A DNA stretch of 59,734 nucleotides, from the NCBI GenBank assembly GCA_021787635.1, contig JAJYLO010000001.1, positions 1 to 59,734 on the forward strand. Direction: 5' to 3'. Made by a program: the position numbers and the translations under genes. This DNA comes from a bacterium. Its GTDB lineage: Bacteria; Patescibacteriota; Microgenomatia; UBA1406; GWC2-37-13. Below are positions 1 through 59,734 of this stretch, in pieces. Position 1 is the first letter of the stretch. Every line of letters begins with the position of its first letter. Under the pieces are notes generated by a model, which made no database searches, had not been told where the DNA came from, and saw only the letters and a list, made by a program, of their open reading frames with translations.

Positions 1-879
1 TAGCCAAAACTGCCACTCCAAATGACTGTAGATAATAAACAGAATTAGCGCGATCAATAATAAACCGGGCCAAAAGATCCCCGTCAGTATAAAAAATAAA
101 ATTGCCGAGGCGGTGATCGCTTTAACCGCTTCTTTTTGCGAGGTGGCAACCGGATCGAATTTATAGCGTTTCAAATACAACTTTGCCCAAACATGGCTTC
201 GTTTGAAGTATTTTTTGGCAATCGGCCAAAAATCCTCAAATTCATGGAAAACCTGGAGTTCGGGGCAAAATTTTATCGGGGCGATTTTTTCAATCCGGTA
301 GGTTAAGTCAAAATCTTCCAGTTGACTATAATTTTCATCAAAGCCGCCGATTCGGAAAAACAGTTTTTTGTCAATGCCGGCCACTCTGGTTGAGAAAAGA
401 TAATAGCGGGAATTTTGCTGGCGCTCAAAAAGCCAGTAGCTCCAGTCGCGAAAAGCCTTAAACTGGGGAAAAAATTTAGTGGTTTCCTGATGACAATCCC
501 AGATGCCGGTAAAAGCTTTGATGTTATTTTTTTTGACCAAATCAAAAGCAATTTGGAGGGTATTTTTTTTCAACTGCGTATCCGAATCCAAAAAAAACAG
601 GTATTTTCCTTTGGCTGCTTTTGCCCCTTTGTTTCTGGCTGCGCCCGGCCCGCGTTGTTTATTTTGGAGCAATAACTGGAGAGGAAATTTCATTTTAGCC
701 GCATTTTGCCTGACGATTTTTTTAGTACCGTCTTCTGAATAGTCGTCGACAACAGCCGCCTCAATCCGGTTGAAGTTTTTAAAGTTGGAATTGTTGATTG
801 ACAGCAAAAGTTTTCCAATGGTTTTTTCACTGTTTCTGGCCGGGATGACGATCGAGAGAACAATTTTATTCTTAACCAT
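1..879 (-). CDS. Family-2 glycosyltransferase (3' end runs off the left edge)
   Basis: Absent from the ORF track because it has no in-window stop. My reverse-strand translation starts at the ATG (complement of 877-879) and gives MVKNKIVLSIVIPARNSEKTIGKLL..AVVDDYSEDGT..GPGAARNKGAKAAKGKYLFFLDSDTQ. That is the GT2 IVIPxxN / DDxSxD / LDxD pattern. The frame stays open to base 1. Confidence 0.85.
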   Translation of the reverse strand, partial: MVKNKIVLSIVIPARNSEKTIGKLLLSINNSNFKNFNRIEAAVVDDYSEDGTKKIVRQNAAKMKFPLQLLLQNKQRGPGAARNKGAKAAKGKYLFFLDSDTQLKKNTLQIAFDLVKKNNIKAFTGIWDCHQETTKFFPQFKAFRDWSYWLFERQQNSRYYLFSTRVAGIDKKLFFRIGGFDENYSQLEDFDLTYRIEKIAPIKFCPELQVFHEFEDFWPIAKKYFKRSHVWAKLYLKRYKFDPVATSQKEAVKAITASAILFFILTGIFWPGLLLIALILFIIYSHLEWQFWL

Positions 880-904
880 GGGTATATTGTATAATAATCA
901 GCAA

Positions 905-2149
905 ATGAAGAAAAAAACCGTGGCGGTAGTGGGTGTGGGTCGGGTGGGATTGCCGTTGGCCATCGTTTTGGCCGACTCGGGGTTTCGGGTTTTTGGGATA
1001 GGAAAATTTTCTCATAAAATGGATTCTTTAAATCACGGCGTTATGCCGTTTGCCGAGCGGGGAGCGGAAAAATTATTGAAAAAATATGCCGGTAGATCCT
1101 TATATTTTACCGCTTCTTACGAACCCGTCAGGCAAAGCGATATTGTTATTTTGACACTCGGGACGCCGGTTGATGAAAATATGAATCCGGTTCTAGACCA
1201 AATCAACCAGTCGCTCGCGAGCGCTTTACCTTATCTTAAGCGTGGGCAATTAATCATTCTTCGCAGCACCGTTTCACCCCGAACGACCATTTATGTCAAA
1301 GATACCATCGAAATGAAAACCAGGTTTAAAGTCGGAAAAAATATATATTTAGCCTTTTGTCCGGAGCGAATTGCCGAGGGAAACTCCATCGCGGAAATTA
1401 AGGAAGTGCCGCAAATCATCGGCGGCGTGGATAAAACTTCAACCAAGCTGGCAAAGGATTTTTTTACCGGTTTTGGCGCCCGCTGTCTGACGACTGACAG
1501 TGTTTCCGCCGAGCTGGCCAAGCTTTTTACCAATATGTACCGTTATATCTCATTTGCCATTGCCAATGAATTTATGGTGATTGCCGAAAATTTCAACCGC
1601 AACATTCATGAAATCATCCATCTGGTTAACGACGGTTACAAACGTGGCGGGTTGGTATTGCCCGGCTTGACCGGCGGACCGTGTCTTTTTAAAGACGGTT
1701 TTTTTCTAGTTAATGAAAACCCGTTTTTGGATCTTATTGTCGCCAGCTGGAAAATCAATGAAGCGCTGCCTTTGTTTATCCTGAAAAAACTGCGGGAACG
1801 GGTGAACTTGAAAAACAAAAAAATCGCCATTCTCGGCCTGGCGTTTAAACCGGAAATAGACGATATCCGCGAGTCTTTGAGCTTTAAAATCCGCAAGGCG
1901 CTTTTACGCGAACATGCCAAAGTCGTGCTTCATGACCCGTTTGTGGCCGAATACAAATCGCAAGAGATCGGCCATGATTTAAAAACGGCGCTGACCGGAG
2001 CGCAAATTGTCATCATCGCCATGCGGCATAAAGAATACGTCCGGCGGCAAAAAGAGATCGGTCAGTGGCTAGACAAAAAGGCGTACATCTGCGATGTCTG
2101 GAATATTTTCGGCACCAATAAGCTAATTTATAAAGCGGCACTTTTGTGA
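905..2149 (+). CDS. Nucleotide-sugar dehydrogenase (UDP-glucose/GDP-mannose dehydrogenase family)
   Basis: ORF 770..2149. The Rossmann start MKKKTVAVVGVGRVGLPLA begins at ATG 905; the 45 codons upstream overlap the divergent GT2 gene. FCPERIAEG and catalytic-Cys context GGPCLFKD are present. Confidence 0.9.
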   Translation: MKKKTVAVVGVGRVGLPLAIVLADSGFRVFGIGKFSHKMDSLNHGVMPFAERGAEKLLKKYAGRSLYFTASYEPVRQSDIVILTLGTPVDENMNPVLDQINQSLASALPYLKRGQLIILRSTVSPRTTIYVKDTIEMKTRFKVGKNIYLAFCPERIAEGNSIAEIKEVPQIIGGVDKTSTKLAKDFFTGFGARCLTTDSVSAELAKLFTNMYRYISFAIANEFMVIAENFNRNIHEIIHLVNDGYKRGGLVLPGLTGGPCLFKDGFFLVNENPFLDLIVASWKINEALPLFILKKLRERVNLKNKKIAILGLAFKPEIDDIRESLSFKIRKALLREHAKVVLHDPFVAEYKSQEIGHDLKTALTGAQIVIIAMRHKEYVRRQKEIGQWLDKKAYICDVWNIFGTNKLIYKAALL

Positions 2150-2895
2150 TAAACAAACTTATCTATTCGGTCAAATCATTGCTTCGGTTAATGACCGAAA
2201 TGGAGAATTTCCCTAACATCTTCAATTACTTGGTGAAAAAACCGGTCTTAGTCCGCCTGAAAAACGGCATCAGCCTTTATACCAGCCAGCCGATTGAGCT
2301 TATTACCATTAAAGAAACAATTTTGGACGATGAGTATAAAATTTCCCGGGTAAAAAATTTAAAAAATGTCGTCGATGTGGGTGCCGGTCTGGGTGATTTT
2401 TCGCTATTGGTGGCGAAAAGATTTCCCGGAGTCAGGATTACCGCTTTTGAGCCTAATAAGACGGTATTCAATCTTTTTAAAAAGAATTTATTGATTAATA
2501 AAATAACGAACGTGAAAGTTTACAATATGGCCGTTGGCCGGAAAGAAAACTATTTTTTATATCTGGCGGCCGCCAATGTTCACGGTTCGACCATTAAAAA
2601 TTACCGGGCCGTCAAAAAAGTCAAAGTCAAAGCGGGAAAACTGGCTGATTTTATCAGCCAAGAGGTTGATTTTTTGAAAGTTGACTGTGAAGGCGCCGAA
2701 ATAGACGTTTTAAAGAGTCTTGGTCCAAATAAATTTACTTTCATCCGCCGGATTATGGTCGAATATCATAACGGAATAATCCCCGCCGAAGACCAAAAAA
2801 TGGCCGCAATTTTGAAAAAATACCATTTTGAAGTCCAAATAACAAAAAATTATATCGTGCCAACTACCGGTTATATAATTGGAGTAAAATCTTAA
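2146..2895 (+). CDS. FkbM-family SAM-dependent methyltransferase
   Basis: VVDVGAGLGDFSLLVAKRFPGVRITAFEPN..FLKVDCEGAEIDVL. GTG start overlaps the upstream TGA (GTGA). Confidence 0.85.
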   Translation: MINKLIYSVKSLLRLMTEMENFPNIFNYLVKKPVLVRLKNGISLYTSQPIELITIKETILDDEYKISRVKNLKNVVDVGAGLGDFSLLVAKRFPGVRITAFEPNKTVFNLFKKNLLINKITNVKVYNMAVGRKENYFLYLAAANVHGSTIKNYRAVKKVKVKAGKLADFISQEVDFLKVDCEGAEIDVLKSLGPNKFTFIRRIMVEYHNGIIPAEDQKMAAILKKYHFEVQITKNYIVPTTGYIIGVKS

Positions 2896-2897
2896 CG

Positions 2898-3854
2898 ATG
2901 AAAATTCTGGTCACCGGCAGCGCGGGATTTATCGGCGGATATCTTGTTGATGAATTATTAAAACAAGGTTGTACCGTTGTTGGCATCGATAATTTCTCCA
3001 AATACGGCAAAAAGCAGAAGAAATACGCTAACGCCAACTATGAGTTGGTCAAAGGCGATGTTAAAAATACCCGTTTGTTAAAGAAATTGTTGGCTGGCTG
3101 CGACCACCTGATTGCCGGAGCGGCGATGATCGGCGGCATCGGCTATTTTCATAAATATGCTTATGATCTGTTGGCGGAAAACGAACGGATTATTGCCTCG
3201 ACTTTTGACGCCGCCATCGATGCGTTTAAAAACGACCGGTTGAAAAAAATCACCGTTATTTCCTCCAGCATGGTTTATGAATCAACACTGGTTTTTCCGA
3301 CACCGGAATCGTCGTTAGGTAAAACCCCCGCGCCGTTATCGACCTATGGCTTTCAGAAACTGGCGGCGGAATATTTTTGTCGGGGAGCCTGGGAGCAGTA
3401 CCGTTTGCCTTACACTATTGTCCGGCCGTTTAACTGCGTCGGCGTCGGCGAGGGAAAGATGGGCCATGTCGTCCCCGATATGGTCAGTAAGATTCTGGCC
3501 GGCCAGGATCCGGTCCACATTTTAGGTAAAGGCAACCAGATCCGCTGTTATACTTACGGTGGCGATATCGCCAGAGGAATTGTTGCCGCCGTTTTTTCCC
3601 CCAAAGCGGCCAATGGCGACTTTAATATTTCGACGGCCGAGGTGACGACGGTTTTGCAGTTGGTGAAATTGATCTGGAAAAAAATTAACGGTAATAAGCC
3701 GTTTCATTTTGTTTCCGATAAGCCATTTATTCATGATGTTCAGAAAAGAATACCGGACGTGAGAAAAGCAAAAAAAATATTGGGTTTTGAGGCCGAGATG
3801 AAATTAAACGAGATGTTAGATGAAGTTATAGATTGGATGAAAAAAAATCAATAA
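2898..3854 (+). CDS. NAD-dependent sugar epimerase/dehydratase (extended SDR)
   Basis: MKILVTGSAGFIGGYLV Rossmann motif and a YGFQK (YxxxK) catalytic motif. Confidence 0.9.
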   Translation: MKILVTGSAGFIGGYLVDELLKQGCTVVGIDNFSKYGKKQKKYANANYELVKGDVKNTRLLKKLLAGCDHLIAGAAMIGGIGYFHKYAYDLLAENERIIASTFDAAIDAFKNDRLKKITVISSSMVYESTLVFPTPESSLGKTPAPLSTYGFQKLAAEYFCRGAWEQYRLPYTIVRPFNCVGVGEGKMGHVVPDMVSKILAGQDPVHILGKGNQIRCYTYGGDIARGIVAAVFSPKAANGDFNISTAEVTTVLQLVKLIWKKINGNKPFHFVSDKPFIHDVQKRIPDVRKAKKILGFEAEMKLNEMLDEVIDWMKKNQ

Positions 3855-3980
3855 TTTATTGTTGCAGATTCCGTCGTTCGTGATCCTTTCTCTTCTGCGA
3901 GGCTCTGCGGCCTACGCCGCAATCCGTTTCTCGAAGAGACGCCTCACTCGCGGCACCGGCAACAATACAACAATATATTG

Positions 3981-4664
3981 ATGAAGCAATTATCAATCAT
4001 TATTCCCGTTTTCCACGAAGAAAAAAATATCGTCAAGGTTTTGGCGCGGATCGAAAAATCGGTCAAAACGCCGCACGAAACGCTCGTTATTTATGACAAC
4101 GAGGATGATCCGACGGTAAAAAAAGTTCAAAATACAGTGAAATTAATAAAAAATTCCGTTGGTAATGGCCGGGGAGTGATGAATGCCATTAAAACCGGTT
4201 TTAAAAAAGCCAAAGGAGAAGCGATTGTCGTCACCATGGCCGATCTTTGCGACGATGTGTCCCAGATTGATACGATGTACCGATCCATCGTAAACGGCTG
4301 TGACATTGTCTGCGCCTCCCGTTACATGAGAGGCGGTAAAAAAATCGGCGGCCCGCTGTTGAAAACATTTCTGTCCCGTCTGGCCGGGTTGACTCTTTAT
4401 CGTTTTTTCGGCGTGCCAACGCATGACGCCACTAACGCCTTTAAAATATACCGCCGGAAAATATTTAACCGGATCAAAATAGAAAGCACCGGCGGTTTCG
4501 AGTACTCCCTGGAAATTGTCGTTAAAGCCCACCGTTTAGGCTATAAAATAAAGGAAATTCCTACCGTTTGGAAAGACCGGGAAGCGGGAAAGTCGAATTT
4601 CAAGCTGTGGAAATGGCTGCCGAACTATGTACAATCATATTTATGTATTTTTAAGAAACCTTGA
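3981..4664 (+). CDS. Family-2 glycosyltransferase, polyprenol-phosphate mannose/glucose synthase-like
   Basis: MKQLSIIIPVFHEEKNI..VIYDNEDDPT..VVTMADLCDD. The track starts at TTG 3978; the ATG at 3981 is more likely. Confidence 0.85.
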   Translation: MKQLSIIIPVFHEEKNIVKVLARIEKSVKTPHETLVIYDNEDDPTVKKVQNTVKLIKNSVGNGRGVMNAIKTGFKKAKGEAIVVTMADLCDDVSQIDTMYRSIVNGCDIVCASRYMRGGKKIGGPLLKTFLSRLAGLTLYRFFGVPTHDATNAFKIYRRKIFNRIKIESTGGFEYSLEIVVKAHRLGYKIKEIPTVWKDREAGKSNFKLWKWLPNYVQSYLCIFKKP

Positions 4665-4738
4665 CATATCTTTTTTGGCTTCGGCCGGTCGCAAAAAATC
4701 CATGTCGGCGGTTTCTTTGACAATGCAGTGATGTAACT

Positions 4739-5392
4739 ATGTTGCAATCTCTTAAACAAATATATGTCGCCCGTTTTAATAATAAGCGGGAGCGGGAAAA
4801 TGTCTGGCGCATCCTGGTAAAAAATTATTTCCAGCGTTTCATCAGTAAAAACGATACGGTTTTGGATGTCGGTTGTGGTTATGGCGATTTTATTAATTAT
4901 GTCACCGCCAAAAAGAAACTGGCGGTCGATTTGAACGCGTTCGGCCGCGGCGAAATCGCCAAAGACGTCCGGTTTTTTGTCGCCCCGTCAAGCAAAATGC
5001 CGTTTATCAAAGCCGGCTCCATCGATAAAATTTTCGTCAGTAATTTTTTTGAACATCTGCGGCCGGAGGAAATCGAAGCGACGATTAAAGAATTCCGACG
5101 AGTGCTAAAAAGCGGAGGACAGGTCTTAGTCCTCCAGCCCAACATCCGTTTGTTACTTCACGATTTCTGGATGTTTTTTGACCACCTGACGCCGATTGAT
5201 GACCGGGGGCTTACTGAAATATTCGGCGTTTACGGCTTCAATTTGAAAAAACGGATCGTCCGCTTTATTCCCTATACCCGCAAAAGCCGACTGCCCAAAT
5301 GGCCGTTTTTTGTCAAACTGTACTTGCGGTTGCCGGTCATCTGGCCGATTTTTGGCCGGCAGAGTTTTTTAATCTTCGAGAAAGGTGATTGA
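4739..5392 (+). CDS. Class I SAM-dependent methyltransferase
   Basis: VLDVGCGYGDFINY glycine-rich SAM loop; LKSGGQVLVLQPN. Confidence 0.8.
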   Translation: MLQSLKQIYVARFNNKRERENVWRILVKNYFQRFISKNDTVLDVGCGYGDFINYVTAKKKLAVDLNAFGRGEIAKDVRFFVAPSSKMPFIKAGSIDKIFVSNFFEHLRPEEIEATIKEFRRVLKSGGQVLVLQPNIRLLLHDFWMFFDHLTPIDDRGLTEIFGVYGFNLKKRIVRFIPYTRKSRLPKWPFFVKLYLRLPVIWPIFGRQSFLIFEKGD

Positions 5393-5399
5393 TTTATAA

Positions 5400-7085
5400 T
5401 TATCGTACCTGATAAATTTTTACCTCCGGATTTTCGTAGATTTTTTTCAGAAAAGGATAAAGGGCGATATTGCCGCCGACAGCCCGTTCCTGATAGCCGT
5501 CATAGACATACCGGAAGTGATTGTTTTTCAAAAATTGGTCTGCGTCCCGGGCAGATAAAGTGCCGGAGTAGAAAGGTGTCCTTAAATTATAATCCATGTT
5601 GGCGCCGGTGGCGTTTCCGGAAAAGCCGATAATGAGAAAACTGGCTTCGTAAAGCGCCAAGACGCCGGAGCCGACCGGCGTGTTTTTTTCCAGCCACCGA
5701 AAAGCGGCCACTTGCGCAACGGTCGGATAAGTAAAATTGGAAAAGCTTTTAAAATCGGTGAAGGCGAAAAGCTGTTCCTTGTAGGACAGGTAATAATTGG
5801 GCCCGGTGATAATAAAAAGGGTGAATAATAGAAAGCTCAACACCGTGTTTCTCGCAATGAGGAACACCCATTCCCCCCGCTGCTGCTCGGTCTGCTCCTT
5901 AATTGCTCGAAACAGATGTTTTCGCTTTCTTAAAATTATTTGTATTATTATCTGCGTAAGTTGTGTGCTTACAATTGTAATCAGATAGGCGGAAAAAAGG
6001 GCCAGTGGCAGATAATACAGGCTGTTGAAGGAACGGAGGGGATCGAGCCGGACAAAATCGCCAAAAAAGAAGAGGAAAAGTTGGACGAAGAACCAGATTA
6101 TTAAAAATATTAATTGAGGAAGCTCGACATGACTTTGTCGCAAAAATTTCATATCTTCGCTTTCCCTTAATAGCATTAATATCGCACCGGCAATTCCCAA
6201 AAAGAAAATCGGACCGATAGACATAATGGCATCCCAAAAAGGAATCGCCGGATGGCTGATGATATAAAAAGCCGGCGCATTACCCAAGGTGCCCCAGGGC
6301 GGCTGTGATAGGAAGTGCTGATTATATAAAAAAAGCGGGATAGCCAGGGTAAACGGTACAAGGCTATCCCAGGCAAAAGTCACCAGGGCGAAAATGCCGA
6401 ATGACACGGATAAAATCAAAAAAGCAAACGGGTTGGCCAAAAGGGTAAAATTAATAAGTATTCCGGCCACCAGGATTTTTTTCCAGCCGGCAGTTTTTCC
6501 GGTGAACCACCATAAAACCACCAGGATAAAAAAAATAGCGCCGGCCGTATAATGAAGCGGCCCGGTCGCCCGGCCGATAATATTTTGCTCCTGGAACCAA
6601 GCCAGATAGCGGGAAAAGCTGATTGGCCAAAGATGGTCGATTTTCGGAAAACCGGCGACATAAAACGTCAGCCAAAAAGCGACGGCCGTCAGCATTTTGC
6701 TTTTGGTCAGCCGGTAAAAAAAGACCCAGCACAAGATCAGAAAGATTAAGCCGTAAATTGCTCTTGCCAGATGATAAGAAAATATGGAATTAAATCCGAA
6801 TAAATGGCCAAAAACAAACCCCGGCAGGGTATGGGCCAGATGAGCATAGACGGGAATTTGCGGTTGGGTAGTCGCCAGCAGCCGGGCGCCCAGTTCGCCC
6901 CGACGACCCAACTCAACATATGACAGGTAAGTAAAATAGTCGCTGCTCCAGCGGTTGATGCCGGAAAAAACCTGCCCGGCGGGTGTGGCCAGATATTCGA
7001 AAAACCAGGGTGAAAGGGAGATTGTTAAAGTGATACCGACCGCGACCGGCAATAAAAAATACCAGAAAAAGTTGTTGCTTTTCAT
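5400..7085 (-). CDS. Large polytopic membrane protein, putative GT-C-type glycosyltransferase (paralog A)
   Basis: 561 aa, more than 10 hydrophobic spans, soluble C-terminal domain. Its C-terminal motif NNHFRYVYDGYQERAVGGNIALYPFLKKIY is shared with the adjacent gene. Confidence 0.6.
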   Translation of the reverse strand: MKSNNFFWYFLLPVAVGITLTISLSPWFFEYLATPAGQVFSGINRWSSDYFTYLSYVELGRRGELGARLLATTQPQIPVYAHLAHTLPGFVFGHLFGFNSIFSYHLARAIYGLIFLILCWVFFYRLTKSKMLTAVAFWLTFYVAGFPKIDHLWPISFSRYLAWFQEQNIIGRATGPLHYTAGAIFFILVVLWWFTGKTAGWKKILVAGILINFTLLANPFAFLILSVSFGIFALVTFAWDSLVPFTLAIPLFLYNQHFLSQPPWGTLGNAPAFYIISHPAIPFWDAIMSIGPIFFLGIAGAILMLLRESEDMKFLRQSHVELPQLIFLIIWFFVQLFLFFFGDFVRLDPLRSFNSLYYLPLALFSAYLITIVSTQLTQIIIQIILRKRKHLFRAIKEQTEQQRGEWVFLIARNTVLSFLLFTLFIITGPNYYLSYKEQLFAFTDFKSFSNFTYPTVAQVAAFRWLEKNTPVGSGVLALYEASFLIIGFSGNATGANMDYNLRTPFYSGTLSARDADQFLKNNHFRYVYDGYQERAVGGNIALYPFLKKIYENPEVKIYQVR

Positions 7086-8707
7086 TTTTGAAAACGGAAA
7101 ATAGTGACCAGGGCCGACCGATATACCGGTTTTAGAAACGGATAGGCGTTAATATCGTTAACGGCATTTTCTTTTTCCTGCGGGCCGTAAAAAACATATG
7201 TGATGTTATTTTGGATAAGGAATTGTTTGGCCTGGTCGGCGGTTTCCACACCGGAGAAAAACGCATTCACCTGGGCTGACCGGGCATCAAAATGCGGTGT
7301 TTCCGAACCATGTCCGAGATAGACGAAATTGCCGGCGTAAGCCGGGATGTAGTTGCCGGCGGTATATTGGGAGAGGACGACGGCTGTTTCCGGCGTATTA
7401 TTTTTTAACCACATAATCGCCTGCCAGAAATCTGTTAACGGGTACATGACCTGCGGCGGGTAAGGAACAAGCGGCAGGGTAGCGATGACCCGCTGGTGGA
7501 TGAAGGCGAATTGGTGCTTGAGGGAGAGGACGGTTTGGTAGAGGCCGTTGACAATAATGACGGTAATAATTATTGTTGCTATTATCTTCGGCAACGGAAT
7601 TTTTTTCACACGAGAGTCTCCCCCTCGAATACCGGGGCTCTCGGAAGTGAGAAAAATTCCTTTTCTTCTAACAAGATAAGACAAAAAATAAACGCTCAAA
7701 ATCGCCAGCGGGATGTGATTGGCGGTTTGGACGAAGCGAAGGGGCGACTGGGAAGGAAGAAAGGTAAAAACGGTCATACCGGCCGCGGCGGCCAAAACCC
7801 AACTGGCAAGCGGTAACAGCCGTGAATTTCTTTTCCACAAAACAAGAATCAGGCCGGCTACACCGGTGAAAAAAATCGGCCCGAGAGCCAAAATATATTC
7901 TTTCAAGTTAAAAGGCAAGGGGTAATTTTTTTCAAAATCCACCAGGCTTTTCCACGGATATGTCGCCGTGACGGAGTGGATATATAAAAGAGGGATCAAA
8001 GCCACCACGATCAGAATAATTGTTTTTTTCCAGGGAAAAGGCCGTTTTAGAAGATGATAGATGAACCAGGAACCGAATATCAGGAGGGCGCCTGACGGTT
8101 GAACAAGAAATAATAAAAATACCAGCAGGCAAAGAACAATAAAATAGCGGTTCTTAAAAAACAATACCGAGGCAATAGCGATGCTTATATAGCTAAAGGT
8201 GTAATGGGGTACGTAGCTTAGCCGCTTTAAGACATCCATTTCCTGCCACCAGTCCATGTGGTGGCCCCAGCCGGCAGCCAGCAGAGAGAAAATAATGCCG
8301 AGCACGTATTGATTCGGCTGCCGCAGGAAATAGACGTTGAGAAAAATAATAGCCATCACCCAGGCGACACTAAGGATGGTCCGCAGAATTTGAAAAGTGA
8401 AGACCGGAGTAAAGTGAAAAACGCCGCCTAATTTGCCCGCCAGGAGATAGAGCATTTGCAGAAAAATACCTTTAGCGTCAGGATGGTTGTCATATTTATC
8501 AACGACGCTCCAGCGTCCTTCCTGTCCCTGGCGGATTTTGCTTAAATAAACGTTGTAATCATATGTGTAAATATGCTCGCCCCAGACCATTACCCGGTCG
8601 GCCGGTAAGGAATTGACCAATGATACTTCATAAATGTTGGGTAGATAACTTAAAAAAAGAAAGAGAAAGGAGAAGAAGATAAGGAAAAAAACAATTTTTG
8701 ATTTCAT
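7082..8707 (-). CDS. Large polytopic membrane protein, putative GT-C-type glycosyltransferase (paralog B)
   Basis: 541 aa. 4-nt ATGA overlap with paralog A. C-terminal NNITYVFYGPQEKENAVNDINAYPFLKPVY parallels paralog A. Contains the in-frame palindrome at 7596-7660. Confidence 0.6.
   Translation of the reverse strand: MKSKIVFFLIFFSFLFLFLSYLPNIYEVSLVNSLPADRVMVWGEHIYTYDYNVYLSKIRQGQEGRWSVVDKYDNHPDAKGIFLQMLYLLAGKLGGVFHFTPVFTFQILRTILSVAWVMAIIFLNVYFLRQPNQYVLGIIFSLLAAGWGHHMDWWQEMDVLKRLSYVPHYTFSYISIAIASVLFFKNRYFIVLCLLVFLLFLVQPSGALLIFGSWFIYHLLKRPFPWKKTIILIVVALIPLLYIHSVTATYPWKSLVDFEKNYPLPFNLKEYILALGPIFFTGVAGLILVLWKRNSRLLPLASWVLAAAAGMTVFTFLPSQSPLRFVQTANHIPLAILSVYFLSYLVRRKGIFLTSESPGIRGGDSRVKKIPLPKIIATIIITVIIVNGLYQTVLSLKHQFAFIHQRVIATLPLVPYPPQVMYPLTDFWQAIMWLKNNTPETAVVLSQYTAGNYIPAYAGNFVYLGHGSETPHFDARSAQVNAFFSGVETADQAKQFLIQNNITYVFYGPQEKENAVNDINAYPFLKPVYRSALVTIFRFQK
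7596..7660. repeat. 65-nt near-perfect palindrome inside the coding sequence of GT-C paralog B
   Basis: ggaatttttttcacacgagag tctccccctcgaataccggggc tctcggaagtgagaaaaattcc. The outer arms are complementary (ggaattttt.tcac..gagag), with an inner cccc/gggg pair. Confidence 0.8.
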
Positions 8708-8735
8708 GAAATTATTTTATATAACTTTTTTGCTA

Positions 8736-8764
8736 TTGACAAATCGGAAAATCTTTTTTAACTT
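8736..8764 (+). promoter_or_regulatory. Sigma-70-like promoter TTGACA-17-TAACTT, 6 nt before the ATG (leaderless geometry)
   Basis: ttgaca aatcggaaaatcttttt taactt atataa ATG. Confidence 0.5.
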
Positions 8765-8770
8765 ATATAA

Positions 8771-9415
8771 ATGGAGGAAAAAAATTCATTAGCGGTTGCC
8801 AGTCTGGTCGTGTTAGTTTTATTTCTTCTTTTGGTCGGCGGTATTTATTATTGGATGAGCAATAGGTCCAAGGGGGCAGTGATTTTTCCCAATGGCATCA
8901 ATTATCTGGGGCCGTCGACCACTCTTACTCCAGAACCAACGATCGATTTATCCAAGCTTGGTCAGTCCGGGCAATGGATAAAGGTTTCCGGCCGCCATTT
9001 TAAATTTGATATTGCCTATCCGGCCGAATTGCAAGTAACGGCGTTTATCGACGATCCGACGGACAAACTGGCATGGATTACCGGTATTAAGCCGCCGCAG
9101 GAGAACGTCTTTGCCAGTGTTGAGAAAATGTCCGAACTGGGATTAGAATATACTGGACAGCCGGAGAAATTCGCCTACGATTTTTGGAAAAAGTTCAGCG
9201 GCTTGTCCGGCGTCCAGTCGGTGACGGCTATCACCAACCAAAAAAATCTAAAAGGTTTTAAAGCTATTTATACGACCAAAACGCCGGGAGTGACGGTCAC
9301 CAATTATTTCTTCCCCGTCCCCAATGATGACGATCATGTCCTTCAGGTATTAAACGGCATTCTGCCGGTCAATATCTTTAACAGTATCGTCAATAGCGTC
9401 GAGTTTACGAAATAA
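8771..9415 (+). CDS. Hypothetical N-terminally membrane-anchored protein
   Basis: ORF with a single N-terminal TM (LAVASLVVLVLFLLLVGGIYYW). Promoter-like TTGACA-17-TAACTT lies 6 nt upstream of the ATG. Confidence 0.6.
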   Translation: MEEKNSLAVASLVVLVLFLLLVGGIYYWMSNRSKGAVIFPNGINYLGPSTTLTPEPTIDLSKLGQSGQWIKVSGRHFKFDIAYPAELQVTAFIDDPTDKLAWITGIKPPQENVFASVEKMSELGLEYTGQPEKFAYDFWKKFSGLSGVQSVTAITNQKNLKGFKAIYTTKTPGVTVTNYFFPVPNDDDHVLQVLNGILPVNIFNSIVNSVEFTK

Positions 9416-9416
9416 T

Positions 9417-11186
9417 GTGTTTTATGTGTTGTTGATATTAGGGATAGTCCTACGTTTAATTTTTATTCCCTTTCCCGGCTACCGCGCCGATATCGCTTTT
9501 TGGAAAGCATGGGGATTGGCGATGACCGATCACGGAATAGTCTGGTTGGTCCAAAACACTAATTACAATTACCCACCGGCGTTTGCTTATGTTTTATGGC
9601 TGGTTAATAAAACTTACGCCTTATTTAAAAATCCTTATATCATAAGCGATTATTGGGCGACCAACAATCTGCTTTATTTATTCTTGTTCAAACTGGTTTC
9701 GGTGATCGCCGATGTCGCTATCGTTTATTTATTAATTAAGATCAGTCGGCGTCTGAAATCACCGATCGGTTACATCATTGCTTTTGCCTATTTTTTTAAC
9801 CCGGCAACGATTACCGATGGTGTCTTGTGGGGGCAGGTTGACCAGTTCGGCCTGTTATTTTTCCTGGCGGCAATTTATTTAATGCTGACGGACCGTGACT
9901 TATGGGCCGCCATCATTTTTGTCGTCGGTATCTTGATAAAATTTCAGAATATTATTTTCATCCCTCTTTTTTATCTTTATATCTATAAAAAAAACGGTTG
10001 GAAGAAAATGATCGATAGTATTATTGTTTCTGCCCTGGTGTTTTTGGTAATTGCCGCCCCGTTTTGGCTAATTAAACAAACGGACAGCCTGGTGCGGCTT
10101 TTGACAATTAACGCCGACTGGTTTCCTTTCTATTCGCTGCATGCTTATAACGGCTGGTGGCTGGCGGCGGCCCTGCAGCATGGCTTCGGTCTGACGCTGA
10201 TCGACAAAAATCTGATTTTAGGCGTACTTAACGCCAAACAGGTGGGTTTGCTCCTTTTCAGCTTTGCCTATTTTATTAGCTGCATCTTGCTGTGGTTTGC
10301 TGACACAAAAAATCTTTTTCAAAACTTCATTCTCGCCACGTCATTGGCCGTCTTTTCTTTTTTTCATTTATTGACCGAAAGCCATGAACGGTATCTTTTT
10401 CCGTTGGTGGCGTTATTGCTTATTTACGCCATTTTTATTCCGAAAAAAAATTTCAAAAAGTATTCGATTCTCTATCTTCTGTTTTCCATTTTCTTCTTTC
10501 TCAATATGTACTTGTCGATGTTTCTCGATAGCAGCGATGAAGTCCCCTGGTGGCCACTGTCCCGTATTCATACACTATCGATGACAATGGTGATTGCCGT
10601 TTGTCAGATCGCGATTTTCCTGTTTTTTTTGGCCGCGTATGTTTGGCCAAAATTAAGGGAGAGTCAACGCCTTGCCCCTACATTGTTGGTGGCGGTTATG
10701 TTGTTAATTGCCGTTGTGTTGGCCAAAAATATGCCTTATTTATTGCATCAACCGATTTCTCTGGTTACAATTGCGCCGGTCGATTACCGGCAGGATTATC
10801 TTGCGCCGGTATACAATCATACGTTAAATTCCGACGGCCGGCCGTTTGCCTTTGACCGGTTGAGCGATAACTATTATTTTTACGACCGGGGAATCGCCAG
10901 CCACGCCAATTCGGCGATTACTTACCGGCTGGGCGGCCGGTTTTCGCAGTTTCATTCCGATTACGGCTTGGATACGGAAGCCGATAGCAACGCGGCCGTT
11001 TATTTTTCAATTTGGGGCGACGGACGTGAATTATTTAAGTCTGAAAAGAAAGGCCGGTATGACAATCCATCAACTACAACTGTCGATATTAATGGCATTA
11101 ACGAGTTAACTTTGAGAATCGACCGGGCGGGGAAAAGCATTTACGGTGCGCACGCCGATTGGCTGAACCCCGTGCTGATCAAATAA
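9417..11186 (+). CDS. GT-C-type (PMT/Gpi18-like) membrane glycosyltransferase fused to a C-terminal NPCBM-like carbohydrate-binding domain
   Basis: GTG start. N-terminal two thirds is polytopic (FPGYRADIAFWKAWG, NYNYPPAFAYVLW). The last ~110 aa, ASHANSAITYRLGGRFSQFHSDYGLD..AVYFSIWGDGRELF..VDINGINELTLRIDRAG..GAHADWLNPVL, fit the NPCBM pattern. Confidence 0.65.
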   Translation: MFYVLLILGIVLRLIFIPFPGYRADIAFWKAWGLAMTDHGIVWLVQNTNYNYPPAFAYVLWLVNKTYALFKNPYIISDYWATNNLLYLFLFKLVSVIADVAIVYLLIKISRRLKSPIGYIIAFAYFFNPATITDGVLWGQVDQFGLLFFLAAIYLMLTDRDLWAAIIFVVGILIKFQNIIFIPLFYLYIYKKNGWKKMIDSIIVSALVFLVIAAPFWLIKQTDSLVRLLTINADWFPFYSLHAYNGWWLAAALQHGFGLTLIDKNLILGVLNAKQVGLLLFSFAYFISCILLWFADTKNLFQNFILATSLAVFSFFHLLTESHERYLFPLVALLLIYAIFIPKKNFKKYSILYLLFSIFFFLNMYLSMFLDSSDEVPWWPLSRIHTLSMTMVIAVCQIAIFLFFLAAYVWPKLRESQRLAPTLLVAVMLLIAVVLAKNMPYLLHQPISLVTIAPVDYRQDYLAPVYNHTLNSDGRPFAFDRLSDNYYFYDRGIASHANSAITYRLGGRFSQFHSDYGLDTEADSNAAVYFSIWGDGRELFKSEKKGRYDNPSTTTVDINGINELTLRIDRAGKSIYGAHADWLNPVLIK

Positions 11187-11189
11187 TTT

Positions 11190-13352
11190 ATGAAAAGAAC
11201 AGTTATTTATGGATTATTGGTATTAATCGTTATCTTTAACGCCTATATTTACCGTCAGGAGGTAAATATCCGGCCGGAGGTGAACGATAACAGTTTTCAG
11301 TATACGCTGGTTGATGACGCCAAACATTTATGGCAGCAAATATTCGCCGGTAAATTGTCACCATTTTATTTAGTCGACAGTTTTAACAACCGGTGGGATG
11401 AAGGATTGGCTTTATCCGATTATTACAGCCATTTTCCCCAGGCGGTCATCGGTCTGACCAGTATTGTTACCCATACTGACGCTCATGCTCTTTTCCTTTG
11501 GACAAAATACCTGATGCTTATTTTGCTGCCGGTCATGTTTTTTGCCGGCGCGAAGATCATCGGAATGACCGATTTGGCCGCATTGTTATCCGCCTTTTTT
11601 TCCCAGGCGATTTTTACCAACGGTCTTTACGGCATTGACAGCACCAATTTTTTGTGGCGGGGATGGGGATTGTCATCACAACTGCTGGCGCTTTTCTTTT
11701 TACCGGTGGCGCTGGGATATGGATGGCGATATTTGGGGGGTTCGGGCGGTAAGGGAGGTTTGAGGAAGGCGGTTTTTTTTAATTTCCTGGTGGCCGAGTG
11801 CCATTCGGGGGTATTTTTAATGTTGGTCATAGCATATCCGGTAATAGCGGTAATAAGGGGAATAGGAGACAGAAGGGAATTCAGGGAGACCGGCAAACGG
11901 TTGGTGATATTCGGGGGGTTACTTTTTATCCTTCTCTCATATTTTCTTGTCCCGTATTTTCTCCAGGGCAATTACCGTAATTTTTCTTTCTGGGATCCGG
12001 CCTGGAAATTCAATTCTTTCGGTTTGCAGCAAATCGTCACCTGGTTTATTAACGGTGACCTGTTTGATTTCAACCGGTTGCCGGTATTGACCTTTTTGGT
12101 GTTATTCGGGGTGTTGGCCGGTTTAAAAAGTTTTAAAAGTTTGAAAAGTTCAGAAAGTACCTCGGGATGGCTGGCGGTATTATTTATCGTTTATTTTCTT
12201 CTTTATCTTGGCCGGTCAACGTGGGGAAAAGCGATTGATTTGATTCCCGGAATGAGCGAGTTTCATTTATCGCGGTTTATCGTCATGGTGCAGGTGGTGG
12301 GGGTATATGTGGCGGGGGGGCTAGTCAGCGATATCATCGAAAACCTCACTTCGTTCGGCATCCTAAGTCGTTCAAAATGGGTATCTTCGGTTTCCTCGAT
12401 AATTATTGTCATAATTTCCATCGTAATTGCTTATTATATGGAGCTTCCGGTCGTAAAGTATGCCGCCGAAAATAACGATATGATTGTTGCCTTTAATAAG
12501 CAATACGCCGTCGACTACCTGGATTACCAAAAAATCGCCGCCAAATTGCATTCCTTGCCCTCCGGCCGCGTCTATGCCGGCCGGCCGGGTAATTTCGGCC
12601 GGGATTTTACCGTCGGCGGCGAGCAAGTGTATATGGCCCTGGCGCAGGATGGATTTTATACTCTGGGTAATGCGCCGGAGAGCTGGTCGCCCAACTCGGA
12701 ATCGGACCAGTTTTTTGACGAAAGCCGACCGGAGTTTTACAATTTGTACAATATTCGTTATCTAGTGGTGCCGGAAAGCTACCGACCGCCTAAATTTGCT
12801 CAATTGGTAGCCCAGTCGGGTAAATATTATTTATACCGGGTGTCAACCAGCGGTTGGTTTGATGTCGGCGTCAGCAATCAGGCAGTGACGGTCAAAAAAA
12901 CCAGCCTGATCGATTTTGTTCACCTGTGGTTGTCAAGCATCATGGTGGCCCAAAAGAATTATCCGGAAATTATTTTTGGTCAATCGTCCATTGATCGATC
13001 GTCGCTTTGGAAACAATTTCCGTTGGCCGCCTCAACCTCGGCACCGGCCGTTACTGTCGGGGACGCCCAGTGTGCGTCCCCGACAGATCAATCATATTGC
13101 GCGGTGATTTCCCTGAAAAACGACTGTTCCGACTGTATTATTGTCCTGAAAAACACATATCATCCCAACTGGCAAATTTTTGTGAACGGAAAACAGGCAA
13201 AAGCGGTTCCTGTCTTTCCGTTTTTTATTGGCATCCCGGTGACGAAGGCGGGGGAATATCGAATTGAGGCTATTTATAAGCCGGGTATGGTAAAGGTTGT
13301 TCTTATCTATGCAGGGATAATATTTATTTTGCTTCCGGGCTGGCTTCTTTAG
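11190..13352 (+). CDS. YfhO-like large membrane protein (putative glycosyl/glycan transferase)
   Basis: 720 aa. Many TM spans, a large soluble domain, and a final C-terminal TM (VVLIYAGIIFILLPGWLL). Carries in-frame heptamer and Gly-rich tracts. Confidence 0.5.
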   Translation: MKRTVIYGLLVLIVIFNAYIYRQEVNIRPEVNDNSFQYTLVDDAKHLWQQIFAGKLSPFYLVDSFNNRWDEGLALSDYYSHFPQAVIGLTSIVTHTDAHALFLWTKYLMLILLPVMFFAGAKIIGMTDLAALLSAFFSQAIFTNGLYGIDSTNFLWRGWGLSSQLLALFFLPVALGYGWRYLGGSGGKGGLRKAVFFNFLVAECHSGVFLMLVIAYPVIAVIRGIGDRREFRETGKRLVIFGGLLFILLSYFLVPYFLQGNYRNFSFWDPAWKFNSFGLQQIVTWFINGDLFDFNRLPVLTFLVLFGVLAGLKSFKSLKSSESTSGWLAVLFIVYFLLYLGRSTWGKAIDLIPGMSEFHLSRFIVMVQVVGVYVAGGLVSDIIENLTSFGILSRSKWVSSVSSIIIVIISIVIAYYMELPVVKYAAENNDMIVAFNKQYAVDYLDYQKIAAKLHSLPSGRVYAGRPGNFGRDFTVGGEQVYMALAQDGFYTLGNAPESWSPNSESDQFFDESRPEFYNLYNIRYLVVPESYRPPKFAQLVAQSGKYYLYRVSTSGWFDVGVSNQAVTVKKTSLIDFVHLWLSSIMVAQKNYPEIIFGQSSIDRSSLWKQFPLAASTSAPAVTVGDAQCASPTDQSYCAVISLKNDCSDCIIVLKNTYHPNWQIFVNGKQAKAVPVFPFFIGIPVTKAGEYRIEAIYKPGMVKVVLIYAGIIFILLPGWLL
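12122..12160. repeat. Heptamer tract (AAAAGTT-like) in frame in the YfhO-like gene
   Basis: ttaaaaagttttaaaagtttgaaaagttcagaaagtac encodes LKSFKSLKSSES. Confidence 0.75.
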
Positions 13353-15327
13353 GGAGAGTGATCTTCGGGTTAATTGACGGTGCCGGCGTCGGTAATGTCA
13401 ACTGGCTCGGCTGCGCGCTTTGGGTGGCGGTAGCCCCTTCTTTTGGCAGCATTTTCTTGAATTGCGCCAATTCCTGTGCGGCTTTGTCATAGTCGGTTTT
13501 ATCGGACTTGGGATCGACTAAGGTCAGGACATTTTGCATTTCCGAGGCGGCCAGTTGATAATCTTTTTTCTGGTAAGCGGCCCAGGCAAGATTGTAATGA
13601 GCGTTGGCCCAGTCCTGTTTCAGGCTGGCGGATTGTTCAAATAATTGCTCCGCCTGGTCGTAATTACCCAATGAATAGAAAACTCCGCCCAGATTGAGCC
13701 GGTAAATCGGATTTTGCGGATCAAGGATGATTGCCCGCTGGTAGGCCGATACCGTCCAGGCGTCGGCGCCTTGAGCGACAGACAAAATATTACGATAAAT
13801 AACCGCCAGATTTTCCCAGTTCGCGGCTTTTTGCGGATTTAAAGCAACCGCCGCTTTGGCTTCGGCAATAGCGGCCTGGATGGCTTGAGTGATGGTTTGC
13901 TTATCTTGATTGGAAAGCTTTTTACCCGCTTTGGCGGCAATATTGTTGGCCAAAAGCAAATTCGTCTGGGAAAAATTAATGCGGAAGCGTTCGATGTATG
14001 GATTAATGACGATTGCCTGGCGCTGGTTGTTGTACAGTTCGCCGGCATTATTGGTCATATAGCCGTCAAGGGATTTCTTGAAATAATATTCGGCCAGGTA
14101 GGATTGGCCGGTAAAATAGGCAAGGACACCGACAACGGCGACGCCAATAATGACGATCCCTAAAAACAACGGGATAATTTCCGCTAAGTCAATGGAAGAA
14201 GATTTTATTGTTGAATTATTGGATTGCTGCATTGCTAAGAGAAGGAAAAATAAGAACATGATTGGCAGGGAAACGGGGAAAAAGAGGAGGACTAACAGTA
14301 AATAAATAGTAGATAGCAGTAAGGGGGAGGAAAATAAATGCTTGATTGTTATATTGTTAAATTGTTGTTTAATGACGAGAAATAAAATTAAGACAATGGA
14401 AACTAAACCAAATAAACCGGTTTCCGTAAAAATCTGGAGAATAGTCGAGCGGCTGACGCTAAAGGAATTGATCTGCCACAATGCTGATTGATTGTAATAA
14501 ATATCTTTTACCCGGGTAAACATGCTGGCAAAATTGTCGACGCCGACGCCGAAAAGGGCGGTCAGCGGTTGTTTCAGCGTTTCAACGGCAGCATACCAGC
14601 TAATGCTAAAAGGTGGCAACGTCGGGAACTGTTTATACAGCGAGTAGCCGGTGAGAAGAAGGGCAAGTAAGACAACGACTAAATATCCAGTATTTAGTAT
14701 GGAGTATTTGGTATTTTTATTTTTGATTAAAGATATCACGGCAAGGATAGTAAAGAATCCCAAAAAGAGCACTAGATTAAGCTGGTCGCCCAAAGGGTTA
14801 AAGCCGGGTGCTTTCAGGAACTGGAAATAGGCGGACAGAGAAGCGTTTTTAAAAGGATTGAAAAAGAAAATAATAGAAACAAGCGATAAAAGACTAACCG
14901 ATACCATCATCGTATTTTTCAATTGTTTCATTGCCTGATGATTGCGGGATAGATAAAAATAGAGGATAGCCAATGAAACAATTTCTGCCAGGCCGAAATT
15001 GGGATTTAGGATCGCCTGCACGCGGTTCGGAGAGCTAATAAGGACCGATAAGGCAGTAGCGATGACGAAAATAAGAACCGGGACATCCAGCGGCCCTTTT
15101 TGCCAGACAAGTTTTTTACTGGTTATAAACTGGATCAGGGAGATGAGGATAAGCAGCAAGGCGCCATAAATCAATAAGTAGAGTTTGTTGGTGATAAAAA
15201 ATTCCTGGGTAAGGGGAAGGAAAAAGAGAGGAAAGAGAAATAAAAGAGTATAAAGTATAAAGTATTTGATATTTTGGAGAAATTTTCCCATAAATTTCAG
15301 TGTAAAGAAAGAAGAAAAAAATGTCAA
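13324..15327 (-). CDS. Wzy_C (O-antigen ligase/O-oligosaccharyltransferase-like) membrane protein with C-terminal TPR repeats
   Basis: Polytopic N-part with SRSTILQIFTETGLFGLVSIVLILF (Wzy_C-like). C-terminal TPRs (NLGGVFYSLGNYDQAEQLFEQS, AHYNLAWAAYQKKDYQLAASEM). The track start is TTG at 15327; an ATG (MGKFLQN) at 15291 is an alternative. Confidence 0.65.
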   Translation of the reverse strand: MTFFSSFFTLKFMGKFLQNIKYFILYTLLFLFPLFFLPLTQEFFITNKLYLLIYGALLLILISLIQFITSKKLVWQKGPLDVPVLIFVIATALSVLISSPNRVQAILNPNFGLAEIVSLAILYFYLSRNHQAMKQLKNTMMVSVSLLSLVSIIFFFNPFKNASLSAYFQFLKAPGFNPLGDQLNLVLFLGFFTILAVISLIKNKNTKYSILNTGYLVVVLLALLLTGYSLYKQFPTLPPFSISWYAAVETLKQPLTALFGVGVDNFASMFTRVKDIYYNQSALWQINSFSVSRSTILQIFTETGLFGLVSIVLILFLVIKQQFNNITIKHLFSSPLLLSTIYLLLVLLFFPVSLPIMFLFFLLLAMQQSNNSTIKSSSIDLAEIIPLFLGIVIIGVAVVGVLAYFTGQSYLAEYYFKKSLDGYMTNNAGELYNNQRQAIVINPYIERFRINFSQTNLLLANNIAAKAGKKLSNQDKQTITQAIQAAIAEAKAAVALNPQKAANWENLAVIYRNILSVAQGADAWTVSAYQRAIILDPQNPIYRLNLGGVFYSLGNYDQAEQLFEQSASLKQDWANAHYNLAWAAYQKKDYQLAASEMQNVLTLVDPKSDKTDYDKAAQELAQFKKMLPKEGATATQSAQPSQLTLPTPAPSINPKITLPKEASPEAK

Positions 15328-16157
15328 GGGGTGGCGGGCGGCAATTGCGGTTCGATACGCAGGGCGGTGAGAGTTTGCGTCGCCGTCACGTCCTGGTTAG
15401 TGTAAACGGTAATTTGCATATTCGGCTGAAGATCAGTCAGAGATAATTTTTCCGGCTGGTGCGGAGCCGGTTGTTGGGGACTGGGAAGAGTCACCATTGG
15501 ATTAAAGCGGGAAATTTCGGTATTGGCGGTTACCGTCACCTGATAAGTAATTTCTCTCGCTTTCACTGTCAATGTATTGCCGGCAATGGCAACGATTTTG
15601 CCGGTAAGAGTATTGACAATCGGCGGCAGCCGGATATTGACGGCGGTAAACCGGTTATCGGCCAATGTCCGCAGATCGGTATTGGTGCTGATCGTGATAT
15701 TTTGGCCTTTTTTGATGTCGGAAATAGTTAGTTTAGGGGAAGTAAGGGAGGTGGGAAATCCGCCAGCGGGCGGAGAAGGAAATAAATAAATAACCATCGC
15801 TTCTGGCCGGCTGATTTGGGTGTTTGGCCCGACCGTCACCCGATAGGTTAGCTTTTTTACAATCGAGGTGGAAATGGGAGTGATCGGTCCGGTTGACGGA
15901 TTATTGGGTGTGGGAGGCGTGATGCCCATTTGGTACGGCTGATAATAAATAGTCTGGCTGACGGTGACCGTATTGCCGGCGATATCATCGACCACGCCGG
16001 AAAAATTGGTGACCGGAGAAGTCAGGTATAAAATATCCGGGGAAACGGTAATGGTTGTCGATCGTTTGAACGGCTTGACCTGGGTGAAGAAGAAAATAGC
16101 CAGAAAAATCACGGCGACCAATGCCAGCGCGGCTATTTTTTTACTTTTTGAGCCCAT
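15324..16157 (-). CDS. Secreted/anchored protein with two internal ~120-aa repeats
   Basis: N-terminal TM. Repeat 1 has ..IAGNTVTVSQ..LTYRVTVGPNTQISR..LTISDIKKGQNITISTN. Repeat 2 has ..IAGNTLTVKAREITYQVTVTANTEISR..LSLTDLQPNMQITVYTN. Confidence 0.6.
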   Translation of the reverse strand: MGSKSKKIAALALVAVIFLAIFFFTQVKPFKRSTTITVSPDILYLTSPVTNFSGVVDDIAGNTVTVSQTIYYQPYQMGITPPTPNNPSTGPITPISTSIVKKLTYRVTVGPNTQISRPEAMVIYLFPSPPAGGFPTSLTSPKLTISDIKKGQNITISTNTDLRTLADNRFTAVNIRLPPIVNTLTGKIVAIAGNTLTVKAREITYQVTVTANTEISRFNPMVTLPSPQQPAPHQPEKLSLTDLQPNMQITVYTNQDVTATQTLTALRIEPQLPPATP

Positions 16158-16176
16158 ACTTTAACATTTTAAATTG

Positions 16177-18090
16177 TTATTTTGAGATTTGAATTTTGAG
16201 ATTTGAGATGGTTTCTTTCAGCTGGTTGATTTCCTGCTGTTGTTGATTCACCTGATTCGTTAGATCGTTCAACTTTTTACCCACATCGACGCCGTTGACG
16301 ATGATCTGTTTTGCTTCCAAAAGACCCACTTTGATATGGCCGACAACCGCCTCGGCAAAAGCAGCAATTTGGGTAATGAGATTGCCGTGGATATCTTTAA
16401 CCTGACTGTTTTCATTAATAATTGCGCCACCTTCAGAATTAATATTTATGAACTTCGTAATATGCTGCAGATCAGTTATTTCTGCTCGTTGTGTTTGGAT
16501 CATGGATGTGTAGTCAAATGAGGAAAGCTTGTTTACTTGAGCAGAGATTGTTGCGACATTTTTAGCTAAAGCTTGGATACCAATCAGTGCGACACCAGAA
16601 GGATCGATCGTAGAAATAGCTTTATCCGTACCGTTTAATCCAAAGAGAGAATAGAAATCTTCAGCGACAGGACCGATGTGTTTTGCCGAAGGATCTTCAG
16701 TTTTATAATTCCATTCAGTGATTGGAAGCTGGTTGATCTTTTGTAATATAATATAAGGATTCAGTGCAGTGAAATTCTCTTTGACATCGCGGCTTGAACT
16801 ATTCTGCCAGGTGCTGCCATCGCTATAGGCACCTCCAGAAAGTTGAAAAAGATGGGAAGGACTCGTCGTCCCGATGCCGACTTTGCCACCACCATCTTGT
16901 AAGATCAAGTTTCCCCACGCGGATCCCGGTTTCAATGCATTAATAACACCAAAATTATTTGTGTCATTATAGCCGATTCTCACCCCATCTTGACCTGTAC
17001 CTGTAATAATTCCTGATCCAAAAATCGCGTGTTGAGAATCTGTATCATGGTTTATCCAGACAGGTAAGACAACTTGAAGTTTTCCTGCCGGACTCGTCGT
17101 CCCTATCCCGACGTTGCCGCTGCTGCCGTTATTTAATATAATTTTTGAACCATCCAAATACAGTGGTAAATAACCTGGGGAAGTTCGGTTATATGCTCGC
17201 AAGTTAGCTTCAATGCCATCCCAGGTTAATTCGGCTCCTGATCCACTGGTTGGGGCAACTTGGTTTATAGCCCTTATGGTTCCATTCACGTCGAGCTTTG
17301 CATAAGGTGCCGTCGTCCCGATGCCGACATTGCCACTTCCTGTAATACGCATGAAGATAGATTGATTAAAGGTGGTATTGTTGGAATGGAAGAAGTCCAT
17401 ATTACCGGTATTTGAAGAATTGGAAGCCATTCCAATACCCCAAGCTTCTCTAGTGGGATCACCAAGTACCCAGGATCCTGTTGCAAATGAGGCATTATTG
17501 CTTATGTCACCATATTTTGTAGTTAATGGATCAAAAGCTAATAATTCCAAGGAGCTGACTGTACCAAGAGAAATACGGGCATTATTTGTAGAGTAATTAA
17601 CCACTTGAAGAGCGTGCGCCGGAGTCGTCGTCCCGATACCGACGTTGCCGATAACACCAAGATCAGAGGATAACAGAACTGCATTCGAGAATGTTACACC
17701 AGGATCTGTAAGCGGTGGGGTGCTACCACCACCTTGAGTTCTGCTAACTGTTAGATTTCCAGAATTGTTAACTGTAAAAGATTCATAATTAGAAGTGTCA
17801 TAGCCAAGTCTGAGTTGTTCGGTAGTGGATAAAATGTGGAGATTAGCTCCTGGACTTGTCGTCCCGATGCCGACGTTGCCGTTAACATAGAGTTTGGCCG
17901 TGCCGCCGGTGACGTCGCCGCCGATGCCGACTTGATTAAAATTTTGGATGCCGCCTAAATGGGCATCGATGGTTAAATTGCCGGGATGGCCTATTCCGAG
18001 GGCCGGTACCGCTCTAAAAAGTTGAACAGCAATGAAACTGATAGTAATAAAAAAAAGAGTGATTAAAACTAGACGGATGGTAGTTTTCAT
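16177..18090 (-). CDS. Tail-fibre-like surface protein with GNVGIGTT repeats and a C-terminal peptidase-S74 intramolecular chaperone domain
   Basis: Signal/TM at the N-terminus. At least 6 copies of GNVGIGTT(S/A)P. SSSRDVKENFTALNPYIILQKINQLPITEWNYK..HIGPVAEDFYSLFG..VALIGIQAL matches the endosialidase/tail-fibre chaperone (S74) pattern, followed by a coiled coil. Confidence 0.8.
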   Translation of the reverse strand: MKTTIRLVLITLFFITISFIAVQLFRAVPALGIGHPGNLTIDAHLGGIQNFNQVGIGGDVTGGTAKLYVNGNVGIGTTSPGANLHILSTTEQLRLGYDTSNYESFTVNNSGNLTVSRTQGGGSTPPLTDPGVTFSNAVLLSSDLGVIGNVGIGTTTPAHALQVVNYSTNNARISLGTVSSLELLAFDPLTTKYGDISNNASFATGSWVLGDPTREAWGIGMASNSSNTGNMDFFHSNNTTFNQSIFMRITGSGNVGIGTTAPYAKLDVNGTIRAINQVAPTSGSGAELTWDGIEANLRAYNRTSPGYLPLYLDGSKIILNNGSSGNVGIGTTSPAGKLQVVLPVWINHDTDSQHAIFGSGIITGTGQDGVRIGYNDTNNFGVINALKPGSAWGNLILQDGGGKVGIGTTSPSHLFQLSGGAYSDGSTWQNSSSRDVKENFTALNPYIILQKINQLPITEWNYKTEDPSAKHIGPVAEDFYSLFGLNGTDKAISTIDPSGVALIGIQALAKNVATISAQVNKLSSFDYTSMIQTQRAEITDLQHITKFININSEGGAIINENSQVKDIHGNLITQIAAFAEAVVGHIKVGLLEAKQIIVNGVDVGKKLNDLTNQVNQQQQEINQLKETISNLKIQISK

Positions 18091-18137
18091 AGAATTACTG
18101 GATTTAGTTTAAGAATAATCCTTAATAAAGGAAAAAG

Positions 18138-19328
18138 TCAAGGGGGGCATTTGCCGGGATTGTCTTGACAACATTCGGTGCGGGTGCAATAAAATTTATT
18201 CGGTTGGCAGACGCTAGGGTCAAAATACCCGTTACAGTCGCCGCCAATATTCAGGCACCATTTTCCGCAGGACGGCGTCTGGGGAAACTGGTTGGGGCTG
18301 GAAACAGCATACTGGTAATTATGATCACTGTTGGTGCCGCAGCCGCCGACGCCATTACATCCCAGCTGGGAAATGATCGGGTCGCTGGTATTGTTGAGGC
18401 TACTATAAATAATGTATGATTTGGGGCACATGTTGGTGCAGTTGATTGTCGGACAATAGCCGGTGCAGGTGGTCGAATCGACCTGGTAAAGATATTCTTT
18501 GGTGGCATGTTGCGGGTCACAGGGCAGCTGGCTTAGATAAGGGGTAAGAGATGGTGAAGACGATTCGGTGCCGCAAATATAACAGGTTTGCCACCGGGAA
18601 ATTTGATAGCCCCCCACCCCGGTACAGATATTGCTAAATCCCGCCGGTGTCGGTACCGGCTTTTGGTAACAAATCTGGTCCGGCCGGGGATAGCAGCTGT
18701 GATCATTGTAATAATCCTCAAGGACTTTTCGGAGAGTGTCAAGGTCGTGCTTCCGGCGTGCGTCTTGCGCTTTGGCAATTTGCTGCCAGGGATTTAAAAG
18801 CCACAAGGTGGCGGCGGCGAGGAGGGCAAGGAGGGCGATGACGATCGTCAGCTCGAGGAGGGTGAAACTGCTTCGGGTAATAGATTTAGAAGATGGAAGA
18901 TGGAAGATGAGAGATGGAAGATGGAAGATGAGAGATGGAAGATGAGAGATGGAAGATTGAAGATAACGAATTAATCCTATTAATAATTTGCCGATTTCAT
19001 CAGCCTCTTTCTGTAATTGGGAATAGGTTCTGCTATCTAAATAATATAGATCTTTAGCTAGTAAAAGATGATATTTTGTTTCCGCTAACGAACCCTTAGC
19101 TGTATAAAGAAATTGGAGATATTCTTTGCGAGATTTCTTTTCATTACCTTCGACGATATTAGCGGAAATTGAAGAAGCGGATCTTCTAAGTTGATCAACC
19201 AGCAGGTACTTTTCTTCTTTAGGAAACTTTTTAGTAATTTGGTATATTGACAGAACAAACTGATGAGCTTTTTGCCAAACGATCAATCTCTCAAACTTAT
19301 TTAATTTTTTATTATCTTCCATCTTCAA
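18138..19328 (-). CDS. Chimeric ORF: four-helix-bundle protein (23S rRNA IVS / S23p / Avd-like) joined in frame through a heptamer-repeat linker to a Cys-rich type IV pilin-like protein
   Basis: Residues 1-124, LIVWQKAHQFVLSIYQITKKFPKEEKYLLVDQLRRSASSISANIVEGNEKKSRKEYLQFLYTAKGSLAETKYHL, fit the four-helix-bundle family. The linker is SHLPSLIFHLPSLIFHLPSS. Then comes a prepilin motif TRSS/FTLLELTIVIALLALLAAA and a ~230-aa domain with more than 20 Cys. Confidence 0.75.
   Translation of the reverse strand: MKMEDNKKLNKFERLIVWQKAHQFVLSIYQITKKFPKEEKYLLVDQLRRSASSISANIVEGNEKKSRKEYLQFLYTAKGSLAETKYHLLLAKDLYYLDSRTYSQLQKEADEIGKLLIGLIRYLQSSISHLPSLIFHLPSLIFHLPSSKSITRSSFTLLELTIVIALLALLAAATLWLLNPWQQIAKAQDARRKHDLDTLRKVLEDYYNDHSCYPRPDQICYQKPVPTPAGFSNICTGVGGYQISRWQTCYICGTESSSPSLTPYLSQLPCDPQHATKEYLYQVDSTTCTGYCPTINCTNMCPKSYIIYSSLNNTSDPIISQLGCNGVGGCGTNSDHNYQYAVSSPNQFPQTPSCGKWCLNIGGDCNGYFDPSVCQPNKFYCTRTECCQDNPGKCPP
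18892..18961. repeat. Ten tandem heptamers GATGRRA (plus strand) forming the linker between the four-helix-bundle and pilin parts
   Basis: Read directly: gatggaa gatggaa gatgaga gatggaa gatggaa gatgaga gatggaa gatgaga gatggaa gattgaa. Confidence 0.9.
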
Positions 19329-19344
19329 TCTTTAATCTTCTATC
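19314..19344. repeat. 4.4 tandem heptamers ATCTTYN, the reverse complement of the 18892-18961 unit
   Basis: atcttcc atcttca atcttta atcttct atc. Covers the TTG/ATG start of the four-helix-bundle ORF and abuts the stop of the giant gene. Confidence 0.85.
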
Positions 19345-22300
19345 TAATTAATGATCAGCCAATTAAATTGTATATTGTTTATCACCGGTTTATCAATAGT
19401 AATGATAAAGTATGGCTTATCGCTGACGATCTTTTGGCTGACCGTCAACGGCGGGGAGCCAGGCGTGGTGGGGGTAATGTAGATCAGGGAATCGGCCTTC
19501 ACACTACTATTATATATAAGTATCTCGGTGGAGTTCGCCGGCAAAATGCCGACACCCGCCGATTGTGACTTCGTCTCAATGGCCGGGGCATTGATCCCGT
19601 TCTGGACCAGATTATCAGGCGCGGCAATCACCGCCGCCGACGAGGTGGCGTCCATATATTTATTGCCAATTGCTAAATTGTTGATTGTTAAATTGTTGAA
19701 TTGAGCCGATCCCGAAGCATCAATAGATGCGACCGTGTCTCCCACCGGATTCTTGATCTGCAGCCCCTGGGCGATGATTTCGCCTTTGGTCGTGATTGTC
19801 CCGTCGCGGGCGATGACGACGCCGCCGTCAAACAAGGTGATCGTATTAAACGCCGACAGTTTCAAATCGGAGGCGAGGGAGAGAATGGAATTATTTTCAA
19901 TAAACGTCTGGCCGATAAGCATGGAACCGGCGACGGAAACGTTGTAAAGATTAGATTGGCCGGTGACGGTCAGGGAGTCGGATTTTAGATCTAAGATGGA
20001 AGATGGAGGATTGGAAGATGAAGAACTTCCATCTGTTATCTTCGATCCTCCACCTAATGTAATATTCTGGTAATAATTTGCATTCGGCAACGGCTGATTT
20101 TGAATTTTGGCGAGCAACGATTGGATATCGTTCACGTTCGATGATAATGTATCGAGCGACGACGATTGGGAAGCGACATTATTTTCCAACTGATTGATAT
20201 TTTCCGACCGGACATTTTGGGCGACAAGAGTGCCGGAAACAGTCGCCGATTGAGCAACGAGTGTCCCGGAAATGGTCGCATTTTGCGCAGAGAGCGTACC
20301 GCTGAATGAGGCATTGCCGGCAGCGTCAATACTGGCGACAGTGGCATTATTGAGGCCTCTAATGATAATTTTGGCAAGTTTGCCTTTATCGTTAGGGGGT
20401 AGGGAGTTGGGAGTAGGTTGTAGGTTAATCGTCAAATCTCCATTTTGTGGTGCAATTTCGTTCGTCTGTATTTTATTTAGTTGTGCCGAGCCGGTGGCGA
20501 CAATGTCTTTGGTTTCGGCAATCGGCGAAACGACGGATTGTGAACCGAGAACCGCCCGGATTCTGTTATCGATATAATCCTGAAGGCTTTTGCCGGCGAT
20601 AGTAATATTGCCGCTGGTGACATTGAGGCTGTCGGTAACGATATTTTGAGCATTGACCAACCCGGCCGTCAATTTGCCAATAACTGCTTGGGCGTAGGCG
20701 CCGATATCGTCGACGATAGTGCCCGTGTCAAACTTGACGGTATAACCGTTATTATTTAAATTCCCGTCATATACCAGCTGGGGCGTGCTGACGTTGCCGG
20801 AGGAATCGACGTTCAGCCGGCTCATGTCCGGATCGTTGATGGTCAGGCCGCCAACATCCGATGACGAGCGGGTATTTTTCCACTGGGCGTAGTCGAAGCG
20901 GGGCGCGGTCAGCCGGTAGCTGACGACGGTCGGCCGCGAGGCGTAAATAACCAATTGGAAATTGGCCGGGTCGACCGTATACCAAGTGCGGGCATTGGTG
21001 GTCGGCGTCAGGAGCGGAATCAGGTTTTGCATCGTATTGCGCAAATTGGTGACTTTGGCAAAAAGCCACAGGTCGGACGCTTTATCGGCATTATTGAAAT
21101 TGATGATATGGCGGTAGCCGACGCCGGCGACGTGCTCGTTGACGGCGACGGTGCCGGTCGTTTCTTCTTTGACGCCGGTCATTGACGGGTTATAAGTGGC
21201 GTATTTTTCGCCATTAATGACGTACGGCGGATCGATCGTGCCGGCGTCGATTTTGCCATCGCAGTTGGCGACGCCGGAAGAATAAGTGGTGTTGACGCAC
21301 AGGGTGGCACTGGGGGTAGCAGTGCTATTTATTATCAGCGTGCTGCCGGAGGCAGCAGTGATTGTCGGGCCGTTGGTCGGGCCGCCGGGGGTATTGTCTT
21401 CCAATATCATGTTCCAGTTGGTATCGGTGTTTTGGGCATATGAGTGTAACATGTTTATATAGCTCATGCCGGCCGGATCAAGATAGCGAGTATTGTCGGA
21501 ATTGTCGTAATACTTTTCAGCGTTGATACTGCCGCTGCCGACGTCCAATCTTTGTGTCGGGCTGGTTACGCCGATCCCCACATTACCGCTGACATAAAGT
21601 TCATTACTTTGTGGTAAGGCATTTGCCGGTAATGAGCCGATGGCGACGGAGCCGTTGACATCCAGTTTATCCAAGGGAGCGGTGGTGCCGATGCCTAAAT
21701 TACCGGTAATATCGCTATTGCCCGATACTTCGAGTTTATTGGCCGGCGCGGTCGTTCCAATGCCCACATTGCCGTTGTTTAAGACTGTCAGCCCCCTAGT
21801 CGTACCGTCGGCCGCCAGTGTGGAAAAGATATTGATGGGGGTAGCGGTAATCACCCACTGGTCATTTAAAGTATGGCCGGTTGTGGCTCCAAAAGTAATC
21901 GTTACTCCATTAGTCAGCGTCTGGGCCGATCCGGTGATGGCGACGCCTGTCGTCCATGATCCCGCGCCTTTTTGCCACTTGAAGGTATCCGGTGTCCCTG
22001 TCGCGTCGATGACGACGGTATAGGTCTGGGCAGTAGTATCGGTACCGGTATAAGTGCCGCCGGAAGTGGCATCATTTAAGCCGGTGCCGGTAAAGACGGC
22101 GCTGCCGATACTGCCCGATCCTTTGACATCCAATTTGTATGCCGGTGAAATGGTGCCGATGCCGACGTTGCCACTGCTATCTATCAACATCCGATACGCT
22201 GTTGCTGTACTGTCATAAATACCAAAAGCTCCGCTATTAGCTCCCAATGTACCAAGACTCTGTACTAACCAGTCCCGGGAAGCTTTAAGTTCCAAATTAG

Positions 22301-23918
22301 AATTATAGGAAGTGTTCGCATTTTCGACTAAACTAGTTAAATTTGCGGTAGAATTTTGATAAACATGTAACTTTTGACTCGGCCCCGTCGTCCCAATTCC
22401 CACATTGCCGGAAACATATAACTCATTACTTTGTGGTAAGGCATTTGCCGGTAATGAGCCGATGGCAGCTGAACCATTCACGTCCAGCTTGTTTAATGGG
22501 GTAGTGGTGCCGATGCCGACGTTGCCATTTTGGTCTATTCTCATTCTTTCAGATACGCCAGAGACTCCTGTAGCGAAAGTCAAACTTCCAGTTGAATCGT
22601 TCCCAATATAATTATTGTTTGTTGCTGAAGCATAATAGGTGTAGATCTTGTTTCCTATACTGTTTCCAGTAGTAATATTTCCACGTACGTCTAGTGTCTG
22701 AACTGGACTCGTCGTCCCAATCCCGACGTTGCCGCCGTTTTTGACGTATAAATTATCGCTACCAGCGGTTTGTAATCTTAAATTCCCGCTTTCCGAAGCA
22801 TTGAGGATGATGTCGCCGGTCGACGCCGACTGGATGGTAACTGCCGCGGCGCTTGTCAAAGCGAAAGTGGCGCTAGTCGCTGTCGAGCGGATGCCGGGCG
22901 CCGCCGCCGCCAGTAGCAGATCACCATCTTTATTGATAAAGGGAACGTTGCTGGTATTTCCACCAGGCGGCAGGCCCTGAAGGGTCGCGGCATTCATCGC
23001 ATATCCCACGTTCGCAATTTGTTGGCGCGGAGTCATTTCCGCATCGCTTGCCACTTGTATACTCATATAAACATTGGCATTTTCGGTAAAGACCGATGGA
23101 TCGATTTGGCTCCCGCAGACCGACTGGGGTGGAGTGGGGGAATAGCCCGATCCGCCAATGAGAACAGAAAAGATTCCGTCCGTATCGGGAGTGATAGAAC
23201 AAGCACCGGTGTCATAAAGCATGGTGCCGGCTGCGGGGGCATTGTACAGGCGGAAATCGACATTGACGGCCGAATTGATCGGATTTTTAGTGCTGTCGGT
23301 GAGGCGGCCCTGGAAGGAAAGAATCCGGCCAGCGGTAACCGGCGCAATAGGGTAAGCAAACGTCCGTGGACTTTTGTTAAAGAATTGATTGTAAAGTCCC
23401 GCACCGAGGACAGCGAGGAAGATTATAACAATGGTAAAGGCGACGTATTGTTGCGGTGACAATTCCTGTAGGGACGCGGTTTCTGCGCCCTTCATATTTT
23501 GTGTACGGGTGGTTGACGGGTCGGGAGACCCGGCCCCAACATTTTTGATGTTCAATAACGGAATCCGTTTCAATATCCCGAAAATGAATGATTTAATTTT
23601 ATTGGCCGATTCGAACTGGTCGATTGACGGCACGGTATCGATGATCATTCTGGCTTCAGATCGGGCTTGTTCCGTGTTCCGCGTTTTTCCGCGTTGATTT
23701 CCGCGTTGTTCGGCGGTGGCGCTGGAAAGATAATTAGCGATTAGTGGTCTTATCTGCTGATAGGAGGCAGTATCTATAAACCCCTTCCCGTGAGCCCAAT
23801 CTAAAAACTTATCCACCGACCGTAATTTCTTGGCCACAGTTGAGGAAGATTCTCCACGATCGTGAAGAGTTTGGATATAGCCTCGAATTGTTTCCGGTCT
23901 AATCGATTTAAAATTCAT
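19344..23918 (-). CDS. Giant (1524 aa) membrane-anchored surface protein: N-terminal integrase SAM-like (core-binding) domain, one TM, extracellular fibre with GNVGIGTT repeats
   Basis: The N-terminus ETIRGYIQTLHDRGESSSTVAKKLRSVDKFLDWAHGKGFI resembles the Xer/phage-integrase N-terminal domain. TM is YVAFTIVIIFLAVLGAGLY (~aa 158-176). Repeats such as LYVSGNVGIGTTGPSQ follow. Confidence 0.8.
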   Translation of the reverse strand: MNFKSIRPETIRGYIQTLHDRGESSSTVAKKLRSVDKFLDWAHGKGFIDTASYQQIRPLIANYLSSATAEQRGNQRGKTRNTEQARSEARMIIDTVPSIDQFESANKIKSFIFGILKRIPLLNIKNVGAGSPDPSTTRTQNMKGAETASLQELSPQQYVAFTIVIIFLAVLGAGLYNQFFNKSPRTFAYPIAPVTAGRILSFQGRLTDSTKNPINSAVNVDFRLYNAPAAGTMLYDTGACSITPDTDGIFSVLIGGSGYSPTPPQSVCGSQIDPSVFTENANVYMSIQVASDAEMTPRQQIANVGYAMNAATLQGLPPGGNTSNVPFINKDGDLLLAAAAPGIRSTATSATFALTSAAAVTIQSASTGDIILNASESGNLRLQTAGSDNLYVKNGGNVGIGTTSPVQTLDVRGNITTGNSIGNKIYTYYASATNNNYIGNDSTGSLTFATGVSGVSERMRIDQNGNVGIGTTTPLNKLDVNGSAAIGSLPANALPQSNELYVSGNVGIGTTGPSQKLHVYQNSTANLTSLVENANTSYNSNLELKASRDWLVQSLGTLGANSGAFGIYDSTATAYRMLIDSSGNVGIGTISPAYKLDVKGSGSIGSAVFTGTGLNDATSGGTYTGTDTTAQTYTVVIDATGTPDTFKWQKGAGSWTTGVAITGSAQTLTNGVTITFGATTGHTLNDQWVITATPINIFSTLAADGTTRGLTVLNNGNVGIGTTAPANKLEVSGNSDITGNLGIGTTAPLDKLDVNGSVAIGSLPANALPQSNELYVSGNVGIGVTSPTQRLDVGSGSINAEKYYDNSDNTRYLDPAGMSYINMLHSYAQNTDTNWNMILEDNTPGGPTNGPTITAASGSTLIINSTATPSATLCVNTTYSSGVANCDGKIDAGTIDPPYVINGEKYATYNPSMTGVKEETTGTVAVNEHVAGVGYRHIINFNNADKASDLWLFAKVTNLRNTMQNLIPLLTPTTNARTWYTVDPANFQLVIYASRPTVVSYRLTAPRFDYAQWKNTRSSSDVGGLTINDPDMSRLNVDSSGNVSTPQLVYDGNLNNNGYTVKFDTGTIVDDIGAYAQAVIGKLTAGLVNAQNIVTDSLNVTSGNITIAGKSLQDYIDNRIRAVLGSQSVVSPIAETKDIVATGSAQLNKIQTNEIAPQNGDLTINLQPTPNSLPPNDKGKLAKIIIRGLNNATVASIDAAGNASFSGTLSAQNATISGTLVAQSATVSGTLVAQNVRSENINQLENNVASQSSSLDTLSSNVNDIQSLLAKIQNQPLPNANYYQNITLGGGSKITDGSSSSSNPPSSILDLKSDSLTVTGQSNLYNVSVAGSMLIGQTFIENNSILSLASDLKLSAFNTITLFDGGVVIARDGTITTKGEIIAQGLQIKNPVGDTVASIDASGSAQFNNLTINNLAIGNKYMDATSSAAVIAAPDNLVQNGINAPAIETKSQSAGVGILPANSTEILIYNSSVKADSLIYITPTTPGSPPLTVSQKIVSDKPYFIITIDKPVINNIQFNWLIIN
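19994..20054. repeat. Heptamer-built imperfect hairpin lying in frame inside the giant gene
   Basis: agatggaagatggaggattggaagatgaag aa cttccatctgttatcttcgatcctccacc. Arms ggaggat/atcctcc and gatgaag/cttc(c)atc. Same GAAGATG unit as around the four-helix-bundle ORF. Confidence 0.7.
23670..23716. repeat. Irregular tandem TTCCGCG(TT) repeats in frame in the giant gene's cytoplasmic part
   Basis: ttccgtg ttccgcg tttttccgcg ttgatttccgcg ttgttcggcgg encodes (minus strand) AEQRGNQRGKTRNTEQ. Confidence 0.7.
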
Positions 23919-24024
23919 AGTTACTTTTTAAAGCGACCGAAGATCAGTTTTTCCGCCGGGTCGACTTTAAGCCCTTGATTTGTAATTAAAAACTGATGAT
24001 TTAAAATTTTGAATTGAGTAGTTT

Positions 24025-24064
24025 TATATATATTAAATACGCGCGCGCGCGAAAAAATATATAT
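24025..24064. other. (TA)n-flanked alternating (CG)6 tract upstream of the giant gene
   Basis: tatatatattaaata cgcgcgcgcgcg aaaaaatatatat. Confidence 0.7.
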
Positions 24065-24129
24065 CTGGCGGATAGGGTATAGTACTAAGGTTTTCACTAT
24101 TTTCATGATCCAGGATTTAAGATTTATGA

Positions 24130-24318
24130 TTAACGAAAAGCCAATCGCCGGCGTAAACCGAATCGCCGCTGGCTGCTTATTTTATCTTTTGGTCTGGATT
24201 CGATCACGGCCGAATCGTAAGGGCTGCCTTCCGCCGCCGGATCAAATAACAATTTGAGCGCGTTTAGCGCATATTTAGGGCTTTTTGAAGCCCAAGAGAT
24301 CATAGAAACAGTTTTCAT
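24130..24318 (-). CDS. Possible small hypothetical protein (62 aa)
   Basis: ORF lies directly downstream of the SAM-like gene on the operon strand. No recognisable motif. Confidence 0.25.
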   Translation of the reverse strand: MKTVSMISWASKSPKYALNALKLLFDPAAEGSPYDSAVIESRPKDKISSQRRFGLRRRLAFR

Positions 24319-24324
24319 ATAGTT

Positions 24325-24780
24325 TTATGAATTTATAATGGTGAAAAACTCGTTGAGATCATCTAAATCGTCACTTTGCGCCTCCGTGTCGGATTGGAAT
24401 TGAATCAAGGTGTTAGATAATGATATTGATCCAACGTTACCGATTTTTTTCGCCACATTTTCCTTTATCCAGCCTTGGGTGATGCAGAAAGAACAAAACT
24501 TTCGCATTGTTGAGAGGCGACGATTAATGGTTTTGGGAGGAATACGATTAGTGGTTAGATAATTTTTATATTCGGCGATTGTTTCGGCGGTTAACAATTT
24601 TTGTAGGAGCAAGGCTTCCTCGTCCTTATTTACTACATTTTGTTGCGTATTTGTTATCCACCCGGCGAAATGCCGGAAATCAGACAGGTAATTCTTGATT
24701 GAAACCGGTTTGGCATTTCCCGCAAAAAGGTAATTCCGAAACGGGGCCTCAAAATTATAAAGATTATACGGGTGAACCAT
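24325..24780 (-). CDS. Stand-alone integrase SAM-like (core-binding) domain protein, no catalytic domain
   Basis: SIKNYLSDFRHFAGWI..TAETIAEYKNYLTTNRIPPKTINRRLSTMRKFCSFCITQGWIKEN. Only 151 aa. First gene of the minus-strand operon. Confidence 0.7.
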   Translation of the reverse strand: MVHPYNLYNFEAPFRNYLFAGNAKPVSIKNYLSDFRHFAGWITNTQQNVVNKDEEALLLQKLLTAETIAEYKNYLTTNRIPPKTINRRLSTMRKFCSFCITQGWIKENVAKKIGNVGSISLSNTLIQFQSDTEAQSDDLDDLNEFFTIINS

Positions 24781-24966
24781 ATGATTTCATAATAAAACAA
24801 TAATAATAACGGTGTCAAGAGGTATTTTATATATATTTTGATATAGAAATTACCGCGAATTAGAAATAAATTTAAACGAATAAAAATACCTCATAGTAAG
24901 ATTTAATTGTATTTAATATAATTACCGTATGGTTCATTTGCTTACGCTTTTATATCAAATAACATC

Positions 24967-25037
24967 ATAAATCTTATAGTAATATGTCCTTATAGTTGAT
25001 ATGTTCTTATAGTTGATATGTTCTTATAGTTGATATG
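24967..25037. repeat. 17-bp direct repeats (3 good + 1 degenerate copy), iteron-like
   Basis: atgtccttatagttgat (24984-25000), atgttcttatagttgat (25001-25017), atgttcttatagttgat (25018-25034), preceded by ataaatcttatagtaat. Confidence 0.9.
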
Positions 25038-25273
25038 AGCCTGGTGTTAACCGCTCCGGCGTCGGGAAGTTAGTCAGTCGATCGCTATACTTTACAACCA
25101 AAGCTACTGGAGAAAATCGAAAATTTGAATTTTCCCCTTATAACATCAAGCTAAAAATTGCGTAAAGAACGTGTAAGAAGCGTGATTATCAGTTGATGTA
25201 TTTATTTGCTAAATATTAAAAAATGTCCGATGGATTATAAATACGCTTTAAACCGAATTGATGGGTGATGGGG

Positions 25274-25303
25274 TTGACTTTTTCTGTTAAATTTAGCTAT
25301 ATT
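25274..25303 (+). promoter_or_regulatory. Promoter-like TTGACT-18-TATATT upstream of 25318
   Basis: ttgact ttttctgttaaatttagc tatatt. Confidence 0.4.
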
Positions 25304-25317
25304 TATATTAGGGTTAT

Positions 25318-25731
25318 ATGAAAAAGTTATTCTTTTTTTTACTAATAATATTGTTTATTTTGGTTGGGTTTTCCCTGTTTTTTTGGCTTTATGAAGTGAA
25401 ATTCTTCGTTGGCCGCGCCGCCGTTACCGCCCAGTCTTTTTCCATCGACAATTCCTATCTTTTTACGACGCCACTGCGGGCGATGGCCAACGGACAAGAA
25501 AAAATCCGAGTGACGGTATTTATTCTCAACAATCAGGGATTGGGGGTAATGGGGAAAACGGTGCAGATGGGGCCGGATAAAAACCTGGTAATCGAAACAA
25601 TTCAGGGCCTCACAGACGGCTATGGTAAAGCCTATTTTGACGTATCTTCGACCCATGCGGGCGATTACTTCCTCCAGATTACAGCTGATGGTAAGGCGCT
25701 AAAACAGCAAGTCCACCTGTCTTTTTATTAA
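25318..25731 (+). CDS. Small membrane-anchored protein with a bacterial Ig-like (Big_1-like) domain
   Basis: N-terminal TM; KIRVTVFILNNQGLGVMGKTVQM..GYGKAYFDVSSTHAGDYFLQITADG. Confidence 0.55.
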   Translation: MKKLFFFLLIILFILVGFSLFFWLYEVKFFVGRAAVTAQSFSIDNSYLFTTPLRAMANGQEKIRVTVFILNNQGLGVMGKTVQMGPDKNLVIETIQGLTDGYGKAYFDVSSTHAGDYFLQITADGKALKQQVHLSFY

Positions 25732-25748
25732 TATAATTAAAACGCTGA

Positions 25749-26684
25749 TTATTCGGCCAAAGTGAGGGGATTTTTCTCCGCGACGATGAGAGATACTTGC
25801 CGGAGAGAAAGAGACCGGTTGCGGGCAATCACATGGGGATGTAAGAAGCGGCGAAGCAAATAGATGGTAATTAATGCCAATTCCGTGAGAATGATTACTT
25901 CCAACAGCCGGCTCTTGATCAGTGTGAATATAAGCAGAAAAAACTGGACAATCATCATCCACCAGGGCATAACCTGTAAATTAAGCTCAATGCTGTCCGG
26001 CGACAGTGATTGCTGCCAGTTGGCGCGGGCAAAAAGGCGGAATGTTTGGGCGCTGGCGGAGGGTAAAGATACGGAAAAATTGCCCTTGGCGTCGCTATGG
26101 GCGGCGAGGGAGGGAAAGCCGTAGGCCTCAACAGGCTTAACGATATTAAAATTAATTCCGCGTGAATTATTAGTGTTCATATAAACCGATAAATCTACGT
26201 CCGTATTGGGGACTGCTTGGCCCGACAAAACAATCTCGTCGCCGACATAATAATCACTACCGACGGACGGATTATTTAAAGAAACCGTCGGCGGCATAAT
26301 GACCGGACCGATCGTGGCATCGTATGATGTTGGAAACGGCGGCAGGCAAACCGGTGATGTTAGCCGGCCCAGCTGGTCCTGGGCGGTCAGGCAGGCGGCC
26401 CGCGGCGATTGGGGTGAGAAACGGTTCTTAAATTCAAAATAGCCCTTATCATCGGCTGTCGTCTGGTCGTATATCCCCAGGCCGTCAAACGTGATTAGTG
26501 CCCGAGGCGAACTATAGCCGTAAAGAGTAAAATGGTGATCGCCGACAAAAGCGCTGACAGTAACGTTTTGCTGAACTTCCTTGGCTATCGTCGGTGGTTG
26601 TTTTTCCAACCGGTAAGTAATCGCTTGAAAAATAATAACAATCGCTAAAAGAAGCCCGATAATTGCCAGCAGATGACGGTACAT
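25749..26684 (-). CDS. Membrane protein with two Ig/CarboxypepD_reg-like beta domains and C-terminal TM helices
   Basis: N-terminal TM; GYSSPRALITFDG..DDKGYFEF and LSGQAVPNTDVDLSVY..DAKGNFSVSL; hydrophobic C-terminus. Confidence 0.5.
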   Translation of the reverse strand: MYRHLLAIIGLLLAIVIIFQAITYRLEKQPPTIAKEVQQNVTVSAFVGDHHFTLYGYSSPRALITFDGLGIYDQTTADDKGYFEFKNRFSPQSPRAACLTAQDQLGRLTSPVCLPPFPTSYDATIGPVIMPPTVSLNNPSVGSDYYVGDEIVLSGQAVPNTDVDLSVYMNTNNSRGINFNIVKPVEAYGFPSLAAHSDAKGNFSVSLPSASAQTFRLFARANWQQSLSPDSIELNLQVMPWWMMIVQFFLLIFTLIKSRLLEVIILTELALITIYLLRRFLHPHVIARNRSLSLRQVSLIVAEKNPLTLAE

Positions 26685-26685
26685 T

Positions 26686-27699
26686 TTAATCCTTTCTCTT
26701 TTTCAATGCTTCCCGCAGTTTTTCGATTTCCGCTTTTTCCTCGGTAATTTCCTCTTCCAGGACCGATTCTTTTTTCATTAATTTAGTGTAGAAATTGCGG
26801 CCGAGGACAAACAGGATTACTAAGGTTAAAAGAACGACCAGCATGACGCGCCACGGCAACACCCAGACGTAGACTGTATCGGTCAGCCGTTGATTATTGC
26901 TGCCATAGCTGGCCAGAAGCGTAATTTTATACCGGCCGAACATCCATTTGTGGCCAAGCGATAACTCATAATTTTTTATTTTCCCCGGAAAAATCCGCCG
27001 ATCCGGCAAGTTCTGCTGGTCGACGTATGAACCGAAAAGATTGGTCAAAGTGGCGTATCCGGTGGGCGACAGATGAATATCGCCGTTATTGGCCAAATCG
27101 ATTGATAGAGGGATTGGTCCGTATTCCAGGAAGCTGGGGAAATTGACCTGGCTAAAGGACATGTTTTCATTACATTGCCGGCCTTGGGCGACAAAATTCA
27201 ACAAGGCGCCGATTTTGGTGGTGACGCTGGTGGCGGCTTCCTGGCCGGTACCCAAGCGTTTGATGGCCGCCGGATTTGGTTCATAATAAACCATAGCATA
27301 ATAACCACAGCTTGTCAGAACAGGCGGCGGGGTGATGTACATAGTTATTAGTACCGATTGTCTGGCCGGTATGGCGACATTGGTCGTGTCCGATAACGTG
27401 ATCCAGGAGGACGCCGAATATGTTGGCTTAAGAGTGGAATCTTCAATAATTTGTGTCGTTCCTTTTTTATCGGTGATGATAAAATCGGCGACTTTAACGG
27501 TACCGATCGCCAGCGAATCGGAATTATTGCGGAATTGGACCTGGGCGCGGGTTTTGACTCCGGGCGTGACTTTTATATCCTGGACGGCCGGAAAAACCGA
27601 ATAGGCGGCGGTATCCTGGGCAAAAGAGGGAATAGGGAGTAAAGCATAGAGAATAGCAAAAACAATAAAAGCGATAATGATAAATAATTTTTTCTTCAT
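26686..27699 (-). CDS. DUF916/CscA-like cell-surface protein (signal peptide, beta-sandwich part, C-terminal TM anchor plus charged tail)
   Basis: Signal peptide ..PIPSFAQD; YSVFPAVQDIKVTPGVKTRAQVQFRNNSDS..SWITLSD..GYYAMVYYEP; TM VMLVVLLTLVILFVLG; Lys/Glu tail. Paralog of 34284..35270. Confidence 0.5.
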   Translation of the reverse strand: MKKKLFIIIAFIVFAILYALLPIPSFAQDTAAYSVFPAVQDIKVTPGVKTRAQVQFRNNSDSLAIGTVKVADFIITDKKGTTQIIEDSTLKPTYSASSWITLSDTTNVAIPARQSVLITMYITPPPVLTSCGYYAMVYYEPNPAAIKRLGTGQEAATSVTTKIGALLNFVAQGRQCNENMSFSQVNFPSFLEYGPIPLSIDLANNGDIHLSPTGYATLTNLFGSYVDQQNLPDRRIFPGKIKNYELSLGHKWMFGRYKITLLASYGSNNQRLTDTVYVWVLPWRVMLVVLLTLVILFVLGRNFYTKLMKKESVLEEEITEEKAEIEKLREALKKRKD

Positions 27700-27753
27700 A
27701 TTTTTATATATTTTTTATTTCTAAGCCCTACATCCTATTCTCTAAACCCTATG

Positions 27754-29202
27754 TTAAAACGTCGGCGTCGCAATATACGTTAACTTATTCATATAATATC
27801 CGGCTTGCTGGACATTACTGACGGCCAATCCGTAACAAACATTGGTGGCGCTACCGCTGACCGGAGCGATGTTACGCATAATAATCTGGGCAGTGGTTGA
27901 ATCAAACGGCTTGGCCTGAAAAGTCATGCTGGCGCCATTGTTGTAAGTAAAACTGGCGTCGGTGCCAGAGCTGTTGGCCAGGGAATAACCGAAACCGGAA
28001 GCGGTATAAGTACGCCAATCGGCCGGCGTTGTTACGCTGCACGAGTTATCCGGACAAGTGGTGTTGGCCAGGTTAGTTGTTCCTAAACCGCCGATGGACA
28101 ATGCGCCGTTTTCCTGGGCAGTAACGACATAACCGTTGGCAGCATTGGTATTGACCGTCAGTAGTTGTGCCAGGGTATAAAAAGTGCCAGATGTTACTGC
28201 TCCATAGGGGACAGTCGTCGCTGTCGTGGTCTGACTGGTAGTCTTGCCGCAGACACTCGTGCTGGACAAAACGCCGGCAATACTAAACGTCAGGTAATTT
28301 TGGACGGTGGCCGATACCAAGACACCTTCGACCGGAGCAGTAGCAATAGTTGCCGAATCTACAATATTGCTGCAGGTATTATTGGTATATGCATCGGTGC
28401 ATTCATTAACTGTTTCCGCATAGATATCGGCCGCGCCGGTGGTATGGCCGGAGGTAACCGGAGCCGGATTGATTAATTTATTAGTGCCGCCGATGGTGAT
28501 GGTGACGGTTGTGCCGGAAGCTAATGTGCCCGATCCGGAACATTTGGCGATGTGATAATTACCGCCGGCAGTTTGAGAGTTGACAAAATATGGTGTCCAG
28601 GTGGGGCCGGTGCCGGAACAGATAACATCGCTATTGCCCATTGCCCCGGCATCAAAACCGGAAGTACCGGCAGTGGCCGACGTGCCGTAATCGGGAAAAC
28701 CGTCATGGGAAGTGGCTCCCGAACCGACGGCCGGAATCAGGACCTGAATATACGGATTGTTAACGGTCGTTGCTGTTGTGAAAACAACCGTATGTGTCGC
28801 TGATTGGCTGGCGATCACCGGATCACCGTCCATCGTTGAACCTAAGGCTGTAGTTAGATTAACGGTCGTACCGTTATAGGTCGGAATGGAAGAAACGGTG
28901 TAATTGGTGGTACCGACACAACCGTTAGGAGCGGTGAGCGAGTCGCCGAAACAAATCGTATCACGGGGGAAAAGATTAACAGTGGTTGAGTCTGATTGGC
29001 CCGATGTGATTGTGAAAGTATTGGCGCCTGATGCTCCAGCGGAAACCTTTGAGCGAAAAGACAAGCGTGAATTAGAAAGAGTATCTTTTGCACTGGTCAA
29101 TGTGCCGGCATGGACGGCTAACTGTTTTGGTAACTGGACTAAAAATAAGTAAGAAATTTGCCAAACGGCAAAAAGAATGACAATCATTTTCTTCATATAC
29201 AT
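27754..29202 (-). CDS. Secreted Thr/Ser/Gly-rich surface protein with a WxL-like C-terminal motif
   Basis: Signal peptide, low-complexity T/S/G/A/N composition, C-terminus AGYYMNKLTYIATPTF. Paralogous ending to 35375..36115. Confidence 0.5.
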   Translation of the reverse strand: MYMKKMIVILFAVWQISYLFLVQLPKQLAVHAGTLTSAKDTLSNSRLSFRSKVSAGASGANTFTITSGQSDSTTVNLFPRDTICFGDSLTAPNGCVGTTNYTVSSIPTYNGTTVNLTTALGSTMDGDPVIASQSATHTVVFTTATTVNNPYIQVLIPAVGSGATSHDGFPDYGTSATAGTSGFDAGAMGNSDVICSGTGPTWTPYFVNSQTAGGNYHIAKCSGSGTLASGTTVTITIGGTNKLINPAPVTSGHTTGAADIYAETVNECTDAYTNNTCSNIVDSATIATAPVEGVLVSATVQNYLTFSIAGVLSSTSVCGKTTSQTTTATTVPYGAVTSGTFYTLAQLLTVNTNAANGYVVTAQENGALSIGGLGTTNLANTTCPDNSCSVTTPADWRTYTASGFGYSLANSSGTDASFTYNNGASMTFQAKPFDSTTAQIIMRNIAPVSGSATNVCYGLAVSNVQQAGYYMNKLTYIATPTF

Positions 29203-29256
29203 ATAATAAAAATGTAATTGTTATGTATGAATTTGTCAAGTGATATAATCTTTGTT

Positions 29257-30867
29257 ATGCGGAAACGGTTTTTATTTTTAGGAATCATTATTTTGATTGC
29301 CTATCACAACGCAATATTTGGTCAATTCATTAGTGACGACAAGAGTTTGCCGGCCGTCATGAATCATTTTGGCGACTGGAAATACATGTTTGTTCACAAC
29401 ATGTCAATTATCTCCACCGGGCTAAGTTATCTCATTTATCGAATTAACGGCTGGCAGCCGTTTTATTTTCATGTTGTTAATATTATTTTACACATAATTA
29501 ACGTTTGGCTAGTTTATGTTTTGGTAAAGGAATTGTGTCATTGCGGGGGAGCGGGGCGACCGAAGCAATCTGTCCCCATCGCTTTTATGACGGCCGCTAT
29601 TTTTGCCATTCACCCAATTTTAACCGAAGCCGTTAGCTGGGTCTCCGGCCAAAGTTATCTTTTATATACAATATTTATATTATTATCATTATTACTATTT
29701 ATCAAAAAGCGCTATTGGCTGTCGCTGGTAATTTTTATTTTAGCATTATTATCATCAGTTAAAGCAGTTATTCTTCCGTTGATTCTTATTGTATATTGTT
29801 GGAGTTTTGCCCGAAAAAAGTTGAGATATGTCATTCCGTTTGCGGCAGTTGTTTTAATTCCCTTATTAATAATAATTGTTCCCAATATCGGGCCGCGGAT
29901 GATCCAGTCACAGGCAAAACCGGATTTCATTATGCCGTTCGTTTCGTTTGCTACCTATATCCGGTTATTGTTCTGGCCGGATAATCTGACATTTTTTCAC
30001 GTCAATCCATTAACGACTGGGGATTATATTTTCAGTTTCAGCGCGGCGGGTTTATATTTATTAGTTTTACTTTATTTTTGGCGAAAAGATAAAATTGTTT
30101 TTTTCTGGCTGATGTTTTTTTTGATCGGCCTGCTGCCGGTGATTACGCCGTTGCCGATCGCGTCGTTTGTCGCCGAAAGGTATGTTTATTTGGCGGCGAT
30201 CGGGATGTTTTATGTATTGGCGAGAATATTGTTGTGGATCGATGTTCTACTGACTCGGCGACACGATTTTTCTCACCTTATCAGTATATTTAGTTTTACC
30301 CTTATTATTGTTTTATTAATGATCCGGACAATCGAGCGCAATAACGATTGGCAAACTAATTATTCGTTTTGGCGGGCGACGGCCATTTCAACACCATTCA
30401 GTTTCCAGGCCCACGACAGTTATGGCATGGCCCTTGTTGATAAAAAACTTTATTCCGATGCGATTGCCGAATTGACCAAGGCGCTGATTTTAAAACCGGA
30501 TTATGCTCTCGGCCACCAAAATCTGGCTTATGCTTACCAGTTAAGCGGCCGATTAAGCGAAGCGATTAATGAGTACAACCGCGCTTTATACCTTTACCAA
30601 TCAGTCGCGACATCTACGGACAACATCAGTAAAATATACCAGGATCTTGGCGGCGCTTATTTGTCGTTGGAACAATATGACAATGCTTTAGTCTATGCCC
30701 AAAAAGCGTTGAGGCTTGAACCGGCCAATGCTGATTTGATGACAAATGTCGGGATCGTGTATTTTAAGTTGGGAAATAAAGAAAACGCTCGTAAATATTT
30801 TACTGCCGCAATAAAAATGATACCAAATTTTTCCAAGGCGAACTACTGGCTACAACAATTAAAATAA
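29257..30867 (+). CDS. TMTC/PMT-like polytopic membrane protein with C-terminal TPR repeats (putative protein O-glycosyl/mannosyl transferase)
   Basis: The track ORF starts at TTG 29218; ATG 29257 (MRKRFLFLGIIILIAYHNAIFGQFISDD) fits better. About 10 TMs, then TPRs (AHDSYGMALVDKKLYSDAIAELTKAL, GHQNLAYAYQLSGRLSEAINEY..). Confidence 0.65.
   Translation: MRKRFLFLGIIILIAYHNAIFGQFISDDKSLPAVMNHFGDWKYMFVHNMSIISTGLSYLIYRINGWQPFYFHVVNIILHIINVWLVYVLVKELCHCGGAGRPKQSVPIAFMTAAIFAIHPILTEAVSWVSGQSYLLYTIFILLSLLLFIKKRYWLSLVIFILALLSSVKAVILPLILIVYCWSFARKKLRYVIPFAAVVLIPLLIIIVPNIGPRMIQSQAKPDFIMPFVSFATYIRLLFWPDNLTFFHVNPLTTGDYIFSFSAAGLYLLVLLYFWRKDKIVFFWLMFFLIGLLPVITPLPIASFVAERYVYLAAIGMFYVLARILLWIDVLLTRRHDFSHLISIFSFTLIIVLLMIRTIERNNDWQTNYSFWRATAISTPFSFQAHDSYGMALVDKKLYSDAIAELTKALILKPDYALGHQNLAYAYQLSGRLSEAINEYNRALYLYQSVATSTDNISKIYQDLGGAYLSLEQYDNALVYAQKALRLEPANADLMTNVGIVYFKLGNKENARKYFTAAIKMIPNFSKANYWLQQLK
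29537..29570. repeat. Short hairpin element (family 'cattgcg..gcgac.gaagcaa'), in frame in the TPR membrane protein gene
   Basis: gtcattgcgggggagcggggcgaccgaagcaatc encodes CHCGGAGRPKQS. Related copy at 53813-53845. Confidence 0.65.
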
Positions 30868-30875
30868 ATATCCTC

Positions 30876-30904
30876 TTGACAGATTTTTTTTCGTCTGTTA
30901 CAGT
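30876..30904 (+). promoter_or_regulatory. Promoter TTGACA-17-TACAGT, 9 nt before ATG 30914
   Basis: cctcttgaca gattttttttcgtctgt tacagt gtagcttat ATG. Near-duplicate architecture at 43910. Confidence 0.55.
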
Positions 30905-30913
30905 GTAGCTTAT

Positions 30914-31648
30914 ATGGGGATCAAGGAACGACGAACGAAAATTTTGCTTATTTTATTCTTATTATCGGACGTAAGTTTTAATTTCACTTCGTTTGACGAA
31001 AAAGTTCAAAAAGCGTTTGACATTGCTTTAAATGAAAAAACCAGAGGGACGTTGTCCGGATTACTGCGCGAAGGGTTAATCGAAAAATCCGAAACAAACC
31101 AATATAAACTGACCCCAACCGGTTTAGCTGAACTTTTCCTTCAGTTTCCTTTTTTCCGGTTCCTGACGGAAAACTGGGATAAAAAATGGCGGATTATCTC
31201 TTATGAAATTCCTGAGAAAAAACGGGAACTGCGCGACCGGTTACGCCGGGAAATGCAGGGGTGGGGGCTTGGTCCCTGGCACCGTTCTTTTTGGATAACT
31301 CCGCACCCGATTATCGAAACATTACGTCAGTTAGTTTCTCAAAAAGAAGAGGAGCAATACGTCCAGGCGTTTGAGGCGGATCATGTTTTTGGCGGACGGG
31401 AAATTTTAATTGAGAAAGTTTGGGGAAAATCGCTTTTGGATAAAAAATACCGTGAACTTTTCAAAAAATGGCACGATGTTTTGTCCGGGGAAGAGGATAA
31501 AATGGAGAAGCTAAAAAAAGTCGTTAACGCTTATGTGGAGATGCTTAAAACCGATCCTGGGTTGCCCAAAGAATTGTTGGGTGAGCAGTGGATCGGGTAT
31601 GAGGGGTTTAATATCTTCAAGGAGATAAGGGGCATATTACTAGCGTAA
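30914..31648 (+). CDS. PaaX-like winged-helix transcriptional regulator
   Basis: wHTH-like N-part. WDKKWRIISYEIPEKKRELRDRLRREMQGWGLGPWHRSFWITPH matches the PaaX middle-domain pattern. Confidence 0.6.
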   Translation: MGIKERRTKILLILFLLSDVSFNFTSFDEKVQKAFDIALNEKTRGTLSGLLREGLIEKSETNQYKLTPTGLAELFLQFPFFRFLTENWDKKWRIISYEIPEKKRELRDRLRREMQGWGLGPWHRSFWITPHPIIETLRQLVSQKEEEQYVQAFEADHVFGGREILIEKVWGKSLLDKKYRELFKKWHDVLSGEEDKMEKLKKVVNAYVEMLKTDPGLPKELLGEQWIGYEGFNIFKEIRGILLA

Positions 31649-32524
31649 TTTGTATATAATATCTCCTTCAAGATCGGTTCGTCGAATTTTAATATGTAAG
31701 GCTTCCAGCGCCTGTAAAACTTCACCCGCCGGGTGGCCGTAACTGTTTTTAGCGCCGACACTTATCACTGCTAGCTTAGGATCTGCTAATTCCAAAAATT
31801 TCCGGTTTAGTCCATTTTTTGAGCCGTGATGGGGAATTTTTAAAATATCAATATGAGAAATGTATTGCGGAGACAATCTATCCAATACTTCAGCCGAAGC
31901 ATCGCCCGTAAATAGGATCCGTTGACCATTTTCTTCCAAAGACAATATCAGGGAAAAATTATTGTCGTTGACGGTGCCTTCTCCAAGGATATCGGATAGA
32001 TTGTTGCGATGGTGGGCAAAGATGATGTTTTGGTCGATGTACTGGCGAGTGGGCCAATAAAAATCCAAGCGGTCGCCGGTAATCGCAATATCCAAACCGG
32101 CTTGACCGGCGGTAACCGGCACTTTTTTAGCGACGAGCATTTGTTTAATTTGCTCGAAAATAACCGATGGGTCATCCAGCGGGCCAACGATCAGCCGGTC
32201 GATGGTATACCGGTCGAGGATAAAACGCAAACCGCCGACATGGTCTTTTTGCGAATGACTGATGACGGCCAGTTCGATTGTCCGGTCGTAAAACGGCATG
32301 TAGCGGCCAAGGCAGTCGAGGACTTTTTTGTCCGGACCGGCATCGACAAGAACGTCGATTTTATTCTTAATTCGGATATAAGCTGCATCGCCTTGACCGA
32401 CATCGCAAAACACGACGGTCGTACGATTATCAAAAAGTTGCCGGCAAAGAAGGGCCAGAATAATGAGAAATGAAAAAATAGCAGCATAGACAAGACTCTT
32501 TTTTGTGATTGGATTAATGTCCAT
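31640..32524 (-). CDS. comEC: ComEC/Rec2 C-terminal metallo-beta-lactamase domain protein
   Basis: VVFCDVGQGDAAYI..VDAGPD..ISHSQKDHVGGL..TGDA..IPHHGSKN. N-terminal TM. Confidence 0.85.
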   Translation of the reverse strand: MDINPITKKSLVYAAIFSFLIILALLCRQLFDNRTTVVFCDVGQGDAAYIRIKNKIDVLVDAGPDKKVLDCLGRYMPFYDRTIELAVISHSQKDHVGGLRFILDRYTIDRLIVGPLDDPSVIFEQIKQMLVAKKVPVTAGQAGLDIAITGDRLDFYWPTRQYIDQNIIFAHHRNNLSDILGEGTVNDNNFSLILSLEENGQRILFTGDASAEVLDRLSPQYISHIDILKIPHHGSKNGLNRKFLELADPKLAVISVGAKNSYGHPAGEVLQALEALHIKIRRTDLEGDIIYKLR

Positions 32525-32533
32525 TGGTGATGT

Positions 32534-33310
32534 CTAAAAAGAAATTGAAGCAAAAGGTATTTTTGCCAGCCATTGGACGACAATGACCATGCAGCTTAAA
32601 AGACCATAGGAGATGTAGGCGGGAAGAAGACCAAGAGCGAAATGGATCTTACCCAAAATCGCCGTTAAAAAACCAAAAATCATGAGCGGTGGAATAACCG
32701 GAGCAATTAAGAGATTGGCGAGCGGTGAAATAAGAGAAATTTGCCGGAAATAGTGGAGGATAATCGGAACCGTTAGGACTTGTGCCGCCAGAGTAATTTT
32801 TAATTCCTTCCACAATTCACTGGTGGACTTGGTTTGGCCAAAAAGAATAATTCCCAGGGTGGCTCCGTATGACAGTTGGAAGGAAATTGTGGATAGCCAC
32901 TGGGGCCAAAAAATGGCGATAAAAATTCCGGATAAAAACAAGGAATAAAGAGCGATATCTTTGCGGCCGAATAACATAGCGACGAGCGTGAAAATTCCCA
33001 TTAGGCCAGCTCGGATAATTGAGGCTTGCGGTCCGACAAATAAGATAAATAAAATGATAGTTAGTATAGTTAGCAAAACAGATATAGATTTGCTAAAAAA
33101 ACGGGTTACTGTACCGATAATAGTGGCTAAAATGGTAATATTCATACCGGAAAGTACGACGATATGGAGTAATCCAACAATCCGCAGCTGATCGTAAAAC
33201 AGCCGGCTGGTTTTAAGAGGAGTGCCGAAGATTATACCGTTAAGGAGGGAGGCGTGCGGTTCAGGGAGATAGCCGTTGATGACGGTGGTAAAAATAGAGG
33301 GTGTAGCCAT
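32534..33310 (-). CDS. comEC: ComEC/Rec2 'Competence' integral-membrane channel domain protein
   Basis: LLNGIIFGTPLKTS..LRIVGLLHIVVLSGMNITIL. In the same frame as the MBL ORF, separated by TAG plus 3 codons. Confidence 0.85.
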   Translation of the reverse strand: MATPSIFTTVINGYLPEPHASLLNGIIFGTPLKTSRLFYDQLRIVGLLHIVVLSGMNITILATIIGTVTRFFSKSISVLLTILTIILFILFVGPQASIIRAGLMGIFTLVAMLFGRKDIALYSLFLSGIFIAIFWPQWLSTISFQLSYGATLGIILFGQTKSTSELWKELKITLAAQVLTVPIILHYFRQISLISPLANLLIAPVIPPLMIFGFLTAILGKIHFALGLLPAYISYGLLSCMVIVVQWLAKIPFASISF

Positions 33311-33313
33311 AGT

Positions 33314-33937
33314 TTATAAGCTTATCAATTCCTTAATTTGTTCATACACGTTTTTATTCACGATTTTTTTATTCAACAGCTCTTCGACCGATCCGTAAGG
33401 GCGGTTTTGGATAATTTTTTGGGCCGTTGTTGAGCCTATACCCGGTAAACCGTCGAGTTCTTGGACAGTCGCCTGGTTAAGATTGACTGCTGTCGGTTGG
33501 TTTTGATTGTCGGGATTGGTATGTGTATCCGTCACGGACGGGATATATATCTTTTCCTGGTCGGCGACGATTTTGGCCAGGTTGAAATTGCGGTGAAAAT
33601 AATTCAAATCGGCCTCGGCTGATAAGCCGTCAGCCAGATCGATAATATCCTTGAGGCGGGCGGAGGAGGTGACTTCGTACACGTTGGGTTTATTGACCGC
33701 GCCGGCCACGTCGACCATGATGCCGTTATTTTTGGTGGCAGCAGTTGCTTCTTCGATTGAGACGGACATCCGGCTATTTAAGCTCTGAAAAAAGATTATA
33801 CCGGCGGTAAAGGCGGCAGTTAACGCTATTGCCGCCAGTGCCAATTCTATCTTGTATTTTTGGAAAGGTTTAACTAGCGGTAGAAAAGATTCTAGAAAGC
33901 CGGACATAGTTACAATGTAGCAATGTTGTATTTTCAT
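33314..33937 (-). CDS. comEA: ComEA DNA-binding competence protein (SLBB + helix-hairpin-helix)
   Basis: N-terminal TM; VNLNQATVQELDGLPGIGSTTAQKIIQNRPYGSVEEL. Confidence 0.85.
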   Translation of the reverse strand: MKIQHCYIVTMSGFLESFLPLVKPFQKYKIELALAAIALTAAFTAGIIFFQSLNSRMSVSIEEATAATKNNGIMVDVAGAVNKPNVYEVTSSARLKDIIDLADGLSAEADLNYFHRNFNLAKIVADQEKIYIPSVTDTHTNPDNQNQPTAVNLNQATVQELDGLPGIGSTTAQKIIQNRPYGSVEELLNKKIVNKNVYEQIKELISL

Positions 33938-33989
33938 GTCAATGGACTATAATCTACAAAATAGCACTAATAGGAACTTCTGACAATCT

Positions 33990-34169
33990 ATGAAAAAGCA
34001 ATTACCTACCTTAAAATTAGAAGCCGAACTATAGGATAATGAACGGCTGGTAATCGGTATTGGCGATGTAGGTCGTGGGGCTCTAGCAGGCCTCATCACC
34101 GCCGGAGCAGTCTGTTTCTTTCCGCCGGTTTCTTCGCTTTCTTTATTAAATCTAGGGATTAATGATTCC
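33990..34169 (+). pseudogene. rnhB: Truncated RNase HII remnant
   Basis: My translation gives MKKQLPTLKLEAEL*DNERLVIGIGDVGRGALAGLITAGAVCFFP..LGINDS. It parallels the RNase HII N-terminus (..[24 protein letters not shown].DSKKL), but DE is replaced by GD and there is an in-frame TAG at 34032-34034. Homology is lost after ~55 aa, where a convergent gene begins. Confidence 0.5.
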
Positions 34170-34283
34170 AACTATCCAGACAGTATACTTGTTACTGCCG
34201 GCAGGAAAATAAGGGTTATGGGACGAAAAAACACATTGAGGCAATCAGAAAATACGGGAAGACGAAACTGCATAGAGAGTTAT

Positions 34284-35270
34284 TTATTCGTCATTTCTCA
34301 ACCGGCGGATAACAATAACGGCGATAATCAAAGCGGCCAAAACGGCAACAGTAAATTTAATCGGCAGGGCGATAAACGCGGTCGAGGCAAAAATCTGCGG
34401 TGAATTTTCGCCGAAGTTGACAGCGGTGTTGAGGTGATATTGGCCGATAAAAAAGCCGGATAAAACGAGCGATGTAGGAGTTACGCATGCTTCACTCCTG
34501 CACGTTAATTCCGCCGATGGCGTCGCTGTCATTAGCCGTTGCGATCCGGCCAAAACATTTTGCGGCACAATGTCGTAATTGGCCGTTTCTCCGAAGTTGC
34601 CGCGTAAAGTAATTTTACCCTGCGGCGTAAACAGATTTCGGCCTAAATTCCGGACATATAATACGACCGGAATTTTATCAGTGCTGTCAACTAACCGAAC
34701 CGGATTACCAAATAAATTAAACCGGAAACGGGAAATGACATCAAAAAGCGCTATTTTGCTTTTGACATCGACGGCGCCGCTGTCAGTAACGGTTATTAGG
34801 ATATTGCTGCCGATTGAGGCTTTTGTTCTGGCCGAACCGATTCCTTCGGTGGCCGGCGGCGGCGATGTTTCAGCGAGCAACGTGTAGTAATAGTCGCCGT
34901 TAGGTGTCCCGTCGGGAACCCGGATATGGAGAAGTAATTGCACCGAGTCGCCGGTTTTCATAAAAAAAGGCTTATCCATTTCCAAATCGGCATTGTCCAA
35001 ACTGAAACGGATCGGCCCGGAGAATTCGGTGTCTATATGGACGTCGCCAAAATTATCTTTCGCCGAAAATGGCCGGACTTTAGCGGTAATAATCGTTGGA
35101 TCGCCCTGGTTGATCAGCCGGTAGGCAATCATAATCGACTTGCCGGGTTTAATGATTGTTCGCAGTAAGGGAGGGGAGATAGCGAGATCGACCTGCTGGG
35201 CTTTTACCGTTAACGGCAACGTGACCAATAATGTTAGGATTCCGATGATAGTTAAGAGTTTGTTTTTCAT
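34284..35270 (-). CDS. DUF916/CscA-like cell-surface protein (paralog of 26686..27699)
   Basis: Signal peptide ..TVKAQQ; VDLAISPPLLRTIIKPGKSIMIAYRLINQGD..GDYYYTLLAE; C-terminal TM FTVAVLAALIIAVIVI plus RRLRNDE. Confidence 0.5.
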   Translation of the reverse strand: MKNKLLTIIGILTLLVTLPLTVKAQQVDLAISPPLLRTIIKPGKSIMIAYRLINQGDPTIITAKVRPFSAKDNFGDVHIDTEFSGPIRFSLDNADLEMDKPFFMKTGDSVQLLLHIRVPDGTPNGDYYYTLLAETSPPPATEGIGSARTKASIGSNILITVTDSGAVDVKSKIALFDVISRFRFNLFGNPVRLVDSTDKIPVVLYVRNLGRNLFTPQGKITLRGNFGETANYDIVPQNVLAGSQRLMTATPSAELTCRSEACVTPTSLVLSGFFIGQYHLNTAVNFGENSPQIFASTAFIALPIKFTVAVLAALIIAVIVIRRLRNDE

Positions 35271-35283
35271 ATTTATACACCGA

Positions 35284-35362
35284 TTAACACGGATTACTAA
35301 CGGATTTTCACTGATTTACGGACCCATGTCTCCGTATTAATCCATCGGTTATTATCCGTGTT
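35284..35362. repeat. Intergenic inverted repeat (aacacggat..acggatt / aatcc.tcgg..atccgtgtt)
   Basis: The left arm ttaacacggattactaacggatt and right arm aatccatcggttattatccgtgtt are imperfectly complementary. Lies between the two genes of the second Csc-like module. Confidence 0.65.
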
Positions 35363-35374
35363 CACCTGTATGTT

Positions 35375-36115
35375 TTAATATGACGGTGTTGCCACAAAAT
35401 TGATAATCGTCTGATAGCTGCCTGCGGGTTGAGTATTACTGACGTTAACTTTATAGGTAATGGTCGACTGGCGGTTGGTACCGACCGTACTGCTGCTCAT
35501 AACAACGGCCGGCGAAGAAATGCTGGCAAACGGCCGGTAATAAGTGCTGTTGATAAAATCGGCCGGGATGTCGTTGCCGCTCATGTTGTATCCGAAACCA
35601 TAAGCCGTACCGGAACTCCAGACTTTGGCGGTTCCCGTATTACAGGTGTTGCTGCCGCCGTCGCAACTGGTGTCGGGGATAGTGGTTGTCGGATTACTTA
35701 AAAGTGCCATTGAGCTGTTTTCACCGGCTGTTACCTGATACTGGCCGGCGCCGCCATAATCGATCGTCAGTGTAGCATTGGCGGTGCTGGGAGTTTGGGC
35801 ACTCAAAGTGCCCAAGTTGATATTGGTATTGGATATGACGAAGCGAAAAGGGATAATGGAGTGAAGATATTGAAAACCGGCCAAAATATAGTAACCGGAG
35901 GAAGAAAAACTGCCGGCTGCCGTTTGACCGACCGTATCGGAAAGGGCATAGTTAGTTGAACTTTTATTGCCGGCTGCATCGCTGACGTTAGCCGACTCGA
36001 TCTTGTAGTCTGGTGAGTACATGCTTACCGCTTGGACCGGGGTATTTAATATGAAGTATTGAGTATAAAGTATGGGGAATACAACCAATCCAATATAAAA
36101 TACCAAATACCTCAT
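35375..36115 (-). CDS. Secreted surface protein with a WxL-like C-terminal motif (paralog of 27754..29202)
   Basis: Signal peptide, T/S/G/N-rich, ends GSYQTIINFVATPSY. Confidence 0.5.
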   Translation of the reverse strand: MRYLVFYIGLVVFPILYTQYFILNTPVQAVSMYSPDYKIESANVSDAAGNKSSTNYALSDTVGQTAAGSFSSSGYYILAGFQYLHSIIPFRFVISNTNINLGTLSAQTPSTANATLTIDYGGAGQYQVTAGENSSMALLSNPTTTIPDTSCDGGSNTCNTGTAKVWSSGTAYGFGYNMSGNDIPADFINSTYYRPFASISSPAVVMSSSTVGTNRQSTITYKVNVSNTQPAGSYQTIINFVATPSY

Positions 36116-36133
36116 ACTTTATACTTAATACTT
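36054..36133. repeat. 21-bp inverted repeat (1 mismatch) spanning the start codon and signal-peptide codons of gene 35375..36115
   Basis: aagtattgagtataaagtatg (36054-36074) against catactttatacttaatactt (36113-36133). The right arm contains the start codon (complement of 36113-36115). Confidence 0.8.
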
Positions 36134-36152
36134 AATGCTAATGATTAAATGA

Positions 36153-36782
36153 TTAACTGTTCTCCTTTTCATACTCTTCAATCAACTTTTCCATCCGATG
36201 GGTAGACTTACGAATACTTTCCAGATCATGATCTCCCAAAAAATTCTCGACCGTAGTTTTTATATTTTTGAGGTGATTTTTGAGCATCAAGGACAAAAAA
36301 AGAAACGTGTTTTCCTTGTTTTTTTGGTTTTCCAAGTAAAGGGTTCCCATGAATAGGGCAAACGGTGTCAAGAAAGCGAGCGAAAAAATCGGCAGTAGGG
36401 AATGCAGATCGGTATTCCCATTAGGCAGATTAAGGAGAAAAAAAATAACGAGGGTCAATGTGGCCGTAATGGAAATAACCGGTTCAAGCAGGAGACTTAA
36501 GGAAAAGAGTAAAAAATAAATCAGAAAGAAAAAAGGGGAATCGGTACCGCCGGTCGTATTAACGATGCCGAGAACGACCAGGGTGAATATGACCGATTCC
36601 AATAAGAGCGAATGTACGGACGCGTCATGTCGCGCACCAACGAATTTTTTGGCAATAAACAAAACTAAAAAGAGCCCGGCGGCAATCTGAATGTCGTACT
36701 GGGCGAGACCGGTTTTAGGGAAGATAAACGTTAACGCGATCGCCACTATCAAAATGAGGGAGTGGATAACTTTTTTGGACAT
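36153..36782 (-). CDS. Hypothetical polytopic membrane protein with a short cytoplasmic helical tail
   Basis: 209 aa, 5-6 TM spans, charged C-terminal helix. No family recognised. Confidence 0.5.
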   Translation of the reverse strand: MSKKVIHSLILIVAIALTFIFPKTGLAQYDIQIAAGLFLVLFIAKKFVGARHDASVHSLLLESVIFTLVVLGIVNTTGGTDSPFFFLIYFLLFSLSLLLEPVISITATLTLVIFFLLNLPNGNTDLHSLLPIFSLAFLTPFALFMGTLYLENQKNKENTFLFLSLMLKNHLKNIKTTVENFLGDHDLESIRKSTHRMEKLIEEYEKENS

Positions 36783-36825
36783 AATTACATTATATATACG
36801 GCAATCTTATGTTACAATATGAGTT

Positions 36826-37029
36826 ATGCCAAATATAAAATCATTACCAAACAATAATTTTGCTACCGATGTCGTTGAAGAACTTAAAAAAGTCAGCTGG
36901 CCGAACCGGAAGGAAACAGTGAGATTGACAACGGTTGTGATCGCAATCTCCTTGATAATCGGGACATATATCGGTATAATTGATTTCCTACTAGCCAAAG
37001 GGTTAGATATTTTCACAAAGTTTAGATAA
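36826..37029 (+). CDS. secE: Preprotein translocase subunit SecE
   Basis: FATDVVEELKKVSWPNRKETVRLTTVVIAISLIIGTYIGIIDFLL. Conserved secE-nusG-rplK-rplA order. Confidence 0.9.
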   Translation: MPNIKSLPNNNFATDVVEELKKVSWPNRKETVRLTTVVIAISLIIGTYIGIIDFLLAKGLDIFTKFR

Positions 37030-37043
37030 ATAATAATTATTTT

Positions 37044-37625
37044 ATGGCAGAAGATCAGAATCAGACTGTGCCGGTTGCGCCAGAACCGCAGCCAACCCCC
37101 TCAACGGGTAAATGGTATGTTATTCATATCCAAACCGGCTATGAAAGCCGGGTCAAGCATGCGCTGGAGCAGCGGGTAAAAAGCCTTGGTGTTGAGGGCA
37201 AGATTTTTGACGTCGTTATTCCCACCCGGGAAGTGGTTGTTGTCAAAAAAGGCAAAAAGACTAAAGCGACGGAAAAAGTTTTTCCCGGCTATATCCTTAT
37301 TCAGATGATTCTTGATGACGATTCGTGGTTGGTGGTGCGGACGACCGAAGGTGTTACCGGTTTTGTCGGCGCCGGCCTTAAACCGACCCCGATTTCCGAA
37401 AAAGAAGTCGAGGCAATTATGAAGTTTGTTACCCAGGAACAGCCGAAATTCAAGACGAAATTTTCCGTGGGCGAAGCGGTCAAAATCACCGAAGGGCCGT
37501 TTGCCGACTTTTTGGGCACGATTGAAGGAATCGACGAGGAACGGGGGAAGGTTAAAGTACTGGTTTCGATTTTTGATAGGGAAACGCCGGTGGAGCTGGA
37601 TTTTTTACAAGTGGCGAAATTATAA
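37044..37625 (+). CDS. nusG: Transcription termination/antitermination factor NusG
   Basis: KWYVIHIQTGYESRVKHAL (NGN); FSVGEAVKITEGPFADFLGTIEGID..KVKVLVSIFDRETPVELDF (KOW). Confidence 0.95.
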   Translation: MAEDQNQTVPVAPEPQPTPSTGKWYVIHIQTGYESRVKHALEQRVKSLGVEGKIFDVVIPTREVVVVKKGKKTKATEKVFPGYILIQMILDDDSWLVVRTTEGVTGFVGAGLKPTPISEKEVEAIMKFVTQEQPKFKTKFSVGEAVKITEGPFADFLGTIEGIDEERGKVKVLVSIFDRETPVELDFLQVAKL

Positions 37626-37707
37626 TTTTCAATTTACAATTTTCAGTTTTTAAACGGTTTGAAAACTGATAATTGATTGAAAATTGAGAACTGAAAATTG
37701 AAAATTT
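37625..37707. repeat. Heptamer-built hairpin filling the nusG-rplK intergenic region
   Basis: Left arm aattttc aatttac aattttc agttttt. Loop aaacggt. Right arm ttgaaaa ctgataa ttgattg aaaattg agaactg aaaattg aaaattt. Confidence 0.8.
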
Positions 37708-37714
37708 AATAGAT

Positions 37715-38137
37715 ATGGTAAAAAAAGTAAAAACAATCATTAAGCTCAATCTCCCCGCCGGGGAGGCGACTCCGGCGCCGCCGGTTGGTCCGGCTTTGGG
37801 CCAGCATGGCGTGCCGATAATGGACTTTATTAAGGAATATAATGCCCGGACGGCGAAATTAAAAGGGCAGATTATTCCGGCGGTGATTACCGTTTATGAG
37901 GACCGGTCGTTTACTTTTATTACTAAACTGCCGCCGGTCGCCGCCATGATTAAGAAAAAAATATCGTTGCAAAAAGGTTCGGGCCGTCCCAATACGGAAA
38001 AAGTTGGCAAATTAACCAAGGCGCAGGTCGAGGAAATTGCCAAGGAAAAACTGGCCGATTTGAACACGGATAACATTGAGGCGGCGATGAAAGTCGTTGC
38101 CGGAACGGCGAGATCGATGGGGATTGAAACGGAGTAA
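37715..38137 (+). CDS. rplK: 50S ribosomal protein L11
   Basis: [35 protein letters not shown]. Confidence 0.95.
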
Positions 38138-38164
38138 TTTTTAATTTTAAATTTTTAATTTTAA

Positions 38165-38962
38165 ATGGGAAAAGTCAAAGCACGATTACTTGGAGACGTT
38201 GAAGTCGAGAAGAAACAGAAAGAGGAAGCGAAAACTAAAGCCGCGGAAAAAAAGATGAAAAAAACACAGAAGGAAGAAACGCCAAAAGACGCAAAACAAG
38301 TTGGGGTTGGATTTTCCAGCCCGAAAAAGGAAGAAAAAAAATCCGCTCCGCCTTCGCTTAAGCTTCGGCGGACAAGGGGTAAAAAATACCAGGCGGCTAA
38401 AACATTAGTCGATAAAAATAAGTTTTATCCGTTAGACGAAGCGATAGCTTTGCTGAAAAAAATGGCACTGGCCGCTTTTGACGAAGCAGTTGAGCTTCAC
38501 CTTAATGTTAATGAAACCGGCTTGAAAGGCGAAGTGGAATTGCCTCACAGCACGGGTAAAACCGTGCGCATTGCCGTCGTCAACGACGCGGTCCTTGCCG
38601 ATATCGAAAAAGGAAAAATCGATTTTGATATTTTGATTACTCATCCGTCTTTTATGCCGAAGCTGGCGCGGTTTGCTCGAGTCTTAGGTCCGAAAGGCCT
38701 GATGCCTAATCCCAAAGCGGGCACGATTTCCACCAATCCCGATGAAGTGGTTAAAAAATTTACTAAAGGGACATTGCGTTGGAAAACCGAACCGAAATTT
38801 CCACTTGTCCACCAGATGATCGGCCGAAAATCGTTTGACGAAAAAGAATTAGCGGCCAATGCCGAAAAATTCATTCAGTCAGTTGGGCCTAATCGTATCA
38901 CCAAGGCATTCATCAAAACCACGATGAGTCCGGCGGTGCAGTTGGAAATTAATAAGGAATAA
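38165..38962 (+). CDS. rplA: 50S ribosomal protein L1 with a ~70-aa Lys/Glu-rich N-terminal extension
   Basis: The canonical L1 core starts at ..RGKKYQAAKTLVDKNKFYPLDEAIALLKKM. The preceding 70 aa are low-complexity and contain the hairpin element at 38347-38372. Confidence 0.9.
   Translation: MGKVKARLLGDVEVEKKQKEEAKTKAAEKKMKKTQKEETPKDAKQVGVGFSSPKKEEKKSAPPSLKLRRTRGKKYQAAKTLVDKNKFYPLDEAIALLKKMALAAFDEAVELHLNVNETGLKGEVELPHSTGKTVRIAVVNDAVLADIEKGKIDFDILITHPSFMPKLARFARVLGPKGLMPNPKAGTISTNPDEVVKKFTKGTLRWKTEPKFPLVHQMIGRKSFDEKELAANAEKFIQSVGPNRITKAFIKTTMSPAVQLEINKE
38347..38372. repeat. Hairpin element tccgcc-N14-ggcgga, in frame in the rplA N-terminal extension
   Basis: tccgccttcgcttaagcttcggcgga encodes PPSLKLRRT. 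Homologous copy at 47933-47958. Confidence 0.7.
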
Positions 38963-39040
38963 AATCTTCTTCCGATACAAATTCGTTTTAATGCTGTTTT
39001 TGGCTGGGTAAAAAATCCATTTGAGTCGTTCCGACATTCC

Positions 39041-39072
39041 AATAACTCTTCAACGATCGTATAATAGTTATT
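39041..39072. promoter_or_regulatory. 32-bp imperfect palindrome ATAACT-N5-ACGATCGT-N5-AGTTAT, copy 1
   Basis: aataactcttca acgatcgt ataatagttatt. 9 of 12 arm positions are complementary. Lies 3' of rplA and upstream of the PaaX-like gene. Confidence 0.6.
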
Positions 39073-39082
39073 TAGTATTGAT

Positions 39083-39114
39083 TATAACTTGACAACGATC
39101 GTGGATGAGTTATC
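39083..39114. promoter_or_regulatory. Palindromic element, copy 2, overlapping the promoter of the PaaX-like gene
   Basis: tataacttgaca acgatcgt ggatgagttatc. The -35 TTGACA lies in the left arm and the -10-like TATCAT in the right arm. Confidence 0.6.
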
Positions 39115-39116
39115 AT
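39089..39116 (+). promoter_or_regulatory. Promoter TTGACA-16-TATCAT, 6 nt before ATG 39123
   Basis: ttgaca acgatcgtggatgagt tatcat aaaatt ATG. Confidence 0.5.
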
Positions 39117-39122
39117 AAAATT

Positions 39123-39713
39123 ATGGTTGAAAAAAAACGGAAGTTGAAATCAGGACAACTGTACTGGGAAATTTTGAAAGTGATCGGGATGGGAATCGCG
39201 GCCAGTAGCGGCAATCCTCTTCGGCCGACGCTGCCGATTATGGTTAGGGAAATTAGCCGGTTGCTTCGGGAAAATACCCAGGCCGATATCGGCGAGGACT
39301 CGATCCGCAAAAGTTTGCGTCACCTGGAGAAAAAAGAAGTAATTAACCTGGTTGAGCGTGGTGATAAAGCGTACGTCTATCTCAAAGACGTCGGCAACTT
39401 TACCATTGCCGAATATTCTATTAAGACACTACTTGATCTGAAAAAGAAAAATAAACAGTGGAACGGCAAATGGTTTTTAGTTTTTTTTGACGTGCCGGAA
39501 ATTCAGCGCAAGAAGCGCGATATTCTCCGGAAATATCTGACTAAGATTGGTTTTTACCGGTACCAAAAAAGCATTTATCTTTTTCCTTACGAATGTGAAA
39601 AAGAAGTGGTTTATCTTAAAAAGATTGTCGAAGGAGCGAAATATATGAAATACATTATCGCGGACAAAATTGAAGATGAGGCCGAAGTGAAGGCCTATTT
39701 TCACCTGTCGTAA
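39123..39713 (+). CDS. PaaX-like winged-helix transcriptional regulator
   Basis: NGKWFLVFFDVPEIQRKKRDILRKYLTKIGFYRYQKSIYLFPYE. The track ORF begins at 39105; the ATG at 39123 sits 6 nt after a -10-like box, which looks leaderless. Confidence 0.6.
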   Translation: MVEKKRKLKSGQLYWEILKVIGMGIAASSGNPLRPTLPIMVREISRLLRENTQADIGEDSIRKSLRHLEKKEVINLVERGDKAYVYLKDVGNFTIAEYSIKTLLDLKKKNKQWNGKWFLVFFDVPEIQRKKRDILRKYLTKIGFYRYQKSIYLFPYECEKEVVYLKKIVEGAKYMKYIIADKIEDEAEVKAYFHLS

Positions 39714-39744
39714 ATAACTCTGTTACGATCGTAGCAAAGCTATT
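39713..39744. promoter_or_regulatory. Palindromic element, copy 3
   Basis: aataactctgtt acgatcgt agcaaagctatt. Starts at the stop codon of the PaaX-like gene and lies upstream of the GNAT gene. Confidence 0.55.
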
Positions 39745-39765
39745 TATGTTATAATACGCTTTCAT

Positions 39766-40152
39766 ATGAAGGGAAAAATCCGGACAGCAAATAAGCGTGA
39801 TATTGCAGCTAAACATCACCGGGTCCTGCCCCGGTCAAAAAAAGAATTGCTAAAAGTACTCGGCGCTTTTTTTGTATTTGAAGCGGACGGAAAAATTATT
39901 GGGTGCTGCGCACTGGAAATCTATAGTTCACGAATTGCCGAAATTCGCTCACTCGTCATTGATAAAGATTACCAAAATAATGGCATCGGAACCATTTTGA
40001 TCAAAGCCTGCCTGACGCGCGCCGAAAAGAAGAAGATACAAAAAATTCTGTCGGTGACCGATAAGGTCGATGTCTTCCGCAAATGCGGGTTTGATACGTG
40101 CCTAAACGATCAATATGCGATGTTTGCCAATCCTAAGAAGATCAAGCTCTAA
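39766..40152 (+). CDS. GNAT-family N-acetyltransferase
   Basis: IAEIRSLVIDKDYQNNGIGTILIKA (acetyl-CoA binding Q/RxxGxG motif). Confidence 0.8.
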   Translation: MKGKIRTANKRDIAAKHHRVLPRSKKELLKVLGAFFVFEADGKIIGCCALEIYSSRIAEIRSLVIDKDYQNNGIGTILIKACLTRAEKKKIQKILSVTDKVDVFRKCGFDTCLNDQYAMFANPKKIKL

Positions 40153-40738
40153 ACCTTTTTTTCGCTTCATCGACAATCAGATCGGCCGCATCTTTGATGC
40201 TTAAATTCGGCCCGGTGCGAATGACCAGATCATAGTGATGGGCTTTGCGCGGATCATGTTTATAGACGTTTTTCACAAAATCAATCCGCCGTTCGTCGGA
40301 TTGCCGGATATCGCGGATGGCTTCGCTCCGGACCATGTTTTCGTATTCCATCAGCCATTTTATCCGCTGCTCCATTTCGCAAATTATCCGCACTTTCAAC
40401 GAGTTTGGAAAAAGAAAGGTGGCTCCCCGGCCGACAATAATCGCATAGCCGCGCTGGCCAATTGTCGATAACGCTTTAACTAGGTTGCGGTGATAAACGG
40501 AAAAGTTCAGATAGCGTTCGCCAAAAAAATCAGCAAGCAATTCATCGATGAACGGGATATTGCTTTCATCGATTTCCTTAATTATTCCCCGGGCCAGTTT
40601 CGTTTGTTTGGCAATGTCGTCGATTATTTCCTTGTTAAAAACTTTCCATGGTGATCCCAATTGTTTTTCCACCAGATTGGCAATTGGCCGTCCGCCCGAC
40701 CCTCTTTCGCGTGATAAAGTAATAATTGGCTTTTTCAT
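40142..40738 (-). CDS. Cytidylate kinase-like family protein
   Basis: MKKPIITLSRERGSGGRPIANLVEKQLG is typical of the Cytidylate_kin2 N-terminus. Confidence 0.7.
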   Translation of the reverse strand: MKKPIITLSRERGSGGRPIANLVEKQLGSPWKVFNKEIIDDIAKQTKLARGIIKEIDESNIPFIDELLADFFGERYLNFSVYHRNLVKALSTIGQRGYAIIVGRGATFLFPNSLKVRIICEMEQRIKWLMEYENMVRSEAIRDIRQSDERRIDFVKNVYKHDPRKAHHYDLVIRTGPNLSIKDAADLIVDEAKKRFRA

Positions 40739-40774
40739 GGTATTATAAATATAATATCATTTATTAAAAAGTCA

Positions 40775-41284
40775 ATGGTCGATCAAGGCGGAGAATTTTG
40801 GCGGTATCTTTCCCAAAACCAAAAAGATTTGATTATTGAAGGGCAATATCTCATAAGTGATATTATTAAAGACGACGCCTTGCATTTTAAGGATTATTCT
40901 TTCCTGGTTTTTCCTTTTGCCAAAGCTTATGAAGGGTTTTTGAAACAATTGTTTCGCGATATCGGTTTTATTTCCCGACTCGACTATATTTCCGACCATT
41001 TGCGGTTGGGAAAGTTGATGTCGCCAGAGCTTATTAACCGTCTCGGTGACCGATCGCTTTATCAAAAAATCGAGACGGCGGCCGATAAAGCGTTAGCGGA
41101 TGAAATTTGGAATACCTGGAAAACCGGCCGAAACCAGATTTTTCATTATTTCCCCCACAATCTGAAAGCGATCGGTTTTAGCGAGGCGGAAGAGATAGTA
41201 AATCAGATTACTCGGGTGATGAAAACGGCGTTTGAAAGACTGCGACTGGCGCAAACTGTAAAAAAGCTGGAAAGGTATGTTTGA
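40775..41284 (+). CDS. Hypothetical protein
   Basis: 169-aa ORF with coding-like composition. No family recognised. Confidence 0.5.
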   Translation: MVDQGGEFWRYLSQNQKDLIIEGQYLISDIIKDDALHFKDYSFLVFPFAKAYEGFLKQLFRDIGFISRLDYISDHLRLGKLMSPELINRLGDRSLYQKIETAADKALADEIWNTWKTGRNQIFHYFPHNLKAIGFSEAEEIVNQITRVMKTAFERLRLAQTVKKLERYV

Positions 41285-41291
41285 ATCACAA

Positions 41292-41323
41292 AACAGCTCC
41301 TCAACGATCGTAGCGAAGTTATT
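41292..41323. promoter_or_regulatory. Palindromic element, copy 4
   Basis: aacagctcctca acgatcgt agcgaagttatt. Lies between convergent genes 40775..41284 and tkt. Confidence 0.5.
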
Positions 41324-41329
41324 AGATTG

Positions 41330-42283
41330 TTACAATAGTGTTTTTACTGTTGTGACAATTGCCGTCGCGTCGATTTCTTCGTAGGCGAGCAATTCTTCCG
41401 GCGTGCCGGAACGGGGAATTTTACGGACGTAAAGATGGATAAAATTAATTAATGATAGATCATGGATGATAGATGACAGAATTGCTTCGCCGAGGCCGCC
41501 GGCCGGATAATGATCTTCGACGACGACGACGTTTTTTATTGTTTTAATCAGGTATTTAATTGTTGTTACATCGAGCGGTTTGACCGAGTAGCAATCCATG
41601 ACGACCGTTTCGATATTTTCTTCCGCTAGTTGTTTTTGTGCTTTCAGGGCTTCATGAACTGTGATTCCTGCAGCCATAATTAATACTTTTGATTTATGGT
41701 TTAGAATTTTCGATTTATGAATTTTACTGCTGCCGATTTTGAATTCCTCCTGATTTTTATAGATAACGGGAGTTTTGTTGCGGGTCACACGCAAATAAAA
41801 CAATCCCGGCTCTTTGACCATGATACGGGTTAATTTAGCGGCCGATACGGCATCACTCGGATACAAGACTACGCTGTTCAATATACTGCGGAACATAGCA
41901 ATATCCTCGAGTCCCATTTGTGAAGGTCCGTCAGCCCCGATAGCGACGCCGGCATGGGAGCCGACGAATTTCAGATCAGGTTTCGAATATTGCGCCATTC
42001 TAATCTGGTCGAAAGCTCTTGTCCAGAAGGCGGCAAATGTCGCCATAACGGGGATAAAGCCCATTTTGGATAGACCTAGGCCGACCGAGGCTATATTCTG
42101 CTCGGCGATAAACATTTCCAGGAAACGCTCCGGAAACAGTTTTTGAAATTTATCGGTATAAGTGGAATTAGACGTTTCCCCATCAAGGACCAAAAGCGAT
42201 GACAGTTTTTTGCCGACCTCAACCAGAGCGTCGCCAAAGGCTTCACGAGTGGCGACAAGATCATTTATTTTATAATTTGACAT
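41330..42283 (-). CDS. tkt: Transketolase, C-terminal (pyrimidine-binding + C-terminal domain) subunit
   Basis: ATREAFGDALVEVGK..FIAEQNIASVGLGLS..GSHAGVAIGADGPSQMGLEDIAMFR. Confidence 0.9.
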   Translation of the reverse strand: MSNYKINDLVATREAFGDALVEVGKKLSSLLVLDGETSNSTYTDKFQKLFPERFLEMFIAEQNIASVGLGLSKMGFIPVMATFAAFWTRAFDQIRMAQYSKPDLKFVGSHAGVAIGADGPSQMGLEDIAMFRSILNSVVLYPSDAVSAAKLTRIMVKEPGLFYLRVTRNKTPVIYKNQEEFKIGSSKIHKSKILNHKSKVLIMAAGITVHEALKAQKQLAEENIETVVMDCYSVKPLDVTTIKYLIKTIKNVVVVEDHYPAGGLGEAILSSIIHDLSLINFIHLYVRKIPRSGTPEELLAYEEIDATAIVTTVKTLL

Positions 42284-43088
42284 AAAAGGATTCTAATTTT
42301 TTATTGATTTTGTTAAGCTCCAACTTTTCCGCCGGAATGACTTTGCCGTGCCAGCCGTTCTGGTTTTCGACCGCCGGGACGCCTTTACCTTTGACGGTGC
42401 GGGCGATAAGCATTACTGGCAGTTTTAAGGTTTTAAAGTTCAAAAGCTTGAAAGTTGATATTACTTGTTGGAGATCGTTGCCATTATCAATAATAGATGT
42501 TTTCCATCCAAATGCCTCAATCCGTTTCCGATATGTTGTTAAATCCCACCCGAGCATTGTTTCACCCCGTTGGCCCAGGCGGTTGACGTCGATAATACCG
42601 ATTAAATTGTTTAATTTATAGTAAGAAGCAATTGCCATCGCCTCCCAGACCTGACCTTCGGCCATTTCCGAATCACCGAGAAGGACGTATACTTTGGCTG
42701 ATCTATCATCTTTTATTTTCATACCCAACGCCATTCCCACACCAATGGATAATCCCTGACCAAGGCTGCCTGTTGCCACATCAACATATTTAAATCTTGG
42801 GGTCGGGTGGCCTTCAAGCGGCGAATCGAATTGGCGCAATGACATTAATTCTGCCGTCGTTATCAGTCCGGCTTGATGGTAAAGGGCATAAAGTAGAGGA
42901 GCGGCGTGGCCCTTGGAAAAAATCAGCTTGTCGACCTCTGGCCGAAAATAATTGAAAAAGAGCGTTGTCGTCAGTTCGACGGCCGATAAGCAAGAAGTCG
43001 GATGGCCGGAGCCGGCAGTGGTAGTTGAGGTGAGAATGTCGCGCCGAATTAGTTGACAAAATTCCGTTAACTTTGTAAAGTTAAACAT
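42270..43088 (-). CDS. tkt: Transketolase, N-terminal (thiamine-diphosphate-binding) subunit
   Basis: AGSGHPTSCLSAVEL..SKGHAAPLLYA..GSLGQGLSIGVGMA..LLGDSEMAEGQVWEA. Confidence 0.9.
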   Translation of the reverse strand: MFNFTKLTEFCQLIRRDILTSTTTAGSGHPTSCLSAVELTTTLFFNYFRPEVDKLIFSKGHAAPLLYALYHQAGLITTAELMSLRQFDSPLEGHPTPRFKYVDVATGSLGQGLSIGVGMALGMKIKDDRSAKVYVLLGDSEMAEGQVWEAMAIASYYKLNNLIGIIDVNRLGQRGETMLGWDLTTYRKRIEAFGWKTSIIDNGNDLQQVISTFKLLNFKTLKLPVMLIARTVKGKGVPAVENQNGWHGKVIPAEKLELNKINKKLESFYVKL

Positions 43089-43111
43089 AATATCATATTA
43101 ACAAATATTTT

Positions 43112-43885
43112 ATGGGGTCATTACCGAATTCAGAAATTGTTTTATTAAAAAACACTTCCCATCCAGACGCGGTTAAAAACTACATGAAAGCAGGCTTAAA
43201 TGAGACAATCGCGCGCCAGCAGGCTTATAAAGACTTAAGAACAGGACGGCTGGAAAGGGATATAAAAAACAAAAACCAAGAATTGGATAAGGCTAGTGAA
43301 ATGGTAAAAAAATATCAGGTATTAAGCATGATCGATACGCTCACCGGATTGCCCAACCGACGGGCACTGGATGGTGACCCCAACCTTAATCCGCCTTACA
43401 CTGGTGAACTGATCAGAATCTTTAGTCACGCGAAAAGATACAGTGAGCCGGTTACTGCCATAATGCTTGATATAGATTTATTCAAGCGAATTAACGATAC
43501 ATATGGTCATAAGATCGGTGATGAAGTGCTTAGGGTGGTTGGTAAGATAATTTTAGGGAGTATCCGCGGTGGTGATTTTGCCTGCCGCTATGGCGGAGAA
43601 GAATTCATAATGCTTCTGCCGAAAACCAATCATGAAGAAGCAGTAAACCTGGCGGAAAGACTTAGACTGAAGGTAGCCAAAGCGGCTGAATTGGAAAGAT
43701 ATCCGGTTACAGTCAGCATCGGTGCTGCTGATTACCCCAATTTTCATCACCCGGAAGTCGCTGACTCGGCGGCATTGGTCGGTGCGGCTGACAAATGCCT
43801 TTATGAGGCAAAAAAAGAAGGCCGCAATCGGATAGTGTCTATTAACGGGACTCGGCCGAAAGTATATCCCATTAATCCTACATAA
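43112..43885 (+). CDS. GGDEF-domain diguanylate cyclase (no recognisable sensor domain)
   Basis: DTLTGLPNRRAL..DIDLFKRINDTYGHKIGDEVL..RYGGEEFIMLLP..ADKCLYEAKKEGRNR. Confidence 0.85.
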   Translation: MGSLPNSEIVLLKNTSHPDAVKNYMKAGLNETIARQQAYKDLRTGRLERDIKNKNQELDKASEMVKKYQVLSMIDTLTGLPNRRALDGDPNLNPPYTGELIRIFSHAKRYSEPVTAIMLDIDLFKRINDTYGHKIGDEVLRVVGKIILGSIRGGDFACRYGGEEFIMLLPKTNHEEAVNLAERLRLKVAKAAELERYPVTVSIGAADYPNFHHPEVADSAALVGAADKCLYEAKKEGRNRIVSINGTRPKVYPINPT

Positions 43886-43909
43886 AATAACTACAGGATA
43901 AAATACCTC

Positions 43910-43938
43910 TTGACAAATAAAATAATATACGCTACAGT
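43910..43938 (+). promoter_or_regulatory. Promoter TTGACA-17-TACAGT, 8 nt before ATG 43947
   Basis: cctcttgaca aataaaataatatacgc tacagt gatattat ATG. Confidence 0.55.
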
Positions 43939-43946
43939 GATATTAT

Positions 43947-44111
43947 ATGGAAAAATATTATAAGATAGAAAATTCTCAGATTAAACCCAATTTAAATATT
44001 AATTTGCTTTATTCTTTAATCTTAGTTCTTACTTCTAATCCCGGCCAGCTGGATGTTAAAAGTTCTCATAAATCTTATGGTAAGGCAATGCCCTCTCTTG
44101 CCGGAAACTAA
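43947..44111 (+). CDS. Possible 54-aa small membrane protein (below the ORF-track cut-off)
   Basis: My translation is MEKYYKIENSQIKPNLNINLLYSLILVLTSNPGQLDVKSSHKSYGKAMPSLAGN*. The ATG sits 8 nt after a TTGACA-17-TACAGT promoter. A terminator-like hairpin lies downstream. Confidence 0.3.
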   Translation: MEKYYKIENSQIKPNLNINLLYSLILVLTSNPGQLDVKSSHKSYGKAMPSLAGN

Positions 44112-44170
44112 TCTGCCGGAAGGCATGTGGAATGGCTAAGAGAGAAATATTTACGTTCGTTATTATTTAT

Positions 44171-44216
44171 GCGCAGCCGAGTCCAAAGACATTTCTGCGG
44201 GCTCGGCGCGTTTTTT
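44171..44216 (+). terminator. Intrinsic-terminator-like hairpin + T-run
   Basis: cgcAgccgag ..20 nt.. ctcggcgcg ttttt. Confidence 0.45.
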
Positions 44217-44226
44217 GTTGTTGAAT

Positions 44227-44258
44227 ATTAACTCTTCAACGATCGTATAAGAGCTATA
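44227..44258. promoter_or_regulatory. Palindromic element, copy 5
   Basis: attaactcttca acgatcgt ataagagctata. 23 of 24 nt identical to copy 1 over aactcttcaacgatcgtataaKag. Lies just 3' of acs. Confidence 0.55.
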
Positions 44259-44266
44259 AGATTAAT

Positions 44267-46162
44267 TTATTGCTCCAATGTGGATGTATCACCGAGGGGT
44301 TGGCCCAGCTCCTGGGCTTTTAGTACCCGTCTCATTATCTTCCCCGACCGGGTTTTCGGCAGTTTGTCGATAAAGACGATTTCATCGGGGGTGGCAATCG
44401 GGCCAATGAGCGTCCGGACTTGTTTTTTCAATTCTTCTTTGAGCGTATCGGTTGGTTGTTGGCCATGCTTGAGAATGACAAATGCCTTGATTGATTCGCC
44501 TTTGATTTCATGTGGTTTGCCGATGACGGCCGCTTCAGCGACAGCCGGGTGGGCGACAAAAGCGCTTTCGAGCTCCGCCGAACCGAGTCGATGGCCGGAA
44601 ACCTTGATGACGTCGTCATTGCGGCCGACGATCCAAAAATAGCCGTCCTTGTCTTTTTTGGCGCTATCTCCGGTAAAATATAAGAAATTACTGAAGCTCG
44701 CCTCATTATTTTTGTTTATATTTAGCGCTTCGTTCTCAAAATATGTTTCCAAATATTTTTTTGGGTTTTTATAAACATCCATTAGCATCGATGGCCAAGG
44801 GGTTTTGATGACCAAATATCCCTGGGTATCGACCGGTACCGGTTTACCGTTGGCATCGACGACATCGGCCTCAACTCCAAAAAACGGTTTATTACAGCTT
44901 CCCGGTTTTAAGGGTGAAGACGGCAGAGGTGTTAACATGAACATGCCGGTCTCCGTCTGCCACCAGGTATCGATAAGAGGACATTGTTCACGCCCGATCG
45001 TTTTATAATACCAAAGCCAAGCTTCAGGATTGATTGGTTCGCCAACGCTACCTAAAATTTTTAGGGAAGACAAATCGTATTTTTTCGGCCATTCGTCACC
45101 GTAACGCATCAGCGAACGGATGGCCGTTGGGGCAGTATAAAATTTCGTCACTTTGTATTTTTCCACCAGCGACCACCATTTACCCCGGTCGGGATAGTCA
45201 GGAACGCTTTCATAAACAAACGTCGTGATTCCGTTTAGCAGCGGACCGTACACAATATAACTATGACCGGTAATCCAGCCGGCGTCGGCGGTACAGAACC
45301 AAATGTCATCAGACCGTATGTCAAAAACCCATTTCAAGGTCAAATAAGTACCGACTTGGTAGCCGCCATGGCTGTGGATGACGCCTTTCGGTTTACCGGT
45401 GCTGCCGGACGTATAAAGAATGAAAAGGGGATCGGTCGCCTCCATAATTTCGGTGGAACAGATAGTATCCTGCTTTGTTATTAATTCATCCCACCAGATA
45501 TCGCGACCGGGATTCGTGGTGATTTGGTTGCCTGCCCGTTTGGCGATGATAACATGTTCAACTTGTGGCAAATCTTTAATCGCCTCATCGACATTTTTTT
45601 TGCACTCAATCACTTTGTCTTTATACGGATATCCATCAGCACAGATGACGGTTTTGGCTTCGGCGTCGATAATCCGATTTTTCAGGGCTTCAATGGAAAA
45701 ACCGGAAAAAACAACCGAGTGGACCAAGCCGATTTTGGCGCAGGCGAGCATGGCGATTATTTGCTCCATAATACGCGGTAAATAAATGCTGACTTTGTCG
45801 CCTTTTTTCAGACCTAAAGATTTTAGGCCATTAGCCAGGCGGCAGACCTCTTCGTTTAATTGCCGGTAAGTGTATTTTCGGACCGTTCCGTCCTGCCCCT
45901 CCCAGATATAAGCTAGTTTGTCAGCGATAGGCGTTTTCTGATACCGATCTAAAGCGTTGTAGACGATATTGGTCTGGCCGCCGACAAACCAGCGGGCATA
46001 AGGATAATCCCAGGCAATGACTTTATTCCATAGTTTAAACCACGAGAGTTCTTTAGCAATATTGGCCCAGAAGGCTTCCGGATCTTCTTTAACCTGGGCA
46101 TACAATTTTTCGTAATCGGGGACGTAGGATTCTTCAATTGTTTTCTCAGAAGGGAAAATCAT
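44267..46162 (-). CDS. acs: Acetyl-coenzyme A synthetase (AMP-forming)
   Basis: 631 aa; LFILYTSGSTGKPKGVIHSHGGY, WWQTETG, SGHRLGSAELESA, LPKTRSGKIMRR. Confidence 0.95.
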   Translation of the reverse strand: MIFPSEKTIEESYVPDYEKLYAQVKEDPEAFWANIAKELSWFKLWNKVIAWDYPYARWFVGGQTNIVYNALDRYQKTPIADKLAYIWEGQDGTVRKYTYRQLNEEVCRLANGLKSLGLKKGDKVSIYLPRIMEQIIAMLACAKIGLVHSVVFSGFSIEALKNRIIDAEAKTVICADGYPYKDKVIECKKNVDEAIKDLPQVEHVIIAKRAGNQITTNPGRDIWWDELITKQDTICSTEIMEATDPLFILYTSGSTGKPKGVIHSHGGYQVGTYLTLKWVFDIRSDDIWFCTADAGWITGHSYIVYGPLLNGITTFVYESVPDYPDRGKWWSLVEKYKVTKFYTAPTAIRSLMRYGDEWPKKYDLSSLKILGSVGEPINPEAWLWYYKTIGREQCPLIDTWWQTETGMFMLTPLPSSPLKPGSCNKPFFGVEADVVDANGKPVPVDTQGYLVIKTPWPSMLMDVYKNPKKYLETYFENEALNINKNNEASFSNFLYFTGDSAKKDKDGYFWIVGRNDDVIKVSGHRLGSAELESAFVAHPAVAEAAVIGKPHEIKGESIKAFVILKHGQQPTDTLKEELKKQVRTLIGPIATPDEIVFIDKLPKTRSGKIMRRVLKAQELGQPLGDTSTLEQ

Positions 46163-46378
46163 ATTTTATTTTAGGAACTCTTTCGTTTATAGTCAAGGCG
46201 TTTTTTTACATTGATTTTGCCGGTTTTTATGATACGCTTTCTTTTATGAAAACCAATTTGTTTACAGTTGAATATTATCGCCCGGCCTAAACGGCGGGAT
46301 GTTTTTTTGGAAAAAGACCAGCCGATACAGGATACGACTCTTAATGAATTATTGTAAAGATTCAGTATAATAAAACTT

Positions 46379-47482
46379 ATGAGCAATTTAAGCCTTGAGG
46401 AACGGTTAAATTTGATCAAGGAGGTCGGGGAGGAGATTGTCACCGAAAATGAACTGCGAGCTTTATTGGAAAGCGGTAAACCACTAATTGCTTATGACGG
46501 CTTTGAGCCTTCGGGCCAAATCCATATTGCTCAAGGGTTACTGCGGGCCATTAATATTAACCGGATGACGCAGGCCGGCATCCATTTCAAAATGTGGGTG
46601 GCCGACTGGCACGCGATGGCCAACAACAAAATGGGCGGCGATCTGGAAAGAATCAAAACAGTTGGCCACTATTTTATTGAAGTCTGGAAAGCCTGCGGTA
46701 TGGATATGAGCCACGTCGAATTTTTGTGGGCGTCGGACATGGCCAAAAATCCCAATTACTGGAAATTGGTCGTCCAGGTCGGCCGGACAAATGTTTTAAA
46801 AAGATTTATCCGCACGGCGGAAATGATGGGTCGGGAAGAATCGCTGGATAATCTAACCGGTGCCAATATTATTTACTCCTGTATGCAGGTGGCCGACATT
46901 TTCATGCTGAAAGCCAATATTACCCAGCTGGGGATGGACCAGCGCAAACTAAACATGCTCGCCCGGGAAGTCGGGCCGCAACTCGGGTTTTGGAAACCGG
47001 TAGTGGTCAGTCATCACATGCTTATGGGGCTTGGTAAGCCGCCGCCGACTAACGGGGATAAAGTTGCCCGGACGATCGCCATGAAGATGTCCAAATCCAA
47101 TCCGGATAATGCGATATTCATGACGGATACCCATGAGGATATCAAACGGAAAATTACCAAAGCCTATTGTCCGGAAGGCCAGGCGACGGAAAATCCGGTG
47201 CTCGAATATTGTAAATACATTATTTTCCCGCTGCTGCCGCGGTTGGGGATGGAGCAGGTGGTGGTCAACCGGCCGGAAAAATTCGGCGGGCCGGTCATCC
47301 TCAATTCCTATACCAATCTGGAAAAATTATTTGCCGAAAAACAAATTCATCCGCTTGATCTGAAAAATACCGTTATTCCATTGCTTGATAAATTAATTTC
47401 TCCGGTGCGGGAGTATTTTACCAATAATTTATTTGCTCGTGATCTTTTGCGGAAAGTTCAGTCGTACCAAGTAACACGGTGA
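46379..47482 (+). CDS. tyrS: Tyrosyl-tRNA synthetase, archaeal/eukaryotic type
   Basis: AYDGFEPSGQIHIAQG, KMSKSNPDNAIFM, KITKAYCPEG..NRPEKFGGPVILNSYTNLEKLFAEKQIHPLDLKN. It runs closely parallel to the Methanocaldococcus-type TyrRS as I remember it. Confidence 0.85.
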   Translation: MSNLSLEERLNLIKEVGEEIVTENELRALLESGKPLIAYDGFEPSGQIHIAQGLLRAININRMTQAGIHFKMWVADWHAMANNKMGGDLERIKTVGHYFIEVWKACGMDMSHVEFLWASDMAKNPNYWKLVVQVGRTNVLKRFIRTAEMMGREESLDNLTGANIIYSCMQVADIFMLKANITQLGMDQRKLNMLAREVGPQLGFWKPVVVSHHMLMGLGKPPPTNGDKVARTIAMKMSKSNPDNAIFMTDTHEDIKRKITKAYCPEGQATENPVLEYCKYIIFPLLPRLGMEQVVVNRPEKFGGPVILNSYTNLEKLFAEKQIHPLDLKNTVIPLLDKLISPVREYFTNNLFARDLLRKVQSYQVTR

Positions 47483-47489
47483 ACCGCGG

Positions 47490-47518
47490 TTGACATTCGG
47501 GACAGATTATCATATACT
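47490..47518 (+). promoter_or_regulatory. Promoter TTGACA-17-TATACT with a ~105-nt 5' UTR before the RRM gene
   Basis: ttgaca ttcgggacagattatca tatact. Confidence 0.6.
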
Positions 47519-47629
47519 GGAAAAATTATCTGTTTTCGCTACGGCGCTTTTATCGAGTGAGTTTACGTTTTTTTTCCGGGAAAATCTTCGTAATCAGCAT
47601 TCTTTTTCAACAGAGGGGAGGTGATCTTC

Positions 47630-47932
47630 ATGAATAAAAAACTTTATGTCGGCAATTTTTTGTACGAAGTCAATGACGATGATTTGAAGGAGCTTTTCAT
47701 GCAGGCCGGTAATGTCGTTACCGCCACTGTCATTCGTTTCCGTGACTCCGGTCGATCAAAAGGCTTTGGGTTTGTGGAAATGGAAGATGAAGCCGGTGCC
47801 CAAAAGGCGATCGACATGTTCAACCAGCAGGATTACAAAGGCCGGAAACTGGTTGTGTCGGAAGCCCGACCGCCGCGGCCGAGGAATGAAATGGGAGGCG
47901 GCAATCAGGGTGGAGGCGCGCCACAGAGTTGA
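47630..47932 (+). CDS. RRM (RNP-1) RNA-binding protein with a Gly-rich tail
   Basis: KLYVGNFLYEV (RNP-2), KGFGFVEM (RNP-1). GGGGAGG lies 8 nt upstream of ATG 47630; the track begins at GTG 47621. Confidence 0.9.
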   Translation: MNKKLYVGNFLYEVNDDDLKELFMQAGNVVTATVIRFRDSGRSKGFGFVEMEDEAGAQKAIDMFNQQDYKGRKLVVSEARPPRPRNEMGGGNQGGGAPQS

Positions 47933-47958
47933 TCCGCCTTCGTTAAAACTACGGCGGA
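47933..47958. repeat. Hairpin element tccgcc-N14-ggcgga immediately 3' of the RRM gene stop
   Basis: tccgccttcgttaaaactacggcgga. Same element as in rplA, here non-coding. Confidence 0.7.
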
Positions 47959-47965
47959 CGAAGAA

Positions 47966-47999
47966 GGCATTCGCGAGTTTTTCGGGAGTGCCTTTTTTT
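47966..47999. terminator. Hairpin + T7 between the convergent RRM gene and tgt
   Basis: ggcattcgcgag tttt tcgggagtgcc ttttttt. Confidence 0.5.
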
Positions 48000-49194
48000 A
48001 TGGATAAAATTTTAGGTATTTTTCTTTTAATTCAAAAAATTTATCGGTGGCAATTGCTTCGCGGATATTTTTCATCAGATCGGAATAAAATTGGATGTTG
48101 TGGGCGGTGGCAAGATAATAAGCACGCGGGTCTTTAAGAAAAAATAAATTGTTTAATTGTTGAATTGTTAAATTATTGGAGCACATTTGGCAGCGGCAAT
48201 TCTTATCAGCCACTTCATTGACGGTTTTATATTTACGAACGTTAATTTTGCCTTTGGTGGTGTATAGGATGCGATGGCGGGCTTCGCGCGTCGGGATGAC
48301 GCAATCGAAAAGATCGACACCCCGAACGACTGATTCGAAAATATCGCGTACTTGGCCAATGCCCAATAAATGTTTCGGCTTTTCTTCCGGTAAAAGGGGA
48401 ATCGTCCAGTCAAGCACGTCCTTGACTTCATCTTTGGTTGTTCCCAAAGCGCCGCCGATACCAAAACCCAATACCAGCTGTTTGGCCATAAATTTGGCTG
48501 ATTCACGTCGCAGATCTTCGAACATGCCTCCTTGAACGATGGCGAAAAGAGCCTGCTGTCGGTTAGATGATGGAGAGGATTGTCGATCATTTATGATCGA
48601 TGATCTATAATCTATTGCGCTAAGGCATCTTTCCAGCCACCGGTGCGTTCGTTCCATTGCTTTTTTTGTGTATTCATGGCTGTTTAGCGGCGACGTGCAT
48701 TCATCGAAAGCAAAAATAATATCGGCGCCCAATCGCTTTTGGATGGCAATCGATAATTCAGGAGTAAACATAATTAGTTTCTCGTCATAACTAAACATGA
48801 CTCCCTTTTCGGTGATTTGCAGCAAATTATCATGATCGCGGGTGATTGTCGGTTCTTTCGAGGCGATTTTACCGACCTGGTGGATTTTACCAAAGCCCAA
48901 AGAAAATACCTGAAAGCCGCCGCTGTCGGTGGCAGTAACATTTTTATATTCCATATAATCATTCACTCCGCCGGCCTGTTCAATCGCCGGTACCAATCCT
49001 TTGGTAAATGTATGGAAGGTGTTCGTGATGGTGTATTGAATTGTCAATTTATTAATTGACTTTTTGGGAATTGCCCGAATTTCCGCATCGGTCGCGACAA
49101 ACGCCAACTCCGGCGTCAGCAACTTGCCATGCGGTGTCTTAAAAACTCCCGTCCGGGCATTTTTATTTTTATGGAGAATATTGAATTCAAACAT
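47998..49194 (-). CDS. tgt: tRNA-guanine transglycosylase (queuine tRNA-ribosyltransferase)
   Basis: MFEFNILHKNKNARTGVFKTPHGKLLTPELAFVAT..; DSGGFQVFSL; LFAIVQGG; LGIG; DCVIPTREARH; CRCQMC. The start is set at ATG 49194; the longer track ORF would overlap nadE. Confidence 0.9.
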   Translation of the reverse strand: MFEFNILHKNKNARTGVFKTPHGKLLTPELAFVATDAEIRAIPKKSINKLTIQYTITNTFHTFTKGLVPAIEQAGGVNDYMEYKNVTATDSGGFQVFSLGFGKIHQVGKIASKEPTITRDHDNLLQITEKGVMFSYDEKLIMFTPELSIAIQKRLGADIIFAFDECTSPLNSHEYTKKAMERTHRWLERCLSAIDYRSSIINDRQSSPSSNRQQALFAIVQGGMFEDLRRESAKFMAKQLVLGFGIGGALGTTKDEVKDVLDWTIPLLPEEKPKHLLGIGQVRDIFESVVRGVDLFDCVIPTREARHRILYTTKGKINVRKYKTVNEVADKNCRCQMCSNNLTIQQLNNLFFLKDPRAYYLATAHNIQFYSDLMKNIREAIATDKFFELKEKYLKFYP

Positions 49195-49234
49195 ATGAAA
49201 GTTAATTATATACGGTAAAAGCTCGGTATTGACA

Positions 49235-50071
49235 TTAATTTTTCCTTGTCTTATTCTGGAGCGATGTCGAAAGACATAATAAACTATCACGGTTTCTTGA
49301 GACATAAGGAAATCGCCTCCAGACTACTTTCGGCGAAGAGTCAATAGTATAAGGAACTTCATGTTTAAAAGCATTTGCTTTCATTAAGGCTAAAATTTTT
49401 TCGGCATTTTTTCGTCCAAAGGGCGATATCTTCTTATCATGGTACAAGTGAAGAACTTCATCCGCCTCTTCATAAGTGAAACCGAATTCGCCTTCGTCGG
49501 TTTGGCGGGGCCAGAGGCCGGCGGTCGGCTTTTGGCGGATTATTTTTTCCGGTACGCCCAAATATTTGGCCAACTGGTAAACCTGGGTTTTGTACAGGTG
49601 AACAATCGGTTCAATATCCGAGGCGGCATCGCCGAAACGGGTGAAATATCCCAGTAAATGTTCGGTTTTATTTTCCGTGCCGACGACCAGGGCGTTATTT
49701 TTTTTGGCCAGGTCAAAAAGGATAATCATCCGGACGCGGGCCATGATATTGCCGCGAGAAATTATATCCCATTTGGGAAAGCTCGATATATCTTTGCTTT
49801 CCCTTAAAACATTTAAAATTTCATCGACGATTGTTTTTGTGGAAATTACTTTTGCTTCAGGAAAGGGCGATTTCATATTGAAATACGGCATACTGACGCC
49901 GATGATATTTTTTTCCGGCAACGCTTTTTTCAACAGATAATAAGCGGTGGTGGAGTCAACGCCGCCGGAAAGGCCGATAACCGCCTTGTCGATATCTTGC
50001 TCTTTAAAGGTTTGTTTAAGGAAACGGATAATACGGATGGTTTCGATTTTAGGGTCGATGGAGATTAGCAT
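49235..50071 (-). CDS. nadE: NH3-dependent NAD+ synthetase
   Basis: KAVIGLSGGVDSTTAYYL (PP-loop); GTENKTEHLLGYFTRFGD. Confidence 0.9.
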   Translation of the reverse strand: MLISIDPKIETIRIIRFLKQTFKEQDIDKAVIGLSGGVDSTTAYYLLKKALPEKNIIGVSMPYFNMKSPFPEAKVISTKTIVDEILNVLRESKDISSFPKWDIISRGNIMARVRMIILFDLAKKNNALVVGTENKTEHLLGYFTRFGDAASDIEPIVHLYKTQVYQLAKYLGVPEKIIRQKPTAGLWPRQTDEGEFGFTYEEADEVLHLYHDKKISPFGRKNAEKILALMKANAFKHEVPYTIDSSPKVVWRRFPYVSRNRDSLLCLSTSLQNKTRKN

Positions 50072-50107
50072 ATTTTTCTTTAAATCACAATATTATATAA
50101 TCATCAC

Positions 50108-50614
50108 ATGCAAAAATACAGCACCGGTTTGCTCATCGGTCGCTTCCAGCCTTTCCATAACGGTCATTTGTGGCTGATCAAGCATGCATTGAAATTTGTT
50201 GATAAATTAGTAATCGGTATCGGTAGTGCCAATGTCCAGGATAAAAATAACCCGCTGGGTTGTGAGGAAAGAAAAAAAATGGCGGAAGAAGTCATTGTCC
50301 ACGAAAATTTAAGCGACCAGATCAGTAAAATCGTTCCTCTCGATGATTTTCATGATGACGAAAAATGGTTTCAAAATACATTGCGGCAAACCGGGCCGAT
50401 CGATGCCGTTATCGGTAATAACGAGTGGGTGAATGACATTTTCGAAAAACAAGGATATCCGATTTTGCGGGTGGGGTATTATAAAAGATACATACTGGAG
50501 GGAGAGAAGATACGGCAATTAATAAAAGAAAATAAACCATGGGAAAACCGAATTCCCAATTATTTATTACGGATTACTAATTACGAATTAAAAAAGAAAA
50601 TCCGCAATCCGTAA
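50108..50614 (+). CDS. Nicotinamide-nucleotide adenylyltransferase, archaeal (NadM) type
   Basis: GLLIGRFQPFHNGHLWLIKHAL..VIGIGSAN. The C-terminal 15 aa are encoded by a hairpin repeat. Confidence 0.8.
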   Translation: MQKYSTGLLIGRFQPFHNGHLWLIKHALKFVDKLVIGIGSANVQDKNNPLGCEERKKMAEEVIVHENLSDQISKIVPLDDFHDDEKWFQNTLRQTGPIDAVIGNNEWVNDIFEKQGYPILRVGYYKRYILEGEKIRQLIKENKPWENRIPNYLLRITNYELKKKIRNP

Positions 50615-50636
50615 TTCGCAATCGGAAAATTGCAAT

Positions 50637-51623
50637 ATGCATAATCATGTAATATTAGGCGGTACCTTTGACCATTTCCATAAAGGTCATCAAGCGCTTA
50701 TTGACAAAGCGTTAGCGGTCGGAAAAAAAGTATCAATCGGCATCGCCGGAGAAAATTTGTACAAAAATAAGTTCTTAGCGGAGTCGATCGAGCCATACGA
50801 AATTAGATACGGTTCTGTCCGTCATTATTTGCAACAAAAAGGAGCGCTGGGACAAGTAAAATTAACGCCGATCAGTAATATTTTCGGTTCGTCAATTGCC
50901 AACCCGGCCGTTGATGCCGTTATTGCCTCTAGACAAACATATCAAAATACATTATTAGTCAATCAAAAGCGGTCGGAAAATGGTTTGCGCGAGCTCAAAA
51001 TCATTATTGTCGATAACGTTTTGGCGGCCGACGGAAAATTGCTGTCATCGGAAAGAATCCGGACGGGAGAAATTGACCGGGAAGGAAACTTGTATGTGAA
51101 TATTTTCCGTGAAAATTTAAATTTACCGGATAATTTACGGGAGGAATTACGAAAGCCGCTGGGAAAAGTGTTTTCCGATGTAGTGGCGTTTCGTGAAGCG
51201 CCCGCAAAATCAATAATGATAATTACTGTTGGCGATATTGTTTCCCGGTCGCTCGAAGAGGAGGGAATAACGCCGGACGTGAAGATTGTGGATTTTCGAT
51301 CTAGAAGAAAAGATTTACTCGAAGTATCCCGGGTCGTACGAAATAGGCCTCGGCGCAATTCGCAGATTACTAATCATCCCGGAACAATTAATAAATTAGC
51401 TTCCGAAAGTATCCAGATAGCAATTAAAAATTTTCTAAAATTGTACGAAAAACAGACTATTGTCATTGACGGCGAAGAAGATTTGCTGGCCTTACCGGCA
51501 ATTTTATTGGCACCGTTGAATTCGTTGGTTCTTTACGGTCATTTCGAGTTGGGTATTATCGCGGTAACGGTGACGGAGGAGGAGAAGGCGGAGGTGAAAA
51601 AGCTTGTCGGTAGGTTTATTTGA
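50637..51623 (+). CDS. Fusion protein: archaeal/eukaryotic-type phosphopantetheine adenylyltransferase + DUF359 (archaeal GTP-dependent dephospho-CoA kinase family)
   Basis: N-part VILGGTFDHFHKGHQALIDKAL. C-part ITVGDIVSRSLEEEGITPDVKIVDFRSRR..IVIDGEEDLLALPAILLAPLNSLVLYGHFELGIIAV (DUF359 signature). Confidence 0.7.
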   Translation: MHNHVILGGTFDHFHKGHQALIDKALAVGKKVSIGIAGENLYKNKFLAESIEPYEIRYGSVRHYLQQKGALGQVKLTPISNIFGSSIANPAVDAVIASRQTYQNTLLVNQKRSENGLRELKIIIVDNVLAADGKLLSSERIRTGEIDREGNLYVNIFRENLNLPDNLREELRKPLGKVFSDVVAFREAPAKSIMIITVGDIVSRSLEEEGITPDVKIVDFRSRRKDLLEVSRVVRNRPRRNSQITNHPGTINKLASESIQIAIKNFLKLYEKQTIVIDGEEDLLALPAILLAPLNSLVLYGHFELGIIAVTVTEEEKAEVKKLVGRFI

Positions 51624-51639
51624 ATGTATAATATACTCT

Positions 51640-54315
51640 ATGTCGGCTAAATATCAACCGCAAGAATTCGAAAAAAAATGGATTGAACACTGGGATAAAA
51701 ATAAAACGAATAAAACCATCAATCCGGACAAAAATCGCCAAAAGGAATATATACTAGCAATGTTTCCGTATCCGTCCGGTGCCGGTCTGCATGTTGGTCA
51801 CGTCCGTGTATATACCGGTACAGACGTTTTAGCCCGTTACTTTCGAATGAATGGTCGCGCAGTTATGAATCCGATGGGTTGGGATGCTTTTGGTCTGCCG
51901 GCGGAAAATGCTGCCATTAAGGCGAAAAAAAATCCGATGGATATGGTGCCGGAGCATATTGTTAACTTTAAAAAGCAGATGAAAATGTTGGGGTTCTCCA
52001 ATGACTGGGACAAGGAATTGGCAACGACTGACCCCAACTACTACAAATGGACCCAGTGGTTATTTATCCAATTTTACAAAATGGGGCTATTATATAAAAA
52101 AAATACCCCGATTAATTTCTGCCCGGTTTGTAAAACCGGTTTGGCTGAAGAGGAAGTGCTACCCAATGGTACGCATGAACGGTGTGGTAACAAAATCGAA
52201 AAACGGGAATTGCCGCAGTGGATTTTTAAAATCACGGATTACGCGGATCGTTTACTGGCGGATTTAGACAGATTAGATTGGCCAAAGGGGATTTTGGAAA
52301 TGCAACGGAACTGGATCGGACGTAAAGAGGGTATGAATATTACGTACGATGTTGTCGATAATAAGGATGTTCGATACCGCGTTTCTCACTCCAGTGGGTC
52401 TCCTAGCCACTTCGTGGCAGACATCCCAAGCCGTTCAAAACGGATATCTTCGCTTCCGATTATCGACAAAATAACATGTTTCACCACTCGACCAGATACT
52501 AATTTTGGCGCCACATTTATCGTGTTAGCACCTGAACACCCGTTCGTCGCTTCGCTCCTAAATTCAAAAATCAAAATTCAAAAATCAAAATGGGGAGAAA
52601 TAAAACAATATGTTGAAAAGGCAAAAGCAAAAACGGAAATGGAGCGGGAAGCAGAAAGCCGGAAAAAAACCGGCGTATCAACCGGTTTTTACGCCGTCAA
52701 TAACTTGACCGGTAAATTAATGCCGGTGTGGGTATCCGATTTTGTCCTGATGGGTTTTGGCACCGGCGCCGTCGTCGGTGTTCCCGGTCATGATATGCGC
52801 GACTTTGAATTTGCCAGGGAATTCGGTCTGGAAATAATCCGGGTGGTTGTCGGCCGCGATGGCGATAAATCACCAATTACCAAAAAGGAGCAGATTCAGG
52901 AAAAAGAAGGATCGATGATAAATTCGGAATTCCTTAACGGATTGGATATTCATGAAGCCACAAAGAAAATTATGGATTATTTGGAAGAAAAAGGTTGGGG
53001 AAAACGGCAGGTGACTTACCATTTGCGCGACTGGATTTTTTCGCGGCAGCGATATTGGGGTGAGCCGATCCCGATGATTTTTTGCGAAAAATGCGCAAAA
53101 AATCAAGTTCAAAGTTCAAAATTCAAAGTTCAAAATGGGATGGCTGGATGGTATCCGGTTCCTGAAGACCAACTACCAGTTAAGCTACCTTACGTCAAAA
53201 GTTATGAGCCAACGGGAACAGGGGAGTCGCCGTTATCTGCCATTAAAGATTGGATGAATACAACTTGTCCGAAGTGCGGCGCGCCGGCGAAAAGAGAGAC
53301 GGACACGATGCCGAATTGGGCGGGAAGCTGCTGGTATTTTATCGCATTTGCGTTTTGGGGAGAAAATAGCAATTCGGAAACGGAAAGAATAGCTTTTGCT
53401 TCATTGCCGCCATCAATTGGAAATTGGAAATTAAAAATTGAAAATTCGGGTAACCGTTGGTTACCCGTTGATTGGTATTTGGGCGGCGCCGAACATGCCG
53501 TTTTACATTTATTATATTCCCGTTTCTGGGTGAAAGCCCTGTATGATTTAAAATTGCTGGATTTCAAAGAGCCGTTTGCGCGCTTAAGGAATCTGGGAAT
53601 GATTATTGCTGCCGACCACCGGAAAATGAGCAAGTCTTTCGGTAATGTCATTAATCCCGATGATGTCGCCGCCGAATTCGGTGTCGACGCGCTGCGGATT
53701 TATGAAATGTTCATGGCCCCTTTCAGCCAGGAAATCGCCTGGTCGGATACGGCACTGCAGGGATCGTACCGGTTTATAAAAAGAGTGTGGGCGATGTATC
53801 AACAATATGGTACCATTGCGAGGAGCGAAGCGACGAAGCAAAATGACAATCTTGTTGTTAAATTAAACAAAACCATTGCCAAAGTGACCGCCGATATTCC
53901 ATTGACCAAATTCAATACCGCAGTGGCGGCGATGATGGAATTTTTGAACGAGTGGGAAAACAATTATTTGTCTGACGATAACGCAAAAAAATTTCTGCAA
54001 ATTTTGGCGCCGTTTGCTCCTTTCACCACGGAAGAAATCTGGCATGAAATTTTCGGCGAAAAAGAGTCGATTCATTTATCGGCCTGGCCGAAAGCGAAAG
54101 AAACCACTGTTGTCGAAGAAGAAATAACGATTCCGGTGCAGGTGAACGGGAAAGTGAGGGCAGTAATAAAAATTCAAAATTCAAAATTCAAAATTCAAAG
54201 TGATGTTGAAAAACAAGCGATACAAGACGAGAAAGTAAAGAAATATGTGGAGGGGAAAAAGTATAAAGCGATTTACGTACCGGGAAAAATCCTTAACTTT
54301 GTATTAACAAGCTAA
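51640..54315 (+). CDS. leuS: Leucyl-tRNA synthetase (with several low-complexity in-frame insertions)
   Basis: MFPYPSGAGLHVGHVRVY (HIGH-type), TTRPDTNFGATF, KMSKSFGN. The start is set at ATG 51640 (MSAKYQPQEFEKKW). Confidence 0.95.
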   Translation: MSAKYQPQEFEKKWIEHWDKNKTNKTINPDKNRQKEYILAMFPYPSGAGLHVGHVRVYTGTDVLARYFRMNGRAVMNPMGWDAFGLPAENAAIKAKKNPMDMVPEHIVNFKKQMKMLGFSNDWDKELATTDPNYYKWTQWLFIQFYKMGLLYKKNTPINFCPVCKTGLAEEEVLPNGTHERCGNKIEKRELPQWIFKITDYADRLLADLDRLDWPKGILEMQRNWIGRKEGMNITYDVVDNKDVRYRVSHSSGSPSHFVADIPSRSKRISSLPIIDKITCFTTRPDTNFGATFIVLAPEHPFVASLLNSKIKIQKSKWGEIKQYVEKAKAKTEMEREAESRKKTGVSTGFYAVNNLTGKLMPVWVSDFVLMGFGTGAVVGVPGHDMRDFEFAREFGLEIIRVVVGRDGDKSPITKKEQIQEKEGSMINSEFLNGLDIHEATKKIMDYLEEKGWGKRQVTYHLRDWIFSRQRYWGEPIPMIFCEKCAKNQVQSSKFKVQNGMAGWYPVPEDQLPVKLPYVKSYEPTGTGESPLSAIKDWMNTTCPKCGAPAKRETDTMPNWAGSCWYFIAFAFWGENSNSETERIAFASLPPSIGNWKLKIENSGNRWLPVDWYLGGAEHAVLHLLYSRFWVKALYDLKLLDFKEPFARLRNLGMIIAADHRKMSKSFGNVINPDDVAAEFGVDALRIYEMFMAPFSQEIAWSDTALQGSYRFIKRVWAMYQQYGTIARSEATKQNDNLVVKLNKTIAKVTADIPLTKFNTAVAAMMEFLNEWENNYLSDDNAKKFLQILAPFAPFTTEEIWHEIFGEKESIHLSAWPKAKETTVVEEEITIPVQVNGKVRAVIKIQNSKFKIQSDVEKQAIQDEKVKKYVEGKKYKAIYVPGKILNFVLTS
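52561..52590. repeat. Heptamer tract in leuS (aattcaa aaatcaa x2)
   Basis: aattcaaaaatcaaaattcaaaaatcaaaa encodes NSKIKIQKSK. Confidence 0.8.
53104..53136. repeat. Heptamer tract in leuS (AARTTC-A x4-5)
   Basis: caagttc aaagttc aaaattc aaagttc aaaat encodes QVQSSKFKVQN. Confidence 0.8.
53415..53449. repeat. Heptamer tract in leuS (AATTGRA x5)
   Basis: aattgga aattgga aattaaa aattgaa aattcgg encodes IGNWKLKIENSG. Confidence 0.8.
53813..53845. repeat. Second copy of the 'cattgcgaggagcgaagcgacgaagcaa' element, in frame in leuS
   Basis: ccattgcgaggagcgaagcgacgaagcaaaatg encodes TIARSEATKQN. About 80% identical to 29537-29570 by eye. Confidence 0.65.
54169..54196. repeat. Four perfect tandem heptamers AAAATTC in leuS
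   Basis: aaaattc x4 encodes KIQNSKFKIQ. Confidence 0.9.
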
Positions 54316-54316
54316 T

Positions 54317-54919
54317 ATGTTTACCTATCCCAACCGGGAAAAATTTGCCGCTGCCGTCCAACAGCAGCTTGAACCGAATATTTACAAGCATTCTTTGGCG
54401 CTGGAAGCCTGCATGGCCGGTTTATACGATTATTTTGCGGTCAATAATTTATTGGGAGCAAACGAACCGCCGAAAGAAGAATGGCTACTGGCAGGCTTGG
54501 TACATGACATTGACTATTCCGGCGAATACAAACCGTTTCACCCCACCAAAACATTGGAAGTCTTGCAAAAATACGGTTTATCGTTGCCGGAAAATGTTCA
54601 TCATATCGTCAAAGTCCACGCCCCGGCCATTACCGGCCAGAAACAGGAAACAAAAGCTGACTGGGCGATATTTTGTGCCGATAGTCTGACTGGATTGATT
54701 GTAGCGACGGCCCTTGTTTATCCGAGCAAAAAATTAGCGGACGTTAAACTTTCATCAGTGATGAAACGGCTCCTCAAAGAGCCGCGTTTTGCCGCTGGCA
54801 CAAGGCGAGAAGAGATAAAAATGTGCAGCGATCCGCAAGGCTTAAATTTGCCGGCGGAAAAATTTGTCGAAATTTGTCTTAACTCCATGAAAGCAATTGC
54901 GCCGGAATTAGGGGTGTAA
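54317..54919 (+). CDS. HD-domain metal-dependent phosphohydrolase
   Basis: HSLALEACM..AGLVHDIDY. Confidence 0.7.
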   Translation: MFTYPNREKFAAAVQQQLEPNIYKHSLALEACMAGLYDYFAVNNLLGANEPPKEEWLLAGLVHDIDYSGEYKPFHPTKTLEVLQKYGLSLPENVHHIVKVHAPAITGQKQETKADWAIFCADSLTGLIVATALVYPSKKLADVKLSSVMKRLLKEPRFAAGTRREEIKMCSDPQGLNLPAEKFVEICLNSMKAIAPELGV

Positions 54920-54926
54920 ATTTTAG

Positions 54927-55676
54927 TTACTTACCAAGAAGGACAACGATATCAGCTCCGGCTGAAGCCTCGCCTTTAGGTAGTATATCGGTGATTTCTC
55001 CAGCAAAAATAGACTGCAGTTTACGAACCGTGTCTGAATGTGTGCCGGCGATGTCGACAATTTCTGTCCCTTGATAATCTCCCAAAGCATTGCCAACTAT
55101 AACAACATCAGCCCCCGGAATTTTTTCAATAATTGTTTCTTTTGACAAACTGGCAAAACCTTCGACTTTCGTTCCATTGTAAATAGCAATCTTTATTTTA
55201 GATACAGATGTTGGCGGTGGAGTCGATTGCGTAACAGTTGCCGTCTTAGCAGAAGAGGAAGAATTAATATTAATCGGCATCACTTCTATAATCTTATTGA
55301 CTGATGGACGATATAAAAAGGCTTTTTTTGCTTTTATATAAATTAAAGCCTTATCTCCATCGGCCGCATTGTAAAAAAATGGTTGGCTTTTAACTTTATT
55401 TACGTCCGTAACCGTAGCTACAGTTGGCATCTCGTCAGCCGGTAAAACAATTATCTGACCAACCTTTTTTACTAATGCTGCCGCTTCAGATTCTGGGGAT
55501 GCGGATTGTGTGGCTTCATTTTTATATCGACTGTAGAAATAAATGACTGTTAAAAACAAAATAAGACAAACTACCAAAATTATTATAAAAACTCGATTTT
55601 TTTTAGTTACTGATTTATTAGCCGAAGTTAAATCCATATAATAATTAATCATAACCTGATATCCATCATAATACAA
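54927..55676 (-). CDS. LytR_C-domain (cell-envelope-related) membrane-anchored protein
   Basis: Single TM. C-terminal IKIAIYNGTKVEGFAS..VVIVGNA..GTEIVDI..GADIVVLLG. The start is uncertain (Met1, 9 or 14). Confidence 0.7.
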   Translation of the reverse strand: MYYDGYQVMINYYMDLTSANKSVTKKNRVFIIILVVCLILFLTVIYFYSRYKNEATQSASPESEAAALVKKVGQIIVLPADEMPTVATVTDVNKVKSQPFFYNAADGDKALIYIKAKKAFLYRPSVNKIIEVMPININSSSSAKTATVTQSTPPPTSVSKIKIAIYNGTKVEGFASLSKETIIEKIPGADVVIVGNALGDYQGTEIVDIAGTHSDTVRKLQSIFAGEITDILPKGEASAGADIVVLLGK

Positions 55677-55786
55677 GGTAGAAACTTAATGTAGGCCGGC
55701 TATGTGATTTAAGGCTCCACAGTGCTGTACCAAATATTTTCTTGCTTACAAAAAATAATTTTCCAACTGTCAAATGAAAATAAAAG

Positions 55787-58331
55787 TCAGAATGTGAATG
55801 GTTGCCTGATCCCGGAAGAGTCAAACCATTCCCCGTGGCGTAAAAGTTGATTGGTGCTTGGACCGGAAGAAATGGCCGATGAGTTGGGAGTGGTAATATA
55901 ATCAGAAGAGGTGTTTTGTTCAAGCTTCCAACCACCACTGTTATTACTAGTAGAACTAGTATTGATGACAAATTCTGTATATAGTTTTTCACCTGATGCC
56001 CAGTTGGTAGAGGCGCCTGTAAAGCTTACTGTTTGCTGTGATGATAGAGTGCCACTTGAGGGAATTGTGCCGATTGTCGTTTGTGCCCAGCCGCTGCCTG
56101 AAGGAGCCGACGCATCGGTTGGGGAGATGGCGGAAACTTGTGTGCACGTTCCGCCCGAACAGGTTACTTTCAAGACCCGATACCAGAGCACTGTAGTTGT
56201 GGGTGCGTTGCGGCTATAAGTGACGGAGTATATATATCCGATTGTCCATGTCCCCGAGGGAGTATTTTGTCCATCAAGTTGAGTGCCGGTATTGATCCAG
56301 CCGTTGTTTGTCGGTGTAGTCGGCAAAGACGACGCACTTGTACCAAGAGAGGTGGTATTGGTGACACTGGGCTGAAATTGATAAAAACCAGTACTTTTGG
56401 CGTTTTGGGCAAATGTAGTTACGTCCGAGGAAGAATTGCTTGTCGTACTATATAAATTAGAGGTTGTTGAATAAGGAGATGAACCGGCGGTAGTGGTGGT
56501 ATAAAAAGTATTAACTGCATCGGCGGCAATTTGCCATTGACGCATTTCCGTAAAAATACTACTTCCACTCTTATCGACAAAACTCAAAGGTCCCAATAAA
56601 TAAAATTGCGGCGAAACGGCTGGCGGTAGAAATTGGTAACCCAGGGTAAGTTTATCGCCTTTTTTGATCGAAACGTTCCAGGATAAAACTCTAACCGAGA
56701 TATCGGAACCGAGCGCCGAGTAAGGAAGATAAGATAAAGGGTCAACCTTACCGTAATACCCATTCTGATAATTTGGGTTATTCGGCTCTATACCAAAGTG
56801 AAGATGTGGTCCGGTGGCATAACCGGTTTCACCTGATAAGCCAATAACATCGCCTTTTTTGACTACCTGACCGGTGGTGACTTTTATACTGTCCAGATGT
56901 CCATAAATTGATTTTCCCCACGAGTGCCTTATCACGACGGTTTTACCGTATGAGTTGTCAATAGTCAATATTTTACCATCATCAACGGCTATAATCGGTG
57001 TATTCATCGGCACGCCGAAATCAATTCCGTCATGAGCGGTGAGATGGTTTTTCGTCAGTTCATTGACTATAAAAGGATCGTTGCTTGTTTCTCCAAAATT
57101 AAAGTCAATCGGATAGTTACCATCAAAAGGCATCCGCAACCCGAGGCTGATGTTATCATTCTGGCCATCACTTTTAGATTTTAATGTCGCTGTTCCCGAT
57201 GCATCATATTTGGTTACTAATGGATCGTTTAACGGTGAAATTGTAAAATTTTCGGGAACGGTTTCTTTGATTGTTCCGGTAAAGTCCTGATTGGCAAGAA
57301 TATTTATTTTTACCGGATATGTTTTTAAAGGGTAAATGCGTGTTGCCGATTGTCTTTCCACATCAAAGGCGACTGAATCTCTAACTTCAAATGCGTCGGA
57401 AACGGTATGCGTGCCATTTTTATCCACCGCGGTCAGATCCATATTATATGTTCCTGTTGGTCCGACTTGATAGTGAGCCTCATAATCGGGATTAAGGGTA
57501 TAATCATGAATTTTGCAGTCGGGGTTAATGACGATTTTGCCGTTATCGGTTGATAAAATATCATCGATCTTTGCCGAATTATTAGTTATATGCAGGGTTA
57601 CTTTGGCATCACAAACCATCGCTCCTTGACTATCAAGCACCGCCATCGCAATATCCGCCGTCTCATTAGGCAGATAAATTGATTTATTGGTATTTATAGC
57701 AAGCACTCCCCAAATAAAGGATTGTTCCTCTGTATGGCCCAATTCATCAGTCACTTTTAGCGTGTACTTTCCGGGTCTGGTGTTGGGGGGCGGATCAAGC
57801 ATCAGGATAACTTCATTGCCGATGGTCTTTTTTCTTATAACTACCGGGACGTTATCACCGCTATTGTTGATTAATTCTGCTTTTAGATTTACTCCTTGTG
57901 CATTAAAAATCTGTACCGACATAGTCTCCTGTCCGGTCAATTCATTTTTTGAAAGCAGTGACATCTTTATCGGCTGGCGAATCACCGCCGAACTTTGAGT
58001 TGTCTGATCGTATAAGGGGAGAGTGGGGACTAGGGTCGGCGTTGGAGACGAGGTGATGGTTGGAAGAATGCTTGGTGACGGTGTTAAGGTAACTTCCGGA
58101 TTGATAGTCGGCGTGATTGTTGCCGAAGGAGTAGCGGTTGGCGTGGGGATTATAGTTGGAAAGGAAGTTGGTGATGGAGACGGTGTGACTGAAGGAGAGG
58201 GTATTGCTGTTGGGGTAGGTGAGGTTATTGCCGCCGACGGCGTTGCCTCTTGAGCATAAATAATAGCGGCATAATTGTTGAGCAACAGCAAAGATATTAT
58301 TACAAAAGAAGCGATTTTTTTTATAAATCTA

Positions 58332-58348
<17 letters not shown>
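55787..58348 (-). CDS. Large secreted M23-family metallopeptidase with a Pro/Thr-rich linker and beta-rich flanking domains
   Basis: Signal peptide. (P/T/S)-rich 90 aa. [47 protein letters not shown]. Confidence 0.85.

Positions 58349-59734
<1,386 letters not shown>

Follow-up and report, generated by a model that had tools for sequence, protein, structure and literature searches.

The window, which is the whole analysed stretch of 59,734 nucleotides (59.7 kb), carries a cluster of six co-directional genes on the minus strand at 13324–24780, all of which are real open reading frames (ORFs). In reading order, they encode a 151-aa SAM-like domain protein (24325–24780), a giant fibre of 1524 aa (19344–23918), a fusion of a four-helix bundle (4HB) with a pilin (18138–19328, 396 aa as ORF), a 637-aa fibre (16177–18090), a 277-aa DUF5666-like protein (15324–16157) and a WaaL-like/TPR membrane protein (13324–15327, 667 aa when started from TTG). 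The fusion gene likely starts from the ATG at 19322, giving 394 aa, and the ATG at 15291 gives 655 aa for the WaaL-like/TPR protein; both are the starts called in L001.

The original prediction described a tightly packed operon. The six co-directional genes and the intergenic gaps of 15, 47 and 19 nt agree with this description, but a spacer of about 400 nt (23919–24324, minus strand) separates the SAM-like gene from the giant gene, and the 4-nt overlap before the last gene exists only with the TTG start. Two small ORFs of 62 and 61 aa in the spacer are unsupported and gave no family matches in profile searches; the equivalent spacer of L011 contains a free four-helix-bundle ORF. A sigma-70-like element, TTGACA-18-TATTAT (24789–24818, minus strand), with 11 of 12 consensus matches, is located 9 nt upstream of the 151-aa gene and is the top promoter-like site within 13000–25400. 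By this consensus match, it is a putative promoter of the cluster.

Genomic context and conservation

Other genes of the window encode NusG, L1, LeuRS, a class I (Trp/Tyr-type) tRNA synthetase, TGT, NadE, ComEC, ComEA and a split transketolase. Immediately upstream are sugar-nucleotide and glycosyltransferase genes, and ComEA and ComEC are 8–10 kb away from the cluster. Absence of phage genes had been predicted, and the flanking-gene check set beforehand agreed: the 48 ORFs scanned across the full window include no gene for a capsid, terminase, portal, tail-tube, baseplate or catalytic integrase protein. Genes for a pilus-assembly ATPase, a platform protein or a prepilin peptidase were likewise not found within the 59.7-kb window, and no close relatives were found among IMG/VR viral contigs.

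A pilin-profile scan of GTDB genomes returned 37 loci. All of those with informative titles belong to Microgenomates-group, Roizmanbacteria, Gottesmanbacteria or Patescibacteria MAGs, as expected from the predicted CPR organism. The order giant, pilin, WaaL-like/TPR was found in at least 25 of the 37 loci, and the core order of SAM-like domain, giant fibre, Cys-rich pilin and WaaL-like/TPR recurs in about 30 Microgenomates/Roizmanbacteria genomes. L004 is a gene-for-gene match, flanks included, with 26–61% amino-acid identity, and the cluster keeps its chromosomal position and its flanks across divergent genomes. The S74 fibre and DUF5666 genes stand between the pilin and TPR genes only in the window, in L004 and partly in L006; they are accessory inserts outside the conserved core. 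The cluster is a cellular chromosomal locus, and the organism is a Microgenomates (Roizmanbacteria-like) CPR bacterium. The prediction of a cellular locus is thus upheld by the housekeeping DNA of the window and by the synteny check across many Microgenomates genomes.

The giant fibre and its SAM-like domain

The 151-aa protein matches Phage_int_SAM_5 with 33.2 bits (cut-off 22.3), and a SAM_1 match was also found. Against XerC, it covers only model positions 12–95 of 295, with 35.9 bits versus a cut-off of 335; the protein stops at residue 151, and the tyrosine-recombinase catalytic domain (R-H-R-Y) is absent. In L006, L007, L019, L027 and L029, the SAM-like domain and the giant fibre form one protein; in L004, L011 and L036, the domain has a gene of its own. 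The 151-aa protein is the giant fibre's cytoplasmic N-terminal domain in detached form. The SAM-like assignment in the original prediction was correct, but what was taken for a mini-protein is a domain split off from the giant, with which it is fused in five loci. It is neither a separate regulator nor an integrase.

The giant itself starts with half a SAM-like domain (aa 3–58), followed by a transmembrane (TM) helix (aa 153–181), a conserved membrane-proximal domain and seven GNVGIGT beta-helix repeats (aa 396–784). This repeat shaft was placed at 21567–22733 (minus strand) by the repeat positions and corresponds to DNA repeat families D2–D5. Beyond the repeats lie a central domain that is not of the S74 type and, at the C-terminus, about 500 aa of conserved sequence. 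The predicted GNVGIGT repeats were recovered in both fibres, seven in the giant and five in the 637-aa protein, and 11 copies were detected at DNA level.

The giant matches PHROG tail-fibre families. In phmmer searches against PDB, it matched the Bdellovibrio MAT fibres 8OND (1.3e-6), 8OL4, 8OML, 8ON4 and 8OJN, and the 637-aa protein matched 8OND (3.2e-8) and 8OML (2.5e-5); for neither protein did phmmer return a PDB match outside the Bdellovibrio MAT fibres. Orthologues of the giant are present in about 25 loci. Those of L019, L027 and L021 contain an internal canonical S74 motif (SDxxxK), and that of L007 matches the S74 domain in an alignment that begins after the motif. In some orthologues, the internal S74 is followed by about 500 more residues. 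The membrane-proximal domain of the giant, used as query, returned only seven proteins, CPR or unnamed. The repeat-fibre family comprises 41,257 clusters at E ≤ 1e-3, many of them in giant proteins.

The S74 fibre and the DUF5666-like protein

The 637-aa fibre is signal-anchored, and its five GNVGIGT repeats begin right after the membrane anchor. They are followed by a C-terminal Peptidase_S74 domain and then a coiled coil. The S74 assignment in the original prediction passed the profile check: PF13884 matched with 33.3 bits (cut-off 22) at aa 432–482, covering profile positions 1–52 of 58. This putatively autoproteolytic chaperone core is located at 16645–16797 (minus strand). Its motif is SSRDVK, in which Ser432 and Lys437 are correctly spaced and position 2 is Ser, not Asp. 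Following the behaviour of the S74 family, the fibre is predicted to cleave itself before Ser432. Phage S74 tail-fibre genes matched aa 431–535 weakly in tblastn. Together with the PHROG matches and the S74 domain, these matches bear out the predicted use of tail-fibre building blocks.

The 277-aa protein has an N-terminal TM helix and an internal repeat. The secreted two-repeat protein that had been predicted is recognized here as two DUF5666-like repeats, with a score at the cut-off (27.5 versus 27 bits). Orthologues of its gene were found in L004, L006 and L034.

The pilin and the module fused to it

The pilin part of the fusion gene (18138–18866, minus strand) encodes a Cys-rich type IV pilin-like protein with a class III signal motif. 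The mature pilin would begin at F155 as S/FTLLELTIVIALL, where the slash marks the cleavage site, with the canonical motif including Glu at +5 and the hydrophobic helix. In the cleavage context, TRSS/FTLLELTIVIALLALLAAATLWLL, the residue at -1 is small, Phe and Glu occupy +1 and +5, and the hydrophobic helix spans about 20 residues. The N_methyl profile (PF07963) scored 18.4 bits, below its cut-off of 21.2, and a weak GspG match was found; PF07963 is on record for several pilin orthologues. Pilin identity is therefore confirmed at the level of the motif only. The residue at -1 is Ser in the window pilin versus the usual Gly, and all members of the pilin family have G, A, S or C at this position. 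F1, T2, E5 and seven cysteines do not vary between fused and unfused pilins, and F1, T2 and E5 are the same in 16 family members. The family is restricted to the Microgenomates group.

Stand-alone pilin orthologues carry MKK[GAS] leaders of 4–5 residues. The window pilin has no such short basic leader; its leader is 152–154 residues long and is a folded four-helix bundle. This 4HB module (TIGR02436/23S_rRNA_IVP), together with a translated repeat linker of HLPSLIF units, is located at 18867–19322 (minus strand). It matches PF05635 with E = 2.6e-40 and 137.4 bits (versus 33.8) over profile positions 1–105 of 106, and TIGR02436 with 134 bits (cut-off 24). The predicted 4HB/pilin chimera is thus real in its 4HB part and a pilin by motif, and it is better described as an IVS-type ORF placed ahead of a pilin. 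The GC content is 0.34 in the module versus 0.53 in the pilin part.

Inverted repeats of 32–39 nt flank the module. The left arm (19314–19352), made of (GAAGATG)-type units, includes the ATG of the module and is 77–88% complementary to the right array (18884–18966), which has 10.9 copies of 7-nt units and is translated within the linker. The arms pair in both the MFE and the centroid folds, and the repeat 13-mer occurs 7 times versus 0.09 expected. The last 25 codons of the module contain no ATG, GTG or TTG, and the same absence of a canonical start within 25 codons of F+1 was observed in six fusions. At -5, the window fusion has an ATT codon. Another assembly has a 21-nt indel in the module region, with the frame kept.

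Full-length fusions are kept down to 43% identity (P0002–P0007). Short 4HB, long 4HB and PDDEXK_3 modules all occur among orthologous pilins, and other orthologues have no module. In L007 and at a Flexistipes pilin, the module is a separate overlapping ORF, and a Flexistipes pilus locus repeats this pattern of modules at a pilin. In L010 and L016, a GTG at -4 would give a leader of native length, and L003/L037 have an ATG at -10. The 4HB is a selfish ORF of the rRNA-IVS type that was inserted in frame and replaced the normal 4–5-residue leader of the pilin. This entire rRNA-insert-type protein apparently serves the pilin as an oversized leader peptide.

The WaaL-like/TPR membrane protein

The last gene of the cluster is a constant partner downstream of the pilin gene and comes directly after it in at least 25 loci. 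It encodes a polytopic domain (aa 1–440) and a TPR domain (aa ~460–625) identified by TPR profile matches. The AF2 model of aa 1–440 has a pLDDT of 87.3 and a pTM of 0.89. With this model, Foldseek matched WaaL (7TPG_B) in PDB with E = 2.1e-3, probability 1.0 and TM-scores of 0.47/0.51 over 448 columns, and the next match had E = 0.8 and TM < 0.2. The membrane domain matches only WaaL and is modelled as a distant WaaL O-antigen-ligase-like fold.

A Wzy_C and TPR protein had been predicted. The TPR part was found, but the Wzy_C part was reduced to the WaaL-like fold: Pfam gave no Wzy_C (PF04932) match at E < 0.1 in the window protein. Wzy_C matches were found in 3 of 21 orthologues (best 9.2e-5), and PF04932 is on record for 5 of the 120 homologues listed. 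No invariant or near-invariant His was found in an alignment of 61 orthologues, and the window protein has Gln298 where most orthologues have His. Known Wzy_C-type enzymes need a conserved His, and the Wzy_C-family O-oligosaccharyltransferases PglL, PglS, TfpO and TfpM glycosylate pilins (PMC9829042).

Discussion

Among characterised proteins, the fibres are most closely related to the mosaic adhesive trimeric (MAT) fibres of Bdellovibrio bacteriovorus, such as Bd2133 and Bd3182, which are surface-displayed adhesins for prey recognition (PMC10769870). Both are cellular and phage-tail-fibre-like, and their beta-helix shafts with capping-loop repeats are homologous by sequence. In both, the C-terminus is an S74 chaperone in some members and a different domain in others, each genome has several paralogues, and the architecture is mosaic. 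In contrast to MATs, the fibres here are anchored by an N-terminal TM helix in a CPR bacterium, and CPR bacteria are monoderm. The giant also has a cytoplasmic SAM-like domain that is undescribed for MATs, the S74 domain of some giant orthologues is internal with about 500 residues beyond it, and the fibre genes form part of a conserved pilin locus. MATs have a defining beta-rich domain of about 130 aa right after the signal peptide, for which the 637-aa protein would have no room; the MAT likeness of the fibres concerns the shaft sequence. Phage S74 fibres and tailspikes, such as the K1F endosialidase and the T5 L-shaped fibre, share the S74 domain and the Ser...Lys dyad with the 637-aa protein, and phage 'chaperone of endosialidase' genes match it weakly in tblastn (32–38% identity over about 100 residues). 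Unlike these, the fibre here has no virion context, and its predicted released C-terminal piece is about 205 residues long including the coiled coil.

PglL homologues usually adjoin candidate target genes, at least in the account of PMC3643930. The cluster resembles the pilA-tfpO/pilO, tfpM and pglL pairs, as far as these are described in PMC9829042 and PMC3643930, in that a gene for a polytopic protein of the O-antigen-ligase fold lies directly behind a type IV pilin gene (at least 25 genomes). Glycan-synthesis genes are nearby here as well. However, the window protein differs from the PglL/TfpO type in its lack of a Pfam Wzy_C match, in its C-terminal TPR of about 200 residues and in that the required His is not invariant. 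The window pilin lacks a C-terminal Ser/Thr acceptor of the kind seen in TfpO substrates. The 4HB module belongs to the same protein family as the ORFs of rRNA intervening sequences (23S_rRNA_IVP/TIGR02436), including those of CPR rRNA insertions (PMC11270868), and its match is full-length. Both have inverted repeats able to close a long stem, are AT-richer than their surroundings and are patchy among orthologous sites. In contrast to rRNA insertions, the module here sits in an operon of protein-coding genes, precisely at the 5' end of a prepilin gene; it is read through in frame into the pilin and is not excised from a structural RNA.

A prophage remnant or domesticated phage-tail cassette, with the fibre, integrase-like and Avd-like genes as phage leftovers, would explain the PHROG tail-fibre matches, the phrog_1 'integrase' and 'Avd protein of DGR' matches, the S74 domain and the weak phage tblastn matches. 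The phage similarity, however, is only 25–40% and covers only parts of the protein in tblastn, the SAM-like domain is the cytoplasmic end of a fibre in other genomes, and structural and packaging genes and a catalytic integrase are missing from the 48 scanned ORFs. The core order recurs in about 30 genomes and the cluster is therefore not a prophage; the constant place and flanks in divergent genomes and the IMG/VR result also speak against one. This reading is already largely refuted and is very improbable. DGRs are common in CPR bacteria and target surface proteins. If the 4HB were an Avd protein, the locus could be a DGR target in which a fibre or pilin tip is hypermutated, and a bAvd Pfam match (1.2e-11) and phrog_3206 ('Avd protein of DGR') point in this direction. 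But the Avd equivalog NF033474 gave 53.2 bits against a cut-off of 80, whereas the generic TIGR02436 gave 134 bits. No reverse transcriptase was found in the 48 ORFs scanned across the window, and there is no TR/VR-like pair, the direct repeats being GNVGIGT units and one internal 154-nt duplication. A PDDEXK_3 module also occupies the same place in orthologous pilins, and a DGR is hardly to be expected here.

The 4HB/pilin fusion might also be functionless, with the pilin inactivated, or started independently at a non-canonical or internal codon so that the open frame is incidental. The Ser at -1 and the ATT at -5 would allow this, as would the GTG at -4 in L010 and L016, the ATG at -10 in L003/L037 and the separate overlapping module ORFs in L007 and a Flexistipes pilin. 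Against it, three module types are open-framed across orthologues of 43–73% identity, every invariant pilin residue is kept, the 4HB matches nearly the full Pfam model (1–105 of 106), the population-level indel keeps the frame, and ATG, GTG and TTG are all absent within 25 codons of F+1 in the six fusions. This reading is thus unlikely. Surface filaments for another use, such as a cell coat, adhesion to surfaces or particles with biofilm formation, or an accessory of a DNA-uptake pilus, are a slightly better but still doubtful candidate. The repeat-fibre family is very widespread and therefore unlikely to be restricted to symbionts, ComEA and ComEC are nearby, and the cytoplasmic SAM-like domain of the fibre is of DNA-binding type. 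However, those relatives of the fibres that have been characterised are all adhesins for prey recognition, and the pili of cultivated CPR bacteria bind host cells (PMC11880426).

The reading that we favour, with some reservation, is that this lineage-conserved Microgenomates chromosomal locus builds cell-surface filaments, which are likely adhesive. The giant would be anchored N-in by its one TM helix, with the SAM-like helical domain facing the cytoplasm, and would project a trimeric beta-helical shaft of the phage-tail-fibre/Bdellovibrio-MAT kind, trimerisation being assumed. The 637-aa fibre would fold through its C-terminal S74 chaperone, which should then cut itself off before Ser432. The 4HB module and the pilin would be translated as one polypeptide. 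Since the class III signal is kept (basic residues, small -1 residue, F-T-L-L-E), a prepilin peptidase is expected to cut between S154 and F155, so that the module stays cytoplasmic and a normal mature pilin is released. The WaaL-fold/TPR protein may act as a modifying enzyme on the pilin or the fibres, with glycosylation as the probable reaction, or may help to install them.

According to PMC11623550, cultivated Patescibacteria attach to their hosts through type IV pili. The pili of Saccharibacteria and Mycosynbacter likewise come from CPR bacteria with pilin genes, and those pili bind hosts. In contrast, the locus here is from a different CPR lineage, has a different, Cys-rich pilin family and has no assembly genes in the window. 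The fibres and the pilin are known kinds of parts, and the fused leader is the unusual feature of the locus. The most likely role of the cluster would be adhesion to a host cell or a surface, and host attachment is a reasonable analogy with the Bdellovibrio MAT fibres and the Saccharibacteria pili.

Gene organisation and conservation of the cluster

Six substantial ORFs lie on the minus strand within 13324–24780. They encode a 151-aa SAM-like protein (24325–24780), a 1524-aa giant fibre (19344–23918), a four-helix-bundle/pilin protein of 396 aa (18138–19328; 394 aa from the ATG at 19322), a 637-aa S74 fibre (16177–18090), a 277-aa DUF5666-like protein (15324–16157) and a membrane/TPR protein of 667 aa (13324–15327; 655 aa from the ATG at 15291). 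About 400 nt, containing two unsupported small ORFs, follow the first gene, and the intergenic gaps in the cluster are 15, 47 and 19 nt. The top promoter-like site of the region is located immediately upstream of the first gene. These positions, gaps and the promoter-like site agree with the co-directional layout of the original prediction, whose observation is confirmed as a whole and whose interpretation, a host-attachment apparatus built from a pilin, tail-fibre-like proteins and a Wzy_C/TPR enzyme, is supported in part. In the AT-rich intergenic region between the first gene and a divergent Big_1-domain gene (25318–25731, plus strand), a 17-nt tandem repeat (24972–25037, 3.9 copies, 92% match) was found, which may be a regulatory or phase-variable element.

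Related loci were collected by a pilin-domain profile search of the GTDB species genomes, which gave 37 loci, and ORFs were called in all of them and searched with the proteins of the window. All informatively titled loci come from Microgenomates-group, Roizmanbacteria, Gottesmanbacteria or Patescibacteria MAGs. About half of the related loci are TPA assemblies titled 'uncultured Gammaproteobacteria bacterium'; these titles look like placeholders or mislabels, because the gene content matches the Microgenomates loci. The gene order recurs among these loci: the conserved core order is SAM-like domain, giant fibre, pilin and polytopic/TPR protein, and the polytopic/TPR gene immediately follows the pilin gene in at least 25 loci. 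The closest locus, L004, matches gene for gene, flanks included, at 26–61% identity. The S74 fibre and DUF5666 genes between the pilin and the TPR protein are accessory, being present only in the window, in L004 and partly in L006. The 637-aa protein was also found on two other assemblies, one of which is GCA_027331625.1.

The SAM-like domain and the fibre proteins

In profile searches the predicted SAM-like protein of 151 aa matched tyrosine recombinases in their SAM-like N-terminal domain alone, without the catalytic domain. A second, partial copy of this domain is located at residues 3–58 of the giant fibre. The domain is a gene of its own in the window, L004, L011 and L036, and is joined to the N-terminus of the giant, before the transmembrane helix, in L006, L007, L019, L027 and L029. 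Because it is fused ahead of that helix elsewhere, the domain is read as the cytoplasmic end of the fibre rather than as the remnant of an integrase.

The 637-aa protein contains a Peptidase_S74 domain above the Pfam cut-off, with Ser432 and Lys437 in place, and as a member of this family it is predicted to cleave itself. The Pfam profile was required for this assignment, since phmmer with the S74 region against the PDB returned no significant match. GNVGIGT repeats occur seven times in the giant and five times in the 637-aa protein, and both match PHROG tail-fibre families, so the tail-fibre building blocks that had been proposed for the cluster are present. The two-repeat protein was also recovered: the 277-aa protein carries two DUF5666-like repeats after its membrane anchor. 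Within the giant gene, a 154-nt internal duplication (21551–21704 and 22373–22526, 76% identity), encoding '...GSLPANALPQSNELYVSGNVGIG...', looks like a recent repeat expansion of the shaft.

Giants with an internal S74 domain were found in L019 (6589–9957), L027 (384–5483), L021 (1–2715) and L007 (1644–9266). The first three have the canonical motif (SDxxxK); the L007 giant matches the S74 domain too, but its alignment begins past the motif. The internal domain precedes a conserved C-terminal region of about 500 aa. The giant of the window has a different domain at this place, which indicates that the fibres are mosaic. If the internal S74 cleaves, the conserved C-terminal region of about 500 aa would be released instead of making up the fibre tip.

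In sequence searches against the PDB, the fibres matched only the mosaic adhesive trimeric (MAT) fibres of Bdellovibrio bacteriovorus (8OND (Bd2133), 8OML, 8OJN, 8OL4 and 8ON4). MATs are trimeric adhesins of cellular origin that resemble tail fibres, are displayed on the surface and end in S74 or alternative tips; they function in prey recognition (PMC10769870) and are a direct precedent for the idea of cellular attachment fibres; by this likeness, the fibres of the cluster may be trimeric as well. The membrane-proximal domain of the giant, used as a query for the MAT N-terminal domain, retrieved only seven uninformative proteins. Among cluster representatives, a search with the 637-aa protein gave 41,257 relatives (E ≤ 1e-3), of which many are giants 2,000–7,000 residues long. 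The fibres thus belong to an already known family, and as fibre building blocks are very common in metagenomes, finding them in a cellular genome is not surprising in itself.

A four-helix-bundle module fused ahead of the pilin

The 396-aa ORF opens with a complete four-helix-bundle domain (PF05635, E = 2.6e-40; TIGR02436, 134 bits). It is followed by a linker derived from a 7-nt tandem repeat and by a canonical class III (prepilin) signal, which reads TRSS, the predicted cut, then FTLLELTIVIALL... The predicted four-helix-bundle/pilin chimera is therefore borne out for the bundle and the class III motif, but the Pfam N_methyl match is slightly below the cut-off. The GC content of the bundle part is 0.34, versus 0.53 for the pilin part. 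The bundle part is flanked by inverted GAAGATG-type arrays of 32–39 nt (77–88% complementary), and a 13-mer of these arrays occurs seven times against 0.09 expected. In the predicted fold, whose overall z-score is only −1.84, the inverted arms pair into a stem. An AT-rich ORF bracketed by inverted arrays is the anatomy of the rRNA intervening-sequence ORF, a family reported inside rRNA insertions of CPR bacteria (PMC11270868).

The fusion is more than a peculiarity of a single assembly. Module/pilin fusions of full length were found at 66, 50, 49, 48, 47 and 43% identity, and another assembly differs in the repeat linker by an in-frame indel of 21 nt. The module ahead of orthologous pilins is a short four-helix bundle, a long one or a PDDEXK_3 module, each inside its own inverted arrays. 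Pilin parts sharing 70% identity can have different modules, showing that module turnover is faster than divergence of the pilin. L007 has its module as an ORF of its own, and the stop of that ORF overlaps the native MKKG start. About 25 orthologous pilins stand alone with leaders of just 4–5 residues, MKK[GAS]. The residue at −1 is small in every pilin, and the invariant pilin residues are retained in the fusions. The spacers of orthologous loci also gather other small ORFs, free four-helix-bundle and apparently RayT/Y1-transposase-like (L017 4239–4781 and 9407–9967; L003 3766–4485; L011 3804–4184 and 15248–15610; L013 6021–6389; L025 4839–5270); for the RayT/Y1-like calls, the L003 ORF alone has a Pfam Y1_Tnp match and the L017 pair was assigned by eye. 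The operon appears to be a sink for selfish modules of the rRNA-insert type.

A similar arrangement was found in an MSHA-like pilus locus of Flexistipes sp. (GCA_036172515.1; L043, 4528–7164), from a phylum unrelated to that of the window, where four-helix-bundle modules precede two pilin genes. The first of these is an ORF of its own that overlaps the start of the pilin gene, and the 38-aa leader of this pilin is extended through the translated repeat arm of the module (SHHLPISLPHSLTIS...KRG, cut, FTLIEL). The second is fully fused to its pilin in frame. One locus thus shows three states: a module ORF of its own that overlaps the pilin start, a pilin leader lengthened by translation of the repeat arm, and complete fusion.

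As a route of pilin expression, removal of the module from its transcript by an RNase III-type activity was considered. In six fusions a canonical start codon is absent within 25 codons of Phe+1, and this route is unlikely because the excised pilin message would be left without a start codon. On the simplest reading, translation runs through the module into the pilin, which would then be freed by the prepilin peptidase. A diversity-generating retroelement/Avd origin of the module was rejected, as no reverse transcriptase is among the 48 ORFs scanned across the window, no TR/VR pair was found, and the match to the Avd model is under its cut-off.

The membrane/TPR protein has a WaaL-like fold

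The last protein of the cluster combines about 12 hydrophobic segments with a TPR domain at its C-terminus. Its predicted Wzy_C domain gave no match in Pfam or NCBIfam, where only TPR matches were obtained. Phmmer against the PDB likewise returned TPR matches only, and a 21-sequence profile of the membrane domain found nothing among PDB sequences. Homologues are numerous (358 at E ≤ 1e-5), and few of those listed have Wzy_C on record; the domain was weakly matched in 3 of 21 orthologues, with the protein of the window unmatched. With the full-length model as query, TPR proteins dominated the fold search. When the AlphaFold model of the membrane domain (residues 1–440, pLDDT 87.3) was used, the only PDB match was the WaaL O-antigen ligase 7TPG (E = 2.1e-3, TM ~0.5), and the next matches were at noise level. 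The Wzy_C call, although not matched by sequence, is therefore right at the level of the fold, and the TPR part stands.

Known Wzy_C enzymes need a histidine (PMC9829042), whereas no histidine is invariant in the family alignment of the membrane/TPR protein. A pilin gene with an adjacent gene for a Wzy_C-type O-oligosaccharyltransferase is a known pairing (PMC9829042, PMC3643930). From this pairing and the WaaL-like fold, our best guess is that the protein would glycosylate the pilin or the fibres.

Cellular origin and neighbourhood of the locus

The scan of 48 ORFs across the window found NusG, ribosomal protein L1, two tRNA synthetases, TGT, NAD synthase, ComEC, ComEA, a split transketolase and PaaX/Cas2-like proteins. 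Also among the 48 are sugar-nucleotide and glycosyltransferase genes, which form a block directly upstream of the cluster. None of the 48 encodes a capsid, terminase, portal, tail or catalytic integrase protein. The likeness of the fibres to phage tail fibres, which could point to a prophage, is distant (25–40% over parts), and no close relatives were found in IMG/VR. The content of the window, the synteny and the IMG/VR result exclude a prophage origin for practical purposes, and the locus is cellular, as had been proposed from the lack of phage structural genes. Rfam and tRNA scans of the window gave no matches.

A 137-aa secreted Big_1/invasin-like protein is encoded divergently beside the cluster with two membrane proteins (311 and 337 aa) without Pfam matches (25318–27699). 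The three genes hold this position in the divergent genomes L004, L007, L011 and L019, and may be part of the functional unit of the cluster. More polytopic membrane proteins are encoded around it (9417–13352 and 29218–30867), among them a 589-aa GT87/ALG6-like protein with an NPCBM domain, a second polytopic/TPR protein (549 aa) and a 720-aa protein whose gene is convergent with the WaaL-like gene, an adjacency kept in L036; they suggest a large envelope-glycosylation neighbourhood. At the end of the window, a collagen-triple-helix repeat protein (58332–59657, DNA repeat period 9 nt) and the adjoining 853-aa M23 peptidase/MG2-domain protein (55787–58348) are likely another surface or host-interaction pair. 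PaaX_M/Cas2-like proteins are encoded at 30914–31648 and 39105–39713; no CRISPR array and no other cas genes were found in the window.

Discussion

The cluster probably encodes a conserved surface-filament system. Its parts would be a giant MAT-like fibre that is anchored in the membrane and carries a cytoplasmic SAM-like domain, a second, accessory fibre matured by its S74 domain, a Cys-rich pilin dedicated to the system, and a WaaL-fold/TPR partner. Its likely role, by analogy both with MATs and with pili of cultivated Patescibacteria, is adhesion to a host or a surface. Of this picture, the gene content, the synteny and the cellular origin are established by the analysis, and trimerisation of the fibres, S74 cleavage, processing by the peptidase, glycosylation and the adhesive role are inferred.

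For the modules we tentatively propose, as a possible but somewhat less probable account, that selfish ORFs of the rRNA-insert type repeatedly enter the 5′ ends of prepilin genes and survive as in-frame leaders removed by the peptidase. Four-helix-bundle or PDDEXK_3 ORFs with inverted repeat arrays would insert exactly at the 5′ end, for which the conserved pilin N-terminus may be the homing site, and would be read in frame as a folded 'leader' 130–200 residues long. The prepilin peptidase would cut at the retained class III site, leaving the module protein to the cytoplasm and a normal mature pilin to the membrane. Because this cut would free both, a host processing enzyme would render the insertion harmless, and removal of the leader would be the protein-level counterpart of RNA excision of the rRNA insert.

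The literature searched contains no description of the conserved Microgenomates locus architecture, of a cytoplasmic SAM-like domain on a fibre, of four-helix-bundle/pilin fusions, or of recurrent in-frame rRNA-insert-type modules as giant prepilin leaders, and no tail-fibre-like protein was found in the CPR literature searched. What lessens the surprise is that each component belongs to a known kind and that fibres of this family are widespread.

To our knowledge, the Microgenomates have no cultivated member. The locus is a concrete, lineage-wide candidate surface apparatus in this group, in which a giant, membrane-anchored MAT-like fibre is joined by a dedicated pilin and a WaaL-like partner, and it is tied to the adhesins of Bdellovibrio, the only cellular tail-fibre adhesins that have been characterised. 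The modules before the pilins suggest an undescribed lifestyle of selfish ORFs within protein-coding operons and suggest that prepilin peptidases can handle folded leaders of more than 150 residues. The giant-leader modules give a sharply testable hypothesis.

Follow-up and report, generated by a model that had tools for sequence, protein, structure and literature searches.

The closest described relatives of the locus analysed here are the intervening sequences (IVSs) of 23S rRNA, which are located in helix 25/45 and, in Coxiella burnetii and Leptospira, encode a PF05635 protein. In Coxiella, tandem heptamers (GACAGAT) stand before the S23p gene's start codon inside a 28-bp stem that is cut by RNase III, and the ORF itself is described as undergoing decay and probably not being translated (PMC4990558). 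A second relative is the heptamer tract of hmw1A in Haemophilus influenzae, an SSR that influences the expression of a surface adhesin (PMC12721329). As for type IV pilins, the known leaders of their precursors are 6-26 aa long, remain in the cytoplasm and are cut off after residue -1 on the cytoplasmic side (PMC4471445).

In the window, as we call the whole stretch of 59,734 nucleotides analysed, which comes from a Roizmanbacteria-like (CPR) bacterium, one continuous ORF holds three segments: a four-helix-bundle (4HB)/S23p protein, a disordered linker and a type IV prepilin (Table 1). The cassette that carries the first of them occupies exactly the space from the stop codon of an upstream giant gene to the F(+1) codon of the pilin, and its upstream boundary is the conserved C-terminus of the giant gene (...NWLIIN followed by TAG, 19346-19344), found in all related loci. 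The giant gene has no Pfam match and shares GNVGIGTTSP repeats with the 637-aa downstream gene, whose 3' end is also a heptamer tract (16181-16209). No rRNA or other Rfam family was detected over positions 17900-19700, and the cassette, instead of lying in an rRNA as the IVSs do, sits between two protein genes of an operon. Also unlike the IVSs, its ORF has no stop codon and runs into the host gene; as the pilin in turn has no start codon, both form a single reading frame. An in-frame TTG (19328-19326) is present upstream of the cassette ATG (19322), from which the ORF counts 394 aa, and the database copy of the protein (P0001) begins MEDNKK. All the features named in the original prediction were present, at essentially the coordinates that it gave.

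Table 1. Features of the cassette-pilin locus, with positions in the window.
Feature	Position	Strand	Basis or remark
Upstream giant gene	19344..23918	-	1524 aa
5' arm, purine-rich heptamer array	19314..19345	-	TRF, 4.6 copies
Cassette-pilin ORF	18138..19328	-	396 aa from TTG
Cassette ATG start	19320..19322	-	Sole canonical start open to the pilin
4HB (S23p / 23S rRNA IVS protein / Avd-like) coding part	18963..19319	-	PF05635, TIGR02436, AF2, Foldseek
3' arm and linker, pyrimidine-rich heptamers ATCTTCC/ATCTCTC	18889..18964	-	TRF, period 7, 10.9 copies
Leader end (..SKSITRSS), Ser(-1) last	18867..18888	-	Sequence
Mature type IV pilin	18141..18866	-	Stop codon 18140-18138
Downstream gene, same operon	16177..18090	-	637 aa, Peptidase_S74 chaperone domain

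The 4HB part matched the family models far above their cut-offs, both PF05635 (residues ~13-117 on profile positions 1-105 of 106, E = 1.7e-41, 141 bits for a cut-off of 33.8) and TIGR02436 (E = 7e-40, 135.6 bits for a cut-off of 24). It also matched bAvd PF22296 (48.6 bits, cut-off 40), and its score with the Avd equivalog NF033474 was 56.6, below the cut-off of 80. The AF2 model consists of two modules joined by a linker with pLDDT < 50, pLDDT being above 90 for residues 9-125, and Foldseek superposed the 4HB model on 2gsc (TM 0.94-0.96, rmsd 1.2-1.5 A), 2rld (TM 0.83-0.90) and the Avd structure 4dwl (TM ~0.85-0.89). By full-domain score and predicted fold, this part is a member of the PF05635/TIGR02436 family.

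The mature pilin is made of a hydrophobic alpha1N helix followed by a Cys-rich hypervariable C-terminal domain. Its cleavage-site sequence reads RSS/FTLLELTIVIALLALLAAATLWLL (S/FTLLE), with Ser and not the canonical Gly at -1, and shows the features of a class III signal peptide, that is, a small -1 residue, Phe(+1) (codon 18866-18864), Glu(+5) (codon 18854-18852) and the ~21 hydrophobic residues of alpha1N. As a single sequence, the pilin remained below the cut-offs of N_methyl (19.1 bits, cut-off 21.2) and TIGR02532 (14.5, cut-off 16.3), and the pilin part matched GspG (1.7e-6). For the pilin, 28 homologues were found, and the family profile matched the solved pilins Geobacter PilA-N (5e-13), PilA (5e-7) and GspG (1e-6), its alignment placing F at residue 1 of the solved mature proteins. 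HMMs, AF2, Foldseek and the pilin family profile thus bear out the view on which the original prediction was built, that of a chimeric ORF in which a whole 4HB/S23p protein is joined to a prepilin.

No in-frame ATG, GTG or TTG was found within 35 codons upstream of the pilin F codon, and the only near-cognate codons near the cleavage site are ATT (18881-18879, codon -5) and ATC (codon -14, inside the tract). Because of this in-frame ATT five codons before F, and because SD motifs are seldom used in the lineage (5 of the 66 own-start pilins described below have one), weak independent initiation may be possible at this locus. The leader amounts to 152 aa and includes a folded domain, in place of a short leader of 6-26 aa with its own start; we know of no precedent for the cleavage of such a prepilin leader. 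Neither a peptidase A24 nor a pilus ATPase was detected by Pfam scan among the 20 larger ORFs of the window, and the presence of a prepilin peptidase in this genome is assumed from general knowledge of the CPR.

The two arms of the cassette are complementary to each other. The 5' arm (units GATAGAA, GATTAAA, GATTGAA, GATGGAA and GATAAT) contains the cassette start codon and overlaps the TAG of the giant gene, and the 3' arm is translated in frame as SSISHLPSLIFHLPSLIFHLPS. Over 32 nt the arms are 88% complementary (inverted repeats I1-I12), both tracts pair across the whole ORF in the MFE fold of 18860-19360, and the own-arm duplex reaches -35.4 kcal/mol; with the arms of other loci the mean is -18.1 kcal/mol, and none of the 28 cross pairs equals the own-arm duplex. 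The original prediction had counted ten heptamers at 18892-18961 and 4.4 reverse-complement heptamers over the start codon, touching the stop of the giant gene, and had proposed that they could pair into a ~30-nt stem around the ORF; TRF extended both tracts slightly, and the RNA fold and duplex energy agree with such a stem. The arms act like terminal inverted repeats that are specific to the cassette type. At the RNA level, their pairing may control whether translation begins at the embedded ATG, or may draw in RNase III. The S23p/4HB protein family forms pentamers and, if its members are expressed and functional as in the broader proposal made below, the repeat arms, of ~5 heptamers, could be their binding sites. 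As a separate observation, heptamer tracts are found all over the window (18 period-7 tracts versus 1.6 in shuffles) and the lineage, and are not peculiar to the cassette.

The cassette is therefore like the 23S rRNA IVSs in its protein, in its terminal inverted repeats (a stem of ~28-32 bp around the ORF), in the tandem heptamers that reach the start codon and in a heptamer copy number that varies between strains; the IVS-like geometry of the bracket, already recognised in the original prediction, has its counterpart in the tandem heptamers within the stem of the Coxiella IVS (PMC4990558). With the hmw1A SSR, it shares a nearly identical unit (ATCTTCC, and ATCTTTC in hmw1A) in ~10 or more copies, a location upstream of a gene for a surface protein (an adhesin or a pilin), a long hairpin with a purine-rich arm and a variable repeat number. 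However, the hmw1A tract is located in the 5' UTR and tunes expression through RNase III processing (PMC12721329), whereas the tract of the cassette is translated, stands between the start codon and the protein body, and encloses a passenger gene.

A comparison of orthologous pilin loci, 130 in all from Roizmanbacteria and their relatives and corresponding to 91 distinct junctions, revealed ~25 fused junctions and 66 with their own start. Three cassette types were found in the fusions (short 4HB, long 4HB and GxxExxY nuclease), with an arm motif that differs by type, the models matched being TIGR02436, TIGR02436 plus TIGR04258, and TIGR04256/PF13366. The near-identical pilins L107 and L106 hold different cassettes, and the homology between both loci breaks off at the giant gene's stop codon and again 2 nt ahead of the F codon. 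In addition, in unfused intermediates (L027, L114), stop and start overlap as ATGA and the 3' tract lies within the pilin's own leader. The closest 120 4HB and 103 GxxExxY homologues listed all stand alone, in a list that is not exhaustive and does not include the known fused proteins. At the cleavage site, which is retained in the fusions, residue -1 of fused loci is one of G, S, A and C, and own-start orthologues have G (35), S (21) or A (15) there; E(+5) is present in every collected N-terminus, as it was a criterion of the scan. Judged from these sequences, the cassette is a passenger rather than a module of the pilin. The locus of the window is one instance of a recurrent, multi-cassette phenomenon, an aspect that the original prediction had not seen, and no earlier description of a cassette within a pilin leader was found in the literature.

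Although the linkers come in at least 18 distinct lengths, built of units of 7, 9 and 10-11 nt, not one fusion is out of frame, and the frame is kept even in loci L115 and L018, whose cassettes are internally deleted; a frameshift within the cassette was found in L121. The stop codons of the cassette ORFs are consistently lost in fused loci, and no start-less and yet unfused pilin appeared among the 130 orthologous loci scanned. In ten of the 25 fused loci, not even a near-cognate codon is in frame with F over the nearest 15 codons, though three of these ten (L020, L024 and L118) have in-frame GTG codons close to F. The dependence of the start-less pilin on the upstream frame, as originally predicted, is in this way upheld by ~25 distinct fused loci. 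Across loci, the pilin had dN/dS values of 0.11-0.45 and the cassette values of 0.08-0.22 (0.17-0.25 for the pilin at this locus; 0.08-0.15 for its 4HB part, compared with L001 and L049), which indicates that both halves are under purifying selection.

We consider it probable that a selfish IVS-type cassette has settled in the pilin leader, is translated as a giant leader and is freed by the prepilin peptidase. Translation would start at the cassette ATG, initiation being possibly coupled to the termination of the giant gene ~20 nt upstream, and would yield a 394-aa precursor with a folded 4HB, a disordered repeat-encoded linker, a class III cleavage site and the pilin. The hydrophobic alpha1N would insert N-in as a signal anchor, so that the 4HB would stay in the cytoplasm, and the prepilin peptidase would cut between Ser(-1) and Phe(+1) on the cytoplasmic face, releasing the 4HB protein on the one hand and a normal mature pilin on the other. 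The prepilin leader would in this manner be a safe harbour, where the host's own protease takes out whatever is inserted in frame, and after loss of the pilin's own ATG the host gene would depend on the start codon of the cassette. More generally, and more tentatively, prepilin leaders could be to proteins what the IVS niche is to rRNA, with type-specific-armed cassettes colonising the codons between ATG and cleavage site and being excised by the peptidase; for this broader proposal the odds seem nearly balanced, if somewhat against it.

The original prediction had proposed a candidate slipped-strand ON/OFF switch. In such a switch, slippage of the tract would turn translation of the pilin on and off, and the 4HB would still be synthesised. 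The unit lies within an ORF and its 7 nt are not divisible by 3, the 3' tract is open in all three frames and has grown to 10.9 copies versus 4.6 in the partner arm, and two assemblies of the same genome differ in its length, as expected of an SSR; precedents exist in the heptamers of Coxiella, with copy numbers that differ between strains (PMC4990558), and in the (ATCTTTC)n tract of hmw1A, which tunes adhesin expression (PMC12721329). The tract is, then, unstable, but the sole variant seen, in the independent assembly L143, is a single 21-nt gap (0 mismatches over 13,744 nt, L143 being the shorter) that stays ON, and no OFF allele was detected in the assemblies of ~25 distinct fused loci. Moreover, the linkers of long 4HB cassettes change in 9-nt steps, unable to shift the frame, and in most fused loci the tracts are short and imperfect and would slip poorly. 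A frequently switching contingency locus would look different in assemblies, and we regard a switch as rather unlikely. True IVS behaviour, with paired arms, excision of the 4HB segment by RNase III and translation of the pilin from the processed 3' fragment, is suggested by a stem geometry and heptamer arms that resemble the RNase III-processed IVS of Coxiella, and by H. influenzae, where the adhesin downstream is expressed more strongly when RNase III cleaves the heptamer hairpin (PMC12721329). Such a cut would nonetheless remove the only start codon of the pilin, leaving a fragment without AUG, GUG or UUG that is neither a normal nor a leaderless mRNA, and simple IVS-style excision thus conflicts with pilin expression: what in 23S rRNA leaves a functional fragmented molecule would here harm the host gene, so that the arms need another role, or shielding by translating ribosomes. 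As excision requires no conservation of frame, it is also at odds with a frame kept across so many linker lengths and in decayed cassettes, and with the consistent loss of cassette stop codons, all of which makes it improbable.

An uncleaved bifunctional membrane protein, in which the 4HB or nuclease would be a cytoplasmic domain on a pilin-helix anchor and no pilus subunit would be made, would agree with the continuous ORF, with purifying selection in both halves and with the Ser or Cys found at -1 in some loci, non-canonical for the prepilin peptidase. Nevertheless, three cassette proteins unrelated to one another can replace each other at one site of near-identical pilins, decayed cassettes are tolerated, the majority of orthologues are ordinary short-leader prepilins, and S and A are also found at -1 in own-start orthologues; we hold this reading to be very improbable. 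Finally, the pilin might be dead (a pseudogene or a gene-calling artefact), or the 4HB might be an accessory protein (Avd) of a diversity-generating retroelement (DGR) acting on it, the latter in line with its Avd-like fold (PF22296 and 4dwl matches) and the hypervariable C-terminal domain of the pilin. Against these views, the dN/dS values are accompanied by intact frames of ~240 codons everywhere, neither an RT motif nor a template-repeat copy of the pilin DNA (a TR/VR pair) was found within the window, the Avd equivalog HMM stayed below its cut-off, and the unrelated GxxExxY nuclease cassettes use the same site; both can be taken as effectively refuted, with hardly any probability left to them.

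The cleavable giant leader that we favour has partial parallels among protein-level insertions. Like inteins, the cassette would be an in-frame selfish insertion tolerated through its post-translational removal from the host protein; inteins, however, splice themselves, whereas the cassette would rely on the host prepilin peptidase at a pre-existing site, is N-terminal and supplies the start codon. In modular pilins such as PilB of Streptococcus sanguinis, the module is reportedly located at the C-terminus of the pilin. These proteins also have an extra folded module encoded in the pilin gene, which is described as displayed on the pilus with a role in adhesion (PMC8179133); the cassette domain, in contrast, precedes the cleavage site, and would stay in the cytoplasm and be cut off.

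The S23p/4HB and GxxExxY families are abundant and, in the time since the description of IVSs in the early 1990s, to our knowledge neither a function nor a means of spread has been known for them. In the loci described above, both take the form of separate cassettes with inverted tandem-repeat arms specific to each type; they are under purifying selection, as opposed to the reportedly decaying ORF of Coxiella, and lie in a context that forces their translation. The fusions are now annotated only as S23/4HB or PDDEXK, and the pilin is hidden in about one quarter of the distinct loci of its family. If the broader proposal is true, S23p/IVS proteins would be genuinely expressed and functional, and an essential surface-structure gene would depend on the start codon of a selfish cassette. 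A leader of 150-200 residues with a folded domain would stretch the limits of class III signal peptides and would also widen the known substrates of prepilin peptidases. Whether the cassette proteins are made, and what they bind, is now directly testable.

The original prediction of a four-helix-bundle (4HB) ORF, flanked by inverted heptamer tracts and joined to a start-less pilin, was confirmed in every particular by TRF, HMM searches and a start-codon scan (Table). No stop codon separates the cassette (the S23p/4HB ORF between its two complementary arms) from the pilin, both forming a single continuous ORF downstream of a giant gene, and no in-frame ATG, GTG or TTG was found within 35 codons upstream of the codon for F(+1), the first residue of the mature pilin. 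The 3' array is the reverse complement of the 5' array, the arms being 88% complementary over 32 nt. Their proposed pairing was supported by RNA folding predictions: the MFE structure of 18860-19360 joins the arms across the whole ORF, and their own duplex (-35.4 kcal/mol) beats all 28 cross-pairings with arms of other loci. The z-score of the whole 500-nt region was only -1.8, the signal residing in the arm-arm duplex.

Table. Features of the window and of related loci (L-numbers, orthologous pilin loci); a slash marks the predicted cleavage site.
Feature	Position	Strand	Description
Giant gene, end	stop 19346-19344	minus	...NWLIIN-TAG; 1524 aa
5' arm	19314-19345 (TRF)	minus	purine-rich GATAGAA GATTAAA GATTGAA GATGGAA GATAAT, 4.6 copies, immediately after giant-gene stop
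Cassette ATG	19322-19320	minus	within 5' arm; opens the 394-aa ORF
3' arm / linker	18889-18964 (TRF)	minus	10.9 pyrimidine-rich heptamers ATCTTCC/ATCTCTC, translated as SSISHLPSLIFHLPSLIFHLPS
F(+1) codon	18866-18864	minus	
Pilin part	stop 18140-18138	minus	SKSITRSS/FTLLELTIVIALLALLAAATLWLL..., then Cys-rich domain; same ORF as cassette
Cys-rich C-terminal domain	18141-18700		
Other heptamer tracts	16181-16209, 19993-20024, 36106-36136, 38135-38166, 48592-48615, 50566-50623 and others		A/T-rich, about 29-32 nt, 4.1-4.6 copies, unit varying by site; 38135-38166 runs from rplK stop to rplA start; 50566-50623, weaker inverted pair
nusG-rplK intergenic tracts	37624-37650; 37676-37706		AATTTTC; ATTGAAA
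LeuRS ORF	51604..54315	plus	in-frame tracts 52560-52590, 53105-53134, 53415-53446, 54169-54199
17-nt tandem repeat	24972-25037		TCTTATAGTTGATATGT x3.9, 92% matches
Phage-integrase SAM-like-domain ORF	24325..24780	minus	small
Long tandem repeats	59362-59734		27, 54 and 153 nt; ORF 58332..59657, minus
L011; L012 gene pair	2269-2988; 1360-2079		87-aa GIY-YIG and PhdYeFM antitoxin genes
LAPRSF..SEVG/ insertions	L080/L081 ~1953-2025; L132/L134/L136 ~1977-2022; L065 ~1938-2022		in own-start leaders
L121 locus	276-1479		ORFs 276-569 and 532-1479

The N-terminal part belongs, as predicted, to the four-helix-bundle family, with matches to PF05635 (E = 1.7e-41, 105 of 106 profile positions covered), TIGR02436 (E = 7e-40) and bAvd PF22296 (48.6 bits). 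In the AlphaFold model, residues 9-125 form a four-helix bundle with pLDDT above 90; next come a linker modelled as disordered (126-154, pLDDT below 50), a long, mostly confident alpha-helix (155-208, pLDDT 75-95) and, after residue 208, beta-strands of mixed confidence with low-scoring loops. The predicted bundle superposes on the S23p-family pentamers 2gsc (TM 0.94-0.96) and 2rld, and on the DGR Avd 4dwl. Foldseek with the whole model gave 4HB matches only, and the pilin fold is supported instead by the family profile. The single pilin sequence scores slightly below the pilin HMM cut-offs; the profile matched Geobacter PilA-N (5e-13), PilA (5e-7) and GspG (1e-6) among PDB sequences and placed the pilin F at residue 1 of solved mature type IV pilins. 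Judging from dN/dS in the fused loci (pilin 0.11-0.45, cassette 0.08-0.22), purifying selection is acting on both halves, and the pilin values rule out a dead gene. Involvement of a DGR through Avd was also discarded, the Avd equivalog being below cut-off and neither a TR-like pilin repeat nor an RT motif being present in the window. No known RNA family matches over the cassette, and no pilus machinery was found among the 20 larger window ORFs scanned with Pfam.

The arrangement recurs in related genomes. The pilin half has 28 homologues, the majority beginning MKKG/FTLxEL and several reaching about 400 aa with an N-terminal PF05635 or PF13366 domain. DNA-level scans with the pilin alignment yielded 130 loci in genomes of Roizmanbacteria, Microgenomates and other CPR bacteria, all of them classified by the region upstream of F(+1). 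The comparison gave 25 distinct junctions fused in frame to an upstream stop-less cassette ORF, most with no canonical pilin start near F, versus 66 with an ordinary own start; start-less yet unfused pilins numbered zero among the 130 classified loci. Three cassette families were involved: a short 4HB (TIGR02436; window, L001, L049) with GATGATA/GATGGAA arms, a long 4HB (TIGR02436 plus the TIGR04258 suffix domain) with CTTAAGT-type arms of 9-nt period, and GxxExxY (TIGR04256/PF13366, a PD-(D/E)XK nuclease) with CACGGAT/CACAGAT versus ATCCGTG/ATCTGTG arms of 10-11-nt period. Since every family has its own motif, the arms are a property of the cassette rather than of the site. In the long-4HB cassettes of L002 and L005, internal repeat-like peptides (PNLPNTPNLPNNP; LSHLSDLGDLSYLS; LSHLSNLSPLGEL; P0003 residues ~108-121, P0012 residues ~29-40 and ~115-127) look like short tandem tracts inserted within the ORF.

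Loci L107 and L106 are ~84% identical on both flanks and carry different cassettes, the homology ending at the giant-gene end and restarting 2 nt before the F codon. From this alignment, the only clean case, replacement of the entire leader-plus-cassette segment is evident. Recent cassette mobility, which a cassette dS far below that of the pilin might have indicated, was rejected because similarity in the flanks matches that in the cassette, and it is the hypervariable pilin C-terminal domain that stands out. This Cys-rich domain shows 50-60% amino acid identity among the window and its orthologues where flanks and cassettes show 83-96%, which suggests that the exposed part recombines or is under diversifying selection.

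A hint of how fusions arose comes from the unfused loci L027, L114 and L014, where cassette stop and pilin start overlap at an ATGA junction; two of these loci, L027 and L114, carry the 3' arm within the leader of the pilin itself (MKKHHLSSRIYHLGSNKA/F). Loss of this junction probably merged the frames, only in-frame mergers leaving a translatable pilin. In other orthologues the leader contains a heptamer tract on its own or a short palindromic insert (L011, MKSKRHNRLTSIIYHLPSNNSA/F; L019, MKIGNWKLEIDSG/F; L080, MKKGLAPRSFLDLRSFSEGGSEVG/F); the pilin leader evidently tolerates insertions. Some own-start leaders hold a small in-frame insertion encoding ...LAPRSF..SEVG/ that resembles a GC-rich palindromic mini-element, a further indication of this tolerance. 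In the L011/L012 lineage, the GIY-YIG and antitoxin genes lie between giant gene and pilin; no 4HB or GxxExxY cassette occupies the site, yet an ATCTATC tract is found in the pilin leader.

The dependence of the pilin on the upstream frame is supported by the 25 fused junctions, whose linkers have at least 18 distinct lengths, every one in frame (11 lengths of 27-120 nt for GxxExxY, 5 for the long 4HB, and 45, 81 and 102 nt for the short 4HB). The linker units are of 7, 9 or 10-11 nt, and for those of 7 and 10-11 two thirds of unit-sized indels would break the frame. Even in L115 (100 aa) and L018, whose cassettes are internally deleted and have lost the full domain, the frame stays open from the ATG to the pilin. 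Near-cognate in-frame codons (ATT/ATC/ATA/CTG) within 15 codons of F are absent in 10 of the 25 fused loci, three of these ten (L020, L024, L118) having in-frame GTG codons in that interval. Missing Shine-Dalgarno motifs are uninformative as an argument against independent pilin initiation, since only 5 of the 66 own-start pilins of the lineage have one. The residue at -1, before the predicted cleavage site, remains small, being G (10), S (7), A (5) or C (4) in fused loci and G (35), S (21) or A (15) in own-start loci, and E(+5), itself a scan criterion, is present in all collected N-termini.

The original prediction also proposed a slipped-strand ON/OFF switch of the pilin, which is arithmetically possible with a heptamer tract. 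The linker tract is demonstrably unstable: over 13,744 nt, the window and L143, the same genome assembled independently, differ by no mismatch and a single 21-nt gap of exactly three heptamers in this tract. However, this sole variant keeps the frame, and no OFF allele was found among the fused loci, so that polymorphism stands and frame-based switching is a secondary possibility. In the metagenomic contig L121, a GxxExxY cassette is broken by a frameshift, which leaves an internal Met, 52 codons before F, as the sole way into the pilin; either an error in sequencing or a truly decayed or OFF state could explain this. The arms themselves may offer another form of control, as initiation could be gated by their pairing, given that the ATG sits in the 5' arm. 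A close functional precedent is Haemophilus influenzae hmw1A, where a 5'-UTR (ATCTTTC)n tract pairs with a purine-rich arm, RNase III cuts, and tract copy number tunes adhesin expression (PMC12721329). In the window, cleavage of the stem by RNase III, as in rRNA IVSs, would leave the pilin detached from the one start it has; the stem may thus stay uncut during ribosome transit, or cutting may down-regulate the pilin.

The architecture is that of the Coxiella burnetii 23S rRNA IVS, in which a terminal stem of 28 bp encloses an S23p ORF; three to four tandem copies of the heptamer GACAGAT closely precede its start codon, their number varies by strain, and the first copy is where RNase III cleaves (PMC4990558). 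The window cassette differs in being located in an mRNA. Stand-alone short-4HB genes of related genomes follow the same plan, with an array up to the ATG and its complement after the ORF (L007, TATNTAG x5 and AGATACT x5; L027, CTAGATG x8 and ATCATCT/AGGATCT; L063, GATGATA and CTATCAT).

Heptamer tracts of ~30 nt are also frequent elsewhere, with 18 in the window versus 1.6 in shuffles (TRF; ~11-fold enrichment) and 78 versus 7 in 50 species-level related genomes (273 kb; median 29.5 nt). Many window tracts lie precisely where a gene ends or take up the whole space between two genes. The nusG-rplK pair forms a near-perfect long hairpin (dG -25.4 kcal/mol, z = -5.8) with no ORF in its loop, and so resembles the cassette stem in an "empty" form. 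Four tracts lie in frame in the essential gene for leucyl-tRNA synthetase (LeuRS), and at least three of them are insertions relative to Thermus thermophilus LeuRS (1h3n), of 17 aa (knqvqsskfkvqngmag), about 10-13 aa (signwklkiensg) and 6 aa (in skikiqksk). The 17-nt repeat lies upstream of the giant-gene operon, beside the integrase-like ORF and with no ORF of at least 140 aa over it. The long repeats at the end of the window look, by eye, like Gly-X-Y collagen-type sequence in their minus-strand consensus; in L007 a collagen-domain giant protein adjoins the pilin cluster.

In class III signal peptides the leader is cytoplasmic; cleavage follows residue -1 at the cytoplasmic face, and a hydrophobic helix anchors the protein in the membrane (PMC4471445). 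An N-terminal folded domain with a disordered linker, as modelled here, would be topologically compatible with this pathway. Beyond the anatomy, its recurrence and the conserved frame, all of which are demonstrated here, we infer translation as a fusion followed by cleavage: translation would start at the cassette ATG, the 4HB would be synthesised as a giant leader, and prepilin peptidase would free mature pilin and 4HB. This is the simplest model consistent with the recurrence, frame conservation and fusion-origin evidence. The best-matching homologues, 120 for the 4HB and 103 for GxxExxY, are without exception stand-alone proteins (118-205 aa), from searches that missed the known fused proteins and are non-exhaustive. 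This fits with a fused passenger being tolerated specifically at sites from which a protease of the host takes it off, and hints weakly that fusions are confined to pilins.

The arrangement, presented originally as undescribed, had no counterpart in our literature search, which found no account of fusions between pilins and S23p/4HB or GxxExxY proteins or of IVS-type cassettes in mRNAs, and near nothing on the 4HB and GxxExxY families. That prepilin peptidase takes the cassettes out at the protein level, the host gene now depending on the cassette start codon, is a reading to which we would give slightly less than an even chance. What is new here is the niche of this IVS-type cassette and, on the proposed mechanism, the way in which it would be tolerated.

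Follow-up and report, generated by a model that had tools for sequence, protein, structure and literature searches.

The window, a stretch of 59,734 nucleotides, is chromosomal DNA of a Roizmanbacteria-like (Patescibacteria, candidate-phyla) bacterium, and a domain scan of its ORFs identifies the genes of NusG, L11, L1, LeuRS and TGT. Its minus strand carries genes for a mini-protein, a micro-protein and a giant protein (Table 1), which make up a three-gene cassette that is probably co-transcribed from a single conserved, near-leaderless promoter. A neighbouring gene (16177-18090) encodes a Peptidase_S74 domain. The same stops and starts are present in a second assembly, where the giant start is called identically, and in a relative that is 91% identical.

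Table 1. Features of the mini-micro-giant locus and its upstream region, in window coordinates.
Feature	Position	Strand	Description and basis
Mini-protein gene, 151 aa	24325..24780	-	Complete core-binding (SAM-like) domain plus acidic two-helix tail
SAM1, residues 1-117	24430..24780	-	Complete core-binding-like domain; A1 invariant columns, charge counts, AF2, Foldseek
Mini-protein tail, residues 118-151	24328..24429	-	Shortened helices 1-2 of second SAM-like domain
Micro-protein gene, 62 aa	24130..24318	-	Motif LFDPAAEGSPY, basic C-terminus; starts 6 nt past mini-protein stop
Spacer, 211 nt	23919..24129	-	Probably non-coding; indel, ordinary fold, no good promoter
Giant gene, 1524 aa	19344..23918	-	Half-domain head, linker, single TM helix, tail-fibre-like ectodomain
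N-module, residues 1-65	23724..23918	-	Helices 3-5 of second SAM-like domain; Pfam SAM_1, XerC, HMM, AF2
Cytoplasmic linker, residues 66-156	23451..23723	-	Holds motif KIKSFIFGILKRIPLL, conserved in other split giants
TM helix, residues 157-179	23382..23450	-	QYVAFTIVIIFLAVLGAGLYNQF; sole Kyte-Doolittle window >1.6 in 1524 aa
Ectodomain, residues 180-1524	19347..23381	-	Conserved first domain, GNVGIG repeats, conserved C-terminal end
Conserved promoter region	24781..24860	-	Upstream element, 15-mer, -35, -10
Upstream element	24834-24846	-	CTATATCAAAATA; in promoter region
15-mer	24813-24827	-	AAATACCTCTTGACA; includes -35 TTGACA (24813-24818)
-10	24789-24794	-	TATTAT; 18-nt spacer from -35; ATG 8 nt downstream
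17-bp tandem repeats, 3.9 copies	24972..25037		Unit TCTTATAGTTGATATGT; TRF score 111, 92% matches

The preliminary description had attributed to the mini-protein the N-terminal domain typical of tyrosine recombinases, and profile searches bear this out: it matches PF13102 (Phage_int_SAM_5) with 33.2 bits and PF02899 (SAM_1) with 25.5 bits, the Pfam gathering cut-off being 22.3 bits for both (E 7e-8). It aligns to positions ~12-95 only of the XerC and XerD models, and it matches PDB entry 2KEY with E 2.3e-5; the NCBIfam Xer models are matched in their N-terminal third only (16-36 bits, against cut-offs of 220-335). There are 155 homologues in Patescibacteria, of 104-241 aa and up to 89% identical, and the profile of their alignment (A1), which includes the query itself, scores the mini-protein at 213 bits. 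The protein is a full-length member of the stand-alone “phage integrase SAM-like domain-containing protein” family of Patescibacteria, with a shortened tail. Its first domain, SAM1, is basic (16 K/R versus 8 D/E), and the helix KTINRRLSTxRKFCSFCI(S/T)QGW is nearly invariant in the alignment. AF2 places the helices of SAM1 between residues 7 and 113, and the Foldseek matches are recombinase core-binding domains. By fold, charge and family precedent, SAM1 quite possibly binds nucleic acid in the manner of core-binding domains. The tail, by contrast in charge, has no K/R and 7 D/E, and is modelled as two helices (pLDDT 78-93). The tail of relatives, taken by itself, aligns to positions 1-30 of Pfam SAM_1. 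The window tail has been eroded by a 7-residue deletion, and an independent tail HMM recognises only LDDLNEFFTIIN in it (8.6 bits).

For the N-terminus of the giant, where a second integrase-like domain had been reported, the homology is real but covers only half of the domain: the match to Pfam SAM_1 reaches 18.5 bits, below the cut-off of 22.3, and spans profile positions 40-80 of 83, and the XerC model aligns at positions 41-96. This N-module is basic (+4) and is modelled with pLDDT 90-95. A leave-one-out HMM made from the N-termini of 23 other giants, without that of the window, finds it at residues 4-62 (78 bits, E 2e-23), and every related giant has the module in one reading frame with its TM helix and ectodomain. 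These results confirm the ATG start of the giant, and a start downstream of the TM helix, which would have placed the module outside the protein, is contradicted. A linker follows, as had been described (~90 low-complexity residues); it is not, however, purely low-complexity, since it holds a conserved motif (Table 1), which is partly deleted here, the window linker being without 23 residues found in the close relative L082 and in other split giants. The TM helix is, as proposed, the only hydrophobic segment, and its motif LGAG(I/L)YNQFF is family-wide, in fused and split giants alike. The N-terminal side of the helix has a net charge of +8 and there is no signal peptide ahead of the folded domain; the inferred topology is N-in/C-out.

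The fibre-like character of the outer part is confirmed. The ectodomain is rich in T, S, N and G, contains seven GNVGIG motifs and matches PHROG tail-fibre families at residues ~500-650 only (phrog_9942, E 2.3e-13; phrog_18345, E 3.5e-11). It begins with a conserved domain (..AGRILSFQGRLTDS..EMTPRQQIANVGYA), and its end, ..FNWLIIN, is also found in the relatives P0190, P0192, P0194 and P0252. Of 80 related loci, 68 keep the start of the ectodomain (about 65% identity) and 16 keep its C-terminus.

The catalytic R-H-R-Y domain was said to be absent from both proteins, and this holds more widely: Phage_integrase (PF00589) has no match in the mini-protein or giant at E<=1, nor in any of the other window ORFs scanned, all those of 100 aa or more (thresholds 1e-5 to 0.01). 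Since the catalytic domain is absent, the locus is considered unrelated to recombination. On sequence evidence, a giant surface fibre anchored in the membrane has, as its head on the cytoplasmic side, an integrase-type core-binding domain without the catalytic half. In public records such proteins go under “site-specific integrase”, “XerD” or “tyrosine-type recombinase”, one of them being 4715 aa long, and the label “site-specific integrase” is wrong for them. Neither integrase-like heads nor Patescibacteria are mentioned in a paper on giant genes (bioRxiv 10.1101/2023.11.21.568195).

The two proteins had been taken to carry two independent, complete domains. Instead, as judged from profile and structure comparisons, a second SAM-like domain is divided between them, with helices 1-2 in the tail of the mini-protein and helices 3-5 in the N-module of the giant. 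Taken singly, the tail matches positions 1-30 and the N-module positions 43-96, and when the two are concatenated all five of five related pairs give a full-length SAM_1 match (22.7-36.2 bits, profile ~1-83). The concatenated window pair scores 29.8 bits against the cut-off of 22.3, over profile positions 24-80, and reversing the order of the pieces gives two separate partial matches. Two relatives that are naturally unsplit, P0192 (1869 aa) and P0213, each show two full SAM-like domains ahead of a TM helix and the same ectodomain, and they establish that the tail and N-module are one domain. About 31 loci combine a strong tail with a strong N-module, as do 0/31 fused loci (Fisher p = 8e-14, from hand-tallied counts). 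Across 24 pairs, the mean charge is -3.5 for the tail, +4.1 for the N-module and +6.5 for SAM1, the second domain being roughly neutral overall. AF2 folds the window tail plus N-module into a single compact five-helix domain (pLDDT 89.4, pTM 0.81), in a covalent chimera predicted from a single sequence, in which amphipathic helices may pack together by default. The joined model matches 3nrw over nearly its whole length (TM 0.71/0.68, rmsd 3.0 over 100 columns), followed by the core-binding domains of lambda Int, XerA, Tn1549 Int and Cre, although the E-values (0.27-1) are weak, which is common when domains are small and helical. In the split form, the tail and N-module would fairly probably assemble non-covalently by fold complementation and so tether the mini-protein under the fibre. 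Docking may be weaker in the window than in relatives, since the window tail is a shortened variant.

Between the two genes lies a third, conserved one, which the preliminary description had missed. The micro-gene (~55 aa in the family) is limited to split or mini-only loci: its HMM matches in 34 loci and in 0/31 fused loci, and in 26 loci the motif [LW]xDP[AS]xxGxPY is present once, on the same strand and directly behind the mini gene. The way third codon positions vary between loci supports a coding function for the micro-gene, and no Pfam family was matched by its product. In the comparison with L082, the N-module (95.7% nt identity) and the micro-gene (93%) are the most conserved stretches. 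The micro-protein would probably assist or regulate docking of the mini-protein on the giant. Neither the pairing of tail and N-module nor the micro-gene is obligatory, because P0179 keeps the tail without an N-module and the locus L011 has no micro-gene.

The micro and giant genes are separated by only about 20 nt in most other split loci. In the longer spacer of the window, a 61-aa ORF (23921-24106) was rejected as a gene, its frame being broken by an 11-nt indel relative to L082, and no good promoter was found on the minus strand. An intron, a structured RNA or recoding as the cause of the gap between mini and giant genes was ruled out: the window has no Rfam matches and no tRNAs were found in it, the RNA fold of the 211-nt spacer is not unusual (z = -0.93), and across loci the gaps range from -7 (overlap) to 709 nt and are bounded by ordinary stops and starts.

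The architecture, described earlier as odd (a DNA-binding-type module under a giant membrane-anchored fibre), is genuine and widespread. An exhaustive homologue search yields 204 clusters at 50% identity (E<=1e-30), with a bimodal length distribution of 150-230 aa and 680-4715 aa. About 31 of the 80 related loci are fused, with head, linker, TM helix and fibre in one protein, and about 31 are split, tail and N-module occurring together. Unsplit relatives have the order SAM1-SAM2-linker-TM-fibre in a single chain, and in fused relatives from which the second domain has been deleted the order is SAM1-linker-TM-fibre. All intermediate states are represented: unsplit (P0192), split, partly deleted (P0179 and P0252) and fully deleted (P0139). 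In a rough SAM1 tree the fused clades have several origins, and the split state spans genomes labelled Roizman-, Gottesman-, Shapiro- and Woesebacteria. Neighbouring surface-protein genes (p482, p337, p311, Big_1, pilin) are conserved in 44-61 of the 80 loci.

The promoter is the best sigma-70-like site of the region (11/12 matches), and since the ATG lies so close to the -10 the mRNA would be leaderless or nearly so. CTTGAC is found exactly 39 nt ahead of the start codon in 47 of 77 loci. Mean nucleotide identity is 63% at -77..-1, 31% further upstream and 65% in the first 90 nt of the coding sequence. The exact 15-mer is present in 43 related loci, at the promoter position only, and nearly all of its matches in a metagenome scan are chance ones, 1/81 being family-like. 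Its core also precedes unrelated CPR pilin genes, so that the 15-mer was dropped as a specific operator, and for the same reason the conservation may simply reflect a strong promoter. The 17-bp repeats proposed as iterons do exist; they include ATATCAA and lie on the distal margin of the upstream region that is conserved. They are not kept as a site in relatives: L082 has about 1.7 copies, its homology to the window ending just upstream, and a tandem-repeat search upstream of the genes of 76 other loci found no comparable array; all that turned up were weak repeats rich in AT and a CAAAATA pair phased at 11 bp.

The head shares its fold and sequence family with the core-binding domain of tyrosine recombinases (XerC/XerD, lambda Int, Cre, IntI; PF02899, PF13102, PF13495), including the R/K-rich last helix and the superposition of the models on solved core-binding domains. 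Unlike in recombinases, the domain stands alone or heads a membrane protein of 680-4715 aa, and is found in tandem, with the second copy split between two genes; the locus, unlike integrases of mobile elements, is chromosomal and syntenic. In layout the locus recalls the bitopic membrane-bound transcription regulators ToxR, CadC and TcpP: an N-terminal domain of nucleic-acid-binding type lies in the cytoplasm and is joined by a linker to one TM helix, with a further part beyond the membrane, and events outside the cell might likewise be coupled to DNA. Those proteins, however, have an OmpR winged-helix and a small sensor domain outside, whereas only integrase SAM-like domains are matched here, the outer part is tail-fibre-like and exceeds 1300 aa, the complete domain is on a separate polypeptide, and the DNA-binding and regulatory roles are putative. 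Giant surface proteins of CPR and other bacteria that resemble phage tail fibres share the GNVGIGTT-type repeats and PHROG matches, and the intramolecular chaperone type Peptidase_S74/G2 is represented by Peptidase_S74 in the neighbour and by Peptidase_G2-like segments in P0192 and P0252. Unlike in such giants, the N-terminal TM anchor is here preceded by a folded cytoplasmic domain, and unlike prophage tail fibres the gene is cellular and syntenic. Split inteins and other cases of fold or strand complementation likewise divide the elements of one domain between the products of adjacent genes; here the fragments are of complementary charge, the split falls in the loop between two helices of a DNA-binding-type fold that has four to five of them, and reassembly, unlike that of split inteins, would involve no splicing chemistry.

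The explanation that we favour, and hold to be reasonably probable, is that the split three-gene cassette builds the cytoplasmic head of an N-in/C-out giant fibre. The mini-, micro- and giant proteins would together build this head, the mini-protein tail docking on the N-module by fold complementation. The docked mini-protein would be held at the inner face of the membrane, reproducing the single-chain architecture, and its basic SAM1 would form a nucleic-acid-binding-type domain beneath the fibre. In this genome, then, part of the fibre head is probably a separate small protein that snaps on through a domain split between genes. As for the earlier idea of a ToxR-like regulator, it could apply only to SAM1, which is complete and basic; SAM1 would be tethered in trans in this genome, and fused relatives have it in cis. 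It is conceivable but rather doubtful that SAM1 targets the operon's own conserved promoter region, in which case the balance of tethered and free heads would act back on expression of the fibre, or signal that the fibre is engaged, as in ToxR-type membrane-bound regulators. An improbable extension would make the split domain a reversible latch: the half-domain of the giant would hold the mini-protein at the membrane, and the mini-protein would be released, or a fused head cut at the conserved G-x-G TM motif, upon fibre export, loading or host engagement.

The reading closest to the preliminary description, with two independent SAM-like DNA-binding modules, the giant being a ToxR-like regulator that binds for example the iterons and the mini-protein a separate soluble one, is likewise improbable. 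Both pieces do resemble core-binding domains, the N-module is very conserved and keeps basic residues (KKLRSVDKF) at the places that correspond to NRRLSxxRKF, and the operon has repeats close by as well as a conserved promoter region; but the giant has helices 3-5 only, under the Pfam cut-off, the missing half is found only at the end of the adjacent protein, the two pieces are gained and lost together and form one domain in unsplit relatives, and the iterons are strain-specific. The head might alternatively be purely a protein-protein or assembly module for fibre holding, targeting, export, oligomerisation or a pilus/competence link, with the split form as a detachable assembly factor. This we regard as unlikely, if less so than the foregoing. 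The roughly neutral second domain clearly acts as an interaction or connector element, the cluster lies among conserved surface-protein genes, conservation is unusually high in the TM helix and the juxtamembrane region, and no operator is demonstrable from the metagenome scan for the 15-mer. For the N-module of the giant, a re-purposed protein-protein module is the better of the two functions originally suggested. Against a head that is such a module throughout stand SAM1, which is strongly basic and retains the R/K-rich helix by which core-binding domains that contact DNA are typically marked, and the promoter region, which is conserved as strongly as coding sequence.

Neutral gene fission, as a stage in decay from an unsplit tandem to a fused single-domain form, would leave the window halves no longer interacting and the mini-protein free in the cytoplasm. 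The series of intermediate states, the eroded window tail and the several origins of fused clades are what such decay would produce, but the split is kept across four labelled lineages with both halves conserved and with a dedicated micro-gene found only there, and the N-module is the most constrained stretch at short range, which makes fission in decay quite improbable. An artefact or remnant, whether a sequencing or assembly break or the decayed 5' end of a real integrase or mobile element, accords with the names given by public pipelines and with the frequent breaking of related contigs inside giants. It is nevertheless extremely improbable given the agreement of two assemblies and the 91%-identical relative, a split common to about 30 independent loci, the lack of a catalytic domain in the window, and the chromosomal housekeeping genes in a neighbourhood that is syntenic across genomes.

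Hundreds of Patescibacteria proteins, some of them thousands of residues long, are labelled integrase or recombinase without having a catalytic domain, and these mislabels inflate the counts of integrases and mobile elements in Patescibacteria genomes. The locus also offers a natural case of a small domain split between two genes in which unsplit, split, and partly and fully deleted states all survive, which recommends it as a model of fold complementation and of how genes split and fuse, and the tail/N-module pair might serve as a small docking pair for protein engineering. Giant surface fibres are thought to mediate host attachment in candidate-phyla bacteria. The locus links such fibres to a cytoplasmic nucleic-acid-binding-type module, is conserved and experimentally tractable, and offers a candidate mechanism by which these minimal cells could sense attachment or regulate it. 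If the latch were true, surface attachment would be coupled to transcription, a Notch/SREBP-like signalling from contact to nucleoid in ultra-small episymbiotic bacteria, with the micro-protein as the regulator of the latch.

Judged by profile comparison, the 151-aa protein (mini) is a complete integrase core-binding (SAM-like) domain, SAM1 (residues 1-117), followed by a tail (residues 118-151). It matches Pfam SAM_5 at 33.2 bits and SAM_1 at 25.5 bits (cut-off 22.3 bits for both), XerC/XerD models match it across their first ~95 positions only, and the mini-family profile matches 2KEY (E 2.3e-5), in which the N-domain of a Bacteroides integrase was solved by NMR. The preliminary description had claimed two SAM-like domains; the one in mini is full, but that of the 1524-aa fibre protein (giant) is half only, the giant's N-terminus matching just the second half of the Pfam profile (positions 40-80 of 83) at 18.5 bits, under the cut-off.

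The second SAM-like domain is divided between the mini and giant genes. The tail is conserved in A1, the alignment of the mini family, as ILxQFxxDLxKExLDxxTIxxYLxDVxEFL, a sequence resembling the first two helices of a SAM-like domain, and giant residues 1-65 (the N-module) correspond to helices 3-5. The window tail is shortened: it lacks 7 residues, a deletion common to the related proteins P0002, P0003 and P0008, and an independent tail HMM recognises LDDLNEFFTIIN alone in it (8.6 bits). When tails were joined in silico to the N-module of the downstream giant and the chimeras scanned against Pfam, five related pairs gave one SAM_1 match over profile positions ~1-83 (22.7-36.2 bits), and the window pair reached 29.8 bits (positions 24-80). 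Separately, the tail matches SAM_1 positions 1-30 and the N-module SAM_5 positions 43-96; joining in reverse order gives two separate partial matches. AF2 models the window tail plus N-module (99 aa, single sequence) as one five-helix domain (pLDDT 89.4, pTM 0.81), which Foldseek aligns over nearly its whole length with recombinase core-binding domains, the best being 3nrw (TM 0.71/0.68, rmsd 3.0 Å, 100 columns), ahead of lambda Int, XerA, Tn1549 Int and Cre, at probabilities of 0.97-0.99 and E-values of only 0.27-1. The domain also occurs unsplit in nature: in P0192 (1869 aa, complete) and P0213 a single chain holds SAM1, a full second SAM-like domain, a linker, and the same TM helix and ectodomain as the giant.

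Among 80 related loci, ~31 are split like the window and ~31 are fused, one ORF running from SAM1 through a linker of 60-100 aa and the TM helix to the fibre. Homologues belong, almost without exception, to Roizmanbacteria and other Microgenomates/Patescibacteria. Intermediates include P0179 (SAM1, tail and TM helix, without an N-module), P0252 (second domain partly deleted) and several ~300-aa proteins with two full domains plus tail. At E<=1e-30 an exhaustive HMMER search with A1 yielded 204 clusters (50% identity), a number that rises to 950 at E<=1e-10. Protein lengths are bimodal: those of 150-230 aa cover the whole profile, tail included, and those of 680-4715 aa only positions 1 to ~128. 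The split, unsplit and fused architectures are equivalent, and in a rough SAM1 tree fused forms fall in at least three clades, among split ones; the transitions therefore happened repeatedly. Some genomes (L069, 8621-13948; also L049, L050 and L013) have mini and the 62-aa protein (micro) followed by a different giant without an N-module, bearing DUF2341, Laminin_G_3 and toxin receptor-binding-like domains; in L069 an N-module-bearing giant follows it, ~6 kb downstream of the mini start.

The micro ORF between mini and giant, which the preliminary description had missed, is conserved, typically 52-63 aa long with a basic C-terminus and no Pfam match. Its motif [LW]xDP[AS]xxGxPY occurs once per locus, on the same strand and directly 3' of the mini gene, in 26 loci, and third codon positions vary while the peptide motif is retained. 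A micro HMM found the gene in 34 loci, the window among them, and in none of 31 fused loci. Since it is confined to split or mini-only loci, its product may help to form or regulate the non-covalent joint. A 61-aa ORF in the spacer was rejected as a gene: an 11-nt indel breaks it in L082, a 91%-identical relative from the same sample.

As the preliminary description held, the giant has one TM helix and an outer part of fibre repeats. Its sole hydrophobic segment is residues 157-179, residues 1-156 carry a net charge of +8, and the C-terminal ~1345 residues are T/S/N/G-rich with seven GNVGIG motifs and match PHROG tail-fibre families (E 2e-13). An HMM built from 23 other giants' N-termini, the window left out, matches residues 4-62 at 78 bits (E 2e-23), and the N-module is in frame with the TM helix and ectodomain in every split locus. 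On this sequence evidence the giant's start is genuine, so the earlier concern that it might lie past the TM helix falls away. The TM helix ranks among the best-conserved parts of the giants (L002-L081), reading ..LGAG(I/L)YNQFF, a G-x-G then I or L; it resembles a site for processing or interaction rather than a simple anchor, and could be a signal-peptidase-like or intramembrane cleavage site. Giants also share an extreme C-terminus, ..(I/F)xFNW(L/F/W)(I/V)(I/V)N (window ..NIQFNWLIIN), found in P0190, P0192, P0194 and P0252 despite differing lengths (1171-1869 aa) and middle repeats. Many public contigs (L002-L081) end inside giant genes shortly past the SAM-like head; evidently assemblies break in fibre repeats, and giant genes are therefore systematically truncated in databases.

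The mini ATG lies 8 nt past the promoter. Across 47 loci the 77 nt 5' of the start codon are 63% identical, against 65% at the coding start and 31% further upstream; CTTGAC stands exactly 39 nt 5' of the ATG in 47 of 77 loci, and the element CTATATCAAAATA and much of the promoter spacer are conserved too. In 43 related loci an exact copy of the 15-mer AAATACCTCTTGACA is present at this promoter place only, and the window holds a second exact copy. In a metagenome scan its core also precedes CPR pilin genes, which makes it, in part at least, a strong promoter of a generic kind; we do not claim it as an operator. The second copy directly follows a GGDEF gene and stands ~30 nt ahead of a 54-aa ORF (MEKYYKIENSQ...) without Pfam match. 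In many loci another recurrent motif, ATTAAATnnTAnTATAGG, lies ~60-100 nt 5' of the -35. Its reverse complement is CCTATAAT, which includes a perfect -10 box, and the Big_1-like gene may have its divergent promoter there.

Features of the locus and its surroundings in the window
Feature	Position	Strand	Remarks
Promoter	TTGACA 24813-24818, 18-nt spacer, TATTAT 24789-24794	minus	near-consensus, 11/12
mini ORF	24325-24780	minus	151 aa
micro ORF	24130-24318	minus	62 aa; 6 nt past mini stop
Spacer		minus	211 nt, between micro and giant ORFs
giant ORF	19344-23918	minus	1524 aa
TM helix of giant	23382-23450	minus	
Shared C-terminus of giant	19344-19403	minus	
Four-helix-bundle/prepilin fusion	18138-19328	minus	
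7-nt repeat	18889-18964		GAAGATG x10.9, imperfect
Next fibre gene	16177-18090	minus	637 aa
ATTAAATnnTAnTATAGG motif	24860-24960	minus	
17-bp repeats	24972-25037		
Upstream neighbours	25318-29202	minus; Big_1-like divergent	482, 337, 311 aa, no Pfam matches; 137-aa Big_1/invasin-like
PaaX_M/Cas2-like (two)	30914-31648; 39105-39713	plus	
GGDEF gene	43112-43885		
Second AAATACCTCTTGACA	43901-43915	plus	
54-aa ORF	43947-44111	plus	
Collagen-triple-helix-repeat protein	58332-59657	minus	

In 44-61 of 80 loci the upstream neighbours recur ahead of the SAM-like gene, which suggests a larger surface-structure gene cluster. Downstream, the next fibre protein has GNVGIGTT repeats in common with the giant and includes a Peptidase_S74 (endosialidase chaperone) domain, with a coiled coil at the C-terminus. 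Between these two fibre genes an in-frame fusion joins a four-helix-bundle protein (TIGR02436/23S rRNA IVP family, 134 bits) to a prepilin (N_methyl motif RSSFTLLELTIVIALL) by way of a run of HLPSLIF heptapeptide repeats that arise from the 7-nt DNA repeat. The pilin part lacks a start codon close by, so repeat slippage could switch the fusion, and hence pilin expression, on and off. TIGR02436-type genes also lie directly ahead of giant surface-protein genes in L050 (~5713-6250) and L013 (3121-3534), the L050 giant beginning with similar heptad repeats (HPSSFIN..), and may be a recurrent insertion module at such genes. No tRNA genes or Rfam families were detected across the whole 59.7 kb.

Domain content, the single TM helix and the absence of a catalytic domain are established features; the last, already noted in the preliminary description for mini and giant, extends to every window ORF of >=100 aa, none of which has a Phage_integrase catalytic domain. 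We infer that tail and N-module probably reassemble by fold complementation. Strong tails co-occur with strong N-modules in the split class (Fisher p = 8e-14, hand-tallied counts), neither is found in any fused locus, and across 24 pairs the tail is acidic (mean charge -3.5) and the N-module basic (+4.1). Reassembly would tether the basic SAM1 (+6.5) under the fibre, matching the covalent tether in fused relatives. SAM1 might, tentatively, bind nucleic acid; that it would act on its own promoter in ToxR-like feedback or contact-dependent control is rather unlikely. As a rival reading, a head role purely in protein-protein contacts or assembly is also rather unlikely.

Independent DNA-binding modules, as the preliminary description proposed, are improbable; the 17-bp iterons to which it pointed are real but strain-specific, with ~1.7 copies in L082 and none in other related loci. 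A decaying split, its pieces no longer interacting, is quite improbable: the N-module is the best-conserved stretch against L082 (95.7% nt identity), compared with 91% for the mini gene and 74-79% for linker and ectodomain. Scarcely credible is an artefact or integrase remnant. Starts and stops are identical in L082 and in L001, a second assembly of the same genome, and the window is chromosomal, encoding NusG, L11, L1, LeuRS, TGT, NAD synthase and a class-I tRNA synthetase (Trp/Tyr type).

The domain is already picked up by public pipelines, which call such proteins "site-specific integrase" (P0137, 4715 aa, MCL4363703.1), "phage integrase SAM-like domain-containing protein", "Core-binding (CB) domain-containing protein" and "XerD". 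A limited literature search turned up no earlier account of this architecture, of the split domain or of the micro gene, and a paper on giant genes is silent on them. The layout resembles ToxR/CadC-type bitopic regulators, but with a different DNA-binding-type fold, a giant fibre as the outer part and a putative regulatory function. In fold and sequence family the domain belongs with tyrosine-recombinase core-binding domains, but the defining catalytic domain is missing, which sets these proteins outside the recombinase family; the locus is an exapted core-binding domain in a membrane-tethered setting.
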